A program made the position numbers and the translations under genes. A stretch of 64,000 nt of DNA from contig DAHUXZ010000006.1 in assembly GCA_027315455.1 (NCBI GenBank), positions 8,952 to 72,951 of the forward strand. Direction: 5' to 3'. Of this stretch, positions 1-64,000 are shown piece by piece. Numbering within the stretch: the first letter of the stretch is position 1; each line of letters starts with the position of its first letter. The notes beneath the pieces were generated by a model. That model had not been told where the DNA came from, did not search any database, and saw nothing but the letters and a program-made list of their open reading frames with translations. The DNA is from Thermoplasmata archaeon (GTDB lineage Archaea; Thermoplasmatota; Thermoplasmata; Lutacidiplasmatales; UBA184).

Positions 1-251
1 ACGGCCGCCTCGGTCGACTCGGCGAGGTCGACCCATCCCAAGTACGTGTTGAGCGCGGCCCGCAGTGCCCCGGTGTCCCGGGCCTCGATGTGGAGGGCGA
101 TCGAGCCGGACGCGGGACGGGAGATCGCCGAGCGGGCGCGCGGGACCTCGCGCGCGGCCTCGGGCACGAGGGCGGCGATGAGCCGGTCGGCCGACGCTCG
201 GGAGGGCCGTCGGACGGTGAGGACCGCCGTCCAGGCGACGGACGGGCTCAC
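1..251 (-). CDS. pcc1: KEOPS complex subunit Pcc1-like (partial; 3' end runs past window start)
   Basis: Reverse-strand translation from GTG at 251 gives VSPSVAWTAVLTVRRPSRASADRLIAALVPEAAREVPRARSAISRPASGSIALHIEARDTGALRAALNTYLGWVDLAESTEAA. The motif L.I.A.D..ALRA.LN.YL.W matches Pcc1. The GTG overlaps the purB stop (GTGA). Confidence 0.5.
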   Translation of the reverse strand, partial: MSPSVAWTAVLTVRRPSRASADRLIAALVPEAAREVPRARSAISRPASGSIALHIEARDTGALRAALNTYLGWVDLAESTEAA

Positions 252-1615
252 CGGGCGAGCTCCGATTCGAGGTGGGCGAGGACGCGGTCCGTCTTCTCCG
301 CCGCGGCCCGCACGTACCGGGCCGGGTCGAGGAGCTCGTCAATATCGGTCGGACCGAGCACGGCGAGAACCCGGGGGTCGGCCTTCGCGCGGGCGGCGAG
401 GCTCGCTCCCGGGCCCAGATCGCGCGAGAGGGCGCGGAGGATCTCGTGGGCATCGGCCCGCGCGAGGCCCCGGCCGGTCAGGGCGAGCATCAGGTTCTCG
501 GTCATCACCGCACCGCCGGCCTGACGGAGGTTCTCGCGCATCCGTTCCACGTCCACGTGGAGTCCGCGGAACACCTGGGCGAGCTTGCGCAGGATGTCGT
601 CGGTCAAGACGAGGGCGTGGGGGAGGACCACCCGCTCGTTCGCCGAGTTCGCGAGGTCGCGCTCGTGCCAGAGGACCATGTTCTCCAGGGGAGGGAGCGC
701 GAACGCCCGGATGAGCCGCGCGAGGCTCGTCACGTTCTCCGAGAGCATCGGGTTGCGCTTCTGGGCCATCGTCGAGGACCCGACCTGCTGGCGTTCGTCG
801 AACGCCTCGCTCACCTCGCCGATCTCGGAGCGCTGCAGATTGCGGACCTCCGTCGCGAGGCGCTCGGCCGTGCCCGCGATGAGCGCGAGCAGGTTGGTCA
901 GCTCGGCAATCCGGTCACGGCCGACGATCTGCGTGGGCGCCTCGTCGGCGGTCAGCCCGAGGCGGTGCATCGTCCCCGCCTCGACCTCCGCGGCCCGCTC
1001 CCCGAAGCCCGCCCCGGTCCCGACGGCCCCGGCCATCTTCCCGACGGCGATGCGCGGGCGGGCCTCGTCGAGCCGGCGGCGGTGCCGTAGGACCTCCGCG
1101 GCCCCGACCGCCATCTTGTAGCCGAAGCTCAACGGCACCGCGTACTGACCGTGCGTCCGCCCCACCTCGGCCGTATCCCGATGGGTCCGGGCCTGGAGGA
1201 TGAGGGCCGCGGCGAGGTCCGTGAGCCCCTCGCGCACCCCTTCGATCGCGTCGCGGAGCTCGAGGGCGAGCGCGGTGTCGCTGATGTCCGCGGACGTCGC
1301 GCCGAAGTGGACCCACCGGCCGGCCGGGCCGGCCTTCTCGGCGAGAGCGCGGGTGATGGCCATCACGTCGTGGCGAAGTCCGGCCTCGAGCTCATCGACC
1401 CGGGCGAGGGTGACGGAAGGGCCCTCGGCCGCGGCGCCGATCGCCCGGGCGGCTTCCGGGGGGATCAGGCCGAGCTCGGCCTGCGTCGCCGCGAGCGCCG
1501 CTTCGACCTTGAGCGCTCGTCTCAGCCGGGCCTCGCGGGAAAATAGCGCCCGGAACTCGGGCCGGCCGTAGCGGAACTCGAGCGGGCAGATCGCGTCGGC
1601 GGTGCCGGCGTGCAC
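248..1615 (-). CDS. purB: adenylosuccinate lyase
   Basis: 455-aa ORF with fumarate-lyase/PurB similarity along its full length (GATSADI..., SSTMAQKRNP motif). Confidence 0.9.
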   Translation of the reverse strand: MHAGTADAICPLEFRYGRPEFRALFSREARLRRALKVEAALAATQAELGLIPPEAARAIGAAAEGPSVTLARVDELEAGLRHDVMAITRALAEKAGPAGRWVHFGATSADISDTALALELRDAIEGVREGLTDLAAALILQARTHRDTAEVGRTHGQYAVPLSFGYKMAVGAAEVLRHRRRLDEARPRIAVGKMAGAVGTGAGFGERAAEVEAGTMHRLGLTADEAPTQIVGRDRIAELTNLLALIAGTAERLATEVRNLQRSEIGEVSEAFDERQQVGSSTMAQKRNPMLSENVTSLARLIRAFALPPLENMVLWHERDLANSANERVVLPHALVLTDDILRKLAQVFRGLHVDVERMRENLRQAGGAVMTENLMLALTGRGLARADAHEILRALSRDLGPGASLAARAKADPRVLAVLGPTDIDELLDPARYVRAAAEKTDRVLAHLESELAR

Positions 1616-1635
1616 GTCCCGCGAGCCGGGGGTGG

Positions 1636-1642
1636 CTATATA
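1636..1642 (-). promoter_or_regulatory. TATA box (TATATAT) ~25 bp upstream of the purB start codon; leaderless-type promoter
   Basis: The only AT-rich heptamer in a 200-bp GC-rich intergenic region, at archaeal TATA spacing from the purB start at 1615. Confidence 0.4.
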
Positions 1643-1818
1643 TGGCTACCCGCGCCCGGTGCGTGACGCGCCGGGCTCCGGCCCGACGGCGGTTTTAACC
1701 CGTCCCCGGTCCGCCCGGTGTAGGGAGGTCGCCTACGGCGCGCACGCTCGTCGCTCTGGGGGGGAACGCGCTCCAGCGGGCCGGCCGGCCGGCGACCTGG
1801 GGAGAGACCGTCCGCCAA

Positions 1819-2691
1819 GTGCGCGCTACGGCGGCCGCCCTCGCGCCGCTTGCCGCGGAGGGTCACGCGCTCGTCCTGACCCACGGCAACGGCCCCCAGG
1901 TCGGGGGCCTCCTCCGCCAGAACGAGCTCGCCGAGCGGGAGGTCCCGCCCCGGCCGATGGATGTCCTCGGGGCGGAGACGGAAGGCCAGATCGGCTATCT
2001 CGTCCAGCAGGAGCTCGCGAACGCGCTCGCCCGCGCCCACGTTGCGCGGACCGTCGTGACCCTCATCACGCGCATCGAGGTCTCGCGGCGTGACCCCGCG
2101 TTCCGGCATCCGACGAAGCCCGTCGGGCGGTACTACTCCGAGGGTGAGGCGCGGATCCAACGCAAGCGGGAGGGCTGGCAGCTCGTCTACGACGGCGCCC
2201 GGGGGGGCTGGCGACGCGTCGTCCCGTCGCCGGAGCCCCGCCGTTGGCTCGAGGGGGAGCTCGTGCGGCAGCTCCTCGATCGCGGCGGCGGGGACTCGTG
2301 GATCCCGATCCTCGCGGGCGGGGGCGGCATCCCCGTCGTCGCGCGCGGTCGGGGGCAGTACGAGGGGGTCGAGGCCGTCATCGACAAGGACCTCACCGCG
2401 GCGCTCCTCGCCCGCGAACTTTCCGTGGAGACCCTCGCGATCGTCACCGACGTCCCGTCGGTCGCCGTGGGCTTCGGCCGGCCGTGGGAGCGATGGCTCG
2501 GTGAGGTCCGGGCCGCCGAGCTCGCCGACCATCTCGCGCGGGGAGAGTTCGGCGAGGGGAGCATGGCCCCCAAGGTGCGCGCCGGCCTACGGTTCCTGGC
2601 CGCCGGGGGACGGCGGGTCGTGATCACCGATGTCCCTTCGCTCGGACGCGCCCTCCGCGGCGAGGCCGGCACGCGGGTCGGACGCGACTAG
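1819..2691 (+). CDS. arcC: carbamate kinase (first canonical start GTG 1819; the true N-terminus probably begins near 1735)
   Basis: VLTHGNGPQVG and the C-terminal carbamate kinase motifs are present. The conserved N-terminal VALGGNAL is encoded in frame at 1750-1773, upstream of any ATG/GTG/TTG. GGGAGGT (1723-1729) followed by ACG at 1735 suggests a non-canonical start. Confidence 0.85.
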   Translation: MRATAAALAPLAAEGHALVLTHGNGPQVGGLLRQNELAEREVPPRPMDVLGAETEGQIGYLVQQELANALARAHVARTVVTLITRIEVSRRDPAFRHPTKPVGRYYSEGEARIQRKREGWQLVYDGARGGWRRVVPSPEPRRWLEGELVRQLLDRGGGDSWIPILAGGGGIPVVARGRGQYEGVEAVIDKDLTAALLARELSVETLAIVTDVPSVAVGFGRPWERWLGEVRAAELADHLARGEFGEGSMAPKVRAGLRFLAAGGRRVVITDVPSLGRALRGEAGTRVGRD

Positions 2692-3450
2692 GTCGCGGCG
2701 CGGCCGGTGCACGGCCCGATGGACCCCGCTCCCGTACTGGAAGGCGCGCTTGGGGCGCTCGCAGATCGACCCCGGGAGACCCAGGTCCCGGGCGAGGCGG
2801 CGCAGGCCGGGTTTCGACACCGTCGGGGTGGGGAGCGGCGGGGGGTCGTCGCGGACCGCCGCGAGGACGGCCGCATCGAGGAACGGAGCGCGCAGCTCTC
2901 GCCCCAGACGGGCGGCGATGCGATCGGCGCGCGGCCCGTCCTCCCGTTCGACGCGCAGGAGATCGGCCGACGCGCTCTGCCGCACGACGCCCGGGACCAT
3001 GGTGCGGTAGCGGGCGTAGCCGTAGAACAGCTCGTCGGCGCCTTGCCCCCACAGGACCCGCCGGTCCGGCGCCTGGCCGACCAGGACCGCGGTGCCGAGG
3101 GCGACGCTGTAGTAGGGCTCGCGCAGGCCACCGAGCTCGTCCGCGAATATCGCCGCGACGTCCCGTACCTGCTCCTCCGTCACCAGCGCCTCGGTCAGGG
3201 GCAGGCCGAGCCCTTGCGCCCCGGCGCGCGCGGCCGCACGATCGCGGGCCCCCTCGGTCCCGACCACGAGCAGGGTCACCGCGGCGAAGCGGCGGGCGAG
3301 GTGCGCGATGATCGAGGAGTCGACGCCCCCCGAGTACAGTACGGTGAGGCGGTCCACCCCGCCGGCCGCGGCCTGGACGGCGCGAAGGAGCGCCCCGGCC
3401 AGCCGCGGGCCGCTCTTCCCCCCGTCGGGGCCCACCCCCCCGGGTTCCAT
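2587..3450 (-). CDS. asparagine synthase-related PP-loop ATP pyrophosphatase (C-terminal AsnB-like domain only)
   Basis: SGGVDSS PP-loop motif and AsnB C-domain-like sequence. Start taken at the internal Met (MEPGGVG) to avoid overlap with the divergent gene. The 3' end overlaps the convergent arcC by ~100 nt. Confidence 0.55.
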   Translation of the reverse strand: MEPGGVGPDGGKSGPRLAGALLRAVQAAAGGVDRLTVLYSGGVDSSIIAHLARRFAAVTLLVVGTEGARDRAAARAGAQGLGLPLTEALVTEEQVRDVAAIFADELGGLREPYYSVALGTAVLVGQAPDRRVLWGQGADELFYGYARYRTMVPGVVRQSASADLLRVEREDGPRADRIAARLGRELRAPFLDAAVLAAVRDDPPPLPTPTVSKPGLRRLARDLGLPGSICERPKRAFQYGSGVHRAVHRPRRDLVASDPRAGLAAEGASERRDIGDHDPPSPGGQEP

Positions 3451-3479
3451 GACGGGAGGCCCGAGGGGGTCCACGGTCA

Positions 3480-4112
3480 ATGACTTATCTGCGACGCCGG
3501 TGCCCGGCCGCCGTGGTCGACGCATCGCAGGTCGAACGTTCGCGGCCCCGCCCGGGGCCCGCCCGCCGCCGTGCCGTGTTCGTCGATCGCGACGGAACGC
3601 TCAACCCCGACCTCCACTACCTGGCCGACGCCGCCCGGCTCGAGGTCTACGCCGGCGTAGCCGAGGGGATCCGGCTGCTGCGCGCCCACGGCTATCTCAT
3701 CGTCTGCGTCACGAACCAGTCCGGGATCGAGCGCGGGTTCTACACCGAGGAGGAGGTCGGGCGGATCCATGCCCGCCTCAACGAGATCCTCGGACGCGAC
3801 GGGGCGCGGGTCGACGCGTTCTACTTCTGCCCTCACGCGCCCGAGGCCGGCTGCGACTGCCGCAAGCCGGGCATCGCGCTGTTCGAGCGGGCGCAGCGCG
3901 ACCTCGGGCTCTACCTGCCGGCCAGCGCCATCGTGGGCGACCGGTCGCTGGACATCGAGGCCGGAAGCCGCCTCGGCCTCTTCACCGCCCTCGTCCCGTC
4001 GCGCGGCCACGAGCGCGAGATCGCCCGCGAGCTTGAGGACCGCCACCTGGCCGCCGACGTGGTCGCGCCGTCGTTCCGGGCCGCGGCGCACCGCCTCCTC
4101 GCCCACGGCTGA
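3480..4112 (+). CDS. HAD-IIIA family phosphatase (D,D-heptose 1,7-bisphosphate phosphatase / histidinol-phosphatase-like)
   Basis: AVFVDRDGTLN (motif I DxDGT) and Cx..C.CRKP, characteristic of GmhB-like HAD phosphatases. The start may be the downstream GTG near 3573. Confidence 0.7.
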   Translation: MTYLRRRCPAAVVDASQVERSRPRPGPARRRAVFVDRDGTLNPDLHYLADAARLEVYAGVAEGIRLLRAHGYLIVCVTNQSGIERGFYTEEEVGRIHARLNEILGRDGARVDAFYFCPHAPEAGCDCRKPGIALFERAQRDLGLYLPASAIVGDRSLDIEAGSRLGLFTALVPSRGHEREIARELEDRHLAADVVAPSFRAAAHRLLAHG

Positions 4113-4164
4113 CCCTTTCGCAAAGCTTCTATGCGGAGGTCCTCCTCGGTCGCGGGGCCTGTGC

Positions 4165-4926
4165 GTGGTTCTTCCACTCCTTGAGGCCGCCGTGGGCATC
4201 GCGCTCACGGCCGGCCTCGCCATCGCGGCGGTCGCGGCGCGTGCCCTCACCCCGGCCGCGGCCACGGCGGCCGCGGTCTTCGGCTCGGTGATCGTCGTCC
4301 TCGCCGGCTTTCCCTACCTGCTCCTGCTCGTCCTGTTCGTGGTCGCGAGCGTCCTCGCGACGCGCTACGCGTTTGAGGAGAAGCAGCGACGCAACGTCCA
4401 GGAAGGGGTGCACGGCGAGCGGGGGATCTCGAACGTGCTCGCCCACGTCCTCCTCCCGACGGCCCTCGTCCTCATCGCGACCGTCGGCCCGCACGCGCTT
4501 CCCGACGTGTCGCTCTACGTCCTCTTCGCCGCCGCCCTCGCCTTCGGCACCGCCGACACGTTCGCGAGCGAGTTCGGCGTCCTCGCCGGGCGCGCCCGGA
4601 GCATCCTCACGATGCGGCCCGTTCCGGCCGGGACGAACGGGGGGGTCTCCGGGATCGGGCAGCTCTGGGCGCTCGCGGGCGCGCTCGCGACGGGGGTCGC
4701 GGCGGCCGCGCTCGCCCTCGCGTTCGCCGCCCCGCTGCCGCGCCCCGGCCTCCTCGTGTTCGGTGCGACGGCCGCGGGGTTCCTCGCCTGCCAGGTCGAC
4801 AGCATCCTCGGCGAAGCGCTCGAGAACCGGGGCCTCCTGACGAAGGGAACGACGAACCTCGCCGGGATGCTCTCGGCGATCCTGATCGCCCTCGCGTTCC
4901 TCGCCGTCGCGGGGTCCCCGCTGTGA
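4165..4926 (+). CDS. DUF92 (TIGR00297) family integral membrane protein
   Basis: Multi-TM protein with ...TADTFASEFG...GGVSG... signature. GTG at 4165 chosen because the ORF before it overlaps gmhB in another frame. Confidence 0.55.
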   Translation: MVLPLLEAAVGIALTAGLAIAAVAARALTPAAATAAAVFGSVIVVLAGFPYLLLLVLFVVASVLATRYAFEEKQRRNVQEGVHGERGISNVLAHVLLPTALVLIATVGPHALPDVSLYVLFAAALAFGTADTFASEFGVLAGRARSILTMRPVPAGTNGGVSGIGQLWALAGALATGVAAAALALAFAAPLPRPGLLVFGATAAGFLACQVDSILGEALENRGLLTKGTTNLAGMLSAILIALAFLAVAGSPL

Positions 4927-5648
4927 GCGCGGCATCGCGGCCGACGGGGAGCGTCGTCCTCCTGTCGGGGGGGATGGACAGCGCGACCTGCCTCGCCCTC
5001 GCCGCGCGCGACGATCCGCCCGTGCACGCCCTCACGATCCTCTACGGCCAGCGCCACGCGCGGGAGGTCGCGGCGGCCCGCGCCCTGGCGGCCCGCTACC
5101 GTGTCGCGAGCCATACCGTGCTTCGGCTGCCGCTCGGCAGCCTCCTTGCCTCGTCGCTGACCGACCGCCGTCGCCCGATCCCGCGCGGCCGATCCCGGCC
5201 CCGCGGGGCCATTCCCTCGACCTACGTCCCGGCGCGGAACACCGTGCTCCTGGCGATCGCCCTCGGGCTCGCCGAGAGCCGGCGCGCCGGGGCGATCTAC
5301 CTCGGGGTCAACGCCGTCGACTACTCCGGCTACCCCGACTGTCGACCGGAGTTCCTGCGCGCGTTCACCCGGCTGGCGCGGCTCGCGACCCGGGCGGGGG
5401 TCGAGGGGCCGGGCGCGCCGCGGATCGTCGCGCCGCTGCTGCGGTGGAGCAAGGCCGAGATCGTCCGGCGGGGCGAGCGCTTGGGCGTCCCATGGGCGCT
5501 CACCTGGAGCTGCTACGTGGGTGGTCGACGGCCCTGCGGCCGGTGCGACAGCTGCCGCCTGCGCGCGAAGGGGTTCGCCGAGGCCGGGGTGGCCGACCCG
5601 ACCCTCGGCGCCGGTCGACGCCGCCCGGCGTCGCGCCCTACGCGGTGA
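4923..5648 (+). CDS. queC: 7-cyano-7-deazaguanine synthase
   Basis: LLSGGMDS PP-loop and C-terminal CxxC...C zinc motif typical of QueC. Overlaps the preceding gene by 4 nt. Confidence 0.9.
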   Translation: MSAASRPTGSVVLLSGGMDSATCLALAARDDPPVHALTILYGQRHAREVAAARALAARYRVASHTVLRLPLGSLLASSLTDRRRPIPRGRSRPRGAIPSTYVPARNTVLLAIALGLAESRRAGAIYLGVNAVDYSGYPDCRPEFLRAFTRLARLATRAGVEGPGAPRIVAPLLRWSKAEIVRRGERLGVPWALTWSCYVGGRRPCGRCDSCRLRAKGFAEAGVADPTLGAGRRRPASRPTR

Positions 5649-6042
5649 GCTGCGACGTGCAGTTCGGGCAGCGCGTCGCCTTGAGGGAGATCTGCGTAAT
5701 GCAGTACGGGCACTCCTTCGTCGCCGCCGCGGCCGGCGGGGGCGCGTTGCGGCTCTTGAACTTCTGATACGGCCGGACGATCAGGAAGAACATCACCAGC
5801 GCGATCGTGACGAAGCCGATGATCGCGTTGATGAACGCACCGTAGAGGATCGGGCTGCCGTTGATGGCGACCGAGAAGCTCGAGAAGTCGGCCTTCCCGG
5901 GAATCCCGATCAGGCCGTTGATCACGTCGTTGACCAGCGCGGTGATGACCGCCTGGAACGCGAGGCCGATCACCACGGCGACCGCGAGTTCGATCACGTT
6001 GCCCTTCAGGGTGAAGTTCTTGAAGTCCTCCCAGATACCCAT
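5638..6042 (-). CDS. mscL: large-conductance mechanosensitive channel MscL with a C-terminal CxxC...CxxC zinc-ribbon extension
   Basis: N-terminal FKNFTLKGNVIELAVAVVIGLAF and two TM helices match MscL. The C-terminus CPYC...CPNC is an added zinc-ribbon-like tail. Confidence 0.8.
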   Translation of the reverse strand: MGIWEDFKNFTLKGNVIELAVAVVIGLAFQAVITALVNDVINGLIGIPGKADFSSFSVAINGSPILYGAFINAIIGFVTIALVMFFLIVRPYQKFKSRNAPPPAAAATKECPYCITQISLKATRCPNCTSQLTA

Positions 6043-6109
6043 GTTCCTCCCCCTCCGGGGGGCGAATGGCGACCGGTCCGGCCCCTCTTAAACTATCGGT
6101 CAGACCCGG

Positions 6110-7933
6110 CTACATCCGCTCGAGGGGGGAGAGGCCAAGCAGGTCGAGGGCGTTGCCGAGGCCCTGGCGGGCCGCGGCGACGAGGGCGAGTCGGCTCGCG
6201 CGCTCCTCCCCGGCCTTGATCACGGGCGTGCTCTCGTAGAAGCGGTTGAACTCCTCGGCGAGCTGATGGGCGAAACCGGCGAGAGCGTGCACGTGCGTCG
6301 TCCGTGCCACGCGCGCGACGACCCCCGGCAGGAGCGAGAGCCGCTTGATGAGGGCGCGCTCGGGCGGCGTCGCGAGGCGGTCCACATCGAACGGCCACGG
6401 CCCGGCGTCGCCGTCGGCCTTGCGCAGGATGCTCGAGGCCCGGGCGTACGAGTACTGGAGGAAGGGGCCGCTGCGTCCCTCGAAGCTCAGGGCGTCCTCC
6501 CACCGGAAGGCGACGGTCTTGTCCGGCGCGACACGGAGGATGTGGTAACGGACCGCCGACGCGGCGATCGTCCGGGCGACCTGCGCGACCTCGTCGGGCG
6601 CCATGTCCTCCCGCCGCGCGAGGATCTCGGCCCGGGCGCGGATCTCCGCCTCGTCGAGGAGGTCGTCCAGGTAGACGGCCTTCCCGTGGCGCGTGCTCAT
6701 CCGGCCTCCCCCGCTGTCGGGGACGGTGATGTCCTGGTAGATCACGAACTCCGGGCGCCGCGTCTCACCGATCTCGGTGAGGAGCGCCTCGAGGGTCCGC
6801 GCGTGCAGATGGTGGTCCTGGCCGAGGACGTCGATCACCCGCGGGAACCGACCGAACTTCTCCAGGTGGTAGGCGACGTCGCGCGTCGCGTAGAGGGTCG
6901 TCCCGTCGGCCCGCGCGACGATGACGCGCGCGCTCTCCTTGGGGAGACCGTAGTCGCCCGCGTCGATGGCGGCGGCGCCGTTCGGCTCCGTGACGGCGTG
7001 GGGGGCGGCCGCCAGCCGCTCGACCACGCGGTCGACCTCGCCGGAGGAAAGGAACCGGGACTCCCAGACGAGCTCGTCGAAGCGTATGCCGACCCGGGCG
7101 AGCGACGCGAGCATGCCCTCGAGGACCTTCGTGACGAGCTCGTGGTGGCGCGCCGGGGGGTGACCGGACTCGAGCGCCCGGGAGAGGGCCTGCACCTCGG
7201 CCGCGGCCTCGGGGTGGGTCTTGAGGTACTGGCTCACGGCCGGGTACGGCCGGCCGAGGCGGCGGTCGGCGCGCTCGTCCGGGTCGTCGACCGCCGGCAG
7301 GACCGCCCGGATCTCCTCGGGCCACTCGGCGACCGGCTTCGACCAGATCCACGTGACCATCGCGGCCTGGCGTCCGACGTCGTCGACATAGTACTGGGAG
7401 GTGACGGGAGCTCCGGTCGCCCGGAGGACCCGCGTGAGCGTGTCGCCGATGATCCCGTTGCGGACCCGCCCGACGTGGAACGGTCCGGTGGGGTTGGCGC
7501 TCGTGTGCTCCACGCAGACCCGCGCCCCCGCGAGGTCGAGGTGACCGTACCTCGGTCCGCGCTCGAAGATCGACCGCAGCGTGGTCGCCGCGAGGTCCCG
7601 CGGCTCGGCCGCGACGTTGAGGAACGCCCCGACCGGCCGCGGGGGGGAGAGTCCGGCAAGCGCCGGCATCGCTCCGGCGATCTCGCGGGCCAGCTCGGAC
7701 GGATCGCGGCCGACCGCCTTCGCGGCCCGATGCAGCGGGAACGCCAGATCGCCGTGCTCGCTCCCGGACCAGTCGAGCTGGAGCGCGACCTGTTCGGGAG
7801 TCGCGGAGACGCCCCGCGCGGCGAGCGCATCGGCGAGCGCACGGACCAGGTCGCCCTCGAGGGCGGCCCACGGGTCGGCCGGCGACTGTCCGGAACCGTC
7901 CGCGCCGCGCGTCGCCATCCTCCTCGGGAGCAA
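6110..7933 (-). CDS. argS: arginine--tRNA ligase
   Basis: 607 aa with class I HIGH-like region (HVGRVRNGIIGD), KMSTRHG (KMSK variant) and a DALR anticodon-binding C-terminus. Confidence 0.95.
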   Translation of the reverse strand: MLPRRMATRGADGSGQSPADPWAALEGDLVRALADALAARGVSATPEQVALQLDWSGSEHGDLAFPLHRAAKAVGRDPSELAREIAGAMPALAGLSPPRPVGAFLNVAAEPRDLAATTLRSIFERGPRYGHLDLAGARVCVEHTSANPTGPFHVGRVRNGIIGDTLTRVLRATGAPVTSQYYVDDVGRQAAMVTWIWSKPVAEWPEEIRAVLPAVDDPDERADRRLGRPYPAVSQYLKTHPEAAAEVQALSRALESGHPPARHHELVTKVLEGMLASLARVGIRFDELVWESRFLSSGEVDRVVERLAAAPHAVTEPNGAAAIDAGDYGLPKESARVIVARADGTTLYATRDVAYHLEKFGRFPRVIDVLGQDHHLHARTLEALLTEIGETRRPEFVIYQDITVPDSGGGRMSTRHGKAVYLDDLLDEAEIRARAEILARREDMAPDEVAQVARTIAASAVRYHILRVAPDKTVAFRWEDALSFEGRSGPFLQYSYARASSILRKADGDAGPWPFDVDRLATPPERALIKRLSLLPGVVARVARTTHVHALAGFAHQLAEEFNRFYESTPVIKAGEERASRLALVAAARQGLGNALDLLGLSPLERM

Positions 7934-7971
7934 TCCTAAAGCGGGCCGTCTTTCATAACGGTTCTCCCGGC

Positions 7972-8868
7972 ATGGCGGTCATTCTCGTTCGCTACGGCGA
8001 GCTCGCGCTCAAGTCCCCTCCCGTACGACGGGAGTTCGAGCGCGCCCTCTCCCGCAACATCCTCGAGCAGTTCGTTGCGGCGGGGACGAGCTGCCGGTTG
8101 CGATCCGATCGGGGCCATCTGTACGTCGAAGCGGAGGACGGCCGCGCGGCGATGCGCCTGCTGCGGCGGGTCTTCGGGGTCACCTCGGTCAGCGAGGTCC
8201 GCGAGGTGGCGACGGAGCGCGCGGCGATCCGAGCGGCGCTCTTCGAGATCGCGGATACGGTCCTCGTGCCCGGCGCGCGGTTCGCCGTCCGCGCACGTCG
8301 GACCGGTCAGCATCCGTTCACGAGCCAGGAGCTCGCCCGGGACCTGGGGGGCGACCTCCTCGAGCGCTACGCCGACCGCGGGCTCCGCGTCGACCTCACG
8401 CACCCCGAGGTCGAGCTGACGGTCGAGGTCCGCGACCAGCGCACCTATCTTTCCACGGGGCGGGAGCGCGGGCCGGGCGGTCTTCCGCTGGGGGTCGCGG
8501 GGCGAGTCGTCGCTCTCGTGGACGGCCCGCGCGGCGCCCTCGGAGCGTTCCTCATGATGAAGCGCGGGTGCCGATGCGCCTGCGTGATCTCCCCCGCCGG
8601 CGCCCCCGCGGCGGAGGAGGTGCTCTCCCGCCTCGACCCCAAGGGGACCCGGCGGGTCGCCGGGCCGGACCCGCAGGCCCTCGAGGCCGGCGTCCGGGAA
8701 GCGGCGGAAATGGGCCATGTCGACGGGATCGTGCTCCCGCTCCGGGTGGAAGACTACCCCGAGGCGCGCGCGCGGTGGGGCGACCGGGTCGTCTTCTCCC
8801 CAACGGTCGGGCTCAGCGACGAGGAGGTGGAGGACCGCTGGCGCGGAATCGAGGAGCTCGTAGCGTAG
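7972..8868 (+). CDS. THUMP-domain, ThiI-like protein with a degenerate PP-loop
   Basis: N-terminus ILVRYGELALKS and the THUMP region resemble tRNA 4-thiouridine synthase ThiI. The expected SGGxDS PP-loop position reads LVDGPRGALGAF followed by RGCRCAC. Confidence 0.65.
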   Translation: MAVILVRYGELALKSPPVRREFERALSRNILEQFVAAGTSCRLRSDRGHLYVEAEDGRAAMRLLRRVFGVTSVSEVREVATERAAIRAALFEIADTVLVPGARFAVRARRTGQHPFTSQELARDLGGDLLERYADRGLRVDLTHPEVELTVEVRDQRTYLSTGRERGPGGLPLGVAGRVVALVDGPRGALGAFLMMKRGCRCACVISPAGAPAAEEVLSRLDPKGTRRVAGPDPQALEAGVREAAEMGHVDGIVLPLRVEDYPEARARWGDRVVFSPTVGLSDEEVEDRWRGIEELVA

Positions 8869-9098
8869 GGCCGGCGGTGCGCCCCTTCGTGCTCGACGAC
8901 GCGACACCGGCACCGCGGCCGACCGCGCCGTCCCCGGTGTCCGACCCTGCCGCCACCGAGTCGCCACGGGCCCGGCTCGACGAGCGGGTCCGCCGCTGGC
9001 TTGAGGAGCGCGAGCGCTACGAGCAGCGGCAGGCCGCGGCCGACTCCGCCGACCCCGCCGGACCGACCTCCAAATAGGCGGACGGGTTCCCGTCCGAG

Positions 9099-11129
9099 AT
9101 GTCGGTCGGCGCGGGCGGGGCCCCCGGCGCGGAGGGCGCCCTCCTCCCGCGGGAGCGGTCCACGCTCGCGGCCCTCGTGGACACACTGCTTCCGCCGGTC
9201 CCCGCGACCGGCGCGGGGAGCCCGTGGCCGTCCGGCCGCGCGCTGGGGGTCGATGCCGAGATCTCCGAGCTCGTCGCGCAGGAGTTCTCCCCGACCCAGC
9301 GGGCCGAGTTCCGTCGTCTCCTCGCCACCGTCGATTCTCCGCTGCTGAACCTCATCCTCGGCGGGAGACCGGTTCGCTTCTCGGCGCTCGACGCCCGGGC
9401 TCGGGAAGAGTACCTGTTCCGATGGGCCGCCAGCCGTCTCGGGGTCAAGCGCCGAGGGTTCCAGGCGATCAAGCGCCTCGCCCTCTTCCTCTACTACGGC
9501 CGGGAGCGGCCCGATCGCGACAGCATCCGGTCGGCGATCGGCGTTCGGCCGACCGTCGTGGTCGCCCCGGCTCCGCCCTCCCGGCACCGGCCGGTCGCGG
9601 TGACGGGACCGGTCGACATCGCCTGCGATGCCGTGGTCGTCGGGAGCGGGGCCGGCGGCGCCGCGATCGCGGCCCGCCTCGCCCGGTCCGGTCACTCCGT
9701 GGTCGTGCTCGAGGCCGGACCCTGGCGCGAAGGGGCGACGTTCCCGCGCGAGGAGGTGGACGCCTACTCCCGCCTGTTCCACGCCCGCGGCCTTCTCACG
9801 ACGCGCGACCTCTCCGTCACGATCCTCGCCGGGGCGACGGCGGGGGGCAGCACCACCGTCAACTGGATGACCTGCCTCGAGCCACCGGCCCCGGTTCGAG
9901 CGGAGTGGGCCGCGGCCGGTCTGACGCAGGCAACGGGCGCCGGGTTCTCGGCCCTCCTGGCCGAGGCCGCCGCGCGTATCCACGTCACGGACTCGGAGAG
10001 CTCGGTCAACCCTCCGAACGACGTGCTGCGCCGCGGCTGCCTCGCCCTGAACTATGTTCCCGGCACGGACTTCGACGTCATCCGGCGGAACGCCGACGGC
10101 TGCGAGGGCCGCTGCGGGGTCTGCGTCTTCGGTTGCCCCTGGGACGCGAAGCGCTCGGCCCTCGTGACGTTCCTCGCCGACGCCCTCTCATCCGGCGCGC
10201 GCCTGTACTCCCAGACCCGCGTCCAGTCGATCGAAGTGTCGGGCGGGAGGGCGACGGGCGTTCGGGGGGTCTTCCGCGACGGCCGCACCGAGCACCCCGT
10301 GCGCGTGCGGGCGCGCGCGGTCGTCGTCGCCGGTGGCGCCGTGCAGACCCCCGCGCTCCTTCAGGCGTCGGGGGCCGGCCCGTCGGGGGTGGGCCACGGG
10401 CTCCGCCTGCATCCGACGACGGCCGTCTTCGCCGAGTACCCCGAGCCGATGCGGATGTGGGAGGGACCGATGCAGACGATATTCGTCCGGCGGTTCACCG
10501 CCACCGACCCCGCGCTCCACGGCCCCTGGATCGAAAGCGTTCCGGCCCATCCGGGGCTCGCGGCGTCCGCCCTTCCGTGGACCTCGGCCGCCGACCATCG
10601 GGACCGCATGCTCCGGATCGAGCGGGCCGCGGCCTCGATCGTCCTCGTCCGGGACGTCGGGGAGGGACGGGTCCGGGCGGACGCGACCGGGCGTCCCCTC
10701 CTCGAGTACCGCCTCACGACGGCCGACCGTGATCACCTCCTTCAGGGGATGGTGGAGACCGCGCGGATCCACCGGGCGGCCGGCGCGCTGCGGATCGCCA
10801 CGCTTCACGCCGGCGGTCTTTCCGCCGGCGACGGGCGGCGTCCGGTCACGGCCTCCGAGTTCGACGCGTTCGAGTCCGAGGTGTGGCGCCGCGGCGTGCG
10901 GGAGAACGACGTGGCGCTCTTCTCGGCCCACCCCACGGGCTCGGCGCGCATCGGCACGGACCCGGCGCGGTCCGCCTGCCGTCCTACCGGTGAGGTCCAC
11001 GGGGTCAACGGGCTTTGGGTCGGGGACGGCAGCCTTCTCCCGAGCGCACCCGGGGTCAACCCGATGCTGTCGATCTACGCGGTCGCGCTCGGGACGGCGG
11101 GACACATCGACGCCGCGCTTCGCCGATAG
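9099..11129 (+). CDS. GMC-family FAD oxidoreductase fused to an N-terminal gluconate-2-dehydrogenase subunit-3-like domain
   Basis: Rossmann motif VVGSGAGG, and a GMC C-terminal region (HPTGSARIG...VHGVNGLWVGDGSLLP). The ~160-aa N-terminal domain resembles the small subunit-3 family of membrane-bound dehydrogenases. Confidence 0.8.
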   Translation: MSVGAGGAPGAEGALLPRERSTLAALVDTLLPPVPATGAGSPWPSGRALGVDAEISELVAQEFSPTQRAEFRRLLATVDSPLLNLILGGRPVRFSALDARAREEYLFRWAASRLGVKRRGFQAIKRLALFLYYGRERPDRDSIRSAIGVRPTVVVAPAPPSRHRPVAVTGPVDIACDAVVVGSGAGGAAIAARLARSGHSVVVLEAGPWREGATFPREEVDAYSRLFHARGLLTTRDLSVTILAGATAGGSTTVNWMTCLEPPAPVRAEWAAAGLTQATGAGFSALLAEAAARIHVTDSESSVNPPNDVLRRGCLALNYVPGTDFDVIRRNADGCEGRCGVCVFGCPWDAKRSALVTFLADALSSGARLYSQTRVQSIEVSGGRATGVRGVFRDGRTEHPVRVRARAVVVAGGAVQTPALLQASGAGPSGVGHGLRLHPTTAVFAEYPEPMRMWEGPMQTIFVRRFTATDPALHGPWIESVPAHPGLAASALPWTSAADHRDRMLRIERAAASIVLVRDVGEGRVRADATGRPLLEYRLTTADRDHLLQGMVETARIHRAAGALRIATLHAGGLSAGDGRRPVTASEFDAFESEVWRRGVRENDVALFSAHPTGSARIGTDPARSACRPTGEVHGVNGLWVGDGSLLPSAPGVNPMLSIYAVALGTAGHIDAALRR

Positions 11130-11214
11130 GCCCCCTCCGGGCGGCGCGCCCGGGGGGAACCCAAGGCGTTAAGAACCGTGCCTTGGTGAGTCGGACCGAC
11201 CTCTCGGAGGCCGT

Positions 11215-11400
11215 ATGCCGCATTGGTCCGTGACCGGTAGCTTCCTGGCCCGCCGCGACGACTGGCAGCGCTTCACGAAGAGCTGCGAGGCGCCCTCGGC
11301 CGAGCTCGCGCGCGAGTGGGCGCTCAGCGAGATCGGCGGCTGCCACGGCGTGCCGCGCGCCCGCATCCGGATCGAGAAGGTCCACGAGGTCGCCCAGTGA
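11215..11400 (+). CDS. rplX: 50S ribosomal protein LX (L18Ae/eL20)
   Basis: 61 aa (MPHWSVTGSF...WQRFTK...RIEKV) matches archaeal LX. Sits in the conserved position upstream of prefoldin alpha and ftsY, with GGAGG 6 nt upstream of the ATG. Confidence 0.7.
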   Translation: MPHWSVTGSFLARRDDWQRFTKSCEAPSAELAREWALSEIGGCHGVPRARIRIEKVHEVAQ

Positions 11401-11417
11401 GCGCGGCCGCCCCCGAG

Positions 11418-11873
11418 ATGACCGAGCAGCAGGTCCAGGAGGACCTCGTCCGGCTCGACACCTACCGGGGCCAGCTCAACGCGATGCTCCAGCAGCACCA
11501 GTACCTGACGGCGTCCCGCGCCGACCATTTGCGGGCCCGCGAGTCGCTGGAAGGGCTCGACCGCCTCGGGGACGACGGCGAGCTCCTCATCCCCATCGGA
11601 GGGGAGACCTATGTCCACGGCGCGGCGACCCCGAAGACGAAGGTGGTGATCGGGATGGGCTCCGGCCTCGTGGTCGAGCTCGAACGCCCGAAGGCGATCG
11701 AGATCCTCGCCGACCGTCTCGGCAAGATCGACCGCGCGACCCAGGACCTGGAGAGCCAGATCCGCACCCTCGAGGAGCGGGTCCAGCTCATCTCCCAGCG
11801 CATCGACCGACTTTCGCGCGGGGACTCCGGCGAGCCGGGAGCGACGGCCGCGGACGATGTGGGCGGCGATTAA
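11418..11873 (+). CDS. pfdA: prefoldin alpha subunit
   Basis: Coiled-coil/beta-hairpin/coiled-coil architecture (LIPIGGETYVHG hairpin). ATG at 11418 directly follows the LX stop. Confidence 0.8.
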   Translation: MTEQQVQEDLVRLDTYRGQLNAMLQQHQYLTASRADHLRARESLEGLDRLGDDGELLIPIGGETYVHGAATPKTKVVIGMGSGLVVELERPKAIEILADRLGKIDRATQDLESQIRTLEERVQLISQRIDRLSRGDSGEPGATAADDVGGD

Positions 11874-12840
11874 GGCCCGCCTCGGGTTGGGCTCCCCGCC
11901 GCCGAAGGCGTCGTCCCCCGCGGCGCCGGCCCCGGCCGCCGCCGCGGAGGGGCCCTCGCCGTTCGCCGAAGGCTTTGGCGGCCGCCGGCTCACGGCGGGG
12001 ACCGTCGTGGACGTCCTCGACGACCTCGAGATCGTCCTGCTCCAGTCCGACGTCGCGCTGCCCGTGATCGAGAAGATGCGCCGGGACCTGCGGAAGGAGC
12101 TCTCGGGCCGCAAGCTGCGCTGGGGAGTGGACGCGGAGTCGGCGATCCGCCACGGGCTCGAATCGTCGGTGCGGCAGGTCCTCGCGAAACCGGGGATCGA
12201 CCTCGTCGCGACGATCCGGGCCCATCAGCCGAAACCGTACGTCATCCTCTTCGTTGGGGTCAACGGCACGGGGAAGACCACCACCGTCGCGAAGATCGCC
12301 GGGCGCCTTCGGGACGCCGGGCTCAAGGTCGTCATCGCCGCGGGCGACACCTTCCGGGCCGGGGCGATCGAGCAGCTCCTCGTCCACGGCGAGCGCCTCG
12401 GCATCCGCGTCATCCGCCAGCAGGAAGGCTCCGACCCGGCGGCCGTCGCCTTCGACGCCCTCGAGCACGCGCGCGCGAAGGGCGTCGAGGTCGTGCTGGT
12501 CGACACCGCGGGCCGTCAGCACACCAACGAGAACCTCGTCCAAGAGGCGAAGAAGATCCGCCGGGTCGCCGCGCCCAACCTGACGCTGTTCGTGGGCGAT
12601 GCGCTCTCGGGCAACGACGTCGTCGAGCAGGCCCGCCTCTTCGAGGAATCCCTCGGGATCGATGGTCTCGTCCTCACGAAGCTCGACGCCGACGTCAAGG
12701 GCGGGGCGGCCCTGTCGGCGACGTTCGTCACCGGAAAGCCGATCCTGTTCGTGGGGGTGGGCCAGGGCTACGCCGACCTCGCCCCGTTCGACGTCGACTG
12801 GATGATCGCCCGGCTCTTTGCGGAGGGGACCGCCGGGTGA
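11857..12840 (+). CDS. ftsY: signal recognition particle receptor FtsY
   Basis: NG domain with GVNGTGKTTT, DTAGR and TKLD motifs. Confidence 0.9.
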   Translation: MWAAIKARLGLGSPPPKASSPAAPAPAAAAEGPSPFAEGFGGRRLTAGTVVDVLDDLEIVLLQSDVALPVIEKMRRDLRKELSGRKLRWGVDAESAIRHGLESSVRQVLAKPGIDLVATIRAHQPKPYVILFVGVNGTGKTTTVAKIAGRLRDAGLKVVIAAGDTFRAGAIEQLLVHGERLGIRVIRQQEGSDPAAVAFDALEHARAKGVEVVLVDTAGRQHTNENLVQEAKKIRRVAAPNLTLFVGDALSGNDVVEQARLFEESLGIDGLVLTKLDADVKGGAALSATFVTGKPILFVGVGQGYADLAPFDVDWMIARLFAEGTAG

Positions 12841-13586
12841 CGGCCGAGGTCGAGGTCGTCCTTGTCCGGCCCAAGGAGGACGGGAACGTCGGGGCCGTCG
12901 CCCGGCTCGCCCGGAACTTCGGGGCCGCCCGCCTCGTGTTCGTCGCGCCGCGCGCCGGTCTCGGCCCCGAGGCCCGGCGGCGCGCCATGGGCGGTCTCGG
13001 CCTGCTCTCGGCCGCCCGCGTCGTCCCGACCTTCGCCGAGGCGATCGCGGGAGCGGACCTCGTCGTCGGCACGACGGACCTTTCTACGGGGCGCTCCACG
13101 GCGTATCTCCGCCGCTCGGTGAGCCCGGAGCGGCTCGGCGAGATGGTGCGCCCGATCGTGGGGCGCGTCGCGCTCGTCTTCGGTCCCGAGGACAACGGCC
13201 TCGACCGCGACCAGCTGCACGCCTGCGACCTGCTCGTGCACGTGCCGGCGCGCCGGGAGTTCCCGACCCTCAACCTCTCCCACGCCGCCGGTATTGTCCT
13301 CTACGCCGTCCACCGGGCCCTGTCGCTCGACGCGAGCGAAGAGAGCACGCCCGCCCCGGAGGTCCTCAGCCTGAACGGCCGCGAGAAGGAGCTCCTCCTC
13401 GCCCGTATCGCCGAGCTCGCCGCCCGGACCGGATATCCGGCCCACAAGCGGCCGGGGCTCACGCTCCTGTTCCGCCGCGTACTCGGCCGCTCGACGCCGA
13501 CGGAGGCGGAGTACCGCATGATGCTCGGGTTCCTACGCAACATCGACCGAAGCCTCGGTCGGAGGGGTCATGGCAGAAGCAGCTGA
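12837..13586 (+). CDS. SpoU/TrmH-family RNA 2'-O-methyltransferase (TrmJ-like)
   Basis: SPOUT motifs LVFGPEDNGL and NLSHAAGIVLY. Overlaps ftsY by 4 nt. Confidence 0.8.
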   Translation: MTAEVEVVLVRPKEDGNVGAVARLARNFGAARLVFVAPRAGLGPEARRRAMGGLGLLSAARVVPTFAEAIAGADLVVGTTDLSTGRSTAYLRRSVSPERLGEMVRPIVGRVALVFGPEDNGLDRDQLHACDLLVHVPARREFPTLNLSHAAGIVLYAVHRALSLDASEESTPAPEVLSLNGREKELLLARIAELAARTGYPAHKRPGLTLLFRRVLGRSTPTEAEYRMMLGFLRNIDRSLGRRGHGRSS

Positions 13587-13998
13587 CTGGGTACGGGTGC
13601 GCGGCATGGGTCGGGAGCGGTTCGCGGGATACTTCGTCGACTACCTCGCCACGCTCGGCTATTCCGTCGAGCGGAGCGAGTCGACCGAGCCGGCCGAGAC
13701 CCGGCTCACGGCGCGCCTTACCCGGATGAACCCGGCCCTCCCCGAGGGGGCGCGCGAGCTCCGCTTTTGCCTGACCCCGACGAGCGGCGGGGCCTCCGTC
13801 GTCTGGGAGCACCCCACCTCCGTCGCCGACTCCGAACGTGGGCGGATGGACCGCCTCCAGCGCGAGCTGCTGGCCCACCTCATCCGCGCGGTCTCCACCG
13901 AGAGCCACGCGACGGCGAAGGTCTCGGCGGCGCCGGTCCCCCGGCTCCCTTGGTTGCCGCCGGCCGCCGGATCGTTCCGCACATCGGCAGCTTTATAA
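13570..13998 (+). CDS. hypothetical protein
   Basis: 142-aa ORF with plausible composition overlapping the trmJ-like stop. No recognisable motifs. Confidence 0.3.
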   Translation: MAEAADWVRVRGMGRERFAGYFVDYLATLGYSVERSESTEPAETRLTARLTRMNPALPEGARELRFCLTPTSGGASVVWEHPTSVADSERGRMDRLQRELLAHLIRAVSTESHATAKVSAAPVPRLPWLPPAAGSFRTSAAL

Positions 13999-13999
13999 T
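13992..13999 (+). promoter_or_regulatory. TATA box (TTTATAAT) ~30 bp upstream of the rpl15e ATG
   Basis: AT-rich octamer at canonical archaeal spacing. Overlaps the stop codon of the upstream ORF. Confidence 0.4.
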
Positions 14000-14028
14000 A
14001 GGCCCGTGGGTCCCCCCGCCCGCTCCCC

Positions 14029-14643
14029 ATGGCCGAGTCCCTCTACCACCACATCAGCTCCGCGTTCCGCGAGACCCAGGGCCCGGAGGGCGCCACGCTC
14101 CGCCACGAGCGCCTCCTCGCCTGGCGACGGGAAACGACGGTAACGCGGCTCGAGCGGCCGACCCGGCTCGACCGGGCGCGGGCCCTCGGCTACCGCGCGA
14201 AGGGCGGCTACGTCCTCGTCCGGGTCCGCGTCCGCCGCGGGGGCCAAGGCAAGCGGGCGATCATCGCCGGCCGCCGCCCGAAGCGCAAGGGTATCCTTCG
14301 GATGACCCTCGCGAAGAGCCTCCAGCGGATCGCCGAGGAGCGGGCCCAGAAGCACTACCCGAACCTCGAGGTCCTCAACTCCTACTGGGTCGGGGAGGAC
14401 GGCAAGCAGAAGTTCTTCGAGATCGTCCTCGTGGACCCGTCGCACCCGGAGATCCTCGCGGACCCGAAGATCCGCTGGATCGCCGCACCGTCCCAGAAGG
14501 GGCGGGTCTTCCGCGGCCTCACCCGTGCCGGTCGCGACAGCCGCGGGCTGCGCTGGAAGGGAAAGGGCGCCGAGCGGATGCGTCCGTCGCGGGCGCGGAA
14601 CCGCCGGCCGTACCGCCGGACCCAGACGAAGGTCATCCCGTAG
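14029..14643 (+). CDS. rpl15e: 50S ribosomal protein L15e
   Basis: Strong L15e similarity (YRAKGGYVLVRVRVRRGG...RPKRKG...). Confidence 0.9.
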   Translation: MAESLYHHISSAFRETQGPEGATLRHERLLAWRRETTVTRLERPTRLDRARALGYRAKGGYVLVRVRVRRGGQGKRAIIAGRRPKRKGILRMTLAKSLQRIAEERAQKHYPNLEVLNSYWVGEDGKQKFFEIVLVDPSHPEILADPKIRWIAAPSQKGRVFRGLTRAGRDSRGLRWKGKGAERMRPSRARNRRPYRRTQTKVIP

Positions 14644-14651
14644 GCGTCGGG

Positions 14652-15104
14652 CTAGCCGCGCTCGATCTCGCCGAGGAAGTGCTCGAGCGGGGCCCCGGCC
14701 CGGTCGGCGGTCCGCCGCGCCCAGCCGGCGAGGCCCTCGACATGGGAGACCTCGCCGCGCAGGACCCGGGCCAGCTCCCGACGGAAGTCGAGGTCGAGGT
14801 CGATCGAGGACGGCCCGAGGAAGTCCCGGAGGCGGCGGGCGAAGTGCCCGCCCTCGGTGTCCCAGTCGGTGAGGACGATCACCCGCTGCACCCCCTGGGT
14901 CAGTCCCTCGGCCACGGCGGCCAGGCTCTGGCCGCGGTGGATGAGCCGGATCGGTCCGGGGACCCTCAGCCGACGCAACGAGCGCCGGTCCCGGTCCCCC
15001 TCCACCAGGATGACGGTGCCCGGCTCCGCGCTCGCGCGGAGGAGCCGCTCCCACAGCTCGAGGAACTCCGGCCAGACGGCGATCCGCTGCGCCGATTCGA
15101 CCAT
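14652..15104 (-). CDS. small Toprim-domain protein (RNase M5-like fold)
   Basis: VILVEGDRDRRSL and VIVLTDWDTEGG match Toprim conserved Glu and DxD motifs. 150 aa. Confidence 0.5.
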   Translation of the reverse strand: MVESAQRIAVWPEFLELWERLLRASAEPGTVILVEGDRDRRSLRRLRVPGPIRLIHRGQSLAAVAEGLTQGVQRVIVLTDWDTEGGHFARRLRDFLGPSSIDLDLDFRRELARVLRGEVSHVEGLAGWARRTADRAGAPLEHFLGEIERG

Positions 15105-15295
15105 GCGTCGTCCGAGGGAGCGGGCCCGGGAGGGGCCGACGGCCGGTAGCCGCGGCCGGCCTTAACCCTCCCGGGCGATCCCGCTCCCGGCGCGCGGACG
15201 GGCCCCCCGACCGGGCCCGTCGGGCGATCGCGCGACGAGCCGGGGCGCGCCGCGCGCGACCGCTTAAGAGCCGGCCACCCCATCCCCCGGGGCCC

Positions 15296-15943
15296 GTGAC
15301 GGACCAGTACACGCGCCTTCTCGAGTGGCGACGGGCCGAGGCCTCCTCCCGCGGGCTCGCGAAGCTTCCGCACGATTTCTACGCCACGACGCGGACCTAC
15401 CTGGCCGAGGCTCGCCGCCTCTTCGAGTCCGAGCTGCGGGCGAATCCGTCGGGAAAGAAGGGGGAGCTCGCCCGCCAGACCTACCAGCGGGCCGGCCAGG
15501 TCGCGCGCGATGTCGTCGAGGCGCGGATGACGAAGGTGCTGTCGCTGGCGTTCCAGGCGAGCGTCGGGGGGGCGAAGGACCTTCCGAACGCCCTTCCCGA
15601 GGAGCGGAGCCTGTTCGACGGCCTCCTCGATCGGCTGCGGGCGCACCGCCAGGGCGTCGCCCCGTTCCTCGAGCCGTCGGCCGAGGGCGCGGGAACCCCC
15701 GCACTTTTGGCCGACGCATCCCCGCCCGCCGAGCCCGCCCCGCTTCCGAGCGCGCCGGCCGCGACGCCGGCGACCGTCCTCGTGCGGATCGTCAAGGACG
15801 GACGACCCGTCGTCGTGGGCGGCGACACCGTCGAGCTGCGGAAGGAGGACCTCTTGACCCTTCCGGCGGAGACGGCCCGGCTCCTCATCGACGCGAAGCT
15901 CGCCGAGCCGGTGCGGCCTAAGGAGCCGCCGGCGACGGCGTAG
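15296..15943 (+). CDS. GINS subunit (Gins51/Psf1-Sld5-like), tentative
   Basis: N-terminal YTRLLEWRRAE...LAKLPHDFY...YL pattern resembles the archaeal Gins51 A-domain. Weak; called from memory. Confidence 0.4.
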   Translation: MTDQYTRLLEWRRAEASSRGLAKLPHDFYATTRTYLAEARRLFESELRANPSGKKGELARQTYQRAGQVARDVVEARMTKVLSLAFQASVGGAKDLPNALPEERSLFDGLLDRLRAHRQGVAPFLEPSAEGAGTPALLADASPPAEPAPLPSAPAATPATVLVRIVKDGRPVVVGGDTVELRKEDLLTLPAETARLLIDAKLAEPVRPKEPPATA

Positions 15944-17069
15944 CGTCGGGCGTCGCGACGGCCGATCCCGGCGGCGCGAGGTCCAGGACCCGGAACGTGC
16001 CGAACCCGAAGAGGAGGTTCTTGGCGGCGAGCCGCACCCGTACCTCGGCCTCGCTCGAGACGCTGGCGCGGGCTCGCTCCTCCAAAAGGGCCGGCAGGCC
16101 CCAGCGGACGAGCGCCTCGGCCTGTCCGACGTAGGCCCGCTCGGTGAGGCCGGCGCGGCGGGCCGCATCGCGCAGGCGGGTGAAGTTGACGAACGCGCTC
16201 AGGTCGGCCCGACCGAGCTCGGCGAGCGGATCGTCGACCGGTCGGTGGGCCCGGACCGCCGCGAACGTCCCCTCGGGATGGCCGAGGAGAAGCTCCGGCT
16301 CCTCCAGCCCGTAATCGACGAAGACGGCCGCCCCCGCGACCAGATGGTCGGCGACCTCGCGCAGGATCGCCTCGGCGGCGGGCGCGACCTCGAGGACGAT
16401 CCCGTCCCGGGGCGGAGCGGGGAGGGCGGGAGGCGGCAGCGCTCCGAGCGGCCCCTCGGCCCACTCGACGGCCGCGGGGCCGACGCGCAATCCGAGCTCG
16501 CGCCAGGCGCCGTCGCGGGCGACGAGCCGGCGGAACGGGACCGCATCGAGAAGCTCGTTCGCGATCACGAACCCCGAGAACGGGCCATCGGTGGAGAGGG
16601 CGTCGGCGCGACGGATCGCGACGCGGCCGGGGTCGGCGACGCCGAGGAGCGCCTCGGCGCTCGCGCGCGCGAGCCGCCGGGAGCGCTCGACGAGGACGTA
16701 GTCGACCGTCGTCGTCGGCGGCATCCGCGGGACGAGGGCCGCCAGCAGGTCGCGGGCGAGCGTACCGTCCCCCGGACCGAGCTCGACGATGCGAAAGCGC
16801 GCCGGTCGTCCGAGCCGCTCGAACTCCTCGAACGCGCGGGCGGCGACCGCCCCCCCGAACAGCGGACTCGCGTGGGCGGCCGTGTAGAAGTCCCCGTGCG
16901 GCCCGAGCGGCGGTTCGGCGGACTCGTAGTAGCCGGTCTCGGGATCGTAGAGGGCGCGGTCGACGACGCGGTCGAACGGGAGGAACCCGCGGGGACCGGC
17001 GTCGGCCCGGAGACGCTCGAGAAGGCCGGACGGGATGGACGGCGCGGTCGGGGAGGGGGACGGCGCCAT
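15918..17069 (-). CDS. class I SAM-dependent methyltransferase, MidA/NDUFAF7 (DUF185) family
   Basis: RIVELGPGDGTLARDLL methyltransferase motif I and DUF185-like layout. Start set at internal Met (MAPSPSPT) because upstream codons overlap the next gene. Confidence 0.6.
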   Translation of the reverse strand: MAPSPSPTAPSIPSGLLERLRADAGPRGFLPFDRVVDRALYDPETGYYESAEPPLGPHGDFYTAAHASPLFGGAVAARAFEEFERLGRPARFRIVELGPGDGTLARDLLAALVPRMPPTTTVDYVLVERSRRLARASAEALLGVADPGRVAIRRADALSTDGPFSGFVIANELLDAVPFRRLVARDGAWRELGLRVGPAAVEWAEGPLGALPPPALPAPPRDGIVLEVAPAAEAILREVADHLVAGAAVFVDYGLEEPELLLGHPEGTFAAVRAHRPVDDPLAELGRADLSAFVNFTRLRDAARRAGLTERAYVGQAEALVRWGLPALLEERARASVSSEAEVRVRLAAKNLLFGFGTFRVLDLAPPGSAVATPDATPSPAAP

Positions 17070-17079
17070 CGCGCCGGGC

Positions 17080-17856
17080 TCAGCCGATGTAGCCGAGGTC
17101 CTCGCGGGCCTGCTCGCGCGGCATCTCCGAGGGCTTCTGCTCGGCCTCGTGGATCTTCTGGGCGATGCGGTCGATCTCGCGGGCCTTCGACTCGAGGTCG
17201 GTGAAGTCGACGTGGACCCCGAGGGCCTGGGTGAGGACCTTGAGCACGGCTTCGGCGCTCCGCGGGTCGACGAAGTAGCCGCTCGTCTCGCCCATGAGGC
17301 AGACGCCCTCCATGTCGAACGTGCGGCCGAGGCCGAGGAAGAGCCCGCTCGCCCCGATGAGGCCACCGCCGGGGTCGTCGCGCGAGAAGACGACGCCGAA
17401 CCGCTTCATCGCCTCGACGCGCGCGGGCGACGTCGCGGCCCCGAGGACGCGGGGATGTTCGACGACATGGCCCTGGGCGAAGCCGGCGAGAGTGAAGACC
17501 TCCCGGACCCCCAGACCGGCGCAGAACTCGAGGACCCGGTGGGTGAGCTCGTACTGGCCCTCGGGGGTGATGCCCTGGTAGTCGCCCCCGAGGATCAGCA
17601 GATCGCGCTCGCCGGCGCGCTGCGCGGGGCGGTAGGATAGGTCGTTCGAGACGAGGCGGATGATCCCCTCCTCGTTGACGTAGACCTGCGGCGGGAAGAA
17701 CTTCGAGAAGATGGTGGCAAGCGGCTTCGCCCCGAGCTTCTCCTTGAGGTAGTCGGCGGCCAGCTTTCCCACGTTGCCGACCCCGGGCAGTCCCTCGACC
17801 AGTATCGGGTCCTTGAGCTCCACCTTCTCGACGACCCGGATCAGCACGTCCTCCAT
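17080..17856 (-). CDS. PAC2-family proteasome assembly chaperone-like protein
   Basis: MEDVLIRVVEKVELKDPILVEGLPGVGNVGKLAADYL matches archaeal PAC2 (PbaB-like) N-termini. Start at internal Met. Confidence 0.6.
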   Translation of the reverse strand: MEDVLIRVVEKVELKDPILVEGLPGVGNVGKLAADYLKEKLGAKPLATIFSKFFPPQVYVNEEGIIRLVSNDLSYRPAQRAGERDLLILGGDYQGITPEGQYELTHRVLEFCAGLGVREVFTLAGFAQGHVVEHPRVLGAATSPARVEAMKRFGVVFSRDDPGGGLIGASGLFLGLGRTFDMEGVCLMGETSGYFVDPRSAEAVLKVLTQALGVHVDFTDLESKAREIDRIAQKIHEAEQKPSEMPREQAREDLGYIG

Positions 17857-18069
17857 CGGCGGTCCCGCGGACGGACCGGGGCGGGCTAGATAACGGTTCG
17901 CTTTCGGGCCGGTGACCTCGTGCGCCGCGTCGCAGCCACCGGGCGTTCCCGACGCCCAACCTCGGCCGTCCCCGGGCGGCCCTCGCTCGGCGGCCGGGGG
18001 CGCCCTCATCACGGGTCCTTCAGCGTCGAGTCCCGTACGCCCGGCTCGGCCGGCCGCCGAATCCGGACC

Positions 18070-18849
18070 CTACTCTTCGGTCCGGGAGGGGTCGCGGTCG
18101 GAAGGGGAGACCAGGGTGAGGCCGTGGTCCGTGACGCGGGCGGCGAGGGCCTGCGTCCGCTCCGGGTGGTTGCGGACCTTGCGCACGTGCAGCGTCCGCC
18201 GGTCGTCGCGCGGGGGCTCGGCGCCGTGGATGTCCACGACGAGGTCGGCCATGTCCTCGAGGAGGCCGGAGGTTCGCCGCTCGTGGATGTCGGGCTGGAT
18301 GACGAGGAGGACCTGGCCCCCCAGGTTCTGGGCATGGTGGCGCGTCTGACGGGCGAGCATCATCACGTCCGAGGGGTCGAGGACCTCGAGGAAGAAGTCG
18401 AGCGAGTCGACGACGAGCCGAAAGGAGCCGCGCATCGCGGCCAGGTCGGCGAGGATGCGGTTCGCGAGGTTGTAGGTGCGCCGGCGCAGGGGGACCGTCG
18501 GGTGGTCGGAGAGGTCCCGGTAGGTGAGCCCCGTCTCGCGCGCGCGCGACACCTCGAGGTCGCGGCGGAGGATGCGCTCGTAGTACTCGTCGGAGAGGTT
18601 GATCACCTCGAGGCCGTTCGGCGTCCACCCGAAGTCGCGGAACGCCCGCTCGACGTCGTCGGTCCGCTCGTAGGTGGAGTAGTAGTGGACCGGGTCGTGC
18701 CCGAGGCCGGCGTGCGCGAACTGTTTCGCGAGCAGGCTCACGCCGGAGCCGGAGGTGCCGCGAAGGAGTCCGAGCCAGCCGGCCGGCAGGACGTCGGAGA
18801 GCTTCGGGTCGACCTCGGGCAGGTCGAAGATCGGGAGGGCGCCGGTCAT
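18070..18849 (-). CDS. KaiC/RadA-paralogue (RecA-superfamily) protein with degenerate Walker A (no Lys)
   Basis: RecA-like core; P-loop position reads GTSGSGVS. Start ATG overlaps the upstream stop (ATGA). Confidence 0.55.
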   Translation of the reverse strand: MTGALPIFDLPEVDPKLSDVLPAGWLGLLRGTSGSGVSLLAKQFAHAGLGHDPVHYYSTYERTDDVERAFRDFGWTPNGLEVINLSDEYYERILRRDLEVSRARETGLTYRDLSDHPTVPLRRRTYNLANRILADLAAMRGSFRLVVDSLDFFLEVLDPSDVMMLARQTRHHAQNLGGQVLLVIQPDIHERRTSGLLEDMADLVVDIHGAEPPRDDRRTLHVRKVRNHPERTQALAARVTDHGLTLVSPSDRDPSRTEE

Positions 18850-19433
18850 GACCTCGCCCCGCGGCCGACGTCGATCGTCTCGTCGACGATGAGGCTCAGC
18901 ATCTGGTCGAGCGGCGACGCGGCGTCGTCGGAGACGTCGAGGACGACGGCGAGGACCTGCCGGCTCTTGAGATTGTTGAGGAGGATGTGGAAGAACTCGC
19001 TCAGGAGGTCCGGGGGATTGTGGATCGCGAGCGAGTTCACCGAGTCGACCACGACCGTCGCATGCGGGGCCGCCGTGCGCCGAAGGAGGTACTCGACCCG
19101 GAGCATGATGTCCTCGAGCATCCGCGGGCTCTCGACGTACGAGGCGTTGGGAAGCGGATTGCGGTAGTTCATCATGATGTGGCTGATCGCGTCGACGAAC
19201 GAGACGCGGTCCCGGGGGACGTCGAGCGCCTCCGCGAGCGACCAGACGAGCGACGCGGGGTTCGTCACGGAGACGTAGATCGTGTGCGCCCCGGTCTCGA
19301 TACCCACGTCCCGCAGGGTGGCGCTGAGGACGTTGAAGTACTGGTCCGCGTACTGGCGCGGGTCGAGCCGCAGGGCGACGGCGGCGCCCCCCGTGAGCGT
19401 CCGCAGACGCTCGCCAAGATCGGCCCCCCCCAC
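18846..19433 (-). CDS. KaiC/RadA-paralogue-like protein lacking Walker A
   Basis: RecA-fold-like 195-aa ORF directly abutting the upstream stop. No P-loop. Confidence 0.5.
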   Translation of the reverse strand: MGGADLGERLRTLTGGAAVALRLDPRQYADQYFNVLSATLRDVGIETGAHTIYVSVTNPASLVWSLAEALDVPRDRVSFVDAISHIMMNYRNPLPNASYVESPRMLEDIMLRVEYLLRRTAAPHATVVVDSVNSLAIHNPPDLLSEFFHILLNNLKSRQVLAVVLDVSDDAASPLDQMLSLIVDETIDVGRGARS

Positions 19434-20207
19434 CTAGCCTCCTTCCTGGTGGCCGCCTTTGAGGTGGGGCGCCATCAGCATCCCGATCGGGGTGAGCTCG
19501 ATGACGTACTGCGCGCGGGAGTGGGACGTCCCCCGCATCTTGATCACCTGCAGGACCCGGATGATGTCGCCCTGGCGCCGGGTGTTGCCGAGGAGGATGA
19601 CCCCGTCCACGATCGCTTCCTCCACCCCGTAGAGGGACAGGCGGCCCGGGCTCTGGGCGACCTCCGAGACGAGGAGGGTCGTGCAGTCGACCGCCGAGAG
19701 CGCCTGGCTCAGCTTGAGCATGAAGTCCCGGATCCGTTCCTCCTTGCGGATGCGGTAGCAGACGGAGGTCAGGGAGTCGAGGACGACCCGCTTCGCCCCG
19801 AGCTCGGTCACCAGGCCCTGGATCGTGAGGACCAGGAGGTCGACGTCCTCCGCGGTCATCTCCTCGCGGTCGAGTCCGAGGCGGTCGTAGATCACCGGGA
19901 CGTCGACGAAGACGAGGGCGCCGGAGGTCACCAGGTCGGCGCGGAAGAACTCGAACGTCGAGAGGTTCTGGATGAGCTTGTCCGAGGCCTCGGTCACCGA
20001 GAGGAACAGCGACCGCTCGCCCCGCTCCGCTCCCCGTACGAGGAACTCGAGCGTGAGGGTCGTCTTTCCGGTGCCCACGCTCCCGGAGACGAGGATCATG
20101 TTCCCGCGCGGGATCCCCCCGCCGAGGATGTCGTCGAGCCCCTGGATCCCTGTCGCGCACCGTTCGCGCCCCGGCGGCGAAACGCTCTCGGGTGCCGGGG
20201 CGTCCAT
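19434..20207 (-). CDS. KaiC-like / RadA-paralogue ATPase (intact Walker A and B)
   Basis: GIQGLDDILGGGIPRGNMILVSGSVGTGKTTLTLEFL and VVLDSL. Typical archaeal KaiC/aRadC family. Confidence 0.75.
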   Translation of the reverse strand: MDAPAPESVSPPGRERCATGIQGLDDILGGGIPRGNMILVSGSVGTGKTTLTLEFLVRGAERGERSLFLSVTEASDKLIQNLSTFEFFRADLVTSGALVFVDVPVIYDRLGLDREEMTAEDVDLLVLTIQGLVTELGAKRVVLDSLTSVCYRIRKEERIRDFMLKLSQALSAVDCTTLLVSEVAQSPGRLSLYGVEEAIVDGVILLGNTRRQGDIIRVLQVIKMRGTSHSRAQYVIELTPIGMLMAPHLKGGHQEGG

Positions 20208-20231
20208 CGAGGCGAGAGGCGACCGCCTACC

Positions 20232-22727
20232 CTAAGAGGGTTTCTCCGGCCGCGCAAGCGCGACGCGCGTTCGCACGGCGGCCCAGCGGGCCGAAGCCCA
20301 GGCGAGCTCCGCCGGGTCGACGGAGGGGCCGAGAAGGCCCGCGAGCGCCTCGCGGCGGATCGCCCATCGGCCGGCGTTCCCGTGGCCCGCGTCGTCGAAG
20401 GCCCCGGCGCGCCCGAGGCGGCTTCCCGCCTCCCGCACCGCGTCCCCCGCGCGGTCGACCTCGGCCCGCAGGTCCGACAGGGCGACCTCGAGCGTCGGGA
20501 GGTCGCTTTCGAGGAACCCCGCCCAAAGGGTGAGGAGGACCCCCCGCGCGGTCCCCGGTCCGGCCCGCTCGCCGGCCGGGGATAGGATCGGCGCGGGCGT
20601 CGGCGACGCCGGGGCGTTGGTGGTCGTCGGGCCGGCCGCCGCGGGGTCCTCCTCCTCGGGAGCGACCACGTACGGCCGCGAGGATTCCCGTGCGGCGTTA
20701 AGCGCGTCTCCCTCGGCCGCGGCCGGCGGCGGCGGGCTCGTGCGGAGCCAGTCGATCCGTCCGCCCTTTCCGATGAGGGCGAGGGCCTCGCCGCGCGGCA
20801 GCCCGAGCATCATTTCGGGCGAGAGGGAAGGGTGCCATCGGGCGAACTCGCGGGCCTCCTCGGGCGCCCCGCGGAAGACCACGAAGTCCGCCACGTTCGT
20901 GAGCGTCGCCTCCCGCACCGCCTCCGGCAGCGCCGCGAGCGCCTGCGTGGCGAGGACGAGATGGAGATTGGCGCGGCGCCCGAGGCGGAGCATCTCCGCG
21001 ACCGCGTCATGCGCGTACCACTGCGCCTCGTCGAGCAGGAGGAACGTCTTCTCCGACCCGTCCCGGCCCAGGAGCTCGGAGGCGGCGAGGGCCAGATGCA
21101 CCGAGAGCAGGTAGCGGGCCGTCGACTCGCCGACGACCGGCGCTTCCCCGAGGAAGAGGGTGATGCGGCGGCCGCCGGTCAGTTGGCGCACCGACCAGCG
21201 GGGCTCGCGGGCGCACAGGAGCTGGCGCAGGACCGTGCGGCCCGTGATCTCGAAGAGGAGGCGGCGCGCCCCGTCGACCTCTTCCGGACGCTCGAGGACC
21301 CGCTGCCGCAGCTCCTCGACCGCCGGCCGGGCCGAGGGGAAGACCGCCCCGGGTCGCTGCCGCGACGCTCCCAATAGCGCCTCCGCGTCGACGATCGTCC
21401 CGCCGGGGGTCGCCGCCGCGGCCGCCAGGGCGCGGCGTACCATCTCCTCGATCCGGGGCCCCCAGAACGGGGTGTCCGCGTAGCGCGCGGCGCGTACCCG
21501 GCGCAGGGCATCGACCAGATCTCCGAGCCCCCGCTCCGCGTTGACCGCCCCGCGGTCCGGGCCGACGGCGGCCAGGGCGTTGACGGCCACCGGCGACTCC
21601 CGGGGGGCGATGAGGACGACCCGGGACCGGGCGGCCACGGGCAGGCAGGCGAGGAGGCGAAGCCCCGTGTCGCCGACCGGGTCGAAGAGGGCCACGTTCC
21701 CGACCTGGGAGGCCGCGAGGGCGACCCGAATGAGGAGCGAGCTCTTTCCCATTCCGGTCTCGCCGACGATGGCGAGGTGCCGGCCCTGGCGCCGTTCGAG
21801 GGGCAGGGTCAACGCTTCGCCGTGGCGCGAGGTGCCGAGCGCGAGCGCGATCGCGTCGGTCGTCGGGCGCACCGGTGCGGCCACGAACTGCACGGAGGGA
21901 CCGGGAAGGGCGCCCAGCAGTTCGCTCTCCCGGAGCGGGAGATCGGCGTACGCTGATCCCAGGATCGGCCAGGGCCGGCGGAAGACGAATCCGTCGGTCC
22001 CCGGCTGCCGCGCGGCCGCCTCCGCCACCCGGACCGCGGCCGCGATGCACGAATCGGACATGGCCCGCGCCGCCTCGACGTGGATCGTCACCCGCCAGAC
22101 CGGCTCGAGGGCCCGCGCGTCGATGCGGTCGCGCAGCTCGCGCTCGGTATCGGTGAGCGGCGCCAGCCGCCCGCCGACCGGCACGACCGCGGCCTCGACC
22201 CCCGGGGGTCTTGGCCTCCGGGGGGGCGGCGCGGGGCCGGCGGGGACGGCGCTGAGGACGATCTCGGGGCCGAAGGGGAGGATGCGGAGGGCCTCGACGA
22301 GCCCGTCGGACCAGGGCGCGGGGTCGGTCGCGGGCAACGGGAGGCCGCCTCCCGTGCGCAGCGCCGCCCGACGCACAACGCGCGCCCGGGGCCGCGTGCG
22401 CCCGGGATCGACCGCACGGACCCACTGGCCGGCCTCGTAGCCCGCCAGAAGGAGCCGCCCGGCCCAGCGGGCGGAGCCCGGGTCGGGGGCCGCCAGCTCG
22501 ACCCGAGGAGCGGGGCCGGGGACCCATCGGAGCTCGAACCGGCAGCCGAGCGCGTGGCCGATGCGCAGGGCTTCCCGAAGCCGGACCTCCCGGCGCCGCA
22601 GCTCCTCGGGGGTGCGCCGAACGATGCGCGATTCGAAGCGCCAGCGGACCGGCGCGGGCGATGGGTTCGCGCGTCCAGGGCGTTGGTTTAGGCGGCCCAC
22701 AGCGCCGGCGAGACCGACCCCAACCAC
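20232..22727 (-). CDS. HerA/FtsK-superfamily (DUF87-like) ATPase with ~270-aa unknown N-terminal region
   Basis: Walker A AIVGETGMGKSSLL, Walker B FLLLDEAQW and ATQ...P..L motif of the HerA/FtsK/VirB4 clade. Confidence 0.65.
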   Translation of the reverse strand: MVGVGLAGAVGRLNQRPGRANPSPAPVRWRFESRIVRRTPEELRRREVRLREALRIGHALGCRFELRWVPGPAPRVELAAPDPGSARWAGRLLLAGYEAGQWVRAVDPGRTRPRARVVRRAALRTGGGLPLPATDPAPWSDGLVEALRILPFGPEIVLSAVPAGPAPPPRRPRPPGVEAAVVPVGGRLAPLTDTERELRDRIDARALEPVWRVTIHVEAARAMSDSCIAAAVRVAEAAARQPGTDGFVFRRPWPILGSAYADLPLRESELLGALPGPSVQFVAAPVRPTTDAIALALGTSRHGEALTLPLERRQGRHLAIVGETGMGKSSLLIRVALAASQVGNVALFDPVGDTGLRLLACLPVAARSRVVLIAPRESPVAVNALAAVGPDRGAVNAERGLGDLVDALRRVRAARYADTPFWGPRIEEMVRRALAAAAATPGGTIVDAEALLGASRQRPGAVFPSARPAVEELRQRVLERPEEVDGARRLLFEITGRTVLRQLLCAREPRWSVRQLTGGRRITLFLGEAPVVGESTARYLLSVHLALAASELLGRDGSEKTFLLLDEAQWYAHDAVAEMLRLGRRANLHLVLATQALAALPEAVREATLTNVADFVVFRGAPEEAREFARWHPSLSPEMMLGLPRGEALALIGKGGRIDWLRTSPPPPAAAEGDALNAARESSRPYVVAPEEEDPAAAGPTTTNAPASPTPAPILSPAGERAGPGTARGVLLTLWAGFLESDLPTLEVALSDLRAEVDRAGDAVREAGSRLGRAGAFDDAGHGNAGRWAIRREALAGLLGPSVDPAELAWASARWAAVRTRVALARPEKPS

Positions 22728-22823
22728 CTTCGCATGCCCCCCGGCGAGGGATGAACGGTGGGCCGGCGGCCTTCGCTAGTCTCAAGTAGGCCCCACCGTC
22801 CCCGTGAGGGACTGGCGGACGGC

Positions 22824-23942
22824 ATGGCATCCATCGAGGAGCAGATCGACGCCCTCGAGGAGGAGATCCGCACCACCCAGTACAACAAGGCGACCCAGCA
22901 CCACATCGGACGGCTGCGCGCGAAGATCGCGTTCCTCCGGCTCGAGCGCGAGAAGCGCGCCGTGGGAAAGGGCGGGGGGGTCGGCTACGCCGTGCGCAAG
23001 TCCGGCCACGCGACGGTGGGGCTGGTCGGCTACCCGTCGGTCGGCAAGTCGACGCTCCTCACCACCCTCACCGGCGCCATGAGCGAGGCGGGGGCCTACG
23101 ACTTCACGACGGTATCGATCATCCCGGGGATGCTCCGCTACGGCGGCGCATCGATCCAGATCCTCGACATGCCCGGGCTCGTCCCCGGGGCCTCCCGCGG
23201 CCGCGGGCGCGGACGCGAGGTGCTCTCCGTCGTCCGGAACGTCGACCTCATCCTGTTCCTCATCGACCCCGACCACACCGACTTCCAGGCGCTCGTCAAC
23301 GAGCTCGAGGGCGCCGGCGTTCGGGTCAACGGACGGCCGCCGAAGATCGTGGTGACCCGGGCCGACCGCGGGGGGCTGACCATCTCCTCCACCGTGCGCC
23401 TGACGCATCTCGCCGGCGGGCTGGCGATCCCGATCGCCCGCGAGTTCGGCCTGCACAACGGCCTCATCGTCTTCCGCGAGGACGCGACCGCCGACCAGCT
23501 CATCGACGCCCTCGCCGGCAACCGCGTCTACGTGCCGGCGATCCTCGCGATCAACAAGGCGGACCTCCTGACCAACACCGAGAGGGAGCGCATGCGCGCC
23601 TCGGCCCGGCCCTTGGAGCCGCTGTTCGTCTCGGCGCGGACCGGGGTCGGTCGCGCCGAGCTCATCCGGGCCGTCGCCGAGGCGCTGCGGTTCATCCGCA
23701 TCTACGTCAAGCCCCCCGGCCGCCCGCCCGACCGGGACGAGCCCGTCATCCTTCGGCGCGGAGACCGCGTGGGGGATCTGTTGAAGCGCCTCCCCGAGGA
23801 CCTCGAGCGCGGGTTCCGCGCCGCCCAGGTCTGGGGCCCGAGCGCGCGGTTCCCGGGCCAGACCGTCGGGCGCGAGCACCTGCTCGCCGACGAGGACGTC
23901 ATCACCGTCGTCGTTCAGCGCGGGGTCCGGCCCGGCGACTGA
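22824..23942 (+). CDS. drg: developmentally regulated GTP-binding protein (DRG, Obg family) with TGS domain
   Basis: GLVGYPSVGKSTLL, DMPGLV, NKAD and a C-terminal TGS domain. Start at MASIEEQ. Confidence 0.85.
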   Translation: MASIEEQIDALEEEIRTTQYNKATQHHIGRLRAKIAFLRLEREKRAVGKGGGVGYAVRKSGHATVGLVGYPSVGKSTLLTTLTGAMSEAGAYDFTTVSIIPGMLRYGGASIQILDMPGLVPGASRGRGRGREVLSVVRNVDLILFLIDPDHTDFQALVNELEGAGVRVNGRPPKIVVTRADRGGLTISSTVRLTHLAGGLAIPIAREFGLHNGLIVFREDATADQLIDALAGNRVYVPAILAINKADLLTNTERERMRASARPLEPLFVSARTGVGRAELIRAVAEALRFIRIYVKPPGRPPDRDEPVILRRGDRVGDLLKRLPEDLERGFRAAQVWGPSARFPGQTVGREHLLADEDVITVVVQRGVRPGD

Positions 23943-24666
23943 CGGGCGGCGCGGACGCCCCTGCGACGAGGGCGCGCGTCGGCCGTCCCCCGAGAAGGAA
24001 GTGGCGCTTGTGGAACGGCTCGAGCGCGATCGTCTCCTCGATCTCGAAGGGCCCCTCGAGCCGATCCTCCGCCTCGTCCCGGTGGCGGCGCGGGTCCTTC
24101 TCCCGGCCCATGCTCGAGGTCTTGAGGGCGAGGAGCAGCGCCCCGCTCCCCCGGAGGAACAGCCGGGCGTTCGCGAGGGCCAGGTCGACCTGGTCGGGTT
24201 GCGCGACGTCGAGGTAGAGACCGTCCACGAGAGGGACCCGGTCGAGATACGCCTCCGGTCGGCGGGCGTCGGCGAGGACCGGTAGCAGGTTCGGGTACCG
24301 GCCCCCGAGCGCGAGGAGGCGCGCGAACGGGCGCAGGCTGCGCTCGACCGCGTAGACCCGCCCCTCCCGGCCGACGAGGTCGGCGACGTGGGAGGCCGTC
24401 GTCCCCGTCGCCGCGCCGAGGTAGAGCCATCGCTCCCCCGGGGACGGGAGCGGCCCGGTCCAGCCGCGGGCGAGCGCGGCGCCGAGCTTGCTGCGGTACG
24501 GGTCCCAGCGGCGGAGCGGCCGATCGCCGACGTAGGCGATCCGCTCGCCGTAGACCGCCGGGGGATCGCCCAGGGCCTCGGTCCAGAACTCGGCCCGACG
24601 GTCCTCCTCACGACGGTAGAGGTGCCCCCCGACCGGACCGGGCCGGTCCGCCCGGCGCCGGGTCAT
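23902..24666 (-). CDS. flpA: fibrillarin-like rRNA/tRNA 2'-O-methyltransferase
   Basis: LYLGAATGTTASHVADLVG SAM motif and fibrillarin fold. ATG overlaps the nop5 stop (ATGA). Confidence 0.85.
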   Translation of the reverse strand: MTRRRADRPGPVGGHLYRREEDRRAEFWTEALGDPPAVYGERIAYVGDRPLRRWDPYRSKLGAALARGWTGPLPSPGERWLYLGAATGTTASHVADLVGREGRVYAVERSLRPFARLLALGGRYPNLLPVLADARRPEAYLDRVPLVDGLYLDVAQPDQVDLALANARLFLRGSGALLLALKTSSMGREKDPRRHRDEAEDRLEGPFEIEETIALEPFHKRHFLLGGRPTRALVAGASAPPVSRRAGPRAERRR

Positions 24667-25526
24667 CCCTGCCTCCGCAGCTGCTCGACGCGCCGGTCCC
24701 GGCGGGCGACGAGCGCCGCCGCGACGTCGGCGTGGGTGTAGGCATCGGCCCGCGCGGCGATCACGGCCAGCGCGGCCAGCGACCGGGCGTAGCGGCCGCG
24801 GCGATCCGGGGGGACGTCGGCCATCCGCGCGGCGCGGTAGAGGAGACCGAACCGGGGGCCGTGCCCGCTCGGACGCCGGCGGGCCCCGAGGATCTGCAGA
24901 CGCGCGCCGGTCGAGCGCGCCAGCGCCTCGAATCCGCCGGCGGCGGCCAGGAGGCGCGCCGCGATGCGGGGGCCGACGAGGACCGAGAGGTTGGGGAGGG
25001 TCGCCCGCGCGAGGCGTTCCAGGCGGGCGGCCAAGCGCTCGTGGTGCTCGCGCTGGGAGAGGAGGAAGCGGTCGTGGTCCCGGGCGTACTCGGCGAGCTC
25101 GCCGGTCGGCCCGGGAAGGAACTGCTCCTTCGCGCCGGTCTCCCGCCCGACGGTCCGCTCGACCCGCTCCTCCTCGCGGGCGAGGGCGATCAGCGTCTCG
25201 ACCGGGGCGGCGAGGGCCTTCTCGAGGTCCGCGCGCGCCCGCGTGAGGATCCACGCCCGCTCCTCGGCCGCGACCGGTAGGGGGAGCGCTTCCCTCGCCC
25301 GGCGCAGCTCGGCGACCCCGGCGGGATGCACGGCCACGCCGAGCGCCGTGGCGCTCGCGACGAGGGACGGGTCCACGCACCCGACCGCCCCGCGGCCGGG
25401 CCGGGGCAGGAGCGCGCGGAGGTTCTCGGGAAGGGGCCCGGACGACCATGGCGCCCCCACCGGCGGGCGCCCCGCCTCGACCCAGTACGCGCGCGGGCCC
25501 TCCCGCAGGAGGACGCCGTCCGCCAC
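24663..25526 (-). CDS. nop5: C/D box snoRNP protein Nop5 (Nop56/58)
   Basis: NOP domain LVGPRIAARLLAAAGGFEALARSTGARLQILGA. Upstream of flpA as in other archaea. Confidence 0.8.
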   Translation of the reverse strand: MADGVLLREGPRAYWVEAGRPPVGAPWSSGPLPENLRALLPRPGRGAVGCVDPSLVASATALGVAVHPAGVAELRRAREALPLPVAAEERAWILTRARADLEKALAAPVETLIALAREEERVERTVGRETGAKEQFLPGPTGELAEYARDHDRFLLSQREHHERLAARLERLARATLPNLSVLVGPRIAARLLAAAGGFEALARSTGARLQILGARRRPSGHGPRFGLLYRAARMADVPPDRRGRYARSLAALAVIAARADAYTHADVAAALVARRDRRVEQLRRQG

Positions 25527-25529
25527 CCC

Positions 25530-26936
25530 CTAGAACTCCTCCAGCGACCTCTGGAATCGCCGGTGCTCCTGCGGGACCTCGACCGGATACCGACCGGTGA
25601 GGCAGCCCAGACAGAGGTTCTCCTCGCGCAGGCCGATCGCCTCGACCAGGCCGGCCATCGACAGGTAATGGACGCTGTCCGCGCCGATGAGCTTCGCGAC
25701 CTCCTCTTCCGACCGTCCCGCCGCGACGAGCTCCTTGCGCTCCTTCATGTCGATGCCGAAGTAGCACGGCGCCACGATCGGCGGGCAGCCGATCCGCACG
25801 TCGACGCGGAGGGCGCCCGCGTTGCGGACCATCGCCACGATCTCACGGAGCGTCGTCCCGCGGACGATCGAGTCGTCCAGGAGGACGATCCGTCGTCCCT
25901 TGAGGAGACCGGGGACCGGGTGGAGCTTCACCCGCACCTCCTCCTCGCGACGCTTCTGGTCCGGGAGGATGAACGTCCGCTCCACGAACCGGTTCTTGAT
26001 CAGCCCCTCGGCGTACGGGATCCCCGCGACCTCGGAGAAGCCGAGGGCCTGCGGCCGGGACGAGTCCGGCACCGGCATCACCACGTCGGCCTCGACGGGC
26101 GACTCCTGCGCGAGCCGCTGGCCGATGCGGTGGCGGACATCGTAGACGCTCCGTTCGTCGACCACGCTGTCGGGGCGGGAGAAGTACACCCATTCGAACA
26201 TGCAGTGGGCCCGCTCGCCGTTCGTCGCCATGCGGCTCGAGTGGGCGACCTGGCCCTTTTCGAGGACCACGACCTCGCCGGGGAGCACGTCGCGCGTGAG
26301 TTGGCCGCCCATCAGCTCGAGGGCGACGGACTCGCTCGCGACGGCGACGCCCCCGTCGACGGTGCCGAGGACCAGCGGACGGATGCCGAGCGGGTCGCGG
26401 AACGCGACGACCCGGTTGCCCATGACCATCACGACCGCGTAGCCGCCGATGAGCTCGCCGCAGGCGCGGCGGATCGCGCTGTCGAGGTCCCGCGTCCGGC
26501 CGTACTCGACGGCGATCATCTGCGCCATCGTCTCGGTGTCCGCGCTGCCGAGGAACTCGACCCCCTGGGCCTGCAGCCGGCGGCGGACGCGCTCGAAGTT
26601 GACGATGTCGCCGTTGTGGGCGATGGCGGCCTCGTCGTCCTTGAGCTTCACGACGATCGGCTGGGCGTTCTCCAGGTCGCTCGTGCCGGTCGTGGAGTAG
26701 CGCACGTGGCCGATCCCGACGGGACCGCGGAGCGCCTCGAGCAGCTCGCGCGAGAAGATCTCGTGCACGAGGCCCATCCCCTTGCGGTGATGGAGGACCC
26801 CGTGGGAGGTCGTGGCGATGCCGGCGGACTCCTGGCCCCGGTGCTGGAGCGCGCGTAGTCCGCGGTAGAGGTACGGGGCGGCGCCCTTTCCCTGGAGCGA
26901 TATGCCGACGACGCCGCAGAACTCCCGGTTGGGCAT
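25530..26936 (-). CDS. purF: amidophosphoribosyltransferase
   Basis: N-terminal CGVVGI Ntn-glutaminase start, PRTase motif and C-terminal [4Fe-4S] cysteines. Confidence 0.9.
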   Translation of the reverse strand: MPNREFCGVVGISLQGKGAAPYLYRGLRALQHRGQESAGIATTSHGVLHHRKGMGLVHEIFSRELLEALRGPVGIGHVRYSTTGTSDLENAQPIVVKLKDDEAAIAHNGDIVNFERVRRRLQAQGVEFLGSADTETMAQMIAVEYGRTRDLDSAIRRACGELIGGYAVVMVMGNRVVAFRDPLGIRPLVLGTVDGGVAVASESVALELMGGQLTRDVLPGEVVVLEKGQVAHSSRMATNGERAHCMFEWVYFSRPDSVVDERSVYDVRHRIGQRLAQESPVEADVVMPVPDSSRPQALGFSEVAGIPYAEGLIKNRFVERTFILPDQKRREEEVRVKLHPVPGLLKGRRIVLLDDSIVRGTTLREIVAMVRNAGALRVDVRIGCPPIVAPCYFGIDMKERKELVAAGRSEEEVAKLIGADSVHYLSMAGLVEAIGLREENLCLGCLTGRYPVEVPQEHRRFQRSLEEF

Positions 26937-27016
26937 GACTCGGGGTGGGGGCTGTGCCTCCGCCCCGAGCTACCTTGGAATGGGTTTTAAGGCAAGCGCT
27001 GGGGGGTGGCGCCGGC

Positions 27017-27343
27017 TCAGCCGAAGAGGGCGGAGAGTCCCTCGGCCGCTTCCTCCTCGGAAACGCCCTTCTCCTCCTTCTTCTCCTCTTCCTTCTTCTC
27101 GCCCTTGCCTTCCTTCTTCTCGGCCGGTGCGGCCGGAGCGGCGGCGGGCGCGGCGAACGTCTCGGCCTTCGCCAGGACCTCGGTCAGATTCACTCCCTCG
27201 AGGGAGGCGAGCAACGCCTTCACGCGGGCCTGGTCCGGCGTGACCCCGGCGGCGGTGAGGATCTGGCTCAGCCCCTTCTCGTCGATCGGCTTGCCCGCGG
27301 CGTTGAGCAGCAGGGCTCCATACACGTACTCCATCTTGCTCAC
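27017..27343 (-). CDS. rpl12: 50S ribosomal stalk protein P1 (L12)
   Basis: [11 protein letters not shown]-terminus and acidic/KEKKEEE tail ending [12 protein letters not shown]. Confidence 0.9.
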
Positions 27344-27365
27344 TCCTAGGTGTCTCGCTGGACCT

Positions 27366-28226
27366 TCAGTTCTTCTCGAGCGCCTTCACGGCCCGCGCCT
27401 CGCGCAGCGCCCGCGCGAGGATCGGGGTGATCGTCTCGGGAGTGGGATAGCCGGCCGCGACCGCGACCAGAAGGGCGCGGCGGTGCGCCCGGCTGAGGAG
27501 AAGCGGCGTCGACTCGGCCGTGGGGTAGGCGAGCTCGACGGCGAGGCCGAGGGCCCGGCGGTGGGCCTGGACGAGGTCGTTGCGGCGCGCGTCCAGGTCG
27601 ACCCCGAGGACCTCGGGCGGGTAGAACGTTCCCCCTTCCACCACGGCGCGGAGCTCGAGACCGACCTCGAGGGGAAAGATCTCGAGGCGGGTGAGCATCG
27701 CGGCGACGGCCGCGGGGATCGGGGCACCGGCCTTGACGATCGTGATGTCCTTCTTGAGGACGACTTTCCCCTTCTCGATCGCCGCGGGGAACCCGGCCTG
27801 CTGCAGCTCACCCACGATCGGCCCCGGCTTGAAGCTCGTGGTCTGCGCGGGCACGACGATGTCGTTCGGCGCGATCTCTCCGCCCCGCGCCGGGGTCGGC
27901 GAGCGGGTCCGATGCAGCTCCTGGAAGAGGCTGAACGGGTTGCCTTCGGCGGTCAGGACCGCCGTCTGGTCGGCCACGTGCTCGAGCAGCGGCGCGAGCG
28001 CCGGCGCGTCCTTCGCCGCCTGGGTCAGGGCGTTGCGGATCGCGCTGTTGGTCGCCACATGGATCGGGTGGCCGCGTTCGCGCAGCTCGCGCCGCATCGA
28101 CTGGAGCGCGCTCGCCGGGATCCCGCGGACCCCCACGAGGGCGATCATCGGCTGCCCGAGGACCTGGGCCTTCAGGCGAGCGACCCGTTCGGTCTTCTCG
28201 GGGCGCACGGAACCGCGACCGGGCAT
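27366..28226 (-). CDS. rpl10: 50S ribosomal protein L10 (P0)
   Basis: Full-length P0 similarity. Sits between L1 and L12. Confidence 0.9.
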
Positions 28227-28240
28227 CGTCCGACCTCCTC

Positions 28241-28879
28241 CTACCAGAGCCGGACCGACGGCCCCATCGACGTCTTGACGTAGACGCTCTCGATGTTCGA
28301 GCGTCCGCGCTCGAGCTTGCCCACGATGCGCTGAAGGACGGCGTCCACGTTCTGGGCGAGCTGCTCCGGGGGCATCGATCGGACCCCGACCGGGGCGTGG
28401 AACGTGCGGTTGCCCTTCGAGCGGACCCGGATCGAGCGCTTGAGCGCGGCGATGAGGTTCCCCGGGTCGCTGCCCGGGGGGATCGGCCGGGGCATCTTCC
28501 CCCGGGGGCCGAGCACGACGCCGAGCCGCTTACCGATCGTGGGCATGAGCGGGGCCTCGGCCAGGAAGAAATCGATCTCGGTCACGAGCTTCTTCGCGGC
28601 CCGCTTGTCCTTGACGAGCTCGTCGAGCTCGGCCGGGGCGACCAGGAGGTCGGCCGCGCCCCGGGCCTTCTGGAGCATCTCGGGCGTGGCGAACAGGGCG
28701 ACCTTGACCGCACGCCCCCTCCCGTTCGGCAGCGGGACCTCGTCCTCGATCCGGTTCTTCGGGACGGTGAGGTCGAGCTCCTTGAGGTTGATCGCCAGCT
28801 CCACGGTCTCGCCGAACGCGCGGGCCGGGGACTTGGCGACCGCCTCATTGATGACCTCGAGAGAACTGCGATCCGCCAT
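28241..28879 (-). CDS. rpl1: 50S ribosomal protein L1
   Basis: Full-length L1 similarity. Confidence 0.9.
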   Translation of the reverse strand: MADRSSLEVINEAVAKSPARAFGETVELAINLKELDLTVPKNRIEDEVPLPNGRGRAVKVALFATPEMLQKARGAADLLVAPAELDELVKDKRAAKKLVTEIDFFLAEAPLMPTIGKRLGVVLGPRGKMPRPIPPGSDPGNLIAALKRSIRVRSKGNRTFHAPVGVRSMPPEQLAQNVDAVLQRIVGKLERGRSNIESVYVKTSMGPSVRLW

Positions 28880-29013
28880 GGTGAACCGAGTGAGCGCGGC
28901 CGCCGAGAAGGCACCTCTACATAAAGCTTGAGGCGAGGCGCGCGCTCGTGGGCCGGCGAGGCCCGCCGCCGCGTCTCCCGGCCGTGCGCGGGCACCCGCC
29001 GTGCCCGCAACCC

Positions 29014-29021
29014 TTTATATT
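29014..29021 (+). promoter_or_regulatory. TATA box (TTTATATT) ~25 bp upstream of the rpl44e ATG; leaderless-type promoter
   Basis: Sole AT-rich octamer in the GC-rich intergenic region at canonical spacing. Confidence 0.45.
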
Positions 29022-29042
29022 GAGTACGTCTCGGCGGAGCCG

Positions 29043-29327
29043 ATGCACTATCCAAAGGTCGTATCGACCTATTGCCCGAAGTGTCGCAGCCACACGGCCC
29101 ACGAGGTCGAGAAGGGCAAGAAGCGGCCGGCCTCGGAGCTCAAGTGGGGCCAGCGGCGGTTCCGGCGCGCCACGTCCGGCTACGGCGGGTTCCCCCGTCC
29201 CAAGCCCGAGGGCCGGGCGAAGGCGGTCCGCCGGGTCTATCTCAAGTACCGGTGCAAGAAGTGCAAGTACACGGTCCAGCCCGCGAGCTGGCGCGCGAGC
29301 CAGCTCGAGCTCGTGGAGCACCGGTAG
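29043..29327 (+). CDS. rpl44e: 50S ribosomal protein L44e (eL42)
   Basis: CPKCRSH...C..C zinc ribbon and lysine-rich L44e sequence. Start at the internal Met of the longer ORF. Confidence 0.85.
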   Translation: MHYPKVVSTYCPKCRSHTAHEVEKGKKRPASELKWGQRRFRRATSGYGGFPRPKPEGRAKAVRRVYLKYRCKKCKYTVQPASWRASQLELVEHR

Positions 29328-29338
29328 GGGTGGAAACG

Positions 29339-29512
29339 ATGGCGCCGGCACCGTTCTGGGTCGTCAAGTGTCCGGACTGCTCCGGGGAGCAGACGATCTT
29401 CAGCCGCCCGTCGACGACGGTCAACTGCTCCGTCTGCGGTGCGACGCTCGCGACGCCCACCGGCGGAAAGGCCGCGCTCCGCGGTGAGCTCGTGCGCCCG
29501 GCCTCGGAGTAG
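29339..29512 (+). CDS. rps27e: 30S ribosomal protein S27e
   Basis: FWVVKCPDCSGEQTIFSRPSTTVNCSVCGATL, the S27e zinc ribbon. Confidence 0.85.
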   Translation: MAPAPFWVVKCPDCSGEQTIFSRPSTTVNCSVCGATLATPTGGKAALRGELVRPASE

Positions 29513-29529
29513 GCCGGAGGGAACCGCGA

Positions 29530-30306
29530 ATGCCGCTCCGGGCCGAGTTCCCGGACGAGGGGGACCTCGTCGTCGGGACGGTCACCTCGATCCGCAACTT
29601 CGGCGCCTTCGTCACCCTCGACGAGTACGCCAACCGCGAGGCGTTCATCCATCTCTCGGAGGTCGCCACGGGCTGGGTCAAGTACATCCGTGACCACATC
29701 CGCGAGGGGCAGAAGATCGTCGCGCGGGTCCTTCGCGTCGACACGGGGAAGGGCCAGATCGATCTCTCCCTCAAGCGGATCAACGACCACCAGCGCCGCG
29801 AGCGGATCCAGTCGTGGAAGAACGAGCAGCGGGCGATGCGTCTGCTCGGGCTCGTCGCGCAGCAGCTCAAGATCGAGCCGGACCAGACCCACGCGTTGTT
29901 CGCCGAGTCGCTGGTGGAGCGGTACGGCAGCCTCTTCCAGGCGTTCGAAGCGGCGAGCGCCGACGCGAAGAAGTTCCAGAAGGACGCGGGCAAGTCGCCC
30001 TGGGCGACGGCCGTCCTCAAGGTCGCCCGGGAGAACATCGTTCCCCCGCACGTCGCGATCACCGGTACGCTCGAGGTGACCGACGCCGGGCCGAACGGCC
30101 TCGAGGCGGTGCGGGCGGCGCTGCTCGAGGCGGAGAAGGTCGACCCGGAGTCCGTGACGGTCCAGTACGTGGGCGCGCCCCGCTACCGGGTCGTCGTGAG
30201 CGGGACCCAGTACAAGCACGCCGAGGAGATTCTCCGCCGGGCGACGGAGGCGGCGCTCGCGCGGATCAAGGAGACCGGGGGCCAGGGCACGTTCGCCCGC
30301 GCATGA
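29530..30306 (+). CDS. eif2a: translation initiation factor 2 alpha subunit
   Basis: S1 domain (VVGTVTSIRNFGAFVTLDEY) plus aIF2-alpha helical and C-terminal domains. Confidence 0.9.
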   Translation: MPLRAEFPDEGDLVVGTVTSIRNFGAFVTLDEYANREAFIHLSEVATGWVKYIRDHIREGQKIVARVLRVDTGKGQIDLSLKRINDHQRRERIQSWKNEQRAMRLLGLVAQQLKIEPDQTHALFAESLVERYGSLFQAFEAASADAKKFQKDAGKSPWATAVLKVARENIVPPHVAITGTLEVTDAGPNGLEAVRAALLEAEKVDPESVTVQYVGAPRYRVVVSGTQYKHAEEILRRATEAALARIKETGGQGTFARA

Positions 30307-30479
30307 CGGAGCCGCTCCTCCACCTCTGCCGCGCCTGCGGGCGCTACACCCTCACCGACCGGTGCCCCCGGTGCGCGGGCCCGGTCCGCAACCCGCATCC
30401 GGCGCGGTTCTCGCCCCAGGACCGCTGGGCCAAGTACCGCCGCGCCCTTACTGCTCCTCCCTCCTCGGGAGGATCGTAG
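30303..30479 (+). CDS. nop10: H/ACA RNP protein Nop10
   Basis: LHLCRACGRYTLTDRCPRCAG zinc ribbon. Immediately downstream of eif2a, the conserved archaeal position. Overlaps eif2a by 4 nt. Confidence 0.8.
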   Translation: MTEPLLHLCRACGRYTLTDRCPRCAGPVRNPHPARFSPQDRWAKYRRALTAPPSSGGS

Positions 30480-30486
30480 AACCGTC

Positions 30487-31011
30487 ATGTCGGCCGTCAT
30501 GCACCGGATCAAGGTCGTCAACGACATCAGCGAACTCGTCCCCGTTCTCCGGGCCGTCGATACCCCGGTGAAGCTCAAGCTCGTCCAGCGCCTCGCCGAC
30601 AGCTGGCTCACCGGCGACGACGTCCTGCAGGAGTTCGGCAAGGAGGGGGCGAAGGCGCTCACCTTCTTCGAGAAGCTCAAGCTGATCGATACGCGCTGGG
30701 TCTCGCGGGAGGGTCGGCGCCAACCCGACAAGAGCTACCACTTCTACTACTCCACGATCAACATCAACACGACCGCCCCGCTCCAGGAGGTCTCGGAGAT
30801 CCTCGCGATCGCGTCGATGGCGAACAAGGACTACGAGCGGTTCGAATCCCAGATCTACGAGGCGGTGGGCGAGGGCGGCCGGTTCTTCTCCGACGTGGCC
30901 GAGGAGCTCGGGATGACCCCGACCCGTCTCAAGGGGCTGGTCAAGCGCTCCGACAAGCTCGAGTACCGGGGCCACCGGGTCGAGCGGTTCCATGCCGCGC
31001 CGGTCCCGTAG
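30487..31011 (+). CDS. hypothetical protein with two predicted winged-helix DNA-binding domains
   Basis: ArsR-like helix pattern (LVPVLRAVDTPVKLKLVQRL) and a second wHTH near the C-terminus. Embedded in the nop10-aTrm56 block. Confidence 0.45.
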   Translation: MSAVMHRIKVVNDISELVPVLRAVDTPVKLKLVQRLADSWLTGDDVLQEFGKEGAKALTFFEKLKLIDTRWVSREGRRQPDKSYHFYYSTININTTAPLQEVSEILAIASMANKDYERFESQIYEAVGEGGRFFSDVAEELGMTPTRLKGLVKRSDKLEYRGHRVERFHAAPVP

Positions 31012-31540
31012 GTCGGCGCCGGGCCACGTCGAGGTCCTGCGCATCGGCCACCGGGCCGGCCGCGACCCGCGCCTCACGACCCACCTCGCGCTCACCGCCC
31101 GCGCCTTCGGCGCCGAGCGGCTCTACCTCCACCCGCCGGACCCCGCGCTCGCCGAGCGCCTCGTCAAGGTCGCCGCGCAGTGGGGAGGGGGGTTCGCGGT
31201 CGAAGGAGTGCGCGACTGGCGGGCGGTCGTCCGCGATCACGGCGGCGCCGTGGTCCACCTCACCATGTACGGCGAGCCGCTCGCTCGCGTCCTTCCCCGC
31301 CTCCGGCGCGCGGACCGGATCCTCTTCGTCGTCGGGGGCGCGAAGGTCCCGAGCGAGCTGTACGCCCGCTCGACGTACAACGTCGCCGTGGGCCACCAGC
31401 CCCACAGCGAGGTGGCGGCGCTCGCGGTGGCGCTGGCGCTCCTAAGCGGGGTGCCGGGTCCGGGGGCGTGGCCGGGGGCCCGACAGGTGATCGTCCCCCA
31501 GGCGCGGGGGAAACGGGTCGTCGATGCGGGGGCCCCGTGA
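30992..31540 (+). CDS. trm56: tRNA (cytidine56-2'-O)-methyltransferase aTrm56 (SPOUT family)
   Basis: VEVLRIGHRAGRDPRLTTHLALTARAFGA matches the aTrm56 N-terminal signature. Confidence 0.8.
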   Translation: MPRRSRRSAPGHVEVLRIGHRAGRDPRLTTHLALTARAFGAERLYLHPPDPALAERLVKVAAQWGGGFAVEGVRDWRAVVRDHGGAVVHLTMYGEPLARVLPRLRRADRILFVVGGAKVPSELYARSTYNVAVGHQPHSEVAALAVALALLSGVPGPGAWPGARQVIVPQARGKRVVDAGAP

Positions 31541-32532
31541 GCTCGCCGCCGATCCCCGCGCAGGCGCTGCCGCTCGCGGCCCGGGCCCCGGGAAAGTGCA
31601 TCCTCTTCGGCGAGCACGCGATCGTCCACGGTCGCCCGGCGCTGCTGCTCGCGATCGACCTGTTCACCCAGGTCGCCCTGCGCGAGTCCGACGCGCTCCG
31701 CCTCAACGGCCGGGTCGACGAGGCGGCCGCCCACCCGTACCTGCGCGAGGCGATCGCGCGTCTGCGCCCCCCGACCGCCGCGCCGCTCGAGGTCACCGTC
31801 ACCTCGCGCCTCCCCAAGGCCGCGGGGCTCGGCTCGTCGGCCGCGTTCTCCTCGGCCCTCGCGGCCGGACTCCTCGCCAGCGCCGGCGGGGCCGCCCGCG
31901 AGCGGCTCGCGCTCGAGGCGTTCGCGATCGAGCGCGGAGCGCAGGGCGTGGGAAGTCCCGGCGACACGACGGCGAGCGTCGCGGGGGGGTACGTCGCCGT
32001 CAACGGCGGCGACGGGCCGCCGCTGTGGGAGCTCGCGGACGACACCCGTCGCTGGGCCGTCCGTCGCGTCCGCGACCCGGGCTGGGTCTGGCTCCTCGCC
32101 TACTCGAAGGTCCCCCGCGACACCGCGGCGACGGTCCGCGCCGTGGGCGCTCGTCTGGCCCGGCCCGACGGGGAGGAGCTCCTCGCCCGCTTCGGCGACG
32201 TCGCGACGCGCGGCATCGCCGCCGTCACCGACGAGGACCGGGCCGGGGTCGCGCGGCTGCTCGGCGAGAACCACGCGCTCCTGCGCGAGGTCGGGGTCTC
32301 CCACCCGCGCCTCGAGGCGCTGATCGAGGCCGTCGCGCCGGTCGTTCAGGGGGCGAAGCTCACCGGGGCCGGGGCCGGCGGGTCGATCGTCGCCCTGCCG
32401 CACCCCGGGCGCGAGATCGACGCGGCCCGACGGGTGGCGCGCGCCGGCGGGGTCGCCTACGTCGTCCGCGCCTCCCGCGCGGGAGCCGCCCTCATCGGCT
32501 CGGCGACCGGGGACCCCGCGGGGTCCGACTAG
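31537..32532 (+). CDS. mvk: mevalonate kinase (GHMP kinase)
   Basis: APGKCILFGEHAIVHG and GHMP motifs (PKAAGLGSSAA...). GTG start overlaps the aTrm56 stop (GTGA). Confidence 0.8.
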   Translation: MSSPPIPAQALPLAARAPGKCILFGEHAIVHGRPALLLAIDLFTQVALRESDALRLNGRVDEAAAHPYLREAIARLRPPTAAPLEVTVTSRLPKAAGLGSSAAFSSALAAGLLASAGGAARERLALEAFAIERGAQGVGSPGDTTASVAGGYVAVNGGDGPPLWELADDTRRWAVRRVRDPGWVWLLAYSKVPRDTAATVRAVGARLARPDGEELLARFGDVATRGIAAVTDEDRAGVARLLGENHALLREVGVSHPRLEALIEAVAPVVQGAKLTGAGAGGSIVALPHPGREIDAARRVARAGGVAYVVRASRAGAALIGSATGDPAGSD

Positions 32533-33725
32533 CGCCGCGCGACGATGCGGACGACGGCGCCCGCGGTGAGCGGGTGGTCGGCGGCCATGGCGCGGTGGGT
32601 GCGGCCGTCGATCGCGCGGATGAAGTTCTCCCCGAGGTCGGTGTGCACGCGGTAGGCGAGACCCCGGGCGGGCGTATCGGCCGGGACGAGGAGCGCGTCG
32701 GGCAGGATCCGTCCGCGGGAGTCGGTCCAGCGCGTCTCGTCCTCGACCGGGTAGACCACGATCTGGCGCAGCCGCTCGAAGACCATCGCTTCGAGCGCCG
32801 CCTGGACGCCCGTCGAGCCCCATCGTCCGAGGATCTGGCGGATCTCCTCGAGGGCGCGGCGCTGCGGGGCGCTGAGGGCGGCCGGGTCGCGCTCGGCGAA
32901 CGCCGGGTCGCCGGGGCGGTAGCTCACGAGCTGGGCGCGGGCGGCCCGGCGCAGGGTGAGCTCCGCCTCGGCGCACGTCGGCACGAGCGGCACGGGGTCG
33001 ATCCGCGTAGCGAGCTCGGCCGTCGACGCGGGGGTGGTCCGGTCGCACTTGTTCGCCGCCACGAGCCGGGGCTTGGCGATCGAAAGGACGGTCCGGGCGA
33101 GGCGGACCCGCTCCTCCCGCGTCCACGCCGACGGGTGGGCGCGGTCGAGCGGATGCGCGCGGAGCGCCTGCTGGATCGCGGCGAGCGGGATCGACAGGCC
33201 GGTCAAGCGGGCGTGCACGAACTCCTCGACCTTGCCCCCCTCCAGCTCCAGGCTACGGGCGCTTCGATCGAAGTCGCGTCCGAGGACCTCGGCGGTCCAC
33301 GCGACGAGCTCGTCCTCGAGCCAGCGGACCTCGTCGGCCGGGTCCTGGCTTCCGGCCGGAGCGAGGACCCCCTCGGCCGTCGTCCCGCCGGAGGCGTCGA
33401 CGACCTGGAGGAACCCGTCGGCGGCCCGAAGGTCGTCGAGGAACTGATGGCCGAGGCCCTTGCCCTCGTGCGCCCCGGGGACCAGCCCCGGGACGTCCAC
33501 CAGGCTCACCGGGACCCAGCGGGTCCCGTCGACGCAGCGCGCGTTGCCCGGAGTGCAGGCGGTCCCCTTCTCGGTGTGGGGGCACGGCACCCGCACGGCG
33601 CCGACCCCCCGGTGCGGGGCGATCGTCGTGAACGGGTAGGGGGCCATCGGCACGTCGAGGAGGGTGAGCGCGTTGAACAGCGTCGACTTCCCGACGTTCG
33701 GCTTCCCGACGACCCCGACCTCCAT
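32529..33725 (-). CDS. YchF/OLA1-like Obg-family GTPase with TGS domain and a Cys-rich insertion
   Basis: VGVVGKPNVGKSTLFNALT, DVPGLV and a C-terminal TGS-like end. Insertion CPHTEKGTACTPGNARC sits within the G domain. Confidence 0.7.
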   Translation of the reverse strand: MEVGVVGKPNVGKSTLFNALTLLDVPMAPYPFTTIAPHRGVGAVRVPCPHTEKGTACTPGNARCVDGTRWVPVSLVDVPGLVPGAHEGKGLGHQFLDDLRAADGFLQVVDASGGTTAEGVLAPAGSQDPADEVRWLEDELVAWTAEVLGRDFDRSARSLELEGGKVEEFVHARLTGLSIPLAAIQQALRAHPLDRAHPSAWTREERVRLARTVLSIAKPRLVAANKCDRTTPASTAELATRIDPVPLVPTCAEAELTLRRAARAQLVSYRPGDPAFAERDPAALSAPQRRALEEIRQILGRWGSTGVQAALEAMVFERLRQIVVYPVEDETRWTDSRGRILPDALLVPADTPARGLAYRVHTDLGENFIRAIDGRTHRAMAADHPLTAGAVVRIVARR

Positions 33726-33746
33726 CGCCGACCTCGCACCTCTCGG

Positions 33747-34292
33747 CTAGACGGAGTAGTCGGGCCGGATCTCGGCCGCTCCCGAGGATCGGTTCGCGTA
33801 GAGCGCGAGCGCGAACAACAGATCGCTCAGCCGGTTCGCCCACGCCAACAGCTCCGGGGCGACCGGTTCGGAGTCGTTCAGGCCCCAGAGGGAGCGCTCG
33901 GCCCGACGGGCGACCGCGCGCGCGACGTGGAGCTCCGCCCCGACGCTCCCGCCTCCGGGCAGGACGAAGGAGGCGAGGTCGGTCAACTCCTTCGCGTAAC
34001 GGTCGATCTCGGACTCGAGACGCGTCACGTGCCCGGGCCCGATGCGATGCGCTCCCGCGGCGCCGGAGCTCGCGAGCTCGGCCTGCGCGACGAACAGCTC
34101 GTGCTGAAGCCGCGTGAGCAGCCCCGCGAGATCGGCATCGCGGCCGGCGAGGAGGGCCCGGGCGAGCCCCAGGTGGGCCCCTACCTCATCGAGGTCCCCG
34201 ACGGTCGCGATGCGCCGTGCGGTCTTCGCTACGCGTTGACCGCCCAGGAGACCGGTCTCGCCCCGGTCGCCACTACGGGTGTATAGCCGCGT
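33747..34292 (-). CDS. PduO-type ATP:cob(I)alamin adenosyltransferase (no canonical start; ACG at 34292 aligns with the family's Met1)
   Basis: Minus-strand translation gives T-RLYTRSGDRGETGLLGG...FVLPGG...HVARAVARRAER, the PduO-type signature. The frame is open upstream with no ATG/GTG/TTG. GGAGG lies ~10 nt upstream of the ACG. Confidence 0.65.
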   Translation of the reverse strand, partial: TRLYTRSGDRGETGLLGGQRVAKTARRIATVGDLDEVGAHLGLARALLAGRDADLAGLLTRLQHELFVAQAELASSGAAGAHRIGPGHVTRLESEIDRYAKELTDLASFVLPGGGSVGAELHVARAVARRAERSLWGLNDSEPVAPELLAWANRLSDLLFALALYANRSSGAAEIRPDYSV

Positions 34293-34489
34293 GGTACCCT
34301 CGCCTCCGGCCGCCCGGGGAGCGCATCGAGGGGAGAGCTCAGCCCGTGGACGGGACAGAACGAGATGTGCAGCACCTCATTATGCTTGGCGTCCTGACGG
34401 CACAATCGGCAGATGAACCCGCTCCGCTCGCTCCACGCAACCACGCCCAACGCTTCCATTCGCTACCGCTCCCTCGAAACCCCGGGGCC

Positions 34490-34891
34490 CTAGCGCTCGA
34501 GGAGGCCCCGCCCCTCGCGGTCCACTCGCTTTCGGTCCCGGGATCGGTCGGAGGTCTCCCGGGCGGCCTTTCTCAGCTCGCGCCACTGCTCGACGTGGAG
34601 CCGGTGGAGCGAGTCGAGGCCCATCGTCAGGACGAGGGTGAGCGCCCCGTCCACGTCGCGGGCATAGCCGTCGTCGACCAGCGTCTCGAGTTTCGAGCGC
34701 AACGTCACCGGTAGATCGAGGCCGCGGGGTCCGGCCACCGGTCCCGTCGCCCCGATGAGGGCGCGCACCGCGTGGGACCGGCTCGGACTCCCGTGCTCCG
34801 TTCGCCAGGTGTCGAGGCGCTCGAGCTCCTCGGACGTCAGCCGGAGACCGACGAACTTCGTCGCCGGTCCGCTTGAGCGAGGGACTCGCAC
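34490..34891 (-). CDS. ribbon-helix-helix (CopG-family) DNA-binding protein
   Basis: KFVGLRLTSEELERLDTWRTEHGSPSRSHAVRALI is an RHH beta-strand plus two helices. GTG start. Confidence 0.6.
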   Translation of the reverse strand: MRVPRSSGPATKFVGLRLTSEELERLDTWRTEHGSPSRSHAVRALIGATGPVAGPRGLDLPVTLRSKLETLVDDGYARDVDGALTLVLTMGLDSLHRLHVEQWRELRKAARETSDRSRDRKRVDREGRGLLER

Positions 34892-34894
34892 GGC

Positions 34895-34943
34895 GTTAAA
34901 CAGAACTCAACGTCTATTTAGATATTGTGACTTTTTGTTTAAC
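34895..34943. promoter_or_regulatory. inverted repeat GTTAAACA-N33-TGTTTAAC bracketing an AT-rich TATA-like segment, immediately upstream of the RHH gene
   Basis: Perfect 8-bp arms at 34895-34902 and 34936-34943 in the only AT-rich stretch of the divergent intergenic region. Confidence 0.4.
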
Positions 34944-35160
34944 ATCGGCGGTACTCCCTTCGTCGAACGGCGGTGGGGGTTCGTTCCGCCTCCACGGACC
35001 GTAGGGGTGCGGCGGGCGGCTTCTCCCCGCCCTCCGGACCGCCCCCGATCTCTCCGACGGCGGCGGTCCTCCCGCGGACCGGAACGCTCCGCCCGCGGTC
35101 CGAGGGCCGGCGTGCGCCGGCAGCGGCATCTCCTTACGTGGGAAGCGACGACCGTTCGTC

Positions 35161-35556
35161 GTGGAGCTCGGCCCGTGCAGCCGCTGCGGGACGCGCAACC
35201 CCCCGGGCAGCCGGTTCTGTTCGCACTGCGGTCGACCCCTGGCGGCCGACGCCGGCGCTCCCACCGGGCCGGGGTTACTTTCGGCGTGGTGGCCGGTCGA
35301 CCCTTCCGCCTCGCTGCCGGGGCGGGATATCCGCTACGTCCTGATCGTCCTGGGGATCGCGCTCGCCCTCGTCGGGATCCTGCTGCTCGTCGCCGGGGCA
35401 ATGATCTCGAGCGCCCTCGCCGCCGGGGCCTCGGGGTGCGTCGGGTCGGGCTGCGCTTCCGTCGACCCGGGGGTGTGGTTCGAGTGGTTCGGACTTCCGC
35501 TGTTGGTCCTCGGGATCGGCCTGGTCGCCGCCGGGATCCTGTGGGCACTGCGGTAG
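35161..35556 (+). CDS. zinc-ribbon domain membrane protein
   Basis: N-terminal CSRCGTRNPPGSRFCSHCG zinc ribbon followed by two predicted TM helices. GTG start. Confidence 0.45.
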   Translation: MELGPCSRCGTRNPPGSRFCSHCGRPLAADAGAPTGPGLLSAWWPVDPSASLPGRDIRYVLIVLGIALALVGILLLVAGAMISSALAAGASGCVGSGCASVDPGVWFEWFGLPLLVLGIGLVAAGILWALR

Positions 35557-35575
35557 GGTCGCCGGGCTTCGGGGC

Positions 35576-36544
35576 CTAGAACATGTCGCCGCGATGGTTG
35601 GAGAAGGCCGGGTCGCTCCCGAGCGGGCGAAGGTCCTCCCCCAGCGACCGGGCCGGGACGAGCGGCTTGGCCATGAGGACCGCGTGGGAGACCGGGGAGA
35701 CGAGGAACCCCCCCTCCCTCAGGTCGACCTCGGCGTCCGTGACGAACGACGTCGATTGGAACGTGAGCCACCGGCCCCGGGCGAGGGAACGGAGGGCCGC
35801 GAGCATCGCCGGCCGGTGCTCCGGCGAAGGGACCACGACCTCGCTCGCGGTGAGGCTCCACGGCTTGTCGTCCGAGAGGTAGGCGTATCCCACGGGTCGG
35901 CGTCCGTCAAATAGGATGCGGAAGTTCTTCCAGCTCCGTCCGCCGAGGCGCGCGCGGAGCGTCGCCTGCGCCGGCGGGCGCGGGAGGAAACCCAGTCGGC
36001 CGTGCGTCCCGGAACGGAGGATCCGTTCGATCCGCCCGGCGTCCGCGGCACCGGCGACGAGCAGCCGGTAGCGCCCCGGCGGCCGTCGCGCCGCGGAGGA
36101 CGGGACCCGGCCCAGGGCGTAGGGCGTCGAGTAGATGTCCTGGTATCCGAGCGATTCATACAGGCGATGCGCGCCCCAGCTCCGCCGGGTCCAGAGGAAC
36201 GACCAGCGGGCCCCGTCGGCCCTCGAGCGTCGGTGCACCTCCTGGAGCAGGGCCCGGGCGTAGCCCCGTCCGAGCCCCGGCGGCCGGGTCACGACGTCCG
36301 CGACCCCGACGACCGGCTGCGTCCCGGTCCGCCCGGTGAACGGGAGGCGCAGGGTCTCGACCCGGGCGAGAAGCTCGTCCCCCTCGACGGCGTAGACGCC
36401 CCAGTAGTCGGTCGTCGGGTAGCCGAGCCGGCGCAGCCGTCCCAGGAACCGGTCGTCCTGCGGGGATTCGTTGTCGCAGACCCCCAGGGCGGCGAGCTGG
36501 GGCCTAAGGCCGGTCGGCAGCCCCGCCAGGTCGTAGATCTTCAC
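35576..36544 (-). CDS. GNAT-family N-acetyltransferase (two-domain)
   Basis: Acetyl-CoA-binding motif RPPGLGRGYARALL within GNAT fold pattern. Confidence 0.6.
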   Translation of the reverse strand: MKIYDLAGLPTGLRPQLAALGVCDNESPQDDRFLGRLRRLGYPTTDYWGVYAVEGDELLARVETLRLPFTGRTGTQPVVGVADVVTRPPGLGRGYARALLQEVHRRSRADGARWSFLWTRRSWGAHRLYESLGYQDIYSTPYALGRVPSSAARRPPGRYRLLVAGAADAGRIERILRSGTHGRLGFLPRPPAQATLRARLGGRSWKNFRILFDGRRPVGYAYLSDDKPWSLTASEVVVPSPEHRPAMLAALRSLARGRWLTFQSTSFVTDAEVDLREGGFLVSPVSHAVLMAKPLVPARSLGEDLRPLGSDPAFSNHRGDMF

Positions 36545-36580
36545 GGACCGCTGTCGTGGGACGACGTCGGATCCCGCGGC

Positions 36581-36868
36581 CTACGCTTGGACCGTGATCT
36601 TCCCGGAGCGGCCCGCGGAGACCTGGAGCTTCCCGCGGAAGTCCTTCACCCAGCCGTCGGTGATCCGGATCTTCTGGCCGACCTGGTAGCGCCGCGTGTC
36701 CTCGCCCCACAGGGTCAGGGTGATCGACCCGGTCTCGTCGGTCAGGGTCGCGTCGGCCACCTGGGAGGGGCCCCGCGCTGTCGTGACATCCCGCACTGCG
36801 GAGATCGCGGTGATGGTCGCGTCGATCGTCGCGCTCTGGTTCGCTCGGAGGGTGGCGATGCCGGTCAT
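36581..36868 (-). CDS. single OB-fold nucleic-acid-binding protein (SSB/RPA-like)
   Basis: 95 aa. ITLTLWGEDTRRYQVGQKIRITDGWVKDFRGKLQVS matches the OB-fold ssDNA-binding pattern of archaeal SSB/RPA. Confidence 0.55.
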   Translation of the reverse strand: MTGIATLRANQSATIDATITAISAVRDVTTARGPSQVADATLTDETGSITLTLWGEDTRRYQVGQKIRITDGWVKDFRGKLQVSAGRSGKITVQA

Positions 36869-37074
36869 GCCGACCGGGGTGAGCCGGCGGAGCGTATAGC
36901 CGTCCCCCTTGCCAGATTCGGGCCCGTCCGGGGGCTGCCGGCCCCCCGCCTCCCGCCGTACCCCCTACCGTGCGCGCCGACCGACGGCCCCGCGGACCGG
37001 CGGCGCGGGTCGAGAGGTTATGGGCCCCGCGTCCCTCTGCGGCCGTGAGCTCGACCCCCGCGCCCCCTCCCCCG

Positions 37075-37860
37075 ATGGAGGTCCCTGCGTCGCTCCGCGA
37101 GGTGACGGAGGTCGCGGAGGTGGACGGGCTCGCCCTCGCCCCGCTCTCCGAGTGGTTCGGGGAGCTCCTCCCGCACTTCATCGGCGAAACGCTGCGCTGC
37201 GGCGGCGAGGTGGCGCTGGCCGTCCAAGCGGACCACCCGGTGGGCCTCTATCTCTTTAGCCCGGGCGAAGAGATCGCGTCCGTCTTCTCCCGCTCGCCCG
37301 CGGTCGCCGAGATGCTCCTTCGCCACCGGCCGGCCCCCTCGACCTTCGCCGAGTTCGCCCTCGCGCCCGGCGCCGACCCGTATACGGTCTTCCTCGCCGA
37401 GCCGGACCGACGGCGGCCCGACGGGACGCTGCGGCACCCGGTGCGCCGCGCGCGCCCCCGGGACGGGCCCGCGATCGTCGGCCTCAACCGGGTCGTGCAC
37501 GGACGGGCGGACGAGCGCTGGTTCGCCGTTCCCCGACCGGCCTCGGAGCAGTACTTCGTGGTCGAGCTCAACGGCGAGCTCGCCGGCGCGGGCGGCTCGA
37601 CCCTCATCGGCACGACCGGTCGCCTCCACTCGCTCGCGGTCCACCCCCGCTTCCGCCGGCTCGGGGTCGGCACGGACCTCGTCCTCGCCCGCCTGATGTT
37701 CCTGGCCGCCGCGGGAGCGCGCCGCGTCTACTCGGAGATCGCCCAGCGGAACGCGCCGTCGCGGGCGATCGCCGAACGCGCGGGGATGCGCGCCGTCGGG
37801 ACCCTTTTCTGCCACGACCGGCCCCGGGCACCGGCGGGGTCTCCGCCGAGACCTCCCTAG
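37075..37860 (+). CDS. GNAT-family N-acetyltransferase
   Basis: C-terminal LAVHPRFRRLGVGTDLV motif A. Start at internal ATG. The stop codon lies inside the IS1182 left terminal repeat. Confidence 0.55.
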   Translation: MEVPASLREVTEVAEVDGLALAPLSEWFGELLPHFIGETLRCGGEVALAVQADHPVGLYLFSPGEEIASVFSRSPAVAEMLLRHRPAPSTFAEFALAPGADPYTVFLAEPDRRRPDGTLRHPVRRARPRDGPAIVGLNRVVHGRADERWFAVPRPASEQYFVVELNGELAGAGGSTLIGTTGRLHSLAVHPRFRRLGVGTDLVLARLMFLAAAGARRVYSEIAQRNAPSRAIAERAGMRAVGTLFCHDRPRAPAGSPPRPP

Positions 37861-39323
37861 GAGCGCGTAGCGCTATTCGTCTCGCGCACTGATTCGGTTC
37901 GAACGGTGGTACTATAGCCGGGCTCGTCTATCGAGGAGGTATGGCCTCCTCGAAGGGACCGTCATTCCGCAAGTACGATCCGAGTCAGACCGTCCTGCTT
38001 CCGACCAACCTCGACGAGTGGCTCCCCGAGGATCACCTCGCCCGCATCGTGGCCGAGGTGGTCGACCACCCCGACCTCGAGCCGCTCCTCGCCACCTACC
38101 GGAACGCCGAGGGAGGATTCCCGGCCTTCGATCCCCGACTCCAGCTCAAGGTCCTCCTCTATGGTTACTCCGTCGGCGTGGTGAGCTCTCGACGCCTCGA
38201 GAAGGCCACGTTCGAGGACCTCGCCGTCCGGTGGCTCGCCACCGACCAGCACCCGCACTTCACCACGCTCGCCCGGTTCCGCCATCGGAACCTTCCGCTC
38301 ATGGACGGGCTCTTCCACCAAGTGTTGGTGCAGTGCCGGGAGGCGGGCCTCGTGAAGCTCGGTCGGGTAGCACTCGACGGGACGAAGATCAAGGCCAATG
38401 CTTCGAAGCACCGCTCGAAGAGCTACGCCCGGCTTCGAGAGGAAGAGGACGAGCTGCGACGGCTATCGAAGGAGATTCTCCGAGAGGCCGAGAAGGCCGA
38501 CGAGGAGGAGGACCGGCTCTATGGAAAGGACCAGAACCCCCTCCTCCACCCAGCGCCCCCGGATTGGAAGGAGCGGCTGAAGAAGGCCCGTGAGGCGCGC
38601 AAAGCGCTCGAGGAGCGGGAGAGGAAGAAGGGTAAGGAGGCGCCGGAGACCACGGCGCAGTGCAACTTCACCGACCCCGACTCACGAATCGTTCAGGACA
38701 GCGGGAACAAGCGGGCGTTCATCCAAGGATACAACGCCCAAGCGGCGGTGGACGCGAAGAGCCAGGTGATCGTGATGGCGGCGATCACTCAAGAGAACCC
38801 GGACCAACAGCACTTGCTCCCGATGGTCGAGGCCTTGGAGAGGGAACTCGGAGAGCTCCCCGCGAAGCTCCTCTCCGATGCGGGGTACTTCAGCGAGACA
38901 CAGATCCGCGCCGTGGAGGCGAAGGGCGTGACGGTGTACTGCCCTCCGGACTCCTGGCACCTAACAAAAGGGAATCCGTGCCCCCGGGGGCGTCCTCCGA
39001 AGGACGAGGGGTTCAAGCAGTTCTTCCGTCGGAGGGTCCGGAGCTGGCGAGGGCGACAGGAGTACCGCTGGCGGAAGGTCAGCGTGGAACCGGTGTTTGG
39101 GCAGATCAAGCAGGGGAGAGGGTTGCGGCAGTTCCTCCTTCGAGGGAAAGCGAAGGTCGGAGCCGAGTGGAAGCTCTGGTGTCTGACCCACAATATCCGG
39201 AAACTACACGTGGCAAGCCTCGGCTGAAGGCCCGAGGGAGCGGATCGCAAGGGTCCCGAGTTCCACCGAACGAAGGAACGCCGAACGTCCCGCCCCGATC
39301 GGGGTAGAGCTACGCGCTCCTAG
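37857..39323 (+). mobile_element. IS1182-family insertion sequence (~1.47 kb) with ~19-bp imperfect terminal inverted repeats
   Basis: Left end CTAGGAGCGCGTAGC (37857-37871) matches the reverse complement of the right end GCTACGCGCTCCTAG (39309-39323). Single transposase ORF inside. GC ~58% versus ~70% flanking. Confidence 0.8.
37941..39227 (+). CDS. IS1182-family transposase (DDE)
   Basis: N-terminal YDPSQTVLLPTNLDEWLPEDHLARIV and a K/E/R-rich middle region typical of IS1182 transposases. Confidence 0.85.
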   Translation: MASSKGPSFRKYDPSQTVLLPTNLDEWLPEDHLARIVAEVVDHPDLEPLLATYRNAEGGFPAFDPRLQLKVLLYGYSVGVVSSRRLEKATFEDLAVRWLATDQHPHFTTLARFRHRNLPLMDGLFHQVLVQCREAGLVKLGRVALDGTKIKANASKHRSKSYARLREEEDELRRLSKEILREAEKADEEEDRLYGKDQNPLLHPAPPDWKERLKKAREARKALEERERKKGKEAPETTAQCNFTDPDSRIVQDSGNKRAFIQGYNAQAAVDAKSQVIVMAAITQENPDQQHLLPMVEALERELGELPAKLLSDAGYFSETQIRAVEAKGVTVYCPPDSWHLTKGNPCPRGRPPKDEGFKQFFRRRVRSWRGRQEYRWRKVSVEPVFGQIKQGRGLRQFLLRGKAKVGAEWKLWCLTHNIRKLHVASLG

Positions 39324-39329
39324 TGCACG

Positions 39330-39690
39330 CAGATACTCTCCTCAATTTCAGAAGCGACGTAGATCTTCTCCTCGGCCCTCCACCGGCTTGGGTCAAGACC
39401 CTAAAGGGGAAGGGGCGAGCAGCTGCCACAGGGCTAATCCCCGAGATGCGTGAGCGTGGACCCGATGGGAGGTGATTGTCAGGCCTTCGACCGTAAAGAA
39501 TGAGTTCTCGGCCCCTCCCTTCATTGTGGATTCGAATCGAGCGGTGGTTCGTGAGGATTCGCCTGACCTCCAATGAAAGCGGACCGAGGCTCGCAACCCG
39601 GCGTGGGCCTTAGCTCGCGTTCCACCTCCGGCGCAGGATTCACCCTTAGGTTCCTATCCAGGGCGGACCGGTCTGGAGACCCGGTCGAAT
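39330..39690 (+). ncRNA. candidate structured non-coding RNA (possibly SRP/7S RNA-like)
   Basis: ~370 bp with no credible ORF and lower GC. Contains GGGGAAGGGGCGAGCAGCUGCC, which resembles the SRP RNA helix-8 GGAA-tetraloop/AGCAGC region. Confidence 0.2.
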
Positions 39691-39700
39691 GCATGCTAGG

Positions 39701-40573
39701 TCATCGGGTTCGAACAGTCGGGGCCAGAATCTCCCCGCGACTGAGCCGCTGATCCACCTTTCCGAGGGCGAGCCAGAGCCCGTAGAGCAGCGAGACCGGG
39801 GATGGTGGACATCCCGGCACATACACCTCCACGGGGAGTACGCGATCCACCCCCCCTTCGATCTCCGGGGAACTCCGGAACGGTCCTCCGGAGATGCCGC
39901 ACGCCCCCACGGCAATCACGAAGGACGGGCCGGGCAAAGCCCGATAGGTCTTCTCGAGGGCAAGGCGCATGTTCCGAGTCACCGGACCCGTTACCAGCAG
40001 CGCATCGGCGTGACGGGGGGATGCGACGAGGTGGACTCCGAGACGCTCCATGTCGTAGCGTGGCCAAACCAGGGCAGCCACTTCGACCTCGCATCCGTTG
40101 CAGCTCCCGGCGTCTACGGCGCGGATCGCGAGCGATGTGCCGTAGAGCCGTTGGATGCGGTCCCGCACCTCCTCGGCCATCCGAGCCGAAGCCGCGGGCG
40201 GGGCGTCGGGACCGTGCCGGAGGAGTAGGTCCGACCGGCGCCGGACCGCCGTCTCCTCGAACCGGACCGACGTCATCGCTCCCGACGGGCAGGCGTCCAC
40301 GCAGAGCCCGCAGAATAGACACTTCCCGTAGTCGAGCCGGACCGTGATCGTTCCGGGGGCTTGGTCCACCGCGATTGCCCCCGTGGGACAGGCGCGAGCG
40401 CACGCCCCGGTCCTTTCGCATTCGGCGGCGTGGTGAACGGGGGTCCGGGGGGGGCCGTCCCACTCATCGAGCGGGCCGAGCGGATACCGGATCGTGCCCA
40501 TTGCGGGAAGGAGCGGCTCCGGGGCGGGGACCCTGGGGGGCGCCAGTGCGGGGTCGACCGGCGTCTCCGTCAC
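39701..40573 (-). CDS. fusion of a 2x[4Fe-4S] ferredoxin (NuoI/HyfH-like) and a NuoB/hydrogenase small-subunit-like protein
   Basis: N-terminus CERTGACARACP and CLFCGLCVDACP. C-terminal part has AVGACGISGG, SCNGCE and VPGCPP motifs of NuoB/HycG. Confidence 0.75.
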   Translation of the reverse strand: MTETPVDPALAPPRVPAPEPLLPAMGTIRYPLGPLDEWDGPPRTPVHHAAECERTGACARACPTGAIAVDQAPGTITVRLDYGKCLFCGLCVDACPSGAMTSVRFEETAVRRRSDLLLRHGPDAPPAASARMAEEVRDRIQRLYGTSLAIRAVDAGSCNGCEVEVAALVWPRYDMERLGVHLVASPRHADALLVTGPVTRNMRLALEKTYRALPGPSFVIAVGACGISGGPFRSSPEIEGGVDRVLPVEVYVPGCPPSPVSLLYGLWLALGKVDQRLSRGEILAPTVRTR

Positions 40574-42228
40574 CGATCATACCCTGAATAGGAGAGATTG
40601 AGGCTCTTGTTGCACAGCGGGAAGTCTGGGACGATGTTCCCCCTAACCGCGAGCTCGATTGCCGGCCAGTTCAGGAACGACGGGTCCCGCACGTGCACCC
40701 GTTCGAGTTTCGCCCCCGGCCCCAGAGTGACGTGAACGAGGTACTCGCCCCGCGGGGATTCCACCCAGCCGAGACCGGACCGGCCTTCGGTCCCAGGCTG
40801 TGCGGGAACGTCACCTGGGACCGAAACACCTTGTCGAACGCTCGAGAGGAATCTCTGAGCCAGCCGACAAGATTCGACGATCTCCTCGATCTTGACCACC
40901 AACCGGGCTTGCACGTCCCCGTCGATCCCTCGGGGAACCCGCACCTCGTTCCCGAGGTAGGCACCGTACGGTCGGTCGTGCCGCAGATCGATGCGTAACC
41001 CGGAGGCCCGGGCCGTAGGACCGACGAAATGCATCAGCTCCGCAATCCACCGAGGGATGGTCCCAGTGCCCTGCAGACGGTCCACCACCGACGACTTGCC
41101 GAGCAGCTCCTCCCGCAGGGCGACGATTCCGTCGCGGAGTCGCTCGTAGGTGCCCCCCAGCTCGGGGGTCGCGCTCACCCGGACCGGCCGTCGCAGGCCG
41201 CCGACCCCGACGACGCCTCGGCCCAATCGGGACCCGGTGAGGGCCTGGAGTGTCTGATACGCGGACTCCCGGAGCCGGTTCGCATGAGCGGCCCCAACGG
41301 GGTAGCCGACGTCCAAGGCGATGCCGGCTACATCCCCGCAAAGGAACGCCATCCGTTCTGTCTCCATCAACAGACCACGGAGGATCTCGTCGTCAGGCGG
41401 GACGGGAAGTTCGAGGGCCCGCTCCACGGCGTGGGCGTACGCCACTGACCCAGCGATGGACATGTCGCCGGAAACCGACTCCGCCCATATCGTCCCGAGG
41501 TCGCTCGGCTTTCCTTCGAACAGCCGCTCCGTCCCTTTGTGGTTGTAGCCTAGGCGGACCTCCAGGTCCAGGATATTTTCCCCGACGACCTGGAACCGGA
41601 AGTGTCCGGGTTCGATCACCCCGGCGTGGACAGGGCCGACGGGGACCTCGTAGACGCCTTCGCCCTCCACCATGGAGAACGGGTACTCGACCCGCTGACC
41701 GTCGGGGGCGGAGTCGGGGCCCTTGAGGAGCGGCGGGGCGGGATGTCCTTCGTGCAGCAGCAGCGGTCGTCGGTCCTCCAATCCGTCGAACACGACGCCG
41801 AACATCTCCGCGACCTCCCGTTCAAAGGGTGCAGCGTACGGCAACGTCGTCGAGAGCGTCGGTAGCGTCGGTCGGTCCGGATCGATTGCACAGACGAAGT
41901 GGACGCCCCCGGAGGGCAGGGTCCCGAGGAACAACGCGTGAATCCGGATCTTCCCGAGGTAGCTCCGGGCATCCTCGCCGAAGAGCGTCGAGAGCGGGTG
42001 ATGCAACGAGTCCAGGGCGAGGGCGGCCGCGGCGTTCCACCGCTCCGGCGGCACTGGCACCCGCCAGAGCTCCTCGGAGGGGTCCCACGCGACCGAGGTG
42101 GTCCCGAGCTCTAGGAGCATGCGTCGCTCCTCGGCGGGGGTAGGTCGGCTCGGGAAGTCGCTGACCAGGGCCACCGACGGGGCCGGCTCTCTAGGGACCT
42201 CCTCCCCCTCCTTCGGAAGTCGGATCAT
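40570..42228 (-). CDS. NuoC-NuoD fusion (complex I 30-kDa plus 49-kDa / hydrogenase large-subunit-like) lacking [NiFe] cysteines
   Basis: NuoD-like RLGYNHKGTERLFEG where hydrogenases have RxCGxC. C-terminus ends ...NLSYSGYDR rather than DPCxxC. Start ATG overlaps the upstream stop. Confidence 0.8.
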   Translation of the reverse strand: MIRLPKEGEEVPREPAPSVALVSDFPSRPTPAEERRMLLELGTTSVAWDPSEELWRVPVPPERWNAAAALALDSLHHPLSTLFGEDARSYLGKIRIHALFLGTLPSGGVHFVCAIDPDRPTLPTLSTTLPYAAPFEREVAEMFGVVFDGLEDRRPLLLHEGHPAPPLLKGPDSAPDGQRVEYPFSMVEGEGVYEVPVGPVHAGVIEPGHFRFQVVGENILDLEVRLGYNHKGTERLFEGKPSDLGTIWAESVSGDMSIAGSVAYAHAVERALELPVPPDDEILRGLLMETERMAFLCGDVAGIALDVGYPVGAAHANRLRESAYQTLQALTGSRLGRGVVGVGGLRRPVRVSATPELGGTYERLRDGIVALREELLGKSSVVDRLQGTGTIPRWIAELMHFVGPTARASGLRIDLRHDRPYGAYLGNEVRVPRGIDGDVQARLVVKIEEIVESCRLAQRFLSSVRQGVSVPGDVPAQPGTEGRSGLGWVESPRGEYLVHVTLGPGAKLERVHVRDPSFLNWPAIELAVRGNIVPDFPLCNKSLNLSYSGYDR

Positions 42229-43700
42229 CCGTTCACCACCTGGACCGCCCCGTGCAGGAGCTGGGAGAGGGGGTCCGGGAGGAGGAGGCCGAGGGCGAGG
42301 GCGACGGCCAGCACGACTCCGAGCCCGAGGGAGGCGCAAACGACGGCTCGGGTCTCCGGGGCGTATGGGTGGCCGGGGGGGCCGAGGAGCATGCGGGTCA
42401 AGTGCCAAGAGAGCGCCCCGAACGCCAATACGAGGGCAATCAGCATGAGGCCAGCCGCGACGCCGTTGCCCTGCGAGAATCCCGCGGAAAGGATCAGGAG
42501 CTCGCTGGAGAACATCGAGAACGGGGGCACGCCGGCAAGGGCCAGCCCGCCGAGCAGCAGGAGCGCGCCGGTCCCTGGGGCGGCCACCAGGGCGCCCTGA
42601 ATCTCCTGCAGGTCCTTGGTCCGGGCAGCGAGGGCGAGGTTTCCGCTCACCAGGAACAGGGCGGTCTTGGTCGCCGCATGGTTCAAGAGGTGGTAGAGCG
42701 CGCCGAAGAGTCCGATCGCGCCCCCGAAGGCGAGACCGAGAGCGATGATGCCCATGTTCTCCACAGAGGAGTAGGCGAGCAGTCGCTTCAGGTCCCGCTG
42801 AACAAAGAGGAACAGCGCCGCGAGGAAGACCGAGAGGAGGCCGAAGATCAAGAAGAACCGCTGGGTCCAGAGAAAGCCCGGGATCCTCAGGGTGATCGCG
42901 TAGATCCGGATGAGAGCGTACATGGCGCAGTTGAGAAGCGCACCGGAGAGGAGCGCGGAAACCGGCGTCGGCGCCTCCGAGTGGGCATCCGGGAGCCAGG
43001 TGTGGAGCGGCGCGAGGCCGGCCTTCGTCCCGTACCCAACGAAGAGGAAGACGAGGGCGAGGCGCACTAGGCCCGGGTCCAGCTGGGATCCCGACGACAC
43101 CAGGGTCGTCCAATTCAGCTCGGAGTTTCCCGCGCCGAGGACGTGAACGGAAGCGACGTAGAGCAGGAGCGTTCCGAAGAGGGCGAAGACGAGTCCGACG
43201 CTGCAGAGGATGAGGTATTTCCAGGACGCCTCCTGGGCCCGTCGGGTCTGGTAGTAGCCGACCAGCAATGCCGAGGCCAGGGTCGTCCCCTCCAATCCGA
43301 TCCAGAGCACCCCGAGGTTGTTCGCTTCGGCAACGAGGTACATCGTGAACAGGAACAGGAAGACGAGCTGGTAGTACCGGCGCAACCTTGGCAGCGGCGC
43401 TTCATGCGGACTGCCCGACCGACCGAGGTAGTCGACGGAGTACAGGAGCGAGGCGAGCCCGACGACAGCGACGATGAGGAGGAGTAGCCCTGACAGGTCG
43501 TCCACATAGAGCAACCCCCCGTACGAGGAGAGGGCCCCGAGAGTGAGGAGCGCCTGCAGCAGGAAGGCCACCACCAGGCCGAGGGCCAGAGCCACCGCGA
43601 TGGCGACTGCGTTTGCCTGGTCTCGGGTGCGGGCGAAAGCGACGGCGCCAGCCCCCGCGAGCGGCACGATGAGGACGAGGAGGATCCAGGGGATCGGCAC
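42225..43700 (-). CDS. NuoN/NuoM-HyfF-like proton-pumping antiporter subunit
   Basis: 14-TM Mrp-antiporter-like protein with GTKAGLAPLHTWLPDAH motif. Confidence 0.75.
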   Translation of the reverse strand: MPIPWILLVLIVPLAGAGAVAFARTRDQANAVAIAVALALGLVVAFLLQALLTLGALSSYGGLLYVDDLSGLLLLIVAVVGLASLLYSVDYLGRSGSPHEAPLPRLRRYYQLVFLFLFTMYLVAEANNLGVLWIGLEGTTLASALLVGYYQTRRAQEASWKYLILCSVGLVFALFGTLLLYVASVHVLGAGNSELNWTTLVSSGSQLDPGLVRLALVFLFVGYGTKAGLAPLHTWLPDAHSEAPTPVSALLSGALLNCAMYALIRIYAITLRIPGFLWTQRFFLIFGLLSVFLAALFLFVQRDLKRLLAYSSVENMGIIALGLAFGGAIGLFGALYHLLNHAATKTALFLVSGNLALAARTKDLQEIQGALVAAPGTGALLLLGGLALAGVPPFSMFSSELLILSAGFSQGNGVAAGLMLIALVLAFGALSWHLTRMLLGPPGHPYAPETRAVVCASLGLGVVLAVALALGLLLPDPLSQLLHGAVQVVNG

Positions 43701-43709
43701 GGCGGGGGC

Positions 43710-44366
43710 TCACCCCTCCAAGGCCCGCAGGGCATCGGCGTCGACGTGGTCGAACGACTCCTTCATCCTCTCGAGGAAGATCCTGGCCACGATCGCAAGG
43801 ACGAGGAGGTTCGCCGCGAGGCCGAGCTCGACGAAGAGCCCTAGGCCGTACGTGAGGGCGATCCCGGCGAGGAAGATCCCGTTGTTCATCACCAAAAGGC
43901 CGACGACCTGGGTAATCGCCTTGCGTCGGGTGATCAGGAGAAAGAACCCGATCAATAGCACGGCCACGGAGATCGGCAACAGCCCGGCCGAAGGGACTTC
44001 CGCAAAGGGTGTGATCCCCCCGACGACCCAGACCGAGACGAGGAGGATTGCGAGCCCTGCCAACGCGCTCGCTCGGACGGAGGCGTACATGTTGACCATC
44101 CGGGAGACGCCGAGGTTCCGGACGACGCGACGCAGCAGCCATGGCAGCACGATCGCGTTGACGACAATCGTGAGTCCGGCGAGAACGTAGATGTCCGGTG
44201 CCTGGTACTGATACGCTACCAGGCCAGCGGTGATGCCGAGGGCGCCGGACTGGATCGCGTAGGTGTCGACGAGGGCCTCGATCCGCCGGTGGATGAGGGA
44301 GATCCACGCGGTAACCAGCACGATGGCGGCGGAGATGTCGAGGGCCTGGACCGCCAGCACGATCAT
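43710..44366 (-). CDS. HyfE-like small membrane subunit
   Basis: 218-aa polytopic membrane protein positioned as in hyf operons. Start overlaps the upstream stop. Confidence 0.55.
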   Translation of the reverse strand: MIVLAVQALDISAAIVLVTAWISLIHRRIEALVDTYAIQSGALGITAGLVAYQYQAPDIYVLAGLTIVVNAIVLPWLLRRVVRNLGVSRMVNMYASVRASALAGLAILLVSVWVVGGITPFAEVPSAGLLPISVAVLLIGFFLLITRRKAITQVVGLLVMNNGIFLAGIALTYGLGLFVELGLAANLLVLAIVARIFLERMKESFDHVDADALRALEG

Positions 44367-45328
44367 GCGCCCCCGCCGACGACGTACGTGAGGGCGAGGG
44401 ATCCGAAGGCGAAGACGACGGCCAGAGTCGTCAGGTCCGCGACGCGGAAGAGTCGCCACTTGGCGACCCCGGCCTCGAGCCGGCTGACGAGCACGTGTGC
44501 CCCGAGGAGCTTGATCACGACGATCCCAACGGCGAGCGAAACGAGGGCAAGGGTCCACGACGTGCTGATGCCCCACGGCGCGGCGAGGGCGATCAAGAGC
44601 CCGATCATGATCGCAAGCTTGAACCCCCGACCCCACTCGAGGAGGGCGAGGTCGCGGCCCGAGTACTCCAGCACCATCGCTTCGTGCACCATGGTGAGCT
44701 CGAGGTGGGTAGCCGAGTTGTCGATAGGGAGCCGGCCGGTCTCCACGAGCAACAACAGCACATAGGCGACGATGGCCAGCAGCAGCGGTGGGCTGGCGTA
44801 CGCGATCCCGAGAGAGACGCCCCGGGCCGCGATGGCCCCGGCCTGCGTCGAGCCGGCAGGGCTGCCGAAGGCGAAGATGACTAGGAGGAACACTGGCTCG
44901 GCGAGAGCTCCCATCCACATTTCTCGGGTCGATCCCATGCCGCCGAAGGTGCTCCCGGCGTCCGTGGCCGCGAGAGCAGTGATGAACCGGGAGAGCGCGA
45001 GGAGCCCGACCAGCACGATCAGATCGCCAAAGGTCCCAAGCGGCGACGGCAGGACGAACCAGGGGATCAGGGGAACGGTGGCGAGGAGCGCCGCGAAGGA
45101 GATCGCCGGCGCGTAACGGGTGACCCACGAGGCGGATTTCGAGTACACCGCATCCTTGCCGATCAGTTTCCAGAGATCCCGATACGGCTGCAGGAGAGGC
45201 GGACCGACGCGCCCCTGGGTACGGGCCTTGACCCGGCCAAGCACCGCGAGGAGGAGCGGTGAGAGACCAAGGACGAGGAGGTACTCCCCGACGAACGCGA
45301 CCAGTTGGGCGGGCACCGACGCGGTCAC
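44363..45328 (-). CDS. NuoH/HyfC-HycD-like membrane subunit
   Basis: 8-TM NuoH-family pattern (GRVKARTQGRVGPPLLQPYRDLWKL). Confidence 0.75.
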   Translation of the reverse strand: MTASVPAQLVAFVGEYLLVLGLSPLLLAVLGRVKARTQGRVGPPLLQPYRDLWKLIGKDAVYSKSASWVTRYAPAISFAALLATVPLIPWFVLPSPLGTFGDLIVLVGLLALSRFITALAATDAGSTFGGMGSTREMWMGALAEPVFLLVIFAFGSPAGSTQAGAIAARGVSLGIAYASPPLLLAIVAYVLLLLVETGRLPIDNSATHLELTMVHEAMVLEYSGRDLALLEWGRGFKLAIMIGLLIALAAPWGISTSWTLALVSLAVGIVVIKLLGAHVLVSRLEAGVAKWRLFRVADLTTLAVVFAFGSLALTYVVGGGA

Positions 45329-47391
45329 GGTGCGGGTCCCCCGACGGCGCGAACGAGCAGCAGGAGCCCGACGAGGGTGACGAAGATGTACGCCAGGTAC
45401 GCGTGGATGCGGCCGGACTGGAGCCGGCTCATCCTACGGGCGAGCCCGAAGATCCCGGACGCGACGGGAGGGAACACCCACGCCCGGATCGGCTCGGCAA
45501 TCTCCACGGTGTACCGTCTCACCCGGGCGAGGACGATCCATGGCGGTCGCAGGGCCGGCGCGCTATCGGAACGCTCTATCGGCCGGTAGAACTCTTCAAA
45601 GATGCGCACCACGGGCTGGGCGTATCCGGTGGCGGTATACTCCATCCTGGGGGTGGGCGCATCGAGACCGCAGTCCCACATCGGTCCTACGACGGTGGCG
45701 GGAGCCCCCCGGATCCGCCAGACGGCCCACGCGACCAGGAGCCCCGCGCCCAGAAGGAGCGCGACAGCTCCGGGGGCAAGCGGGAGAGAGCCCCCGGAGC
45801 CGTTGGGCAGGTTGGACAGCACCGAGAGGGAGACCCCCGAGCCGACGGCGGCTCCCGTCAACTCCCGCAGGGGCCGAGTGGCGAGATCGAGCGCGAGGAC
45901 CGGCGCGACGCCTAGGGCGAGGCAGAACGCGGCGAGGATCCCCATCCCCCCCACCAGGGAGGAGGGAGGCGAACCCGCGAGCTCGGCCTGCTGGGACCGG
46001 GGCCTCGCCAGGAAGGCGATCCCGAACGCCTTGACGAAGCAATAAGCGGCTAGCCCGCTGGTGAGCGCGAGCACCGCGGCCAGGATCGAGAGCGTCATCT
46101 CCGCGGTGACGGAGCCCGTGGAGAATGCGGCGAAGAAGCTCTGGAAGAGGAGCCACTCGCTGACGAAGCCATTGAACGGCGGCAGAGCAGAGATCGCCAT
46201 CGCGCCGACGAAGAAGCCCAGCGCGACGCCCGGCATCCGCCGGATGAGGCCGCCCATCCGCTCGAGGTCGCGCGTCCCGGTCTCCCCGACTGCGGCACCG
46301 GCGCCGAGGAAGAGGAGCGACTTGAACAGTGCGTGGTTCCAGGTGTGCAGGAGCGCCGCCGCGAGAGCGAGTGCTGCGAGAGCCGGGTAGCCGAGGTTCT
46401 GGAACAGGAGCCCCGCGCCCACGCCGAGGAGGATGATGCCGATGTTCTCGATGGAGTGAAACGCGAGGAGCCGTTTCAGATTGTGTTGGACGATGGCGTA
46501 GAGCACCCCAGCCAGCGCCGAGACCCCGCCTAGGGCGAGGATCGTGTACGCCCACCAGCTGGGCCCCCCTCCTAGCAGGCCGAGGACGACGCGGAGGAGA
46601 CCGAAGATTCCCAGCTTGATCATCACGCCGGACATCAGTGCCGAGACGTTGCTTGGCGCGGCGGGGTGGGCGTCCGGCAGCCAAGAATGGAAGGGTACCA
46701 TGGCGGCCTTCGTGCCGAACCCTACGAGGGCCGCCAGGAACACGGCGTCGCGAACTCCGGGCGGGAGCCCCCCGGCGCCCGCAGCAATCCCCTCCCAGGT
46801 GGTCGACCCGGTCGCCGTCGCCAGCAGCAGGAACGAGACGAGGATCGCCCCCGTGGCCGCGTGGCTCATCACGAGGTAGACGAGGCCCGCCTCGCGGCTC
46901 TCCGCGTCCTCGTGGTCGTGAATGACGAGGAAGTAGGAAACAAGGGTCATCGCCTCCCACGCGACCAGGAAGAGGAAGATGGTCCCCGCGGTGCATACCA
47001 GCACCATCGTCAGGACGAAGAGGCCGCATCCTCCGGCGAGGAACCCACGGCGTTGAGGAACGTACCGCTCGGCGTACCCGACCGAAGCCAGCAATATCGC
47101 GGATCCGCTGACGGATACGACCAAGAGGAAGAACGCCGAGAGCGGATCCTCCTGAATCCCCAGGGCGAGCACCGGCGATGCCGGCACCGTCCCCGGCAAC
47201 CCTAGGGACGACGCGGGCAGCGTCCCTCCGAGCAGGACCAGGACCGATTGGACCGTGGTGATGGCGCAGGACAAGGCGCCCAGCAGGAACGACGCTCGGA
47301 CCTCCACCGGCCGACGGCTGGCGAACCCCAGCACGGTCGCGGCTGAGAGTCCGGCGAGAGAGACGAGCAGGAGCAGTTCGCGAAGATTCAT
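45325..47391 (-). CDS. NuoL/HyfB-HycC-like antiporter subunit
   Basis: 688-aa Mrp-antiporter-like subunit with GFGTKAAMVPFHSWLPDAH motif. Confidence 0.8.
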   Translation of the reverse strand: MNLRELLLLVSLAGLSAATVLGFASRRPVEVRASFLLGALSCAITTVQSVLVLLGGTLPASSLGLPGTVPASPVLALGIQEDPLSAFFLLVVSVSGSAILLASVGYAERYVPQRRGFLAGGCGLFVLTMVLVCTAGTIFLFLVAWEAMTLVSYFLVIHDHEDAESREAGLVYLVMSHAATGAILVSFLLLATATGSTTWEGIAAGAGGLPPGVRDAVFLAALVGFGTKAAMVPFHSWLPDAHPAAPSNVSALMSGVMIKLGIFGLLRVVLGLLGGGPSWWAYTILALGGVSALAGVLYAIVQHNLKRLLAFHSIENIGIILLGVGAGLLFQNLGYPALAALALAAALLHTWNHALFKSLLFLGAGAAVGETGTRDLERMGGLIRRMPGVALGFFVGAMAISALPPFNGFVSEWLLFQSFFAAFSTGSVTAEMTLSILAAVLALTSGLAAYCFVKAFGIAFLARPRSQQAELAGSPPSSLVGGMGILAAFCLALGVAPVLALDLATRPLRELTGAAVGSGVSLSVLSNLPNGSGGSLPLAPGAVALLLGAGLLVAWAVWRIRGAPATVVGPMWDCGLDAPTPRMEYTATGYAQPVVRIFEEFYRPIERSDSAPALRPPWIVLARVRRYTVEIAEPIRAWVFPPVASGIFGLARRMSRLQSGRIHAYLAYIFVTLVGLLLLVRAVGGPAP

Positions 47392-47575
47392 GGACCGGGG
47401 GTTCGCGCGGTCCCGTCAGGGAACGACCGACGGGGGGTCCGCGCCGGCGCAGTGCAACGGGACCATACGATGATGGAGGAGCCGGGCCAGGTCATCCCGA
47501 GGCGGTTGGGATAGTCTAAGACGGTCTGGACCGACTCCGATACGGTAATTACCCCTCCGGCGCCCTGTCTCACGC

Positions 47576-48712
47576 ATGGGCCCCACTCCGGAAGTCGAGC
47601 CGGCGTCGTCCTCCCCGCGGCGGCGTAGCCCGGCCGAGTTCCGCCGGCCCGGGGGGCCCTCCCGGCCGCCTCCGAGGCAGACCCCGAGGCATCTTCACCG
47701 ATCCGGGCCTCATACTCTCGCGGTCAGCCTCCCGAAATCTTGGATCGATGGGCACTCTCTCACCCGGGGGTCCGTGGTCTGGCTCCACTCGAGGGACGAC
47801 GGAAGACTGGTAGTCGCCCCGGCTAGCCCCGAGGGGGCGGGGCCGGCCGGGGATCGGGTGTTGACGATCGGTTCAAACCACTTTGGCGACCCCCAGGTCC
47901 TCGCTCGGACGGTCTTCGGCGGGTATGTGGTCGGGTATGACCGGATCGAACTCATCGACGCCGATGGATTCGACCGGGACCGGCGACAGGAGCTGGAGCG
48001 CACGGCCCACGCCTTTGTGGGGCTGCAGGTGGTGTTCCACGACACCCATCGTGTGACTTTGCAGAGCTTCCTGGACGCCCGTCGGCACACTGTCCCGAAG
48101 GTCTTGACCCGGGCGGGTCTGGTAGTGGAGGAGATGGCCCAGCTCCTCGCGGCGGCGGTCCGGGGTTCGTCCAAGGTGCCGATCAAGGAACTCGCGGCGA
48201 TGGAAGCGGAGTCCGACCGGCTGTATGCCCTGGCGCTGCGACAGCTCATGCTCGCGCAGGGCGACCCCGCGCTGGCTCGCCTATTGGATGTGCGAGAGCC
48301 TCGAGACCTTCTCGGGGGTCGGATCGTCGGCAAGATCTACGAAGAGATCGCGGACCTTCTCTGCAGAGCTGCGCCGGAGCTTCGGGCCGGCCTGGAAGGG
48401 CGGGAGCTGCCGGGTGCACTCCGGGCGGACCTGGTGGGCCATGTGGAGGCGCTCCGGACGATGGTGCAAGACTCCTCCCGCGCCCTCCTGAAAGAGGACA
48501 GCAATCTCGCCCACCGGGTTCTGCGCCATCGGGAGGACGGCCTCGAGGCGCTGCACCGAACCGAGCATCTCTTGGCGCGGGCCCGACTCCCCCGACGGCA
48601 AACCGCGTCGCTGGCAATCTTCGCGTGGGGGCTTGGGACCTCCCGTCGACTCTGCGGGACCATTGCCGAGGTCGCGCTCAACGAATCGATCCAATCGACG
48701 GCCACCGGGTAG
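47576..48712 (+). CDS. PhoU-family regulator with N-terminal AbrB/SpoVT-like domain
   Basis: TLAVSLPKSWIDGHSLTRGSVVWL swapped-hairpin domain followed by two PhoU-like repeats. ~45-aa Arg/Pro-rich N-terminal extension of doubtful reality. Confidence 0.65.
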   Translation: MGPTPEVEPASSSPRRRSPAEFRRPGGPSRPPPRQTPRHLHRSGPHTLAVSLPKSWIDGHSLTRGSVVWLHSRDDGRLVVAPASPEGAGPAGDRVLTIGSNHFGDPQVLARTVFGGYVVGYDRIELIDADGFDRDRRQELERTAHAFVGLQVVFHDTHRVTLQSFLDARRHTVPKVLTRAGLVVEEMAQLLAAAVRGSSKVPIKELAAMEAESDRLYALALRQLMLAQGDPALARLLDVREPRDLLGGRIVGKIYEEIADLLCRAAPELRAGLEGRELPGALRADLVGHVEALRTMVQDSSRALLKEDSNLAHRVLRHREDGLEALHRTEHLLARARLPRRQTASLAIFAWGLGTSRRLCGTIAEVALNESIQSTATG

Positions 48713-48902
48713 CACCGCACCCCCCGGGAAGGCCTCGAAAGATCACCGGGATCCGGACGAACTCCGTGATGGGGGCCATAACGCACGCATTCAGCTCGAC
48801 CTTTTCTGAAACGCAGTTGAGTCGCGAGGAATGAGCGGCCGCATGGTCGGATTCCCTGCGGCTTCAGGATTCTAGGGTCGCGGGCCGGGCTGGACATTGA
48901 AT

Positions 48903-50108
48903 CTAGTGGCGCGGCCACGAAAGAAGGTTGACCCTATCGGGGCCTGAGCCAGATCGGCATCTTGGCTCTGCGACGGTGGTCTTTGCGCACGGTGTCGCGG
49001 AACCGCTTCCCTCGCGCCTGTCGTTCTTCGTTCCGATAGCGGACCGCCGAGGCGAGCACTTCGCCCACGGCCTCAGGGGTCGTGTGCGTCTCCCCGGCCA
49101 TCGCCAGCTTCTGCAGATCCCCGGCGTGGCACTCCACCGGGTTCAGGTGACTCGCATGGGTGGGCGTTGAGAACAGCCGTACCTTGTTCGCCTTCGCCCA
49201 CTGACGGATCGCTGCCGTCCAGTGGTTGCTCGCCCCGTCCCAGATCAGGTTCACCCACTGGTCGGTGGGATACTCCGCCCGCACGTCCTTCAGATACTCC
49301 AGCCAGTTCGCCGCGTGCTTCGTTCGGTAGACCCGACCGAACAGCCGCTGGTGGAACACGTTCAGCGTGAGGAAGTAGTAGACCGTCCCGAACTTCCGCT
49401 CATACTCGGCGGGAATGCGCGCCGGGATCTTCTGAGGGAACCATCCCTCGCCTCCGTGGGGGATCAGTTGGATCGGTCCGATCTCATCCGCCGAGAGGAC
49501 CACCGGCGGATTGTGCCGCTTCCGAGTCAGCTGGTCGATCTTCCGCTTCTTCTCCTCGAAGAGGGGGTCTGGGGAGGTCTTCCAGGTGCGGATCGACTGG
49601 TGGGAGACCTCATCCTCGTGGAGGATCACGCGGAGCCACTCCTCGCTGATCGACTCTACGATGCCGCGTTTCACGGCCTGCTCCCGAAGGCGGGAGAGCG
49701 ACCACTGGGCGTAGGGTAGTTCGAGGTCGCGTGGTCGGCTGAGGGCGAGGTCGACCAGCGCCTTGCGCTGGTCGTCGGTGAACTTCGGGGGTCGGCCGGG
49801 CCCCCACTTCGGCTGGAGCATGGCCATCCCATGCTCGTTGAAGGCGCGGATCACCCCACGAATGTAGTCCTCGCTCGCCAGGGCGATGATGGTAATCCGA
49901 GGAGGGGTGTTCCCCTGGTAGCTCGCGAGCACGATCTGGGCGCGCTTGAACTCGATGGCGTTCTGCCCGTGGCGGACGATGTGACGGAGCTTCTGTCCTT
50001 CCTCGAGCGTTAGGTCACGGACCCGCAGGACCATGCCACCGGGATAGCGCAACCCCGGAAAGTACCATCGGTCCAAAGGTCAGGCAACTTTACCGGCCGC
50101 GCCACTAG
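48903..50108 (-). mobile_element. IS630 (Tc1/mariner)-family insertion sequence, ~1.2 kb
   Basis: Terminal inverted repeats CTAGTGGCGCGGCC (48903-48916) and its reverse complement GGCCGCGCCACTAG (50095-50108), with a partial match extending ~15 bp inward. Single DDE transposase inside. GC ~57%. Confidence 0.75.
48934..50076 (-). CDS. IS630-family transposase
   Basis: N-terminal HTH (RVRDLTLEEGQKL, KRAQIVL) and DDE_3 domain (...WDGASNHWTAA...). Non-ATG start in the ORF track; the true start may be the internal Met. Confidence 0.8.
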   Translation of the reverse strand: MDRWYFPGLRYPGGMVLRVRDLTLEEGQKLRHIVRHGQNAIEFKRAQIVLASYQGNTPPRITIIALASEDYIRGVIRAFNEHGMAMLQPKWGPGRPPKFTDDQRKALVDLALSRPRDLELPYAQWSLSRLREQAVKRGIVESISEEWLRVILHEDEVSHQSIRTWKTSPDPLFEEKKRKIDQLTRKRHNPPVVLSADEIGPIQLIPHGGEGWFPQKIPARIPAEYERKFGTVYYFLTLNVFHQRLFGRVYRTKHAANWLEYLKDVRAEYPTDQWVNLIWDGASNHWTAAIRQWAKANKVRLFSTPTHASHLNPVECHAGDLQKLAMAGETHTTPEAVGEVLASAVRYRNEERQARGKRFRDTVRKDHRRRAKMPIWLRPR

Positions 50109-51157
50109 GTCCGGGGAGCGCCGCACTTCGGGCAGACGGTCGCCGTGGTGTCGATGAGCGTCCCGCAGTAGCGGCAGTTGGTCTTGACCGTCTCCTGAAG
50201 GACGATCTGCTGGACCGGCGGCTGCGCCACCTGCCCGAGGCCGAGCGGCGGCGGGGACGGGAAGTTCGCGCGGTCGTAGGCGATCGTGCCCGGCGCCCCG
50301 TGACGGGGCAGCGTCGCGCCCCGTCGCCGGCGTCCCACGGCCCAGATCGCGACCACGACGACCAGGACGAGGACGAGCGCGCCGACGACGATCGTGGCGA
50401 CCTCGGCGACGTCGAGCCCCGCGGGAGGGGGCGGTGGCGGCGCCGCCGCCGGGGTGAGCGGGTAGCTCGTGCTGGTCGCCGCGAGCGTGTCGGTCCAGGT
50501 GAACCCGTCCCCCGTGCCATCGCGGTCGGTCTCGGTGTAGAGGTAGCCCACGATGTAGCCCGAGCCGGGGTCGAAGTACGCCTTCCAGGTGTACGTCGCG
50601 GTGAAGACGCCGTAGACGTCGTTGCGCTGGTAGGTGCCGTTGCCCTCGGCGAAGAGCGTCCGCACGTAGCCGGTGGGGCTCGAGGCCAGCGGGTAGGAGA
50701 CGTTCGTCCCCACCACCACGAGCTCGCTGTTGAGGACGTAGAAGCTCGCGCCGGGCCGGAGCGCGGAATCCATGTAGAACCAGACGTAGGGATCGACGTA
50801 CCCCGTCTGGTTGTCGGTCCCCTGGACGTAGTGGTACGTCGTCGGGGAGAACGTGAACGTCCCCTTAACGGGGACGATCTCGCTCTGGCCCGCGTTGCTG
50901 ACCCAATGGGTCACGCTCTGGTACGTGGTGTTCGCGGACCCGTTCGCGAGGAGGGAGGTGTCGTGGAGGCTGCCGTTGATGAAGGAGTGCTCGGTGTAGC
51001 CGGTGTAGTTGCCGACGCCGCCGTCGAGGACGATCGTCTCGGTGTAGGCCAGCTGGTCGCCGGCGTTTACCGCGCGCGGGAGCGGGCGGGCGACCGCCGC
51101 GGGAAGGAGGGCGAGGAAAAAGATCGCGGCGACGGCCAGCAGGCGTACCGCTCTCAT
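50105..51157 (-). CDS. predicted surface glycoprotein with signal peptide, C-terminal TM anchor and cytoplasmic zinc ribbon
   Basis: MRAVRLLAVAAIFFLALLPAA signal, many N-x-S/T sequons, TM (VATIVVGALVLVLVVVVAIW), then CRYCG...CPKCG. Start ATG overlaps the upstream stop. Confidence 0.5.
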   Translation of the reverse strand: MRAVRLLAVAAIFFLALLPAAVARPLPRAVNAGDQLAYTETIVLDGGVGNYTGYTEHSFINGSLHDTSLLANGSANTTYQSVTHWVSNAGQSEIVPVKGTFTFSPTTYHYVQGTDNQTGYVDPYVWFYMDSALRPGASFYVLNSELVVVGTNVSYPLASSPTGYVRTLFAEGNGTYQRNDVYGVFTATYTWKAYFDPGSGYIVGYLYTETDRDGTGDGFTWTDTLAATSTSYPLTPAAAPPPPPPAGLDVAEVATIVVGALVLVLVVVVAIWAVGRRRRGATLPRHGAPGTIAYDRANFPSPPPLGLGQVAQPPVQQIVLQETVKTNCRYCGTLIDTTATVCPKCGAPRT

Positions 51158-52680
51158 CCGGTGAACCCTCCGAACGCGTGGACGTGGCCCGGATGCGCGC
51201 CGGAGAACGCGCCATACGTGGAGAAGTAGTGCCCGTGGGCGACGAGGAGCGGGACCAGATACAGCCGGGGGCCGGGGGAGGGCGTCGGCGGGCCGGCCCC
51301 CGCCGGTCGGGCCGCGGCGGTGGCATCGTGCTCGTTGACGGAGGCGACCCGGATGCCGTGGAGGAGGCGGACGGCCAGGCAGAGCAGCTCGGGAGGGGGG
51401 ATCGGGCCGGTACGTCGGCCGAGGATGTCGTAGGCCCGCTCGAGGAGGGTGAGGGTCTCGTTCGCCTCGAGGACCGGGATCGCCGCGAGGATCGAGGCCG
51501 CCACGAGGGGATACTGGAGGTAGGTGCCGACCCCCCGCGCGATGATCGCGAGCTTCGTCCCGACCCCGGTGATGGGGAGGTCGGAGACGGTCAGGTACGC
51601 CGCCGAGAGCTCGACGTCCTCGCTCGGCTGATAGCCCCACATTCCGAACTGGGAGCGGGCCGCGACGAACTTCGCCGAGAGGTCGGCGAAGGGCGCGTTG
51701 ACGACCGACAGCAGCCCGGCGGCCTCGTACGAGCGGGTCAGCGCGAGGAAGGCGGGGAGGTTGGCGACGGCGAACGTCCCATCCTGGCGCTGTCCCGCGA
51801 GCAGGGTCGCCGCGACCGCGAGCGAGGATTCGGGGGGGACGCCGGTCGACGCGACGGACCGGTTCAGCTCGGCGAGAAGCGGAACGGTCTCGGAAAGGGG
51901 CCGAGCGAGCGTCGCGAGGATCTCCGCGCTGAGCAGGCGGTTCTCGGTGTTGGGGGTGAATGCCGCGACCTGTTCGTACGCCGAAAGGAACGTCGCCGCG
52001 GCCGTCGCGCCGTCGCTTCCCGACTTCGCGAGGCCGATCCCGACGGCCCACAGGTAGCTGCGGTCCACGCCGGGCAGGCGGGGCAGGAGCTGGCCGAAGA
52101 CGGCGCCGCCCGCGTCGGCGGTGCGTTCGAGCTCGGCGTCGACCCGCTGGCTATCGGCCCAGTAGGCCGAGAACTCCATGGCGGAGACACGGTAGGCCCG
52201 GACCTCGAGGTCGCGCAGCGCCATCGCCCCGAGCCCGGTGAGGGCCACGAACCCCCCGGCCGCCGGGACGAGGTTATCGAGGAGCGCCTTCTGCTGGACG
52301 AGGTCCGCGAACTGCGCTTCCCGGTCGCGCAGCTCGGCCTGCGCCGCCCGGAGCGCGGAGGCGTCGCCCGCGGCCTGGCCCTCCTCGGCGGCCCGTTTCG
52401 CCGCCCCTTCGAAACGAAAGAGGATCGAGTGCGTGTGGCGCTCCTCGGACCGGACCCGGGCCTGGAGCTGGGCGTACTCCGCCCCCTCGCGCTGGATCGT
52501 CTCCTGGGCGGAGCCCATGCCGCCCACGCGCGCCACGAGGGCCGCCCGATCCGCCGGGGAGAGCACCGCCACCAGCCGCGCGGCGGACAATTCCGTCAGG
52601 CCGGCCGGCGCGAGCTCCCCGGAGAGGGTGCGCGATCGCAGCCCGCTGAGGTACTGGAGGACCTCGGTGCAGGTCGTCAC
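51154..52680 (-). CDS. hypothetical alpha-helical/coiled-coil protein
   Basis: 508-aa ORF in operon arrangement (start overlaps the upstream stop) with protein-like composition. N-terminal coiled coil; no recognised motifs. Confidence 0.45.
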   Translation of the reverse strand: MTTCTEVLQYLSGLRSRTLSGELAPAGLTELSAARLVAVLSPADRAALVARVGGMGSAQETIQREGAEYAQLQARVRSEERHTHSILFRFEGAAKRAAEEGQAAGDASALRAAQAELRDREAQFADLVQQKALLDNLVPAAGGFVALTGLGAMALRDLEVRAYRVSAMEFSAYWADSQRVDAELERTADAGGAVFGQLLPRLPGVDRSYLWAVGIGLAKSGSDGATAAATFLSAYEQVAAFTPNTENRLLSAEILATLARPLSETVPLLAELNRSVASTGVPPESSLAVAATLLAGQRQDGTFAVANLPAFLALTRSYEAAGLLSVVNAPFADLSAKFVAARSQFGMWGYQPSEDVELSAAYLTVSDLPITGVGTKLAIIARGVGTYLQYPLVAASILAAIPVLEANETLTLLERAYDILGRRTGPIPPPELLCLAVRLLHGIRVASVNEHDATAAARPAGAGPPTPSPGPRLYLVPLLVAHGHYFSTYGAFSGAHPGHVHAFGGFTG

Positions 52681-52681
52681 G

Positions 52682-53884
52682 CTATCGGTCGACCAACGGG
52701 AAAATCGTATTTAGGGGTTCCTCCGAGAGGCGGTTCCGTATCTCGAGGGCCAGGCCCTCGGGGGTCTCCACCGGACGCGCGAACGGGTCGTCGCGCAGTG
52801 CCTCGCGGAGGACCGTCGCGAAGTGCTCTCGGCGGTCCCCGAGCGCAAGGAAGCGGCGGCGCCGCTCGGACTCGATCTGCTCGAAGGCGAACATGAACTC
52901 GTAGAGGGAACGGTACACCTGGTCCTCGAGCTTCTCCCGGACCTCCCTACGCTCCACGACGACCTCGTCGATCCCTTCGAGGTCGACGAAGTACGCCGCG
53001 CCGTCCGGGGCGAGGACCGCATCCTTGTCGAGCCAGACGTCGTGGAAGTCGAGGCCGCGATACCGGCCGGGCACCGCGTCGGGAGCGAGCGTGCGGGCGA
53101 ACAGGGTCAGCATCGCGACGACGCTCGCCACGAAGCGCAATTCGAAGGCCAGGGCGCGCGCGTTCGAGCCGATCCCGAACCGATCGAAGACCCATCGGAT
53201 GCTGTCGCCGACGGTCTGGCGGCCGTGGAAGTAGATGCGGACGTTCGACGGGACGAGCCGCAGCTCCTGGACGAACGGGCCGCGGTAGCGGCGGTACCAG
53301 TAGATCGACCGCAGGTCCTCCTCGAGCGACGGGGGAAAGCGGGCGATCTTGACCAGCGGGGCGAGCCGGAAGCCGGCGAGGCTGGTGAGGTCGGCCCGCT
53401 CGGAGACCGCGAGCGCCGTTCGGGCGTGCGCGAGCCCCTGCCCGCCGTACGGCGAGCCGCGCAGCCAGAGCTCCCCGGTGATCAGGCGCTCGGGTGCCGA
53501 ACCCGAAGCGGGCCCGAGGCGGTCCCGGACGGCCGGCGGACCGATCAGCGGACGGACCACGTCACGGTCGAGCCGCTCGGCGGCGAACGGGAGCACCTCC
53601 GAGCCGACGCCCTTGATGGAGAGGTAGAACGCCATTCCGTCCAGCGTCGCCGCCGGCTCGGGGAGGATCGCTCCCCGGTTGTCGTCCTCGATGAACTTTA
53701 ACCGGCCCGCGGACGGGCGGTCCATCAACCCCGCGAGGGCGGGGGGAAGGAAGAGCCGGTCGAGGTCCGAAAGGGGGTGTCCCGCGAACTGGCGGTTGGT
53801 GATCGTCTCGGCCGGGTACGCGTCCAGCCAGAGCGGGGTCCCGGGGAGTCGGTGGTCGACCGGCACTTCGCCCCGCGCGCTCAC
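52682..53884 (-). CDS. hypothetical protein, possibly kinase-like fold
   Basis: 400 aa. FHDVWLDKDAVLAPDGAAYFVDLEGI loosely resembles the catalytic-loop / Mg-binding (IDxE) region of APH/Kdo-kinase-like proteins. Inference only. Confidence 0.45.
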   Translation of the reverse strand: MSARGEVPVDHRLPGTPLWLDAYPAETITNRQFAGHPLSDLDRLFLPPALAGLMDRPSAGRLKFIEDDNRGAILPEPAATLDGMAFYLSIKGVGSEVLPFAAERLDRDVVRPLIGPPAVRDRLGPASGSAPERLITGELWLRGSPYGGQGLAHARTALAVSERADLTSLAGFRLAPLVKIARFPPSLEEDLRSIYWYRRYRGPFVQELRLVPSNVRIYFHGRQTVGDSIRWVFDRFGIGSNARALAFELRFVASVVAMLTLFARTLAPDAVPGRYRGLDFHDVWLDKDAVLAPDGAAYFVDLEGIDEVVVERREVREKLEDQVYRSLYEFMFAFEQIESERRRRFLALGDRREHFATVLREALRDDPFARPVETPEGLALEIRNRLSEEPLNTIFPLVDR

Positions 53885-54053
53885 CCGCCCCCCGCCGCGG
53901 CCCCCGACGCGATCGACGGCCCGTTCGACGCGATACCCGCAGCCCCCGGACTCGCGGGCATCGCACCCTCGGCGGGCCCTCGAGCCGGAGGAGCCCCAAA
54001 AGGGTTCCCCGGCAGGGCCCCGCCGCCGTCAGGTCCCCACGTCGCCCCGTGAG

Positions 54054-57000
54054 TCACCCGTCGCCGCGGCCCGAGGGGAACGCCTCGTGGAGGCGCGCGA
54101 AGGTCGTCGGGTCGACGAGGTCGGGGTTCACGGGGACCAGTATCCGGGCCCCCTGGTGCCGGGCCATGTCGGCGAGCCCCTCCAGGAAGGCCGCGGTCCG
54201 CTCGGCGGTGTGGATCCGCACCAAGTACTCCACTCCCTCGAGGTACGCGGCCTCGACCCCGCGCTCCCCGAACGCCCGGCGGAACAGCTCGGTGAGGGCG
54301 GCGAGGTCCGTCGGCGGGAACGACCCCTCCCGCCGGACGTTCGAAAGCCAGACGACCTCGACCGCGCGCGGTCCGAGGCTCGCCCGCAGGCGGTCGGGGA
54401 AGTCGCGGCTCAGGCAGAGCCCCCGACGCGGCAGCTCGGTCGCGGCCAGGAACTCCGACCAGGACGTCCCGGGGGAGCGTTCGGGCCAGACCTCGACCCC
54501 GGTTCTCGGTGGAAGGACGGCTGGCGCCGCGGGCGCGGGGGAGCGCACGGCGGCGGGGTCCGCGGGGGTCAGCGCCGGCAGGACCGGCGCGGGGGGGGCC
54601 GGAGCGGTGCCCGGCCCGATACCGGTGGGCTCGGCCGGGGCGGGGGGGACCCCTACGGGCGGGGGGAGGACGGGAACCGGCATCGGCGCCGTGCGGGGTG
54701 CCGCTCGCGGCGCGACGGGATCCTCCGCGGCCGCCTCCCCCTGCGGGGGTGCGGGGGACGGCGCGGCGGCGGGCGCCGGCCCTTGGGTGCCGGACGGGGC
54801 GCAGACGACGACGCGAGGACGGAGGGGGCGGGGTGGGGAGGGACCGCCGAAGTGCTCCACGAGAAGGGCGGCGACCTCGGGCCCGAACCCGGGGATAGGT
54901 GCCAGCCGCTCGAACGGCGCGTGGGCGATCTCCTCGTAGGAGCCTAGCCCCGCCTCCCAGGCCATCGCGAGCTTCGTCGGTCCGAGAACGGGACGGCGCA
55001 GCTCCGTGTCGAACGCCGTGACGGCGTCGCGGATCGCGGACTCGCGCGCCCTCAGGCTCTCATCGAGATAGTCGGTCCCTTCCCAGGCCGCCGGAGCGGG
55101 GGGCCGGGGGCGGACGCGGGGGCGCCGGTCGCGGCGGGGCCGGACCTTGTGCCGGGCCGGCGCGGCCGGTGCCCCGACGAGGACGCACCTCCATCGATCC
55201 CCACGCCGCGTCCGCCCCTCCACGCCCCATCCCTCGGGAACGGGCTCGCCGGACGGGACGAGCCGCACGGGGACGCCTCCGAACGCCGGGCCGAGCGACG
55301 GGAGGAGGCGCTCGAGCTCGGCCGCGAGGGGCCCCGAGATTTGGACGGCGATCTCCGACACCAGCGACGGCTGGGGAAGCCGACCGAGCTGGCGATGGAC
55401 CTCGCGGAAGAGCCGGAACCCGTCCGGCGTCAACGGAGGGGGGGCCCCGCCGGTGGCGTCCCCCGACGCCCCGGGCGGCCTAAGGAGCAGCTCGCCGAGC
55501 CGCCAGGGCACGGCGACGACCCCCTCGGGAAGCGACTCGGTAAGGTCGACCATCGTCGCGGCGATCGGGTACGGCAGCCCGTCGAGGACGACCTCGAGCC
55601 GTCCGTCCTTGAGCCCGTCCTGGATCTGGGTCCCGGTCAGCTGCTCGAGGAGACGGGCGATCCGGCCAGCGACCGGGCCGTAGCGGGCGCGGATCCGCTC
55701 CAGGTTCGGGCTCGCCTCGACCCGGCGGGCATCCCACGGTCGGGCGGGCGACGCGATCTGGACGGAGGCCGCCCCCGCGATGCGGGCCAGGATCTCCGGC
55801 CGATCCCGCACGAGGCCGGCCGTCTCCTCATCGTTCAGGTAGACCACGATGGGAGGCAGATCGGCGGACGGGGCGACCTTGAGCTCGCGGCGATATCGGG
55901 CGACGGCCGTCCGCAGCTCCCGCCATACGCCGTACGCCCGCTCCGCGTTCGCATCGAGGAGCGCCTCCTGGACCGGGGCGAACGTCCGCTCGAAGACGCT
56001 CTCGTGATCGCCCCGCAGCGCGCGGTGGATCGCCTCCATCGTGAACGGAAGGATCGGGGCGGAAAGCTCGACCCAGCGCGGCAGGACGTGACCGAGGACG
56101 TTGAGCGCCGCGGCCTTCCCCGAGCTCGGCCCGGCCGACGCAAGGCGCGGCCCCGCGAGCGGCAGGTATCCGGCCCGCAGGTCCTCCTCCATGAACTGCG
56201 CGAGGCGCTCGTGCGCCGCGGCGAGCTCGCCCCGGTCGTAGAGGCGCAGGACCTCGAGCCGCATCCGCTCGAACAGGGAGAGGAACGCCCGGTCCTCCTC
56301 GGTCAGGCCCTCGAGCGGGCGGGTCACGACCGCCGCGTCCGGGTCGAAGCGCTCGGCGGCGAACCGCTCGAGGATCTCCCGGGCCGTCTCCCAGCTCTTG
56401 CGCAGGCGGCGATCCTCCTGCTCGCGGCGGTTGACGAGCGTGAGCTCCCCGTTGCGGGGCGCGCGCTCGGTGAGGAGGAGCGCGGCCCGCAGCGCATCGG
56501 CCGACTCCCCGAGGCCCGGCCGGGCCGGGACCTCCGAGCTCGGAAGGGTCGGGATCGTGGCGACCTTCAGCTCTTTCGGGTCGGCGTCGACCGCCTCCAT
56601 CGCGAGGAGGTGGTGGACCAGGGCGGGCGCCCGGCGTCGCTCGGGAAGGTAGAGCCAGGCCGAGTCGGCCGGGGCGACGGGGGCCGCGGCCGCCCAGGCC
56701 ACGACGGCGGCGTGGACCGGCGGAAGCAGATGCCGCCGGGAGACGAGGCGTACCCCGCCGCACCCGCAGCGATCGGGGGCGTCGGACGGGGCGAGCTCCC
56801 CGCACGACTGGCATTCGGAGAGCGCCGGGGCGTCCGGCTCGGAGGTGATCTCCCCGGCGCTCACGGGCCAAGGGACCACCTCCGACGCGCCGACCTCCGG
56901 TGCGTCGGGAAGGAGGCGCTGGTAGAGCGCCGTTCGCTGGGGGGAAAGGCGGTTCGGCGCGAGGCACCACGCCCGCCCGACGTCCCAGTGGAGGGCCGAG

Positions 57001-58097
57001 CCGCAGGTGACGCAGTGCGGAATGCCCCGTCGGACCCGGAGCTGGGCGAACAGGAGCCCGCTCTCCGTGACGTCCCGGAGGACGAACGCCTCGGCGTCCT
57101 CCAGCGTGAGCCGCTGGTACTTGTGCGCGACGTCCTCGGTCAGGCGCCCGCTCAGGTCGGCGACGGACCAGCCGGGGATCCCGAGCGCCGCGGCCGCGTG
57201 GTAGTCGGCCGCCCCGTGGGCCGGAACGAGCGCGATGACCCCGGTGCCGGAGTCGCCGACCTCCGCCGACGCGAGCACGGTCCCGGCGGGCGGGGGGAGG
57301 TTCGCGAGAACGGGGGACTCCATGGCCAGCGGATGGACGTAGGCCGTCCCCGCCCACCGGCGGCCGGGCGCCTCTTCGAGGACCTCGATCTCGGCGCCGT
57401 CGAGCCACTGGATGACCCGGTCGATCGCGGACCGTAGGATGACGATCCGTTCCTCGACCCCGCGCCGGCGGTAACGGGCCGTGACGTAGGGCATCGTCGG
57501 GTGGACGAGGATCGCCGTCGTCCCGAGGAGCTTCCAGAGCGAGTCGGTCCAGACGAGGAGGCTCGTCCGGGGCGGCGCGCCGGCGATCGGAAAGCGGACG
57601 AGGTACGCCGGTCCCGGCGCCTCGGCATAGACGATCCCCTCAGGGCTCCGGGGGAGGCGGCAGGACGGGCAGGTCCGAAGCGGCGTCGACCGGCTCACCA
57701 GGAGCCGACGGGCCGCGAGACGATCCACGACCTCCTGAAGTCGCTGCGGCCCGACCGCTTCGGTGAGGGGGCGCACACGGCCCCCCTCGGTCGCGATCCC
57801 CGCGCGACGCAGGAGGGGCAGCACACCCTCCCCCGCCGACCCCTGGTCCACCATCCAGAGCGTCCCGCGCGGTCGCGCCCCCGCCTGCGCGAGGTAGCGG
57901 GCCCCGGCATCGGCGGCCACGGCACGGGCGAGGACCTGGGCGGCGGGGTCAGCGGCCGCTACGGTCCCGGGGAACTGGAGGACCCGGGGTTCCCCCCCTT
58001 CCCCGTCACGGGCGAATAGATTGGGTCGGGAGGCCCAGAACAGCCAGGCCTCGGATTCGATCGCCGCGGGGTCGTAGCGTGGGGAGAGAAGGTGCAT
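54054..58097 (-). CDS. giant fusion protein: degenerate class-Ia aminoacyl-tRNA synthetase (IleRS/ValRS-like pseudo-synthetase) + HhH motif + uncharacterised C-terminal domain
   Basis: Class Ia landmarks are retained in degenerate form: the HIGH region reads DPAAQVL, WTTTPWT reads WTDSLWK, the editing-domain motif reads GTGVIALVPAHGAADY, HCWRC reads HCVTCGS, and no KMSKS is present. After ~aa 1000: HhH (LAPIPGFGPEVAALLVEHFG), a Pro/Ala-rich linker, and a ~150-aa domain (GLCLSRDFP...VVWLS...LEGVEYLV...ILVPVNPDL). Confidence 0.6.
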   Translation of the reverse strand: MHLLSPRYDPAAIESEAWLFWASRPNLFARDGEGGEPRVLQFPGTVAAADPAAQVLARAVAADAGARYLAQAGARPRGTLWMVDQGSAGEGVLPLLRRAGIATEGGRVRPLTEAVGPQRLQEVVDRLAARRLLVSRSTPLRTCPSCRLPRSPEGIVYAEAPGPAYLVRFPIAGAPPRTSLLVWTDSLWKLLGTTAILVHPTMPYVTARYRRRGVEERIVILRSAIDRVIQWLDGAEIEVLEEAPGRRWAGTAYVHPLAMESPVLANLPPPAGTVLASAEVGDSGTGVIALVPAHGAADYHAAAALGIPGWSVADLSGRLTEDVAHKYQRLTLEDAEAFVLRDVTESGLLFAQLRVRRGIPHCVTCGSALHWDVGRAWCLAPNRLSPQRTALYQRLLPDAPEVGASEVVPWPVSAGEITSEPDAPALSECQSCGELAPSDAPDRCGCGGVRLVSRRHLLPPVHAAVVAWAAAAPVAPADSAWLYLPERRRAPALVHHLLAMEAVDADPKELKVATIPTLPSSEVPARPGLGESADALRAALLLTERAPRNGELTLVNRREQEDRRLRKSWETAREILERFAAERFDPDAAVVTRPLEGLTEEDRAFLSLFERMRLEVLRLYDRGELAAAHERLAQFMEEDLRAGYLPLAGPRLASAGPSSGKAAALNVLGHVLPRWVELSAPILPFTMEAIHRALRGDHESVFERTFAPVQEALLDANAERAYGVWRELRTAVARYRRELKVAPSADLPPIVVYLNDEETAGLVRDRPEILARIAGAASVQIASPARPWDARRVEASPNLERIRARYGPVAGRIARLLEQLTGTQIQDGLKDGRLEVVLDGLPYPIAATMVDLTESLPEGVVAVPWRLGELLLRPPGASGDATGGAPPPLTPDGFRLFREVHRQLGRLPQPSLVSEIAVQISGPLAAELERLLPSLGPAFGGVPVRLVPSGEPVPEGWGVEGRTRRGDRWRCVLVGAPAAPARHKVRPRRDRRPRVRPRPPAPAAWEGTDYLDESLRARESAIRDAVTAFDTELRRPVLGPTKLAMAWEAGLGSYEEIAHAPFERLAPIPGFGPEVAALLVEHFGGPSPPRPLRPRVVVCAPSGTQGPAPAAAPSPAPPQGEAAAEDPVAPRAAPRTAPMPVPVLPPPVGVPPAPAEPTGIGPGTAPAPPAPVLPALTPADPAAVRSPAPAAPAVLPPRTGVEVWPERSPGTSWSEFLAATELPRRGLCLSRDFPDRLRASLGPRAVEVVWLSNVRREGSFPPTDLAALTELFRRAFGERGVEAAYLEGVEYLVRIHTAERTAAFLEGLADMARHQGARILVPVNPDLVDPTTFARLHEAFPSGRGDG

Positions 58098-58203
58098 GCG
58101 CTCCCACGTCCGAAACGGGTCGCGGTCGAGAGATTCGCCGCCGGCACGATAAACCCTTGGAGCACGCCGCCGCCCGTCGGGGAGCCCGGGATCGCCGGTG
58201 ATC

Positions 58204-58911
58204 TCAGACGGGCGGAACGAGGCGCGCCCGGGGCCGGGACCGGCGGGTCCGGTTCAGGTCCTCTTCGAGCCGGTTGAGCTCGATGAGGACCTCGGAGGCG
58301 GTCCCCGGCGCCGTCTCGAGTCCCTCGGGCTCGACCGGGGGGGCGACGGAGAGGACGGGGGCGGGGGCATGCACCCGGGCGAGGGGGCCCGCCCGCCCCG
58401 TCAGATTCGTAGCGGCCGGGAAGCCCCGCGGGCGGGCCGGCGACGGTTCGTCCGCCTTTCCCGGGTCCCCCGGCGCACTCCCGCCGTCCTCGGGGGACAT
58501 CCGTCCCGCCCGGGACGGGGCCCTTCGGGTCGCCTCGCGAGATCGCTTTCGGCCGGCCCCGTCCTCCTCGTTCTCTTCGACCGCCATGGAGACTCCCGCC
58601 CCGACCGCGGCGACCGCGCCCAGGGCGTAGAACAGCAACCACACTTCGAGCGGCCCCGCCCCCACCTTCGGGCTGGTCACATGGAGGACCGTACCCACCA
58701 GGGCACAGGTCGCCGTGATGAACCAGAGGGGGCCGGCGTCCTCGAACCGCTCGCGCAGGGAGCGCGGAGCCGCGAGGATCCTTGGGTAGGTCCCGTCCGG
58801 CCCGGCTTCCCGGGGGCCCTCCTCGGGTGCCGCATCCGTCGGGGGCGGGGACGGGACCGACGACGGGGGTGCACGGGGGGGTCGGCCCGGTCGATGGATC
58901 GCCCGTGGCAT
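58204..58911 (-). CDS. hypothetical membrane protein (low confidence)
   Basis: Two predicted TM helices (LWFITATCALVGTVLHV, VWLLFYALGAVAAVGAGVSMAV) within an otherwise Pro/Ala/Arg-rich ORF. Could be a GC-driven artefact. Confidence 0.25.
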   Translation of the reverse strand: MPRAIHRPGRPPRAPPSSVPSPPPTDAAPEEGPREAGPDGTYPRILAAPRSLRERFEDAGPLWFITATCALVGTVLHVTSPKVGAGPLEVWLLFYALGAVAAVGAGVSMAVEENEEDGAGRKRSREATRRAPSRAGRMSPEDGGSAPGDPGKADEPSPARPRGFPAATNLTGRAGPLARVHAPAPVLSVAPPVEPEGLETAPGTASEVLIELNRLEEDLNRTRRSRPRARLVPPV

Positions 58912-58922
58912 CGCCAGCAGGG

Positions 58923-59555
58923 TCACGGGCAGCTCCGGAGGGTGAGGCAGGGATTGAGCGAGACGTGGATGGCGAGCACCCTCGGCACCGCTCGGCTGCC
59001 CAGGTCGAGGAACAGGTCCAAGTGGACGATCTGCGCGGCCGGGGAGCGCCCGGACCCGCTCGAAAAGTAGCCGTGGAAGATGGTCCATCCGCCCGTCGTC
59101 TCGACACCGACCTCGATGTCGAAGGAGAACGGAGCGCCCAGGCGCGACGGCTGAAGGTAGGAGATCACCAGCTCTTCGGCATACGTTCCCGCCACCAGGG
59201 TGGACGGGGCCGCCGAGCGGTAGCCGTCCGTGCACGGGCCGACCCGGCAGGCCGCGACGCGGACCGTTGCGCCGCTCAGACCGAGCGTCCCCGCGGTCTG
59301 CCGACCCGCGGTAGGGAACGTGGACGTCGCTTTGGTCAGGAGGACGATCCCGAGGCCGATCTGGGAGATCGGCGGAGGGCTCGCCCCTTGGGCCATCGCG
59401 AGAGCGGACGGGGAGGCGGCGAGCTGGGTGACGGACGTCGACGCATGGGCGGGCGTCGGAAGAAGAAGTATCAGGACCAGGAACGAGAACGCCGCTGCGA
59501 GGAGACGGGAGGCGGGGCCGGCCCGGTGCCGCGGATGCGCTGGGTGACGACTCAT
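58923..59555 (-). CDS. secreted protein, paralogue of 59700-60326, ending in a Cys-x5-Cys-Pro motif
   Basis: Hydrophobic signal-like N-terminus (LLAAAFSFLVLILLLPTPAHA), Ser/Thr/Gly/Ala-rich body, C-terminal NPCLTLRSCP. Confidence 0.45.
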   Translation of the reverse strand: MSRHPAHPRHRAGPASRLLAAAFSFLVLILLLPTPAHASTSVTQLAASPSALAMAQGASPPPISQIGLGIVLLTKATSTFPTAGRQTAGTLGLSGATVRVAACRVGPCTDGYRSAAPSTLVAGTYAEELVISYLQPSRLGAPFSFDIEVGVETTGGWTIFHGYFSSGSGRSPAAQIVHLDLFLDLGSRAVPRVLAIHVSLNPCLTLRSCP

Positions 59556-59699
59556 GAGGGGTTCACCGCCGGGTTCTTGCGCGGAGGGTGGCCGGTAGGG
59601 AGGGTCGGTGCGGCGAGGGCGGGGAAGGGGTGGGCGAGGAAGGGGTTCGCGTCGCCGGCATCGGATGTCGGCGGGTCCGTGGGTCCGGCGGGACGGGAC

Positions 59700-60326
59700 C
59701 TACGGGCAGGCCGTCGCGCTCGCGCACTGGTTGAAGATCACCGACACCGAGTTGATCACCGGGGCCGAGCTCGTCCCGAGGTCGATGAAGACGAACACGG
59801 GGACGGCCGAGGTCGTCGCGACGCCGGTCGCGCCGGTCGCGAGGTAGGCGAGCGCCGTCACCGTCGTGGTCGTTACACCGACGGTGATCGAGATCGTGAA
59901 CGCCATGTCGAAGCCGACGCTCGTCCCGGTACCCGCGGGCTGGGTGACGGTCATGGCGATCTGCTCGCCATAGTTACCGGTCGTCTCCGTCGCCGGGCTG
60001 GCCGAGATGAAGTTCCCGGCCGGGCACGGGGTCGTCGCGCAGGCGGCGAGCGCGGCCGGCGTACCCGAGAGGCCCACGGCGCCGCTCGTCTCGCTGCCGC
60101 CGGCGGTGGCCGTCGCCATTCCCGTCGAGAGCACCACCAGTTGCTCCGAAGTGATCGAAGCGATACCGGAGAATCCCCCCGGGGTCGGGCTCTGGGTCAC
60201 GTTCGTCGCCTGCTGGGGGCTCAGGGTCGTGACGGTGGTCGCGGCGAGGGCGTAGCCCCCGATCATCGCGATCATCGCGGCGGCCGTCACGGCGTAGACG
60301 AGGCGTTGCTTGCGCTTTGTCGCCAT
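59700..60326 (-). CDS. secreted protein with KRK-hydrophobic-GG signal peptide, Thr-rich body and C-terminal Cys-x5-Cys-Pro
   Basis: MATKRKQRLVYAVTAAAMIAMIGGYALAATTV then a Thr/Ser/Ala/Gly-rich sequence ending NQCASATACP. Start at internal ATG with GGGGGAG upstream. Confidence 0.5.
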   Translation of the reverse strand: MATKRKQRLVYAVTAAAMIAMIGGYALAATTVTTLSPQQATNVTQSPTPGGFSGIASITSEQLVVLSTGMATATAGGSETSGAVGLSGTPAALAACATTPCPAGNFISASPATETTGNYGEQIAMTVTQPAGTGTSVGFDMAFTISITVGVTTTTVTALAYLATGATGVATTSAVPVFVFIDLGTSSAPVINSVSVIFNQCASATACP

Positions 60327-60357
60327 CGGTTGTCTCTCCCCCTCGGGGGAATTGCGA

Positions 60358-60375
60358 ATACGCATCGATGCGTAT
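60358..60375. promoter_or_regulatory. perfect 18-bp palindrome ATACGCATCGATGCGTAT overlapping a TATATA box upstream of the secreted-protein gene
   Basis: Exact self-complementary 18-mer. TATATA at 60373-60378 lies ~47 bp upstream of the ATG at 60326 on the minus strand. Confidence 0.4.
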
Positions 60376-60550
60376 ATACACTTATTCATCCCGATTGTGC
60401 ATGCGCGGCGTATAACTCGGGGCGCGCCCGCCGTGGTGGGGCGCGCGGGGTGCCCGGACGCCGTCCCGTCCGCCGGTTTCCCCCGACCGGCGTGCCGCCG
60501 CGGGACAACCCTTATCAAGCCCGGCACGTCCTCGGTGGCGGAAGATTGCC

Positions 60551-60937
60551 ATGGCCTGGACGCAGCAGGAAGTTCGCGAGCTCAAGGAAGGCCGCTACAT
60601 GCTCATCGATGACGAGCCCTGCAAGATCCTCAGCATCCAGACCTCGAAACCGGGAAAGCACGGCGAGGCGAAGGCCCGCATCGACGCCGTCGGCGTCTTC
60701 GACGGGTCGAAGCGGAGCGTCGTCTTCCCCGTGAAGCACAAGGTCCAGGTCCCGATGATCGGCAAGCGCCAGGCCCAGGTGCTCTCGCTCACCGACACCG
60801 AGGTCCAGCTGATGGACCTCGAGACCTACGAAACGTTCTCGCTGGCCCTGGAGGCAGAGCTCAAGGGTCAGCTTTCCCCCGGGGGAGAGGTCCAGTACAT
60901 CGATGCCATGGGGAAGCGTCGGATCAGCCGCCCGTAG
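60551..60937 (+). CDS. eif5a: translation initiation factor 5A (aIF-5A)
   Basis: Hypusine-loop region [13 protein letters not shown] and SH3-like plus OB domains. Confidence 0.9.
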
Positions 60938-61094
60938 GCGGGCCCGGCCGCCGCGTGAGCCATCTTTTATATCGCCGGGACGGCATGTTTGCCGGCGCGG
61001 GCCCCCTCCCATCGGGCGTCGGGCCTAGTTCCTCGGGGGGGCGAAGGCCACGACGGGCTCCGGCGGCATCGGAACGCTTCCCTCCTCTCGCCTG

Positions 61095-64000
61095 ACGAGG
61101 ATCCTCCAGGAGAAGGCCGAGCTGCTCAAGAAGCAGCGGCAGAGCGCCGAGGTCGCCCAGCGGGAGGCGGACGAACGGGCCCAGCTCCTCTCCGCCCTCG
61201 ATATCCATCTACCGGAAGCGGCCGACCGCGAGCAGGCCGTCCAGGCCCTCGCTCGCCGCTCGGACTGGGAGGCCGTCGAAGCCCAGTCCCGGGCCTATCT
61301 CGACTACCTCGACAAGGCCGGTCGGCCGGAGGCCGACGCGGTCCGCGGGCGCCTCCTCGAGCGTGCGGCGCAGCTACCCGCGAGCGGAGTCCCCCTGCCG
61401 CCGGCGGTCGCGGCGCTCGTGGACGCGGCCGATCCCGGGCCCGCCGCCGATGAGAAGGCCCGTCTCGAGGGTCTCCTCCGCCTGAAGGAGGCGCTGACCG
61501 GGGTCGAGGGCGAGTTCGCCCGACGGGTCCGGGGCCTGGCCGGAGCGCTGGCCGACTGGGCCGGCGAGCCGCGGGACTCCCGGGGGGACCTGGACTCCCG
61601 GCTCGAGGAGGCGCTCGCTCCCCTCCAGGACGGTCACGCGAAGGAGGCGATCGGGCGGCTTTACGCCGCCGTGCGGGCCGCGGTCCCGCTCGCCCGCGCC
61701 CGCCACGACACGGCCGTGGAGACCGGCCGCAGCATCGCCGCCGTCGCGAAGGACCTGGGATCGCCGACGGAGGACCTCGAGGAGGCCCTCGCCGCGGACG
61801 CGGCCGCGAGCCCCCTCGACTGGCCGGAGAGCGTTGCGAAGCTCGAGCGGGCGAACACGCAGGCCGGGGACGCGCTGCGCGAGCGGGTGGGAGCGACCCT
61901 GGCGGGGCTTCGCACCACGCTCGAATCGCTGCGCGAGCTCGGTGTCGACCCGGAGGACGCGCTGGTGAGCCTCGAGGAGGTCGCGGCGCAGGTGCCGGGA
62001 GCCGCGACCGCTGACATCCCCCGCCTGCTCACCGCCGCCCGGAACGCGACCGAGGAACCGGTGGTCGCGGTCGTGGCGAGCCTGCTCGACGGCGTGCGGC
62101 CGCGCCTGGTCGAGGCCCGCCGTCTCGGCCGGGACGCGAGCGAGGTCTTCGCGGCGATGAACCGCGCGCGCGAGGCGCTGCGGCTGCGCATCTACTCCGA
62201 GGCCCTCGCCGCCAGCCAGGAGGCGATGGACCGGGTCGGCCAGATCACCGCCGACCTCGACTCCACCCGGGAGGAGGCCGATTCCCTCGCGCGCCTCCTC
62301 GAGCGGCTGGGGGCGGCCCGGTTCCCGACCGGCTCCCATCTCGACCGCCTGGCCCGGGCCCGCGAGAAGCTCGACCGCCTGGACCTCGAGGGAGCGCGCA
62401 CCGCCCTCCAGGAGGGGGTGCGGATCCTCGGCGAGGAGGCCGCGCAGCACTTCACCCGGAAGCTCGAGGAGGTCGGCCGCATCCTCCCGGTGGCGGGGGA
62501 GCGGGGGTTCCTCCCGGCCGACGCCGACCGGGAGTTCGATCGGGTGCGCACGCTCCTCGACGAGGGGATGATCGCCGACGCGGGCGAGCAGCTCGCGGCG
62601 CTCGAGGTGCGCCTGCGCGCGGCTGCTGGGCCGTTCATCGCCCGTCGCGTCGAGGAGCTCGAGAAGGGGTTCGTCGACATCCCGGACGAGGGGCTGGTCC
62701 AGCCGGTCCGGCGACTGCTCGCCGACGCGGACGTGAACCTGCGGGTCAAGGAGGACCTGCCCGCCTCCTTGGACAGCCTCAAGCGCGCCGAGCGGGAGTT
62801 CTCCGCGATCTTCGCCGCGCACGCCTCGTCGCTCGTCGAGATGCTCGAGGACGAGCGCCGGTCCCTCGAGGCGATGGGCGGCACCGGCGACGAGATCCAG
62901 CGGCAGATCGACGAGGTCCAGCAGATCTTCAACATGGGGGATTTCGTCAAGGCCTCGCGCGCGTCGCAGGAGATCCGCGCGCGCGTGCACCAGCAGCAGC
63001 TCGTCCGCACCGAGGACGAGATCTCCCATGCCAAGCTCTCGCTGGTCGAGCTCGCGAAGATGGGCGTCGAGGCCGGGGCGCTGCGCACGTCGCTCGAGCA
63101 GGCCCAGGGCTCGGCCGCCGCCCAGCGGTACGCCGAGGCGTACCGAACCGCGTACGAGACCCTGGCGGGCGCGGGCCGCCTCAAGTCCCAGGCCCAGTCG
63201 ATCCTCGACGGGCTCGCCGAGGCGAACGACCTCTGGCAGAACCTCAAGAGCGCCGGCGGCGCGGCCGACGCCTATCGCGAGAAGATCCGGCTCACGAAGG
63301 TGGCGTACCAGGCGCTCGACTTCGACGGGGCGAAGGAGACCCTCGAGATCCTCCTCGCCCTCCTCAAGAGCGAGCAGGCGAACGCGGAGACGCGCCGCCT
63401 CATCGGCGAGTGCGACCTATTGCGCGAGGACGCCCAGCGCCTCTCCGCGCCCACGGAGGAAATCGCCGTCCGGATCGCGGAAGCGCGGACGGCGCTCGAC
63501 GAGGGGCGGTCGGCCGAGGCCCTCACGAAGGCCCGCACGGCCCACGCCGAGATCCACGCGCTCCTCCGGCCGGTCCTCACGGAGAACCTCCGCGGGCTCG
63601 AGCGGGACTACGAGATCGCGCAGGCCGCCGGCCTCGAGGTCTCCTCGGCCCTCGAGCTGCTCGGTGAATCGCGCCGGCGCCTCGCGCTGCCGGTGCCGAC
63701 CGGCGTCGCCGAGCTCCTCGAGAGCGCGCGGAGCCGCCTGGTCGAGACCCGCGGGTTCCTGGAGCACGCCGAGCGCGCCGCCCGGCGGGCGCGGGAGGCC
63801 GTGAGCGAGGCCGAGCTCGTCCGGGCCCCGGGGGTCGACGCGGCCCGGCAGCAGCTCGCCGAGGTCGAATCCGCGCTCAAGAAGCGGGCGTACGCCCGGA
63901 CCGTCGAGCTCGCCGGCACCGTCGAGCGGGAGACGCTCCAGGTCGTCTACCAGCAGGTGTCGAAGACGCTCGCCGCGTTCCAGGGGGTGGTCTCCCGGAC
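61095..64000 (+). CDS. large coiled-coil / alpha-helical protein (>950 aa), 3' end beyond window; N-terminal boundary uncertain
   Basis: One plus-strand frame is open from 61029 to the window end. E/L/A/R-rich, Pro/Gly-poor and heptad-like. Absent from the ORF track because it has no stop. The first canonical in-frame start is GTG 61419, but protein-like coding (MRILQEKAELLKKQRQSAEVAQ...) begins at an ACG at 61095. Confidence 0.45.

Follow-up and report, generated by a model that had tools for sequence, protein, structure and literature searches.

ACG is probably a weak start codon in three intact, conserved genes of a GC-rich Thermoplasmata archaeon

The window analyzed here (the whole stretch of DNA under study, 64,000 nt) comes from a very GC-rich Thermoplasmata archaeon (74% GC) and harbors three genes whose conserved, selected coding sequence has no canonical start codon (ATG, GTG, or TTG) upstream of it: arcC, a PduO-type gene, and a gene for a large coiled-coil protein. 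The arcC product matches the Pfam family AA_kinase (PF00696; profile positions 2–234 of 234, E = 1.9e-24) and the carbamate kinases in the PDB, the best of which is the Pyrococcus furiosus enzyme (1e19; E = 1.3e-79, residues 4–312), with five more carbamate kinase structures also matching. Judged by this full-length similarity to solved enzymes, arcC is a carbamate kinase. The Pfam and PDB alignments start at codons 14–16 of the stop-to-stop ORF, and the AA_kinase match itself (from profile position 2) begins at codon 15, which is 26 codons before the first canonical start.

The layout of the arcC start region given in a preliminary description of this DNA is borne out on reading: the frame opens after a TAA (1696–1698), a Shine-Dalgarno-like GGGAGGT lies at 1723–1729, in-frame ACG codons occur at 1735 and 1744, and the VALGGNAL motif is encoded at 1750–1773, with no ATG, GTG, or TTG in frame between the TAA and the GTG at 1819–1821. 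This GTG is the choice of the gene callers (a 290-aa product, P0001), and starting there would remove the VALGGNAL loop; the N-terminal strand and Gly-rich loop would be part of the product only if, as seems probable, translation begins further upstream, and TLVALGGNALQR is the segment whose presence in the protein would imply this. In the databases searched, the arcC of this species occurs only as the 290-aa product, which lacks the catalytic N-terminal loop. Relatives with a truncated arcC call (P0041, P0015, and P0020) were considered as additional start-less cases and rejected, because at the DNA level each has an ordinary start, TTG or GTG, that gene callers missed.

A TATA-box-like TTTTAA (1693–1698) lies inside the block GGTTTTAACCCG, which is kept in two relatives, L002 (gggttttaacccg) and L003 (ggctttaatcgg). 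Given the usual archaeal distance from TATA box to transcription start, we infer that this is a candidate promoter element; it would set the 5′ end of the transcript at approximately 1720–1725 and leave a short leader containing the Shine-Dalgarno sequence. The latter aligns with, and is conserved as, GGAGGT in L003, a sister species. In the window, GGGAGGT ends 5 nt before ACG 1735, and its GGAGG core is 6 nt from this ACG (a functional spacing) and 9 nt from the adjacent GCG (1738–1740). The codon-usage change point of the gene falls exactly at ACG 1735 (1735–1737), the proposed initiation codon, from which the coding region would extend through the stop codon at 2691.

Comparison with homologs places the start differently from the preliminary description, which had aligned ACG 1744 with Met1 of characterized carbamate kinases. 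ACG 1744 encodes an internal Thr, and Met1 of the PDB enzymes aligns one to two codons upstream of 1735. ACG 1735 itself aligns with the GTG start of a homolog, L168 (GTG GCG CGG ATA CTC, MARIL…), and is thus a near-cognate codon in a homologous start column; many 318-aa homologs begin with MAR[IV]LVALGGNAL. The counterpart of the closest relatives' start codon (GTG in L003; TTG in L002 and L165) is GCG 1738 rather than an ACG, and the spacing from the Shine-Dalgarno sequence to this column is the same in L003 as in the window, with no indel. The ACG is species-specific, as L003 has GCC in its place and starts at the GTG one codon downstream, so that it could be a chance triplet (roughly 2% per position). 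Initiation at another non-standard site is a reading to be weighed, and we regard it, together with the non-standard mechanism considered below for PduO, as improbable. GCG 1738 holds both the ancestral start column and the ancestral Shine-Dalgarno spacing, but is two mismatches from AUG; GTG 1819 is the gene callers' pick, but a protein truncated to start there drops the conserved Gly-rich loop, which is itself under purifying selection. Moreover, reading of the sequence and ORF list found no plausible upstream ORF overlapping arcC, which speaks against a mechanism that depends on one.

The arcC gene is otherwise intact. Its 318 codons contain no stop and no frameshift, none of the 116 columns conserved at ≥95% among 107 aligned homologs deviates, and dN/dS relative to L003 is 0.113 at a dS of 0.87, at the low end of 12 neighboring genes (0.05 to 0.33). 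In the RTLVALGGNA stretch, the window and L003 differ by five synonymous and no non-synonymous changes, which argues that the stretch ahead of GTG 1819 is translated. Neither lesions beyond the start nor relaxed selection, as would mark a pseudogene, were found. The main rival to initiation at ACG is that the start codon was lost only very recently: arcC would be a young or nearly silent pseudogene, inactivated too recently for other damage to have accumulated, in which GC-biased mutation of the former initiation region has left an ACG. We consider this unlikely but worth serious attention. The orthologous start column is GCG where L003, L002, and L165 have GTG or TTG, L003 lacks the ACG, and an ACG at a dead start would be unsurprising, because GC-biased transitions acting on a decaying ATG are expected to produce ACG first. 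In the L003 gene, moreover, an in-frame TAG replaces a conserved Glu codon, and two other conserved columns deviate (one of them by Gly-to-Asp), which suggests a relaxed need for the enzyme, and arcC may be becoming dispensable in this genus. Against this stand the low dN/dS over a substantial dS, the undisturbed conserved columns and reading frame, the strong Shine-Dalgarno sequence that has been kept, the fixation of the change in two samples, and the presence in the same 64 kb of two more genes that lack a canonical start and are clearly maintained; inactivation very late in the lineage is possible.

In the PduO ORF (33747–34376, reverse strand), the Pfam domain begins at residue 31, but a canonical start first occurs at codon 117. 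Read from an ACG at 34292–34290, the region 33747–34292 encodes a PduO-type cob(I)alamin adenosyltransferase (Pfam Cob_adeno_trans), and the profile (1–171) begins two codons past this ACG. A GGAGG (34303–34307, reverse strand) precedes the ACG by 10 nt, which is a functional spacing, and lies within CCGGAGGC; this sequence is nearly invariant in 74 unique related loci, where it is followed either by 7 nt and ATC or by 10 nt and ACG. Approximately half of these loci are without any canonical start, a condition common to dozens of other Thermoplasmata lineages represented by JGI and NCBI contigs. Searches of the databases gave no full-length, near-identical PduO product of this species. The preliminary description was right that a canonical start is missing, and wrong to place Met1 at ACG 34292: this codon aligns with Met1 of bacterial-type PduO only, while within Thermoplasmata it is a conserved Thr, and most predicted proteins have a Met eight codons upstream. 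The ACG is kept in 18 of 18 unique "xTRLY" loci, a count confounded by an overlapping ORF, and this invariance was rejected as proof of start function: nearby Thr codons are equally invariant, third positions are constrained by the overlapping frame, and conservation of this ACG is equally explained by that frame because an Arg CGC codon in it fixes the G.

The overlapping ORF (34229–34459, reverse strand) spans the 5′ end of PduO and encodes a conserved 76-aa zinc-finger protein (C-x2-C … C-x2-H), found in 188 tblastn-confirmed metagenome stretches and matching no Pfam family. PduO occupies the –1 frame relative to it, the 53-nt register between the two is fixed in nearly all loci, and the stop codon of the zinc-finger ORF is held in place by a rare GTA or ATA codon at PduO codon +19. 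On comparative grounds, the two frames overlap in a dual-coding arrangement that is widely conserved and undescribed. The upstream TTG or ATG that would start a 205-aa class of PduO proteins was discounted, and is probably fortuitous, because it is made of the last base of a Phe codon and a Cys codon (TTY TGY) of the zinc-finger ORF. The frame relationship and the fixed register would be consistent with PduO being coupled or fused to the zinc-finger ORF by –1 frameshifting, but the junction has no conserved X XXY YYZ heptamer in the 74 unique loci and its codons vary freely (CTC CCC GGG, TTA CCG TGG, TTA CCA GGA, and others), so that the fusion was rejected. A PduO protein begun at the ACG would have a mass of approximately 20 kDa, one begun at codon –9 approximately 21 kDa, and the fusion approximately 25 kDa. 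No riboswitch or other known RNA was found upstream of PduO, either in an Rfam search at gathering thresholds across the window or in a search of 34150–34520 at E ≤ 1.

In the coiled-coil ORF (61029 onward, forward strand), the earliest canonical start is codon 131. While the absence of a canonical start up to that codon agrees with the preliminary description, the ACG cited there (61095–61097) aligns as an internal conserved Thr of SSRLTRILQEKAE (SSRLT[RK]ILQEKAE in the alignment), and the start column is instead occupied by an ACG at 61050–61052, after which there is no canonical start for 123 codons. This column contains ATG in two orthologs (L172 and L175) and ACG in three, L173 and L174 among them; L172 and L174 resemble long-read contigs with frameshifted protein tails, so that the ACG of L174 is weaker evidence. 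The Shine-Dalgarno-like stretch GGGGGGGCGAAGG (61035–61047), whose aligned counterparts are GGGGGAGGAAG (L173) and GGGGGCGGGA (L172), is G-rich and offers only a GAAGG, 2 nt before the ACG, a weaker signal than those of arcC and PduO. An alternative near-cognate start, ATC at 61068–61070, aligns with the second Met (ATG) of L172 and L173. The codons after ACG 61050 differ synonymously between the window and L173 (TCC/TCG, GGC/GGA, and GGC/GGG), and all three SNPs upstream of the first canonical start that distinguish the window from the same-species assembly L170 are synonymous. Initiation at 61050 would give an N-terminal tryptic peptide (M)TGSGGIGTLPSSR with Met, or TTGSGGIGTLPSSR with Thr, while canonical-start calling costs this gene approximately 120 residues.

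A codon-usage change-point scan of the approximately 50 coding ORFs in the window found only arcC, PduO, and the coiled-coil gene to be clearly coding before the first canonical start. Three other ORFs (36581–36964, 52682–54028, and 54054–58253) have change points upstream of the first canonical start by smaller offsets, and were set aside since each has a plausible canonical start. A candidate fourth case, CTG 8838, whose counterpart in L003 is a GTG that gene calling takes as the start, proved to be a gene-caller over-extension into the 3′ end of ThiI; the proper GTG start is present in both genomes (at 8877 in the window). At ORF openings in the 64-kb window, where there are too few sites to be informative, the combination of GGAGG, a 3–10 nt spacer, and ACG shows no measurable enrichment. 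The window has no tRNA genes, and hence no initiator tRNA to compare.

The preliminary description had also raised systematic T-to-C errors in ATG codons as the cause of the pattern. The sequence is MAG-derived and every change runs from AT to GC, as such errors would; this reading is nevertheless very improbable. Independent assemblies of the same species that carry SNPs elsewhere have bases identical to the window at arcC (L001, a Logan assembly; 3 SNPs in 4958 nt) and at the coiled-coil gene (L170, 10 in 5387 nt; L171, 8 in 797 nt), and the bases of the arcC start region are thus fixed in two samples. A search for a second same-species assembly covering the PduO site found none; the start-less form of this gene recurs, however, across lineages in dozens of JGI and NCBI contigs, and at the coiled-coil start, ACG is also present in L173 and L174. 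Furthermore, a single T-to-C error in an ATG could not restore the arcC arrangement of the relatives, because the orthologous column in the window is GCG and not ACG.

What remains plain is that all three genes lack a canonical start ahead of intact, conserved coding sequence, that each has a Shine-Dalgarno sequence or a similar stretch, and that the positions align as described. From this comparative evidence, ACG is probably a weak start codon in the three genes, and Shine-Dalgarno-guided initiation at ACG by the initiator tRNA is the best explanation, to which we assign an even chance of being correct. It outlasts the alignments with which it was introduced, three of whose four cited positions (1744, 34292, and 61095) were wrong. 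For arcC, which is under purifying selection and has lost the GTG or TTG start of its relatives, the 3′ end of the 16S rRNA would pair with GGGAGGT (1723–1729) and place ACG 1735, 5–6 nt downstream, in the P site. The initiator Met-tRNA would then read ACG despite the mispaired middle base, probably with lower efficiency, and insert Met, yielding a normal enzyme of 318 aa that begins Met-Ala-Arg-Thr-Leu-Val-Ala-Leu-Gly-Gly (M-A-R-T-L-V-A-L-G-G-N-A-L…). The coiled-coil gene (ACG 61050) appears to use the same solution, and PduO (ACG 34292) possibly does so. More tentatively, and with rather more doubt than belief, we suggest that this soil/peat clade of Thermoplasmata routinely uses ACG, and probably also AUC, to start a few percent of its genes.

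If initiation at ACG is genuine, these would be, as far as we know, the first natural ACG starts in Archaea; full-text searches, which reach only a minority of subscription journals, turned up no naturally ACG-initiated gene in archaea or bacteria. They would offer a route to study how archaeal aIF1, aIF2, and the initiator tRNA police the middle codon position, and would show how genes can survive the erosion of their start codons under extreme GC pressure. Routine use of ACG and AUC in the clade would imply relaxed start-codon discrimination by these same factors, and standard gene callers would then truncate or miss such genes in every MAG of the group. With the arcC, PduO, and coiled-coil products truncated or missing, metabolic reconstructions built on such MAGs would get these genes wrong.

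Several known systems resemble this one in part. In plant organelles, C-to-U RNA editing creates AUG from an ACG start, and, as in the case described here, the genomic ACG stands at a conserved Met1 position. Editing of this kind would account for the recurrence specifically of ACG at start positions, but ACG is also the likeliest single-transition derivative of ATG, neither an editing factor nor a cis element was identified, and the organellar system requires PPR/DYW-type factors; we know of no C-to-U editing of archaeal mRNAs, and find it scarcely credible as the explanation. Pseudogenes formed by start-codon loss share with arcC the missing canonical start of its relatives, whereas arcC has no other lesions, a low dN/dS, and has kept its conserved residues and Shine-Dalgarno sequence. 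Near-cognate ACG initiation, to return to the preferred reading, is known from eukaryotic and viral mRNAs, such as those for VP2 of AAV and the C′ protein of Sendai virus. There, too, the initiator Met-tRNA decodes, with reduced efficiency, an ACG in place of the AUG of a functional ORF, but on a scanning 40S subunit in Kozak context and usually to yield an extra isoform beside the AUG-initiated one; the case described here would be archaeal and Shine-Dalgarno-guided, with ACG as the only start of the gene. Among bacteria, infC starts at AUU, while ACG, to our knowledge, is absent from the start codons of translation table 11. In E. coli, AUA, AUC, AUU, and CUG initiate at 1–2% of the level of AUG and other codons, including ACG, at 0.1–1%, and ACG-initiated GFP carried an N-terminal Met (bioRxiv 10.1101/063800). 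The rare non-NUG starts of bacteria are like those proposed here in that initiation directed by a Shine-Dalgarno sequence occurs one mismatch from AUG, but in this archaeon there would be three such genes within 64 kb, with at least one case shared between species.

Only three genes in the window, encoding carbamate kinase (arcC), a PduO-type cob(I)alamin adenosyltransferase and a coiled-coil protein, clearly code upstream of their first canonical start codon (ATG, GTG or TTG), as judged from a change-point scan of ~50 coding ORFs in which a shift in codon usage marks the onset of coding. Three other change-point candidates have plausible canonical starts, and CTG 8838, which at first resembled a fourth case, reflects a gene-calling artefact in a sister species (L003, GCA_027320345.1), the real start being GTG 8877. 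L003 is syntenic with the window over the first 13 kb, where all other compared genes have canonical starts that align in both. The 64 kb window (GC 64–76%) carries the archaeal markers aIF5A, ribosomal protein L1, FtsY and an archaeal ArsR-type regulator, and its best protein matches bear the name "Thermoplasmata archaeon." Closely matching DNA occurs in an NCBI assembly (L170, GCA_027315875.1; 99.8% identity), an ENA assembly (L171; 99.0%) and a Logan assembly of SRR13766252 (L001; 99.94%). Separately, a small OB-fold gene (36581–36964) has AAGGGGGA followed after 7 nt by an ACG (36896–36898, minus strand), nine codons upstream of its first ATG; this is possibly another ACG start, with the canonical ATG available too.

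The sequence features of arcC are present as the preliminary description gave them: a TAA at 1696, the Shine-Dalgarno-like (SD) sequence GGGAGGT at 1723–1729, an ACG in the same frame at 1735 and another at 1744, the VALGGNAL motif encoded at 1750–1773, and GTG 1819 as the first canonical start in frame. The conserved N-terminus does precede any canonical start, since the Pfam AA_kinase model begins at codon 15 of the stop-to-stop ORF, and solved carbamate kinases (PDB) align from codons 14–16. Homologues are mostly 317–318 aa in length and begin MR[TIV]LVALGGNAL or MAR[IV]LVALGGNAL; the only product of this species' arcC in the searched protein database is a 290-aa protein (P0001) called from GTG 1819. 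ACG 1744 had been placed at Met1 of characterized carbamate kinases; instead, the PDB Met1 aligns one to two codons upstream of 1735, and ACG 1744 is the Thr or Ile position of M-A-R-[T/I]-L-V. In the DNA alignment of arcC starts (A4), L003 has GGAGGT, 8 nt, then GTG CGG ACG CTC, and two other relatives (L002, L165) have TTG in the column of this GTG, which is GCG 1738 in the window; in L168 (GTG GCG CGG ATA CTC), the GTG shares a column with ACG 1735. Of the family's two start columns, the window therefore has GCG in one and ACG in the other. Three shortened arcC gene calls in relatives, considered as further startless cases, have ordinary starts overlooked by the callers, so the condition is confined to this species. 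The product itself is an ordinary carbamate kinase; its initiation is the unusual part. On the other side of the intergenic region, an adenylosuccinate lyase gene runs divergently from a GTG start at 1615 (minus strand), and CTATATAT (1636–1643), ~22–28 nt ahead of that GTG, is kept in L001, L002 and L003, which suggests a leaderless purB transcript arising from the region common with arcC.

Systematic T-to-C errors, earlier put forward as a cause, are not supported: L001 differs from the window at three positions in 4958 nt and carries the same bases around 1735–1740. This identity despite SNPs elsewhere argues against random error, and sequencing error is largely excluded. Comparison with L003 (whose arcC protein is about 86% identical) gives a dN/dS of 0.113 (dS 0.87) for arcC, toward the low end of the range for 12 neighboring genes (0.05 to 0.33), and the RTLVALGGNA stretch has five synonymous and zero non-synonymous differences. 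The protein deviates at none of the 116 columns that are ≥95% conserved (107 homologues), and the onset of coding falls exactly at ACG 1735 in the codon-usage change-point analysis. By these measures, the window arcC is free of signs of decay. A very recent loss of its start codon is a rival explanation, favored by the lack of conservation of ACG 1735 and by lesions in the sister species: L003 arcC has an in-frame TAG in place of a conserved Glu (ELAER*VPP; 2300–2310, DAHVLO010000033.1) and a Gly-to-Asp change at one conserved Gly, and gene callers split it in two. A pseudogene, an assembly error and a read-through site are all conceivable there, and in view of the TAG and the Gly-to-Asp change arcC may be turning dispensable in this genus.

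For the coiled-coil gene, the reported absence of a canonical start holds, but ACG 61095, taken for Met1, is an internal Thr of the PSSRLT motif in homologues, which open MSG...PSSRLT[RK]ILQEKAE or MG..PSSRLT.... In the corresponding DNA alignment (A3), L172 and L175 carry ATG in the start column, where the window (61050), L173 and L174 carry ACG, with a G-rich SD-like stretch upstream in every case aligned. After ACG 61050, 123 codons pass in the window without a canonical start, and ATC 61068 occupies the position of the second ATG in L172 and L173. L174 has none until a TTG inside the conserved motif; in L173 an ATG follows six codons past the ACG, and the intervening codons encode the window's amino acids with synonymous differences. 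Upstream of the first canonical start, L170 differs from the window by three SNPs, all of them synonymous. L172 (ENA ERZ25039540) and L174 (ENA ERZ25039509) resemble contigs assembled from long reads; in the coiled-coil proteins predicted from them (P0242 and P0244), Arg/Gly/Pro-rich stretches and frameshifted-looking tails have the look of out-of-frame translation. Both contigs probably carry indel errors, and single-base evidence there needs caution; the ACG of L174 is weaker evidence because of its long-read-like contig and frameshifted-looking tail.

The PduO ORF likewise has its first canonical start only at codon 117, with the Pfam domain from residue 31, but ACG 34292, also described as Met1, is a conserved Thr in Thermoplasmata homologues. 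These are mostly predicted to begin MAxGGxxx-[T/IP/IA]-RLYTRTGD, with the usual Met 8 codons further upstream, at a position that reads CGG in the window. The 5' end of PduO is overlapped by a small zinc-finger ORF (34229–34459, minus strand; 76 aa, C-x2-C ... C-x2-H) with no Pfam family and the conserved sequence …WSERSGFICRLCRQDAKHNEVLHISFCPVHGLSSPLDxLPGRPEAR…. Present in the window and in L004–L010 and L085–L164, it covers the first ~20 PduO codons, and the register is fixed at nearly all of some 87 related loci in which both could be located; the PduO frame is always -1 relative to it, nearly always with a 53-nt register. This is a widespread, apparently undescribed dual-coding arrangement. 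A fusion of the two by -1 frameshifting is unlikely, because the junction shows no conserved slippery heptamer among 74 unique sequences. In the same set, PduO-frame codon -9 is GTG in 29 and CTG in 12, and otherwise a non-start (CGG, GGG, TGG, AGG or GAG), as in the window; because it is so often a non-start, about half of the sequences lack a canonical start. A change-point scan of the related loci flagged 54 of 327 ORFs as lacking an early canonical start, about 40 of them PduO. PduO does show this absence to be an old, stable, biological condition in the clade.

GGAGG is nearly invariant at PduO, followed by 7 nt and ATC (56 sequences) or by 10 nt and ACG (18 sequences). Invariance of the ACG was rejected as evidence for start function: nearby Thr codons are just as invariant, and each third position in PduO doubles as a second position of the overlapping frame, in which the CGC codon of a conserved Arg holds the G constant. 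A rare GTA/ATA codon conserved at codon +19 apparently holds the zinc-finger ORF stop in place. Within the zinc-finger ORF, the codons CAT AAT never vary in this high-GC clade, though AT-ending and rare; they form GCATAATG (34378–34385, minus strand), which resembles a TATA box internal to the ORF, some 25 nt ahead of 34355, and is possibly a dedicated PduO promoter. In L004, the RHH-like gene beside PduO directly adjoins a 1400-aa Anticodon_1/DUF835 gene, whereas ~19 kb separates them in the window (~35000–54000, especially 37941–39224 and 48937–50076). Here the 38–50 kb stretch has lower GC (0.64–0.69), strong AT skew, and Mrp/complex-I-like membrane subunit genes between two transposases (DDE_Tnp_1 and DDE_3), and resembles an island bounded by transposons.

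The preliminary observation holds in part. In arcC and the coiled-coil gene, the SD most likely directs initiation at ACG by the initiator Met-tRNA; the same is plausible for PduO. It is favored because the upstream coding sequence is intact and selected, the SD is retained at workable spacing, the ACG aligns with homologues' start codons, and the situation recurs across three genes, with at least one case found in more than one species. For arcC, with the earlier coordinates and alignments corrected, ACG initiation is the best available hypothesis, with roughly even prospects of being right. In Escherichia coli, ACG initiates at about 0.1–1% of AUG, yielding a product with N-terminal Met (bioRxiv 10.1101/063800), which makes low-level function mechanistically credible. 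Rival explanations are another start site or a coupling mechanism, and C-to-U editing of the mRNA, although the latter is not known from archaea.

The full-text literature searched, with most subscription journals outside its coverage, described no naturally occurring ACG start in any archaeon or bacterium. Eukaryotic and viral mRNAs have near-cognate ACG starts, plant organelles have genomic ACG at Met1 through editing, and in prokaryotes AUU, AUC, AUA and CUG count as rare but accepted starts. Recurrent ACG starts in an archaeon, as the comparative evidence suggests here, would surprise a specialist.

Follow-up and report, generated by a model that had tools for sequence, protein, structure and literature searches.

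When a membrane complex has the genes of a group 4 hydrogenase but lacks the ligands of the metal centre, is it still a hydrogenase, and if not, what does it do? This question is raised by six adjacent genes in a 64,000-nucleotide stretch of a Thermoplasmata genome (GCA_027315455.1, contig DAHUXZ010000006.1), which we call the window. An original prediction, made from the sequence alone, read the genes as an Ehr-type complex. We hold with high confidence that the operon encodes an intact Ehr-type complex of a Thermoplasmata archaeon. Its most likely function, as we infer, is that of a ferredoxin-oxidising, ion-translocating oxidoreductase, which reduces a quinone or another non-proton acceptor. 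To this best explanation as a whole, i.e. the Ehr identity together with the mechanism proposed below, we give a probability of about 0.45.

Ehr stands for Ech-hydrogenase-related. The name was reportedly given by Coppi to the proteins GSU0739-45 of Geobacter sulfurreducens, and the group is said to have been surveyed by Marreiros et al. in 2013. Ehr is a widespread and already named family, and no new kind of system is represented by the present locus. The uncultured host belongs to the archaea (Thermoplasmata) and is not a bacterium; this assignment is based on the archaeal genes of the window, which encodes aIF2-alpha, aIF5A, L15e, Nop56/58, aTrm56 and a P0 insertion domain, and on the closest relatives, which are Thermoplasmata MAGs. 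One relative with 60% identity belongs to Ca. Lutacidiplasmatales.

The six genes form an intact operon

The minus strand between positions 39701 and 47391 contains six ORFs, which form an intact operon (Table 1). Both the ORFs and their domains agree with the antiporter-like, NuoC-NuoD and ferredoxin-NuoB products of the original prediction. The operon is intact and translationally coupled, with four of the five gene junctions overlapping by 4 nt and the remaining one being a 9-nt gap. An independent run (L001) yielded an identical assembly. The start of EhrC was set at the ATG which overlaps the upstream stop codon. The order of the six genes is kept in about 12 distinct Thermoplasmata loci; the genes that flank the operon differ among those loci whose flanks were read.

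Table 1. Positions of the operon, its neighbouring gene and the adjacent elements in the window.
Feature	Position	Strand	Length or remark
EhrA, HyfB/NuoL-like antiporter-like subunit	45325..47391	-	688 aa
EhrB, HycD/NuoH-like membrane anchor	44363..45328	-	321 aa
EhrC, HyfE-like small membrane subunit	43710..44366	-	218 aa
EhrD, HyfF/NuoM/N-like antiporter-like subunit	42225..43700	-	491 aa
EhrL, NuoC+NuoD (HycE/HyfG-like) large subunit without [NiFe] ligands	40570..42228	-	552 aa
EhrS, HycF/NuoI-like ferredoxin domain fused to HycG/NuoB-like domain	39701..40573	-	290 aa
AbrB/SpoVT + alpha/beta + PhoU-fold protein	47576..48712	+	378 aa
Divergent intergenic region	47392..47575	.	conserved tandem repeat GTCTAAGAC-G-GTCTGGAC at 47514-47531
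IS1182-family insertion sequence, outside the system	37857..39323	+	transposase 37941-39227
IS630-family insertion sequence, outside the system	48903..50108	-	transposase 48934-50076

The domain architecture and the best models are of the Hyf type throughout, and the solved relatives are HycE, HycD, HycG/MbhJ and HycF. EhrA contains the Pfam domain Proton_antipo_M (E = 4e-54) and matches the NCBIfam model 'hydrogenase 4 subunit B' from end to end (648 bits). It has a Glu in WEAM, a Lys in GTKAA, a Lys in MIKLG and a Glu in FVSEWL, all kept in relatives; we take these motifs to be located in TM5, TM7, TM8 and TM12, respectively. EhrD matches 'hydrogenase 4 subunit F' (447 bits), and its top PDB matches are MbsH, in first place, and MbhH. 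The TM7 Lys and the TM12 Glu are conserved in EhrD, and the TM8 position is an Asn here and a Lys in some relatives. The Lys and Glu residues of the antiporter-like subunits are kept across relatives. EhrC is a full-length match to the HyfE model of NCBIfam ('hydrogenase 4 membrane subunit', E = 2e-18) and a weak one to the NuoK-type domain Oxidored_q2. EhrB contains the Pfam domain NADHdh (E = 7e-30). In the PDB it matched E. coli HycD (7z0s_D, 5.9e-39, the best hit), MbhM (2e-19) and MbsM (6e-11) and nothing else; no complex I NuoH chain was found at E <= 1e-3. EhrL combines the Pfam domains Complex1_30kDa and Complex1_49kDa. This NuoC-NuoD fusion, which the original prediction names beside the NuoI-NuoB one, is the same as the ordinary architecture of HycE and HyfG.

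The large subunit has lost its [NiFe] site

Among solved structures the closest relative of EhrL is HycE (5e-52), followed by MbhL (2.5e-32) and MbsL (5e-18). The alignment that the original prediction had called for was carried out residue by residue with HycE, Nqo4 and MbhL, and it bears out the loss of both cysteine pairs. All four [NiFe] cysteines are replaced, the ligand positions being occupied by S, M, S and G. In the alignment with E. coli HycE (7z0s_E) 'drvCgiCg' is opposite 'esvSgdMs' and 'dpCysCtdr' is opposite 'nlSysGydr'. The L1 sequence SVSGDMS faces RVCGICG in HycE and RMCGICS in MbhL, and the L2 sequence NLSYSGYDR faces DPCYSCTDR; hence neither an RxCGxC nor a DPCxxC motif is present. 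In the Ech large subunit from locus L008, which served as a positive control, the corresponding positions of the alignment read ERVCGICS and DPCICCTDR. EhrL has a single cysteine, C539 in PLCNKS, and none at L1 or L2. Since all four ligand positions are sense codons, selenocysteine is also excluded. EhrL cannot bind a [NiFe] centre, and because the cysteines are missing the mainstream inference is that the complex is not a hydrogenase. One laboratory has reported in vivo hydrogenase activity for cysteine-poor Hyq relatives (PMC3357923).

The beta1-beta2 loop of EhrL, GPVHAGVIEPGHFRF, is invariant in cysteine-less relatives and in true hydrogenases. The same holds in both groups for the hydrogenase proton-relay and canopy residues E206, R493 and D551, the roles of which have been described for HycE (PMC9474812).

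The quinone site of complex I was compared as well. In the alignment with Nqo4 (2fug_4) 'rmdYlhs' is opposite 'svsGdms' and the His of 'stHg' is opposite an Ile. The quinone ligands of Nqo4 are presumably Tyr87 and His38 (T. thermophilus numbering). These head-group ligands are missing in EhrL, with a Gly at the Tyr87 position and no His at the His38 position, which counts against our best explanation.

None of the nearest 120 clusters of EhrL (90% identity) has the [NiFe] cysteines. The L2 cysteine positions are Ser/Ala-Gly in all 120 of them and the L1 motif [IVL]SGDx[SAC] occurs in 103. Judged from these counts, the replacement motifs of EhrL are conserved and not decayed. A broader sample comprised the query and 150 representatives of 50%-identity clusters (n = 151). 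Here, 113 of the sequences have at most one cysteine at the four ligand positions. A single cysteine is found in a minority of 14 representatives (CSSG, CSAG and CASG types), which differ in type from EhrL. A neighbour-joining distance tree of 132 representatives, which carries no support values, unites the 25 four-cysteine sequences included in it in one 27-tip clade, and places the query among the cysteine-less sequences.

The small subunit keeps the ligands of its proximal [4Fe-4S] cluster

EhrS is composed of a Fer4_7 domain (Fer4 dicluster, residues 52-99) and an Oxidored_q6 domain (residues 158-266). Residues 26-118 align with HycF (4e-11), and residues 139-282 with MbhJ (6e-41) and HycG (1.5e-39). 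The NuoB domain has all four [4Fe-4S] cysteines (C-x2-C ... C ... C), as predicted; the motifs GSCNGCE, GACG and PGCPP align to MbhJ and HycG, and a GSCNGC-type motif is present in 120 of 120 EhrS homologues. The proximal motif is C-N-G-C where complex I chains have 'CC', another point against our best explanation; the tandem CC of cluster N2 separates complex I from membrane-bound hydrogenases (PMC9474812).

The ferredoxin domain of EhrS has seven cysteines instead of eight, in the motifs CERTGACARACP and CLFCGLCVDACP. The first of these is CxxTxxCxxxCP, a [3Fe-4S]-like pattern. From the pattern of its three cysteine ligands the distal cluster is probably a [3Fe-4S] cluster. Bacterial fusion homologues keep a single ferredoxin-type cluster.

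The fusion of NuoI- and NuoB-like domains had been regarded as unusual, a view that does not hold. All 120 best matches of EhrS (259-324 aa) are fused, including bacterial ones from Acidobacteria such as Paludibaculum fermentans, and the fusion occurs in every Thermoplasmata relative examined.

A conserved neighbouring gene and two incidental insertion sequences

The divergently transcribed PhoU/AbrB-like gene of the original prediction is present beside the cluster, and its regulatory role is a putative one. The protein scores 34.4 bits with PhoU and 26.7 bits with MazE/AbrB, both above the Pfam gathering scores. AlphaFold models residues 173-376 with high confidence as a bundle of helices, which matches PhoU structures (TM up to 0.76, target-normalised). 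The gene adjoins the operon in 10 of 12 full-length loci checked in the Thermoplasmata clade. All 16 strong homologues of the protein occur in the Thermoplasmata lineage; nine of them were tentatively paired with genomes that gave a match to the large or small Ehr subunit. Because this gene is the sole conserved neighbour in most relatives examined, it probably encodes a dedicated regulator, which would control transcription from the shared intergenic region.

The tandem repeat in this intergenic region is kept in five of five aligned upstream regions. Its pattern occurs once in the window (0.09 expected) and again in the same intergenic region of loci L002, L003, L011 and L012. The repeat is a candidate operator, and a TAATTA about 26 nt before the ATG of the AbrB-PhoU gene is a putative TATA element.

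Two insertion sequences were predicted to bracket the cluster, and both are there. The transposase of the IS1182-family element scores 358 bits with NF033551 (cut-off 270) and that of the IS630-family element 149 bits with NF033545 (cut-off 100). The former element ends in 19-nt terminal inverted repeats (95% complementary), the latter in 31-nt ones (77% complementary). Together they bound a low-GC island in a high-GC genome. Since neither element is present in any relative, the bracketing is incidental and peculiar to this genome.

A scan of about 46 ORFs of the window found no NuoE/F/G, Hyp or formate dehydrogenase (FdhF) domains and no maturation protease or endopeptidase genes. This agrees with the earlier statement that no NADH module is nearby.

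Comparison with known systems

The locus was recognized as Ehr by a group 4 gene set with antiporter-like and NuoH-like subunits, by the lost Ni/Fe ligands of EhrL, by the proximal [4Fe-4S] ligands kept in EhrS and by its grouping with cysteine-less sequences apart from true hydrogenases. In this respect the original prediction was correct. Published descriptions of Ehr match the architecture and call its function unknown (PMC6349859, PMC10284858, PMC7894505, PMC10432482); Ehr has been placed beside group 4a/4f hydrogenases (PMC10284858, PMC10432482). By its published description, the Geobacter complex has the same NuoL-like EhrA, NuoH-like EhrB, HyfE-like EhrC and antiporter-like EhrD, an EhrL without CxxC motifs and an EhrS with an Fe-S cluster (PMC7894505, PMC6349859). 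The present complex differs in its archaeal host, in the N-terminal HycF/NuoI-like domain and seven-cysteine pattern of EhrS and in the lineage-specific AbrB-PhoU gene that accompanies the operon.

In the Hyq system of Azorhizobium caulinodans (hyqRBCEFGI) a regulator gene accompanies six structural genes, whose composition and order (B, C, E, F, G, I) are those of the present operon; in HyqG, NuoC is fused to NuoD and both CxxC motifs are missing, and HyqI keeps the CxxC...C...C pattern (PMC3357923). Compared by description, HyqG retains three conserved cysteines (at positions 258, 491 and 497), whereas EhrL has none at the ligand positions (PMC3357923). In diazotrophic alphaproteobacteria Hyq forms part of the nif regulon, and H2 activity has been reported for it in vivo. 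The Hyq regulator, a transcriptional activator, is not of the AbrB-PhoU family, and descriptions of HyqI mention a NuoB homologue only, while EhrS is a ferredoxin-NuoB fusion.

For four of the subunits the best solved relative comes from the E. coli formate hydrogenlyase (FHL) complex (hydrogenase 3 and 4; 7Z0S), in the form of HycE, HycD, HycG and HycF. Like the window cluster, HycBCDEFG/HyfA-I have a NuoC-NuoD fusion, a proximal cluster of the CxxC type and genes arranged as B-C-(D)-E-F-G-H-I; in the window, however, the H and I genes are fused, and the NiFe ligands, the HycB/HyfA polyferredoxin, FdhF, HyfD and nearby maturation protease or Hyp genes are missing.

With complex I (NDH-1, Fpo) the operon shares homologues of NuoB, C, D, H, I, K (K-like), L and M/N and the lack of a NiFe site. 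As in complex I, electrons could plausibly travel from Fe-S clusters to a pocket where NuoB and NuoD meet. However, the 11-subunit core of complex I (NuoA, B, C, D, H, I, J, K, L, M, N) is opposed by six genes in the window. The six-gene cluster lacks NuoA and NuoJ and has two antiporter-like subunits instead of three. The lack of NuoA and NuoJ counts against our best explanation, and so does EhrB, which resembles HycD, MbhM and MbsM and not detectably NuoH. Further differences are the missing Tyr87/His38 ligands and N2 tandem cysteines. The MBS (Mbx) and MBH complexes of Pyrococcus furiosus are membrane-bound relatives, and in MBS the hydrogenase site has been converted to other chemistry. 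Among solved proteins, EhrD is matched best by MbsH and MbhH, and the NuoB domain by MbhJ, but MBS and MBH are built from 13-14 subunits, an Mrp-type module among them, compared to six genes without any MbsA-G-like gene here.

Proposed function and alternatives

In the proposed mechanism a Hyf/FHL-2-like membrane arm (EhrA-D) would carry a peripheral arm of two proteins (EhrL and EhrS). Reduced ferredoxin or a similar low-potential donor would dock on the N-terminal HycF/NuoI-like domain of EhrS; ferredoxin is suggested by analogy with Ech and MBH and by the lack of an input module. The NuoB-type proximal [4Fe-4S] cluster would then receive the electrons by way of the modified distal three-cysteine cluster (probably [3Fe-4S]) and, after it, a [4Fe-4S] cluster. 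A non-proton acceptor could be reduced at the former NiFe pocket, the walls of which would be formed by SGD and NLSYSG, the motifs conserved in the family, with the proton-relay residues of hydrogenases still in place. Ca. Lutacidiplasmatales are aerobic or facultatively anaerobic and have a cytochrome bd quinol oxidase as well as complexes III and IV (PMC9287336). A quinone pool is therefore expected, and in such archaea a membrane quinone seems the most plausible acceptor. The energy may be transmitted by the HycD-like subunit to the two antiporter-like subunits, which would transport H+ or Na+ from one side of the membrane to the other. The overall reaction could run in reverse. With donor, acceptor and ion pumping all deduced indirectly, the mechanism as a whole is tentative.

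The acceptor might instead be soluble and not a quinone. Polysulfide or sulfane sulfur, as in Pyrococcus MBS/Mbx, or a disulfide for a partner enzyme could be reduced at or near the proximal cluster and coupled to ion translocation. This would fit the missing quinone ligands of EhrL and the anchor and antiporter-like subunits, whose closest counterparts are of the hydrogenase, MBH and MBS types; it would also fit an HdrD-like protein (Fer4 + CCG), which is conserved beside the cluster in four Methanomassiliicoccales-type relatives. However, MBS uses a site-differentiated cluster, whereas the proximal cluster of EhrS has all four cysteines, and the extra MbsA-G/Mrp-type subunits are absent. Furthermore, the HdrD-like gene is found neither in the window nor beside those close relatives whose neighbours were listed, and no conserved sulfur-metabolism gene lies beside the operon. 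We consider a soluble acceptor unlikely. It is more doubtful still that the complex is mainly a cation/proton antiporter or an ion-gradient device, with the Fe-S arm as a redox sensor or gate and not as a catalytic electron path. The charged residues kept in the antiporter-like subunits, the lack of a donor or acceptor module among the window ORFs scanned and the degenerate distal cluster of the wider family, in which bacterial fusions keep one ferredoxin-type cluster, would all agree with such a device. On the other hand, the proximal ligands, the adjacent cluster and the proton-relay residues of the active site are strictly conserved across large evolutionary distances, which would not be expected of a purely structural Fe-S arm.

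Two further alternatives keep the link to hydrogenases. An unorthodox enzyme, such as the cysteine-poor 'endo-hydrogenase' (H2:quinone oxidoreductase) claimed for Hyq, is suggested by the same set of six structural subunits plus regulator gene and by the proton-relay residues retained in EhrL; although HyqG has no CxxC pair, both the recycling and the production of H2 in vivo are lost when hyq is mutated (PMC2650096, PMC3357923). We judge this improbable. EhrL has no NiFe ligand left and none of the family-conserved cysteines that HyqG keeps (PMC3357923) at L1 or L2, the one-cysteine types are a minority, and hyp and maturation protease genes are absent from the window. The activity of Hyq is known in vivo only, not from purified enzyme, and its authors themselves call the NiFe site 'uncertain, if not unlikely'. 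Finally, the locus might be what is left of a genuine group 4 [NiFe] hydrogenase in decay (a pseudo-operon), or a true hydrogenase might have been misread. Although the closest named models are hydrogenase 4 subunits and the cluster sits in an IS-flanked island, this is very improbable. All six ORFs are intact and coupled, and the substituted motifs are kept in hundreds of distant relatives, which group apart from true hydrogenases; a misreading is at odds with the positive control in the alignment and with the sense codons. A decayed or misread hydrogenase is thus contradicted by the HycE alignment, by the motif conservation in 120 clusters and by the position in the tree.

Returning to the ferredoxin-oxidising ion pump, its most far-reaching form would be a minimal complex I of aerobic or facultatively anaerobic Thermoplasmata, working as a ferredoxin:quinone pump or in reverse. 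Here the NiFe pocket would have become a new site for quinone or a small molecule (SGD, NLSYSG) and the entry cluster an oxygen-tolerant [3Fe-4S] cluster, with a dedicated AbrB-PhoU sensor as the switch. In a more radical version the family would keep a means of handling H2 that is independent of cysteines, by analogy with the Hyq claim. This full scenario is speculative and, taken in all its parts, unlikely.

Meaning of the locus

Ehr is the least understood branch of the superfamily of complex I and group 4 hydrogenases. In Thermoplasmata MAGs the labels 'hydrogenase large subunit' and 'NADH-quinone oxidoreductase subunit C' are not evidence for H2 metabolism or for an NADH dehydrogenase. 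The locus is a clean archaeal example of Ehr, a compact module of six structural genes and one regulator gene. With its sharply conserved replacement motifs, a predictable [3Fe-4S] EPR signature and a candidate operator it is also usable for experiments.

Organization of the operon

The minus strand at 39701-47391 carries six long ORFs, the boundaries of which agree with the coordinates in the original prediction. Four of the five gene junctions overlap by 4 nt (ATGA or GTGA) and the other one is a 9-nt gap, an arrangement characteristic of a translationally coupled operon. The genes were assigned with the use of Pfam and NCBIfam and are listed in transcription order in the table below. The 3' half of the operon and the adjoining transposase are identical in L001, a locus from a separate sequencing run and an independent assembly. 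A 377-bp non-coding stretch (39324-39700) with a visibly lower GC content than its surroundings lies between the operon end and the IS1182 element, and an 87-codon ORF at 39310-39573 has no family match.

Features of the Ehr-type operon and its surroundings
Feature	Coordinates	Strand	Remarks
EhrA, hydrogenase-4 B type antiporter-like subunit	45325-47391	-	688 aa; full-length match, 648 bits
EhrB, NuoH/HycD-type anchor	44363-45328	-	321 aa
EhrC, HyfE-like protein	43710-44366	-	218 aa
EhrD, second antiporter-like subunit, hydrogenase-4 F type	42225-43700	-	491 aa; 447 bits
EhrL, Complex1_30kDa + Complex1_49kDa (NuoC+NuoD)	40570-42228	-	552 aa
EhrS, 2x[4Fe-4S]-type ferredoxin domain + Oxidored_q6 (NuoB)	39701-40573	-	290 aa
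EhrS ferredoxin-domain region; its first Fe-S motif CERTGACARACP lacks the second cysteine	40270-40420		residues 52-100
AbrB-PhoU gene	47576-48712	+	divergent from operon
Tandem repeat GTCTAAGAC-G-GTCTGGAC	47514-47531		core of intergenic block conserved in five relatives
IS1182-family element	37857-39323		complete; 19-nt inverted repeats
IS630-family element	48903-50108		complete; 31-nt inverted repeats

The Ehr complex (EhrA-D, EhrL and EhrS) was first named in Geobacter and was later noted in Margulisbacteria, Saganbacteria, Melainabacteria, comammox Nitrospira and ammonia-oxidising archaea; each account calls its function unknown (PMC7894505, PMC6349859, PMC10284858, PMC10432482). The architecture at 39701-47391 is that of the published complex. 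The earlier interpretation was essentially right: the Ehr-type operon is real, and the locus adds a new archaeal example to a known and widespread family that is uncharacterised.

The NuoI-NuoB fusion in EhrS had been called unusual. This view has to be abandoned, since the same two-domain layout occurs in all of the 120 best small-subunit matches, which are proteins of 259-324 aa and include Bryobacteraceae and the cultured Paludibaculum fermentans. A fusion of the EhrS type was seen in every Thermoplasmata relative. The ferredoxin and NuoB halves are separate adjacent genes in the homologous clusters L008, L018 and L019 (with an 8-nt overlap in L008), and the bacterial locus L010 has a NuoB gene only, first in the cluster. 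Like EhrL, the E. coli hydrogenase 3 large subunit is a NuoC-NuoD fusion (PMC9474812). Both fusions are ordinary for the Ehr family.

A scan of about 46 ORFs in the window resulted in no NuoE/F/G, formate dehydrogenase, Hyp or HdrD-like genes, in agreement with the prediction that no NADH-dehydrogenase module is nearby. The Ehr clusters of four Methanomassiliicoccales-type relatives (L008, 2647-18458; L009, L018 and L019) have HdrD-like (Fer4 + CCG) and rubrerythrin genes upstream and a universal stress protein gene downstream; in L008 a bona fide Ech [NiFe] hydrogenase operon follows 1 kb downstream of the cluster. This arrangement may reflect a link between Ehr and HdrD in methanogenic Thermoplasmata. 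An HdrD partnership was rejected for the complex in the window, because conservation of the HdrD-like gene is confined to the Methanomassiliicoccales-type relatives and the window lacks it.

The large subunit

EhrL was aligned with E. coli HycE (7z0s_E; HMMER, E = 5e-52), and the alignment reaches the last residue. At the N-terminal metal-ligating motif, L1, EhrL reads SVSGDMS opposite RVCGICG of HycE; at the C-terminal motif, L2, it reads NLSYSGYDR opposite DPCYSCTDR. Neither RxCGxC nor DPCxxC is present, which confirms that the subunit lacks both [NiFe] cysteine pairs. The alignment with Pyrococcus MbhL gave the same outcome for L1. The four ligand positions are occupied by Ser, Met, Ser and Gly, all specified by sense codons. 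Together with the full alignment this means that neither misalignment nor selenocysteine, which is thereby ruled out, can rescue the NiFe site. As a positive control, the Ech-type large subunit of L008, encoded 1 kb from the homologous cluster, has ERVCGICS and DPCICCTDR at the same aligned positions.

In comparison with Thermus Nqo4, EhrL has Gly where the quinone-binding tyrosine would be, and the loop histidine is unmatched. Hence the EhrL pocket is not a NiFe site, and it is not a quinone site of the canonical complex I kind either. The beta1-beta2 loop GPVHAGVIEPGHFRF, R493 and D551 of EhrL are invariant in cysteine-less relatives and true hydrogenases alike. From the HycE alignment, R493 appears to be the counterpart of HycE Arg478, the 'canopy' arginine that has been discussed among the residues which make up the site's proton-handling environment (PMC9474812).

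The same loss extends to the relatives. The L2 cysteines are absent in all 120 of the nearest 90%-identity EhrL clusters, among them Methanoperedens, ANME-2, Methanomassiliicoccales and Elusimicrobia; L1 is replaced by [IVL]SGDx[SAC] in 103 of the 120, and the L2 replacement reads [NS]xSY[SA]GxD. Among 1.84 billion cluster representatives searched exhaustively with HMMER, 620 proteins matched at E <= 1e-30. When the query was aligned with the 150 best representatives, no more than one of the four ligand positions was Cys in 113 of the 151 sequences, and all four were Cys in 27. A neighbour-joining tree placed the 25 full-length four-Cys sequences in a single clade of 27 tips, with the query among the cysteine-less ones. 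The nearest true hydrogenase is about 37% identical to EhrL, and apart from the L2 cysteines essentially only D306 and P516 distinguish the two groups. The TM7 Lys and TM12 Glu of both antiporter-like subunits are kept in every relative; at the TM8 position Lys is kept in EhrA, while EhrD has Asn or Lys. The conserved replacement motifs, the invariant pocket residues and the retained antiporter Lys and Glu show that the EhrL family is a re-purposed enzyme under purifying selection and not one in decay.

The small subunit and its clusters

The C-terminal domain of EhrS aligns to MbhJ (6e-41) and HycG (1.5e-39), and its four [4Fe-4S] cysteines are retained as predicted. They have the hydrogenase-type arrangement C-x2-C ... 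C ... C and not the tandem CC of complex I, a difference that has been described for hydrogenases and complex I (PMC9474812). Residues 26-118 align to HycF, MbsN and NuoI, which identifies the N-terminal domain as a HycF/NuoI homologue rather than a generic ferredoxin.

The second cluster motif of this N-terminal domain, CLFCGLCVDACP, is complete. The first one, C-E-R-T-G-A-C-A-R-A-C-P, has Thr in place of the second cysteine, a feature that had gone unnoticed in the original prediction. Two motifs can be recognised in 37 homologues; 33 of these have the corresponding pattern C-x5-C-x3-CP, in which T, S, A or G stands in for the missing cysteine, and one has the canonical motif. In ferredoxins, an absent middle Cys is the [3Fe-4S] pattern. 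More distant bacterial fusions have only four Cys in the ferredoxin domain, three from motif 2 plus the CP cysteine from motif 1, and these together ligate one cluster. Because the complete cluster is kept in all homologues, we infer that it is probably the one beside the NuoB cluster and that the variable cluster would be the distal, entry cluster. At its entry end, the electron path seems to be undergoing either degeneration or re-tuning across the family.

The AbrB-PhoU gene and a candidate operator

The six-gene order is kept in about a dozen distinct Thermoplasmata loci. When 22 flanking proteins of the window were checked against the clusters of relatives, none recurred beside the cluster except the AbrB-PhoU protein, so a conserved genomic neighbourhood was rejected and the AbrB-PhoU gene is the single conserved neighbour. 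In the window and in L002, L003, L004, L011, L012 and L092 it lies upstream of the operon and is transcribed divergently; in L006, L007, L013, L015 and L017 it lies downstream on the same strand (33% identity), and it was not detected in L016 or L020. A database search with the protein resulted in only 17 homologues. All 16 strong ones come from this Thermoplasmata lineage, and nine of these appear to share their source assembly with a match to the Ehr large or small subunit.

Both the AbrB and the PhoU Pfam domains score above gathering thresholds. A PDB sequence search with the protein gave chance matches only, and a fold search was therefore needed. The AlphaFold model, built from 14 database homologues, has a pLDDT of 73.6 overall and >90 in the C-terminal half; its bundle of six helices can be matched to crystal structures of PhoU, with a TM of up to 0.76 on the target. 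The NCBI gene call (P0175) is 312 aa long and starts inside the AbrB domain; the start at 47576, giving 378 aa, is backed by 14 homologues of 363-522 aa.

The pattern GTCTAAGAC-G-GTCTGGAC occurs once in the window (0.09 expected) and at the same place in four other loci. An additional match in L016, inside a large PKD-repeat surface-protein gene, was taken as chance. These data suggest that the AbrB-PhoU protein is a dedicated regulator and that the tandem repeat is its candidate operator.

IS elements, base composition and host

The cluster had been described as bracketed by two IS elements and a divergent PhoU/AbrB-like regulator. All of these are present, but the IS elements are absent from relatives and their flanking position is incidental; they are not part of the Ehr system. 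The inverted repeats of both elements begin with CTAG. Since neither transposase recurs in the locus of any relative, a conserved mobile element was rejected, as was a composite transposon, because the two elements are from different families. Several long high-GC3 ORFs at 50105-54028 (minus strand) and 61029-63998 (plus strand) have no Pfam or NCBIfam match; they span about 650, 520, 450 and >990 codons from stop to stop, and one has a terminal zinc ribbon. The end of the first one directly adjoins the right inverted repeat of the IS630 element.

The window has about 73% G+C, with lower values of 64-69% in the stretch from 38 to 50 kb. The module between the IS elements has 67.8% and the elements themselves 64%, versus 73.3% on both sides. 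In relatives the G+C content of the cluster matches that of its flanks, and one relative at 74% identity has a genome of about 67% G+C. The whole segment 37857-50108 is a compositional island bounded by the two IS elements. The module thus looks recently acquired in this genome, and a relative with about 67% G+C is suggested as its source.

The genes for aIF2-alpha, aIF5A, ribosomal L15e, a P0 insertion domain, Nop56/58, aTrm56, DRG and YGR210-type GTPases and PAC2 identify the host as an archaeon. Scans of the entire window for tRNAs and Rfam families had no hits and thus supplied no taxonomic marker. The nearest EhrL relatives (48-82% identical) come from MAGs, those with a label being Thermoplasmata or Euryarchaeota, and one at 60% identity is from Ca. 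Lutacidiplasmatales. This order has been described as high-GC (~69%), aerobic or facultatively anaerobic, and equipped with cytochrome bd and complexes III and IV (PMC9287336). Two other genes may be noted. In a 1399-codon stop-to-stop ORF at 54054-58253 (minus strand), the anticodon-binding domain of a class I tRNA ligase (residues 654-799) is followed by a C-terminal DUF835 domain (residues 1275-1389); the ORF could represent either an unusual fusion or two genes taken for one. A GMC-family FAD oxidoreductase at 9078-11129 (plus strand), with an N-terminal domain like gluconate 2-dehydrogenase subunit 3, is possibly a membrane-linked or TAT-exported dehydrogenase in an archaeon.

Possible function of the complex

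A conserved path of three Fe-S clusters ends at a conserved metal-free pocket that keeps the proton-relay residues, and this Fe-S arm is joined to an anchor of the HycD type and to two antiporter-like subunits whose charged residues are intact. The electron donor would be ferredoxin, because the entry point in Ech and MBH is a NuoI-like subunit and because no input module was found. Quinone would be the most plausible acceptor, since the relatives are quinone-respiring aerobes, and translocation of H+ or Na+ would be the coupled process. We hold such a ferredoxin-to-quinone reaction coupled to ion translocation only tentatively, with a probability of about 0.4, because the complex I ligands are absent and the anchor and the cluster motif are of hydrogenase type; both points count against quinone.

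A soluble acceptor in place of quinone is an alternative that we regard as unlikely. A role as a sensor or antiporter is quite unlikely. The question of cryptic hydrogenase activity is raised by Hyq of Azorhizobium caulinodans (hyqRBCEFGI), the closest experimentally studied system, which has the same six subunits plus a regulator (PMC2650096, PMC3357923). The genetic evidence for Hyq indicates H2 recycling and H2 evolution in vivo, with no purified enzyme (PMC2650096, PMC3357923); HyqG is like EhrL in having no CxxC motifs, and the authors of the Hyq work themselves doubt a NiFe site (PMC3357923). With all four metal ligands replaced in EhrL, we judge such an activity here to be very unlikely. 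That the complex is a relic of a hydrogenase is extremely improbable, as the replacement motifs are under purifying selection.

To the Ehr family this locus adds a ferredoxin domain with seven Cys, a conserved AbrB-PhoU partner with a candidate operator, and evidence for a recently acquired island.

Follow-up and report, generated by a model that had tools for sequence, protein, structure and literature searches.

Seven genes between an insertion sequence and eIF5A

The window, a 64,000-nucleotide stretch of archaeal DNA, carries seven consecutive minus-strand genes at 50105-60326, as its preliminary description reported, and the identical seven are called in the public genome record. We refer to them as A to G. 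Gene A (50105-51157; 350 amino acids) and gene B (51154-52680; 508 amino acids) overlap by 4 nt. An overlap had also been described for gene C (52682-53884; 400 amino acids), but a 1-nt gap separates it from B, so these two genes are adjacent and not overlapping. Beyond this trio are gene D (54054-58097; 1347 amino acids), gene E (58204-58926; 240 amino acids), gene F (58923-59555; 210 amino acids), and gene G (59700-60326; 208 amino acids), and then a plus-strand gene for eIF5A (60551-60937). GC3 in the called frame is 0.86-0.95 for all seven, the signature of real genes in a 73% GC genome. Homologues are numerous for A, B, C, and D. When the other six proteins (A, B, C, E, F, and G) were scanned with Pfam, NCBIfam, PADLOC, and PHROGs, the zinc ribbon in A was all that emerged; a known anti-phage defence system was rejected, as PADLOC gave no match.

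Gene D encodes a pseudo class-I aaRS fusion, as had been proposed. The protein has an IleRS/ValRS-like body, CP1, and an anticodon-binding domain (Anticodon_1, E 5e-18), joined to HhH, a proline-rich linker, and DUF835 (E 7e-16). Its matches to ileS and valS are partial, with positions 158-412 of the ileS model matched. Approximately 70 homologues (35-50% identity) share the identical architecture, and none has a tRNA-synt_1 Pfam match. HIGH and KMSKS are absent from all ten aligned family members; three true IleRS sequences aligned with them still have PPTANG...HH and KMSKS or KMSKH. The family retains the CP1 motif GTGxV...HGxxD, and the threonine-rich WTTTPWT has degenerated to WTDxxWKLLG. 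Of 47 loci, only 6 have gene D within 8 kb of the C-B-A trio. In two relatives, L006 and L060, it is directly adjacent to eIF5A, and both have the order eIF5A-D...trio-GNAT (the GNAT acetyltransferase gene is described below). Gene D is probably a unit separate from the trio, encoding a pseudo-aaRS-DUF835 protein that is conserved in the lineage and often adjoins eIF5A.

Genes G and F encode the two paralogous secreted proteins noted earlier (30% identity, E 5e-20), and gene E encodes a small two-TM protein that is supported only by its GC3 and by a start that overlaps the stop of F. No homologues of E, F, or G were found in 91 related loci, and the three were never found within 8 kb of the trio (47 loci); L006 does have small genes separating D from the trio, but these are not homologous to E, F, or G. 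Three metagenome contigs carry a G/F-like tandem pair, and D, the trio, and eIF5A are all missing from them. G-F-E is probably a small and patchily distributed cluster of secreted and membrane protein genes, and it makes up the lineage-specific portion of the block.

The insertion between gene A and its GNAT partner

The IS630 element reported beside gene A is real. This IS630-family insertion sequence occupies 48903-50108 on the minus strand and has a transposase ORF (48934-50076) with HTH_32, HTH_29, and DDE_3 matches between 31-nt inverted repeats (48903-48933 and 50078-50108). Its TA target duplication lies within a CTAG, and the TA in question belongs to the TAG stop of gene A; the duplicated TA regenerates the stop, so protein A is unchanged. 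A second, IS5/IS1182-like insertion sequence is on the plus strand at 37857-39323 (transposase 37941-39227; DUF772, DDE_Tnp_1, and DDE_Tnp_1_6). It is inserted at the CTAG that holds the stop codon of the GNAT gene; its 19-nt inverted repeats are 95% complementary, and a CTAG stands at each end. The two elements resemble the IS630 and IS5 families in having a DDE transposase and terminal inverted repeats and in duplicating their targets (TA and CTAG).

A 9.6 kb cargo lies between the two elements (39324-48902). Based on Pfam matches it encodes a complex-I-like membrane module (NuoB+Fer4, a NuoC/D fusion, and NuoH-like and NuoL/Mrp-like proteins) and a PhoU/AbrB regulator, and it is likely the real insert at this locus. 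The NuoD-like subunit lacks the CxxC NiFe ligands. GC of the cargo is 0.674 versus 0.73 in the flanks, and its GC3 is 0.80-0.86 versus 0.91-0.95. It is bounded by CTAG on either side. A classical composite transposon, which has two copies of one IS, was rejected, because the two elements here do not share a family and the cargo itself lacks terminal inverted repeats.

The closest relative, L008 (85% amino acid identity), shows the arrangement without the insert, with the stops of gene A and the convergent GNAT gene overlapping in one CTAG. Positions 1-4902 of L008 align to 55034-50105 of the window and positions 4931-12319 to 37819-30030, so 37861-50104 is additional DNA in the window, placed between genes that overlap at their stops in L008. 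This 12.2-kb segment consists of the IS5-like element, the cargo, and the IS630 element, has a GC of 0.64-0.67 against 0.73 in the flanks, and sits within the CTAG common to the A and GNAT stops. The cargo is missing between A and GNAT in L008 and L009 and in 62 of 62 informative loci. Because the insert is within the shared CTAG, the seven-gene block is native DNA that the insert adjoins. Synteny is interrupted by this IS-bounded segment of lower GC, which is outside 50105-60326.

The preliminary description had interpreted the seven genes as a single horizontally acquired accessory cassette, brought beside or by IS630 and breaking core synteny. We consider this very improbable. The IS element does adjoin the block, but it is on one flank only, the L008 alignment puts the extra DNA on its other side, and no tRNA, Rfam RNA, integrase, or second boundary was found. 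The stretch delimited by the pair of IS elements and the CTAG repeats is 37857-50108 and not 50105-60326. Integration linked to a tRNA was rejected, as no tRNA or Rfam RNA was found. The lack of a confident functional annotation for any of the seven genes is compatible with a cassette, but their GC (0.714 for C-B-A, 0.755 for D, and 0.724 for E/F/G, with flanks of 0.73) and GC3 (0.91-0.95 for the trio) match the genome. Relatives also fail to show a missing block. L008 and L009 (85% identity) carry the trio and the end of D in collinear order, D recurs beside eIF5A, and E/F/G alone are absent at this position. Co-occurrence, which had been suggested as a check for all seven genes, is found for the trio, syntenic with its GNAT partner in 62/62 loci; D is seldom near the trio and E/F/G never. 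An IS beside unannotated genes had been read as the mark of an island, and the IS-bounded insert is on the opposite side.

A four-gene module shared by two archaeal phyla

The GNAT acetyltransferase gene (37075-37860, plus strand; ~261 amino acids; Acetyltransf_1, E 1.5e-13) is the fourth member of the module and is displaced here by 12.2 kb from gene A. We suggest that the nested insertion in the shared CTAG split it from C-B-A in this genome alone. Thermoplasmata and Bathyarchaeia supplied 62 informative loci, and in all 62 the order C>B>A is followed by a convergent GNAT gene, with a median of 31 nt and a maximum of 703 nt between the tblastn match ends of A and GNAT. The module is carried by at least 153 species genomes in two archaeal phyla, and its hosts are uncultivated archaea of soil and peat, where both phyla are abundant. 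In a distant lineage (L010), an A-like ectodomain and TM helix are fused to the GNAT domain, the zinc ribbon is lost, and the GNAT gene is inside the operon. Gene order and this one fusion are the evidence that points to a complex of A, B, C, and GNAT. C-B-A is probably a translationally coupled operon that together with the convergent GNAT gene makes up a strictly conserved four-gene module. An envelope-associated signaling or modification module, as first suggested, is compatible with the trio and does not extend to D or E/F/G, which are separate units.

Gene A is confirmed as a sequon-rich surface protein with a single TM helix and a cytoplasmic zinc ribbon. It has a signal peptide, an ectodomain of ~230 amino acids, a proline-rich linker, the TM helix, and the zinc-ribbon tail, and contains seven N-x-S/T sequons. 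Residues 325-348 match the Pfam zinc ribbons PF13240 (24.3 bits) and PF13248 (23.7 bits), scores just under the curated cut-offs of 25 and 27 bits, respectively. The CxxC...CxxC zinc ribbon is kept in 63 of 63 orthologues, as is the C-terminal motif VQQIVxKExVKVxCRYCGxLxDST...CPxCGAPR[TS]. The ectodomain has no match in the PDB or Pfam.

Gene B was described as a coiled-coil protein, which is correct for residues ~55-135; the remainder is a helical repeat domain and a conserved tail. The protein comprises a small N-terminal domain, the helical hairpin (55-135), an alpha/alpha repeat domain (150-440), and a tail, YYSTFSG...HPxHxH...Gly-COOH, that the predicted model leaves unstructured. All of the 194 sequences compared have the HPxHxH...Gly tail with its C-terminal glycine, and even a homologue beyond the reach of tblastn retains HPxHxH. 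A PDB sequence-profile search with the family alignment gave chance matches or none. The tail could be a metal-binding or membrane-associating segment, as an alternative to a role as substrate.

The GNAT protein resembles protein N-acetyltransferases and keeps the acetyl-CoA motif RxxGxG. The nearest relatives of its C-terminal half are YpeA, RimI, and Ard1.

Gene C and a predicted AMP-transfer chemistry

No other gene of the module is as well conserved as gene C (47-64% identity across phyla), and its family has no Pfam or NCBIfam match and is annotated as hypothetical in every source that names members. The early designation of C as kinase-like agrees with its predicted structure, a protein-kinase-like fold nearest SelO and then the adenylating NIS synthetases; the top three structural matches of C are all enzymes of alpha-phosphate chemistry. 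We predict that C is an AMP/NMP transferase of this fold, divergent but SelO-like. The closest known system is the SelO/YdiU protein adenylyltransferase (Pfam UPF0061; PDB 6eac, 6k20).

SelO K113 and R176/R183 are the residues that hold a flipped ATP, and the arginine pair holds the gamma-phosphate. Six SelO motifs occur in gene C, collinear with those of SelO; the residue equivalences given here are matched by eye from motif order, without a superposed structure. K91 (in KGVG) matches the beta3 lysine K113, and R209/R216 (RLVPSNVR) have the 7-residue spacing of R176/R183 (RxxPSxxR). D301 (VDLE) is invariant and at the position of the metal ligand D262. D288 occupies the position of N253, is at least 90% conserved, and is 7 residues past a conserved histidine, as in SelO; this Asp in place of Asn could be a metal ligand. 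R70, K91, R209, R216, D288, and D301 are 90-100% conserved in 37 sequences down to 20% identity.

Sequence methods do not tie gene C to SelO. Pfam, including PF02696, gave no match at E <= 10 for 21 family members, and a PDB profile search with the family alignment did not find SelO, with chance matches or none. An hhalign comparison of the broad family profile with the single E. coli SelO sequence had a probability of 2.6% and no significant alignment. The remote-homology searches proposed for the 400- and 508-amino acid proteins were unproductive in Pfam and PDB profiles. The link between C and SelO derives from predicted structure and from motif matching by eye, and on this basis we infer a highly divergent SelO relative that is catalytically competent.

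There are differences from SelO. The conserved alpha-C glutamate (SelO E136) is absent, since helix 151-163 keeps no acidic position throughout the broad family, and the C-terminus (...FPLVDR) has no Cys and lacks the SelO Cys/Sec motif. The catalytic loop has K-D in place of the D-N of SelO. This altered loop, and SelO-type signatures that fall under HMM detection, would fit a catalytically dead pseudoenzyme or scaffold in a structural envelope complex without nucleotide chemistry. We think that reading highly unlikely, given that the expected nucleotide and metal residues are retained at 90-100% to such low identity in the best conserved protein of the module. It is also unlikely, if a little less so, that C is a conventional Ser/Thr/Tyr protein kinase with gamma-phosphate chemistry and A-B-C a receptor-kinase-like transmembrane signaling unit with the A ectodomain as sensor. 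A distant homologue of C (L011; 24% identity) is found in a 40% GC host among unrelated neighbors, which confines the four-gene module to one branch of the C family, that of Thermoplasmata/Bathyarchaeia.

We infer that C-B-A-GNAT is a membrane-tethered AMP-transfer module for protein modification. C would bind ATP in the flipped orientation and transfer AMP (alpha-phosphate chemistry) instead of phosphate, acting on the cytoplasmic side of the membrane as part of a complex that A organizes. The zinc-ribbon tail of A may recruit the RimI-like GNAT, and its glycosylated ectodomain would face out. The conserved C-terminal tail of B is the candidate substrate that we judge most likely, and it might be nucleotidylated by C, acylated by GNAT, or both. 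Taken as a whole, we find it reasonably probable that the block is native chromosome with three independent units, one of them an AMP-transfer module with this mechanism.

A SelO-like protein, MchC/MceJ, complexes with the acyltransferase MchD/MceI and modifies a peptide C-terminus (PMC3281104). There the SelO-superfamily enzyme and an acyl-CoA-type acyltransferase are paired both genetically and physically; the module likewise pairs a SelO-like enzyme obligatorily with an acyltransferase at the level of gene order. The substrate of the MchC/MceJ pair is the Ser/Gly-rich C-terminal tail of a ribosomally synthesized protein from its own cluster (PMC3281104). In contrast to this microcin H47/E492 pair, the candidate substrate B is a folded protein of 508 amino acids, the acyltransferase partner is a RimI/YpeA-like GNAT and not of the HlyC family like MchD/MceI, the host is archaeal, and there is an obligatory zinc-ribbon membrane glycoprotein, A.

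Alternatively, C might be a ligase that adenylates carboxylates, as MceJ/MchC and the NIS synthetases do, and activates the invariant C-terminal glycine of B, with the GNAT-fold partner passing the acyl group on to an acceptor; it would then be a kinase-fold counterpart of the C-terminal activation seen in ubiquitin-like or microcin systems. We give this a small chance. The cluster is without acceptor genes, and neither siderophore nor glycosyltransferase nor ABC-export genes were found when the window and the L003-L010 gene tables were examined; the GNAT is not of the HlyC type; B is a folded protein of 500 amino acids and not a short precursor peptide; and a terminal glycine in a glycine-rich tail is less informative than it appears. 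NIS siderophore synthetases (IucA/IucC family, such as AcsD and SbnC) are three-domain proteins of ~600 amino acids, unlike the 400-amino acid C, which has no IucA_IucC or FhuF Pfam match; its motif set fits SelO and not the NIS family.

A further extension of the AMP-transfer reading, similarly speculative, is that C-B-A-GNAT is a previously unrecognized archaeal system for protein-tail modification in which C adenylylates the invariant tail of B and a membrane-tethered GNAT, recruited through the zinc ribbon of A, completes or reverses the modification. The site of adenylylation could be the terminal glycine carboxylate or the hydroxyls of YYSTFSG. If true, it would be an envelope-coupled, kinase-fold analogue of ubiquitin-like and microcin C-terminal activation, common to soil Thermoplasmata and Bathyarchaeia.

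SelO-type AMPylases are stand-alone redox-stress enzymes of bacteria and mitochondria. They have rarely been reported in archaea (PMC3281104). Here the flipped-ATP residues of SelO appear to be retained in an unannotated family that is locked into an invariant four-gene archaeal module. Should the module prove to transfer AMP, non-canonical chemistry of the kinase fold would reach into the biology of the archaeal envelope, with a defined enzyme, partners, and a substrate candidate open to in vitro work.

Organization and distribution of the block

At 50105-60326 the block contains an archaeal module of four genes, unannotated and strictly conserved, whose central member is a SelO-like enzyme. 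The host is a Thermoplasmata MAG with ~73% GC, and the block is also present in GCA_027315875.1. As the preliminary description proposed, there are seven consecutive minus-strand genes, the same seven that are annotated in the public record for this genome: gene A (50105-51157, 350 aa), gene B (51154-52680, 508 aa), gene C (52682-53884, 400 aa), gene D (54054-58097, 1347 aa), gene E (58204-58926, 240 aa), gene F (58923-59555, 210 aa) and gene G (59700-60326, 208 aa), followed by eIF5A (60551-60937). Because long spurious ORFs abound in DNA this rich in GC, the frames were checked by GC3, which is 0.86-0.95 in the called frames of A-G and lower in the alternative frames. Genes A, B, C and D have numerous homologues and F and G are paralogous (30% identity, E 5e-20); the support for E consists of its GC3 and the overlap of its start with the stop of F. 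The descriptions of individual genes made earlier are largely correct, although overlapping starts and stops within the C, B, A trio hold for B and A (4 nt) and not for C and B, which are 1 nt apart.

The fourth gene of the module encodes a GNAT acetyltransferase (37075-37860, plus strand). A contig scan for relatives of C covered one genome for each GTDB species. At least 153 genomes were positive, and we kept 80 loci, from MAGs of soil, peat and bog origin. Identity to C is mostly 55-64% in loci labelled Thermoplasmata (a few are near 48-49%) and 47-51% in those labelled Bathyarchaeia. C, B and A follow one another on one strand and are then met by a convergent GNAT gene in all 62 loci that extend for 3.5 kb or more beyond the end of C. 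The gap from A to GNAT, measured between the ends of tblastn matches, is 31 nt at the median and 703 nt at most. The 12.2-kb separation in the window is a unique outlier among the compared loci, and the fourth module gene is displaced in this genome.

The contig scan also recovered the complete module in peat and soil Bathyarchaeia MAGs (L068-L091), and its presence in two phyla may be old or may stem from transfer. A few contigs in this set bear the labels Nitrososphaerales, 'Candidatus Acidoferrum' or 'bacterium', probably through binning errors. The MAG YP4.bin112 has two separate complete copies on different contigs (L026 and L029); the module may truly be duplicated there, or the bin may be mixed. 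A gene for a 95-aa OB-fold protein (36581-36868, minus strand) adjoins the GNAT gene in the window and in the related loci L006 and L008. This protein is 85-90% identical among the three, far more conserved than its neighbours, and the fold assignment is based on Pfam tRNA_anti-codon and OB_Ssb-like matches to the L006 and L008 orthologues.

Genes D-G and the displaced GNAT gene

Gene D was correctly described as a pseudo-aaRS fusion. Its family includes ~70 Thermoplasmata proteins of 1250-1810 aa (35-50% identity), with an IleRS/ValRS-like body, an anticodon-binding domain, sometimes HhH, and a C-terminal DUF835. None of the ~70 has a tRNA-synt_1 match, and HIGH and KMSKS are absent in all aligned members. 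D retains the GTGxV...HGxxD motif of the CP1 editing domain with its conserved Asp, and the Thr-rich motif is degenerate; a residual role in tRNA or aminoacyl binding is conceivable. The adjacency of eIF5A and D recurs in L006 and L060.

The seven genes had been read as one unit. D is within 8 kb upstream of the trio in only 6 of 47 loci and is not functionally tied to it. No related locus has homologues of E, F or G, which are the sole lineage-specific part of the block. Three metagenome contigs carry a tandem pair resembling G and F, without D, the trio or eIF5A; tandem paralogous secreted proteins of this type, 54-61% identical to G, are encoded at L093:6001-7337 and L095:354-1689. Since linkage across related loci differs (fixed for the trio and GNAT, rare for D, never seen for E, F and G), the block is three independent units.

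The interpretation of the block as a horizontally acquired island is wrong, and in effect reversed. Its composition is that of the genome, with GC of 0.714 for the trio, 0.755 for D and 0.724 for E, F and G, versus 0.73 in the flanks. The extra DNA sits across the IS630 element from the block, and the GC of 37861-50104 is 0.64-0.67, unlike the block. The genes are widespread, as expected if there were no island, but the trio is tightly linked with the GNAT gene rather than scattered. Searches that covered 30-64 kb and 36-64 kb of the window found no tRNA or Rfam RNA.

Of the relatives available, GCA_027320345.1 (L008/L009) is the closest, with 85% identity in protein C. In it, the stops of gene A and the convergent GNAT gene have a single CTAG palindrome in common. 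Window positions 55034-50105 align with L008 1-4902 and positions 37819-30030 with L008 4931-12319; therefore the window has 12.2 kb extra between A and GNAT. The GNAT gene and nine genes beyond it keep the L008 order, from 37860 down to 30487. This nested insertion (37857-50108) occupies exactly the stop-codon CTAG, and CTAG is found at all four of its junctions. It comprises an IS5/IS1182-like element (37857-39323) that has inverted repeats of 19 nt and CTAG at either end, a 9.6-kb cargo, and the IS630-family element (48903-50108). The latter was rightly recognized beside the block, and has HTH and DDE_3 domains, 31-nt inverted repeats and a TA duplication. The duplicated TA is that of the TAG stop of gene A, which leaves protein A unchanged. 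The cargo lacks terminal inverted repeats, and no second copy of either IS occurs within the window.

The cargo encodes a complex-I-like membrane module (39701-47391) with NuoB+Fer4, NuoC/D fusion, NuoH-like and NuoL/Mrp-like proteins, followed by a gene for a PhoU/AbrB-type regulator (47576-48712). The membrane module can be likened to complex I or a group-4 hydrogenase. As CxxC nickel (NiFe-ligand) motifs are missing from its NuoD-like large subunit, the module resembles an energy-converting hydrogenase-related complex without a NiFe site.

Proteins of the C-B-A/GNAT module

Neither Pfam nor NCBIfam gives a match to protein C, even with a limit of E <= 10 and 21 family members. The proteins related to C form a compact family, with 129 clusters (50% identity) in a set of 1.84 billion representatives. 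The predicted structure has a protein-kinase fold, and its three top structural matches, led by the protein adenylyltransferase SelO (PF02696), all attack the ATP alpha-phosphate, in AMP transfer or adenylation. Comparison with the E. coli SelO sequence gave six motifs in common order, with residue roles in SelO taken from a review (PMC8097203). DGR (E. coli position 85) corresponds to DNR (68) in C, KGAG (107), with the beta3 Lys (K113 in P. syringae numbering), to KGVG (91), and TPY (112) to SPY (144). RVAPSHLR (170) corresponds to RLVPSNVR (209); the Arg pair that binds the gamma-phosphate of flipped ATP in SelO (R176/R183) and the Arg pair of C have the same 7-residue spacing. HGVMNTDN (240) corresponds to HDVWLDKD (281), where Asp288 of C takes the position of Asn253, a metal ligand in SelO, and LDYG (255) to VDLE (300), with the DFG-like Asp262 in SelO and Asp301 in C. 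An alignment of 37 family members, down to ~20% identity, has R70, G92, G147, P176, P212 and D301 invariant and K91, Q206, R209, S213, R216 and D288 at least 90% conserved.

The relationship to SelO is not detected by sequence methods, the SelO alpha-C Glu has no conserved counterpart in C, the catalytic loop has K-D where SelO has D-N, and the C-terminal Cys/Sec motif of SelO is absent. For these reasons we place C outside the SelO family, in a new family, predicted to work like SelO, within the kinase-like superfamily.

B, modelled with a pLDDT of 78.6, divides into four parts. A small domain at the N-terminus is followed by a long hairpin of helices (residues 55-135), a domain of helical repeats (residues 150-440) in which many polar residues are invariant, and a C-terminal tail of ~65 residues. 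The ectodomain of protein A varies and carries 3-14 sequons (median 7). The cytoplasmic end of A, with the consensus VQQIVxKExVKVxCRYCGxLxDST...CPxCGAPR[TS], hardly differs across the two phyla, and all 63 of 63 orthologues keep CxxC...CxxC. In its C-terminal half the GNAT is similar to protein N-acetyltransferases (YpeA, RimI and Ard1), and the RxxGxG acetyl-CoA motif is kept. A distant relative (GCA_041481165.1, L010:6238-8004) encodes a 588-aa fusion of an A-like ectodomain, a TM helix and a GNAT domain, directly upstream of C and B homologues and with overlapping gene ends. The zinc ribbon is absent from this fusion, a Rosetta-stone case which argues that, in the usual unfused arrangement, the zinc ribbon of A may recruit the GNAT to the membrane.

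A possible tail-modification system

The best-supported reading of C-B-A/GNAT, whose anatomy, synteny, fold and residue conservation are documented here, is a membrane-tethered protein-modification module; its chemistry, complex and substrate we infer as follows. C would bind ATP in the flipped orientation and transfer AMP or another NMP. A would hold the GNAT on the inside of the membrane, and probably B and C too. The tail of B (51154-51350), which contains a YYSTFSG motif, an HPxHxH cluster and a stretch of moderate hydrophobicity (FFFVPIIVAHGAYY), may just as well bind metal or associate with the membrane as serve as an enzyme substrate. In the protein-modification reading this conserved tail, unstructured in the model, would be the most plausible substrate, and the acceptor atom may be a Tyr, Ser or Thr hydroxyl or the terminal Gly carboxylate. 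MchC/MceJ, of the SelO superfamily, and the acyltransferase MchD/MceI act on a protein C-terminal tail in siderophore-microcin maturation (PMC3281104), a precedent for pairing a SelO-superfamily enzyme with an acyltransferase, as proposed for C and the GNAT. The module may represent a testable, potentially novel mechanism of tail modification.
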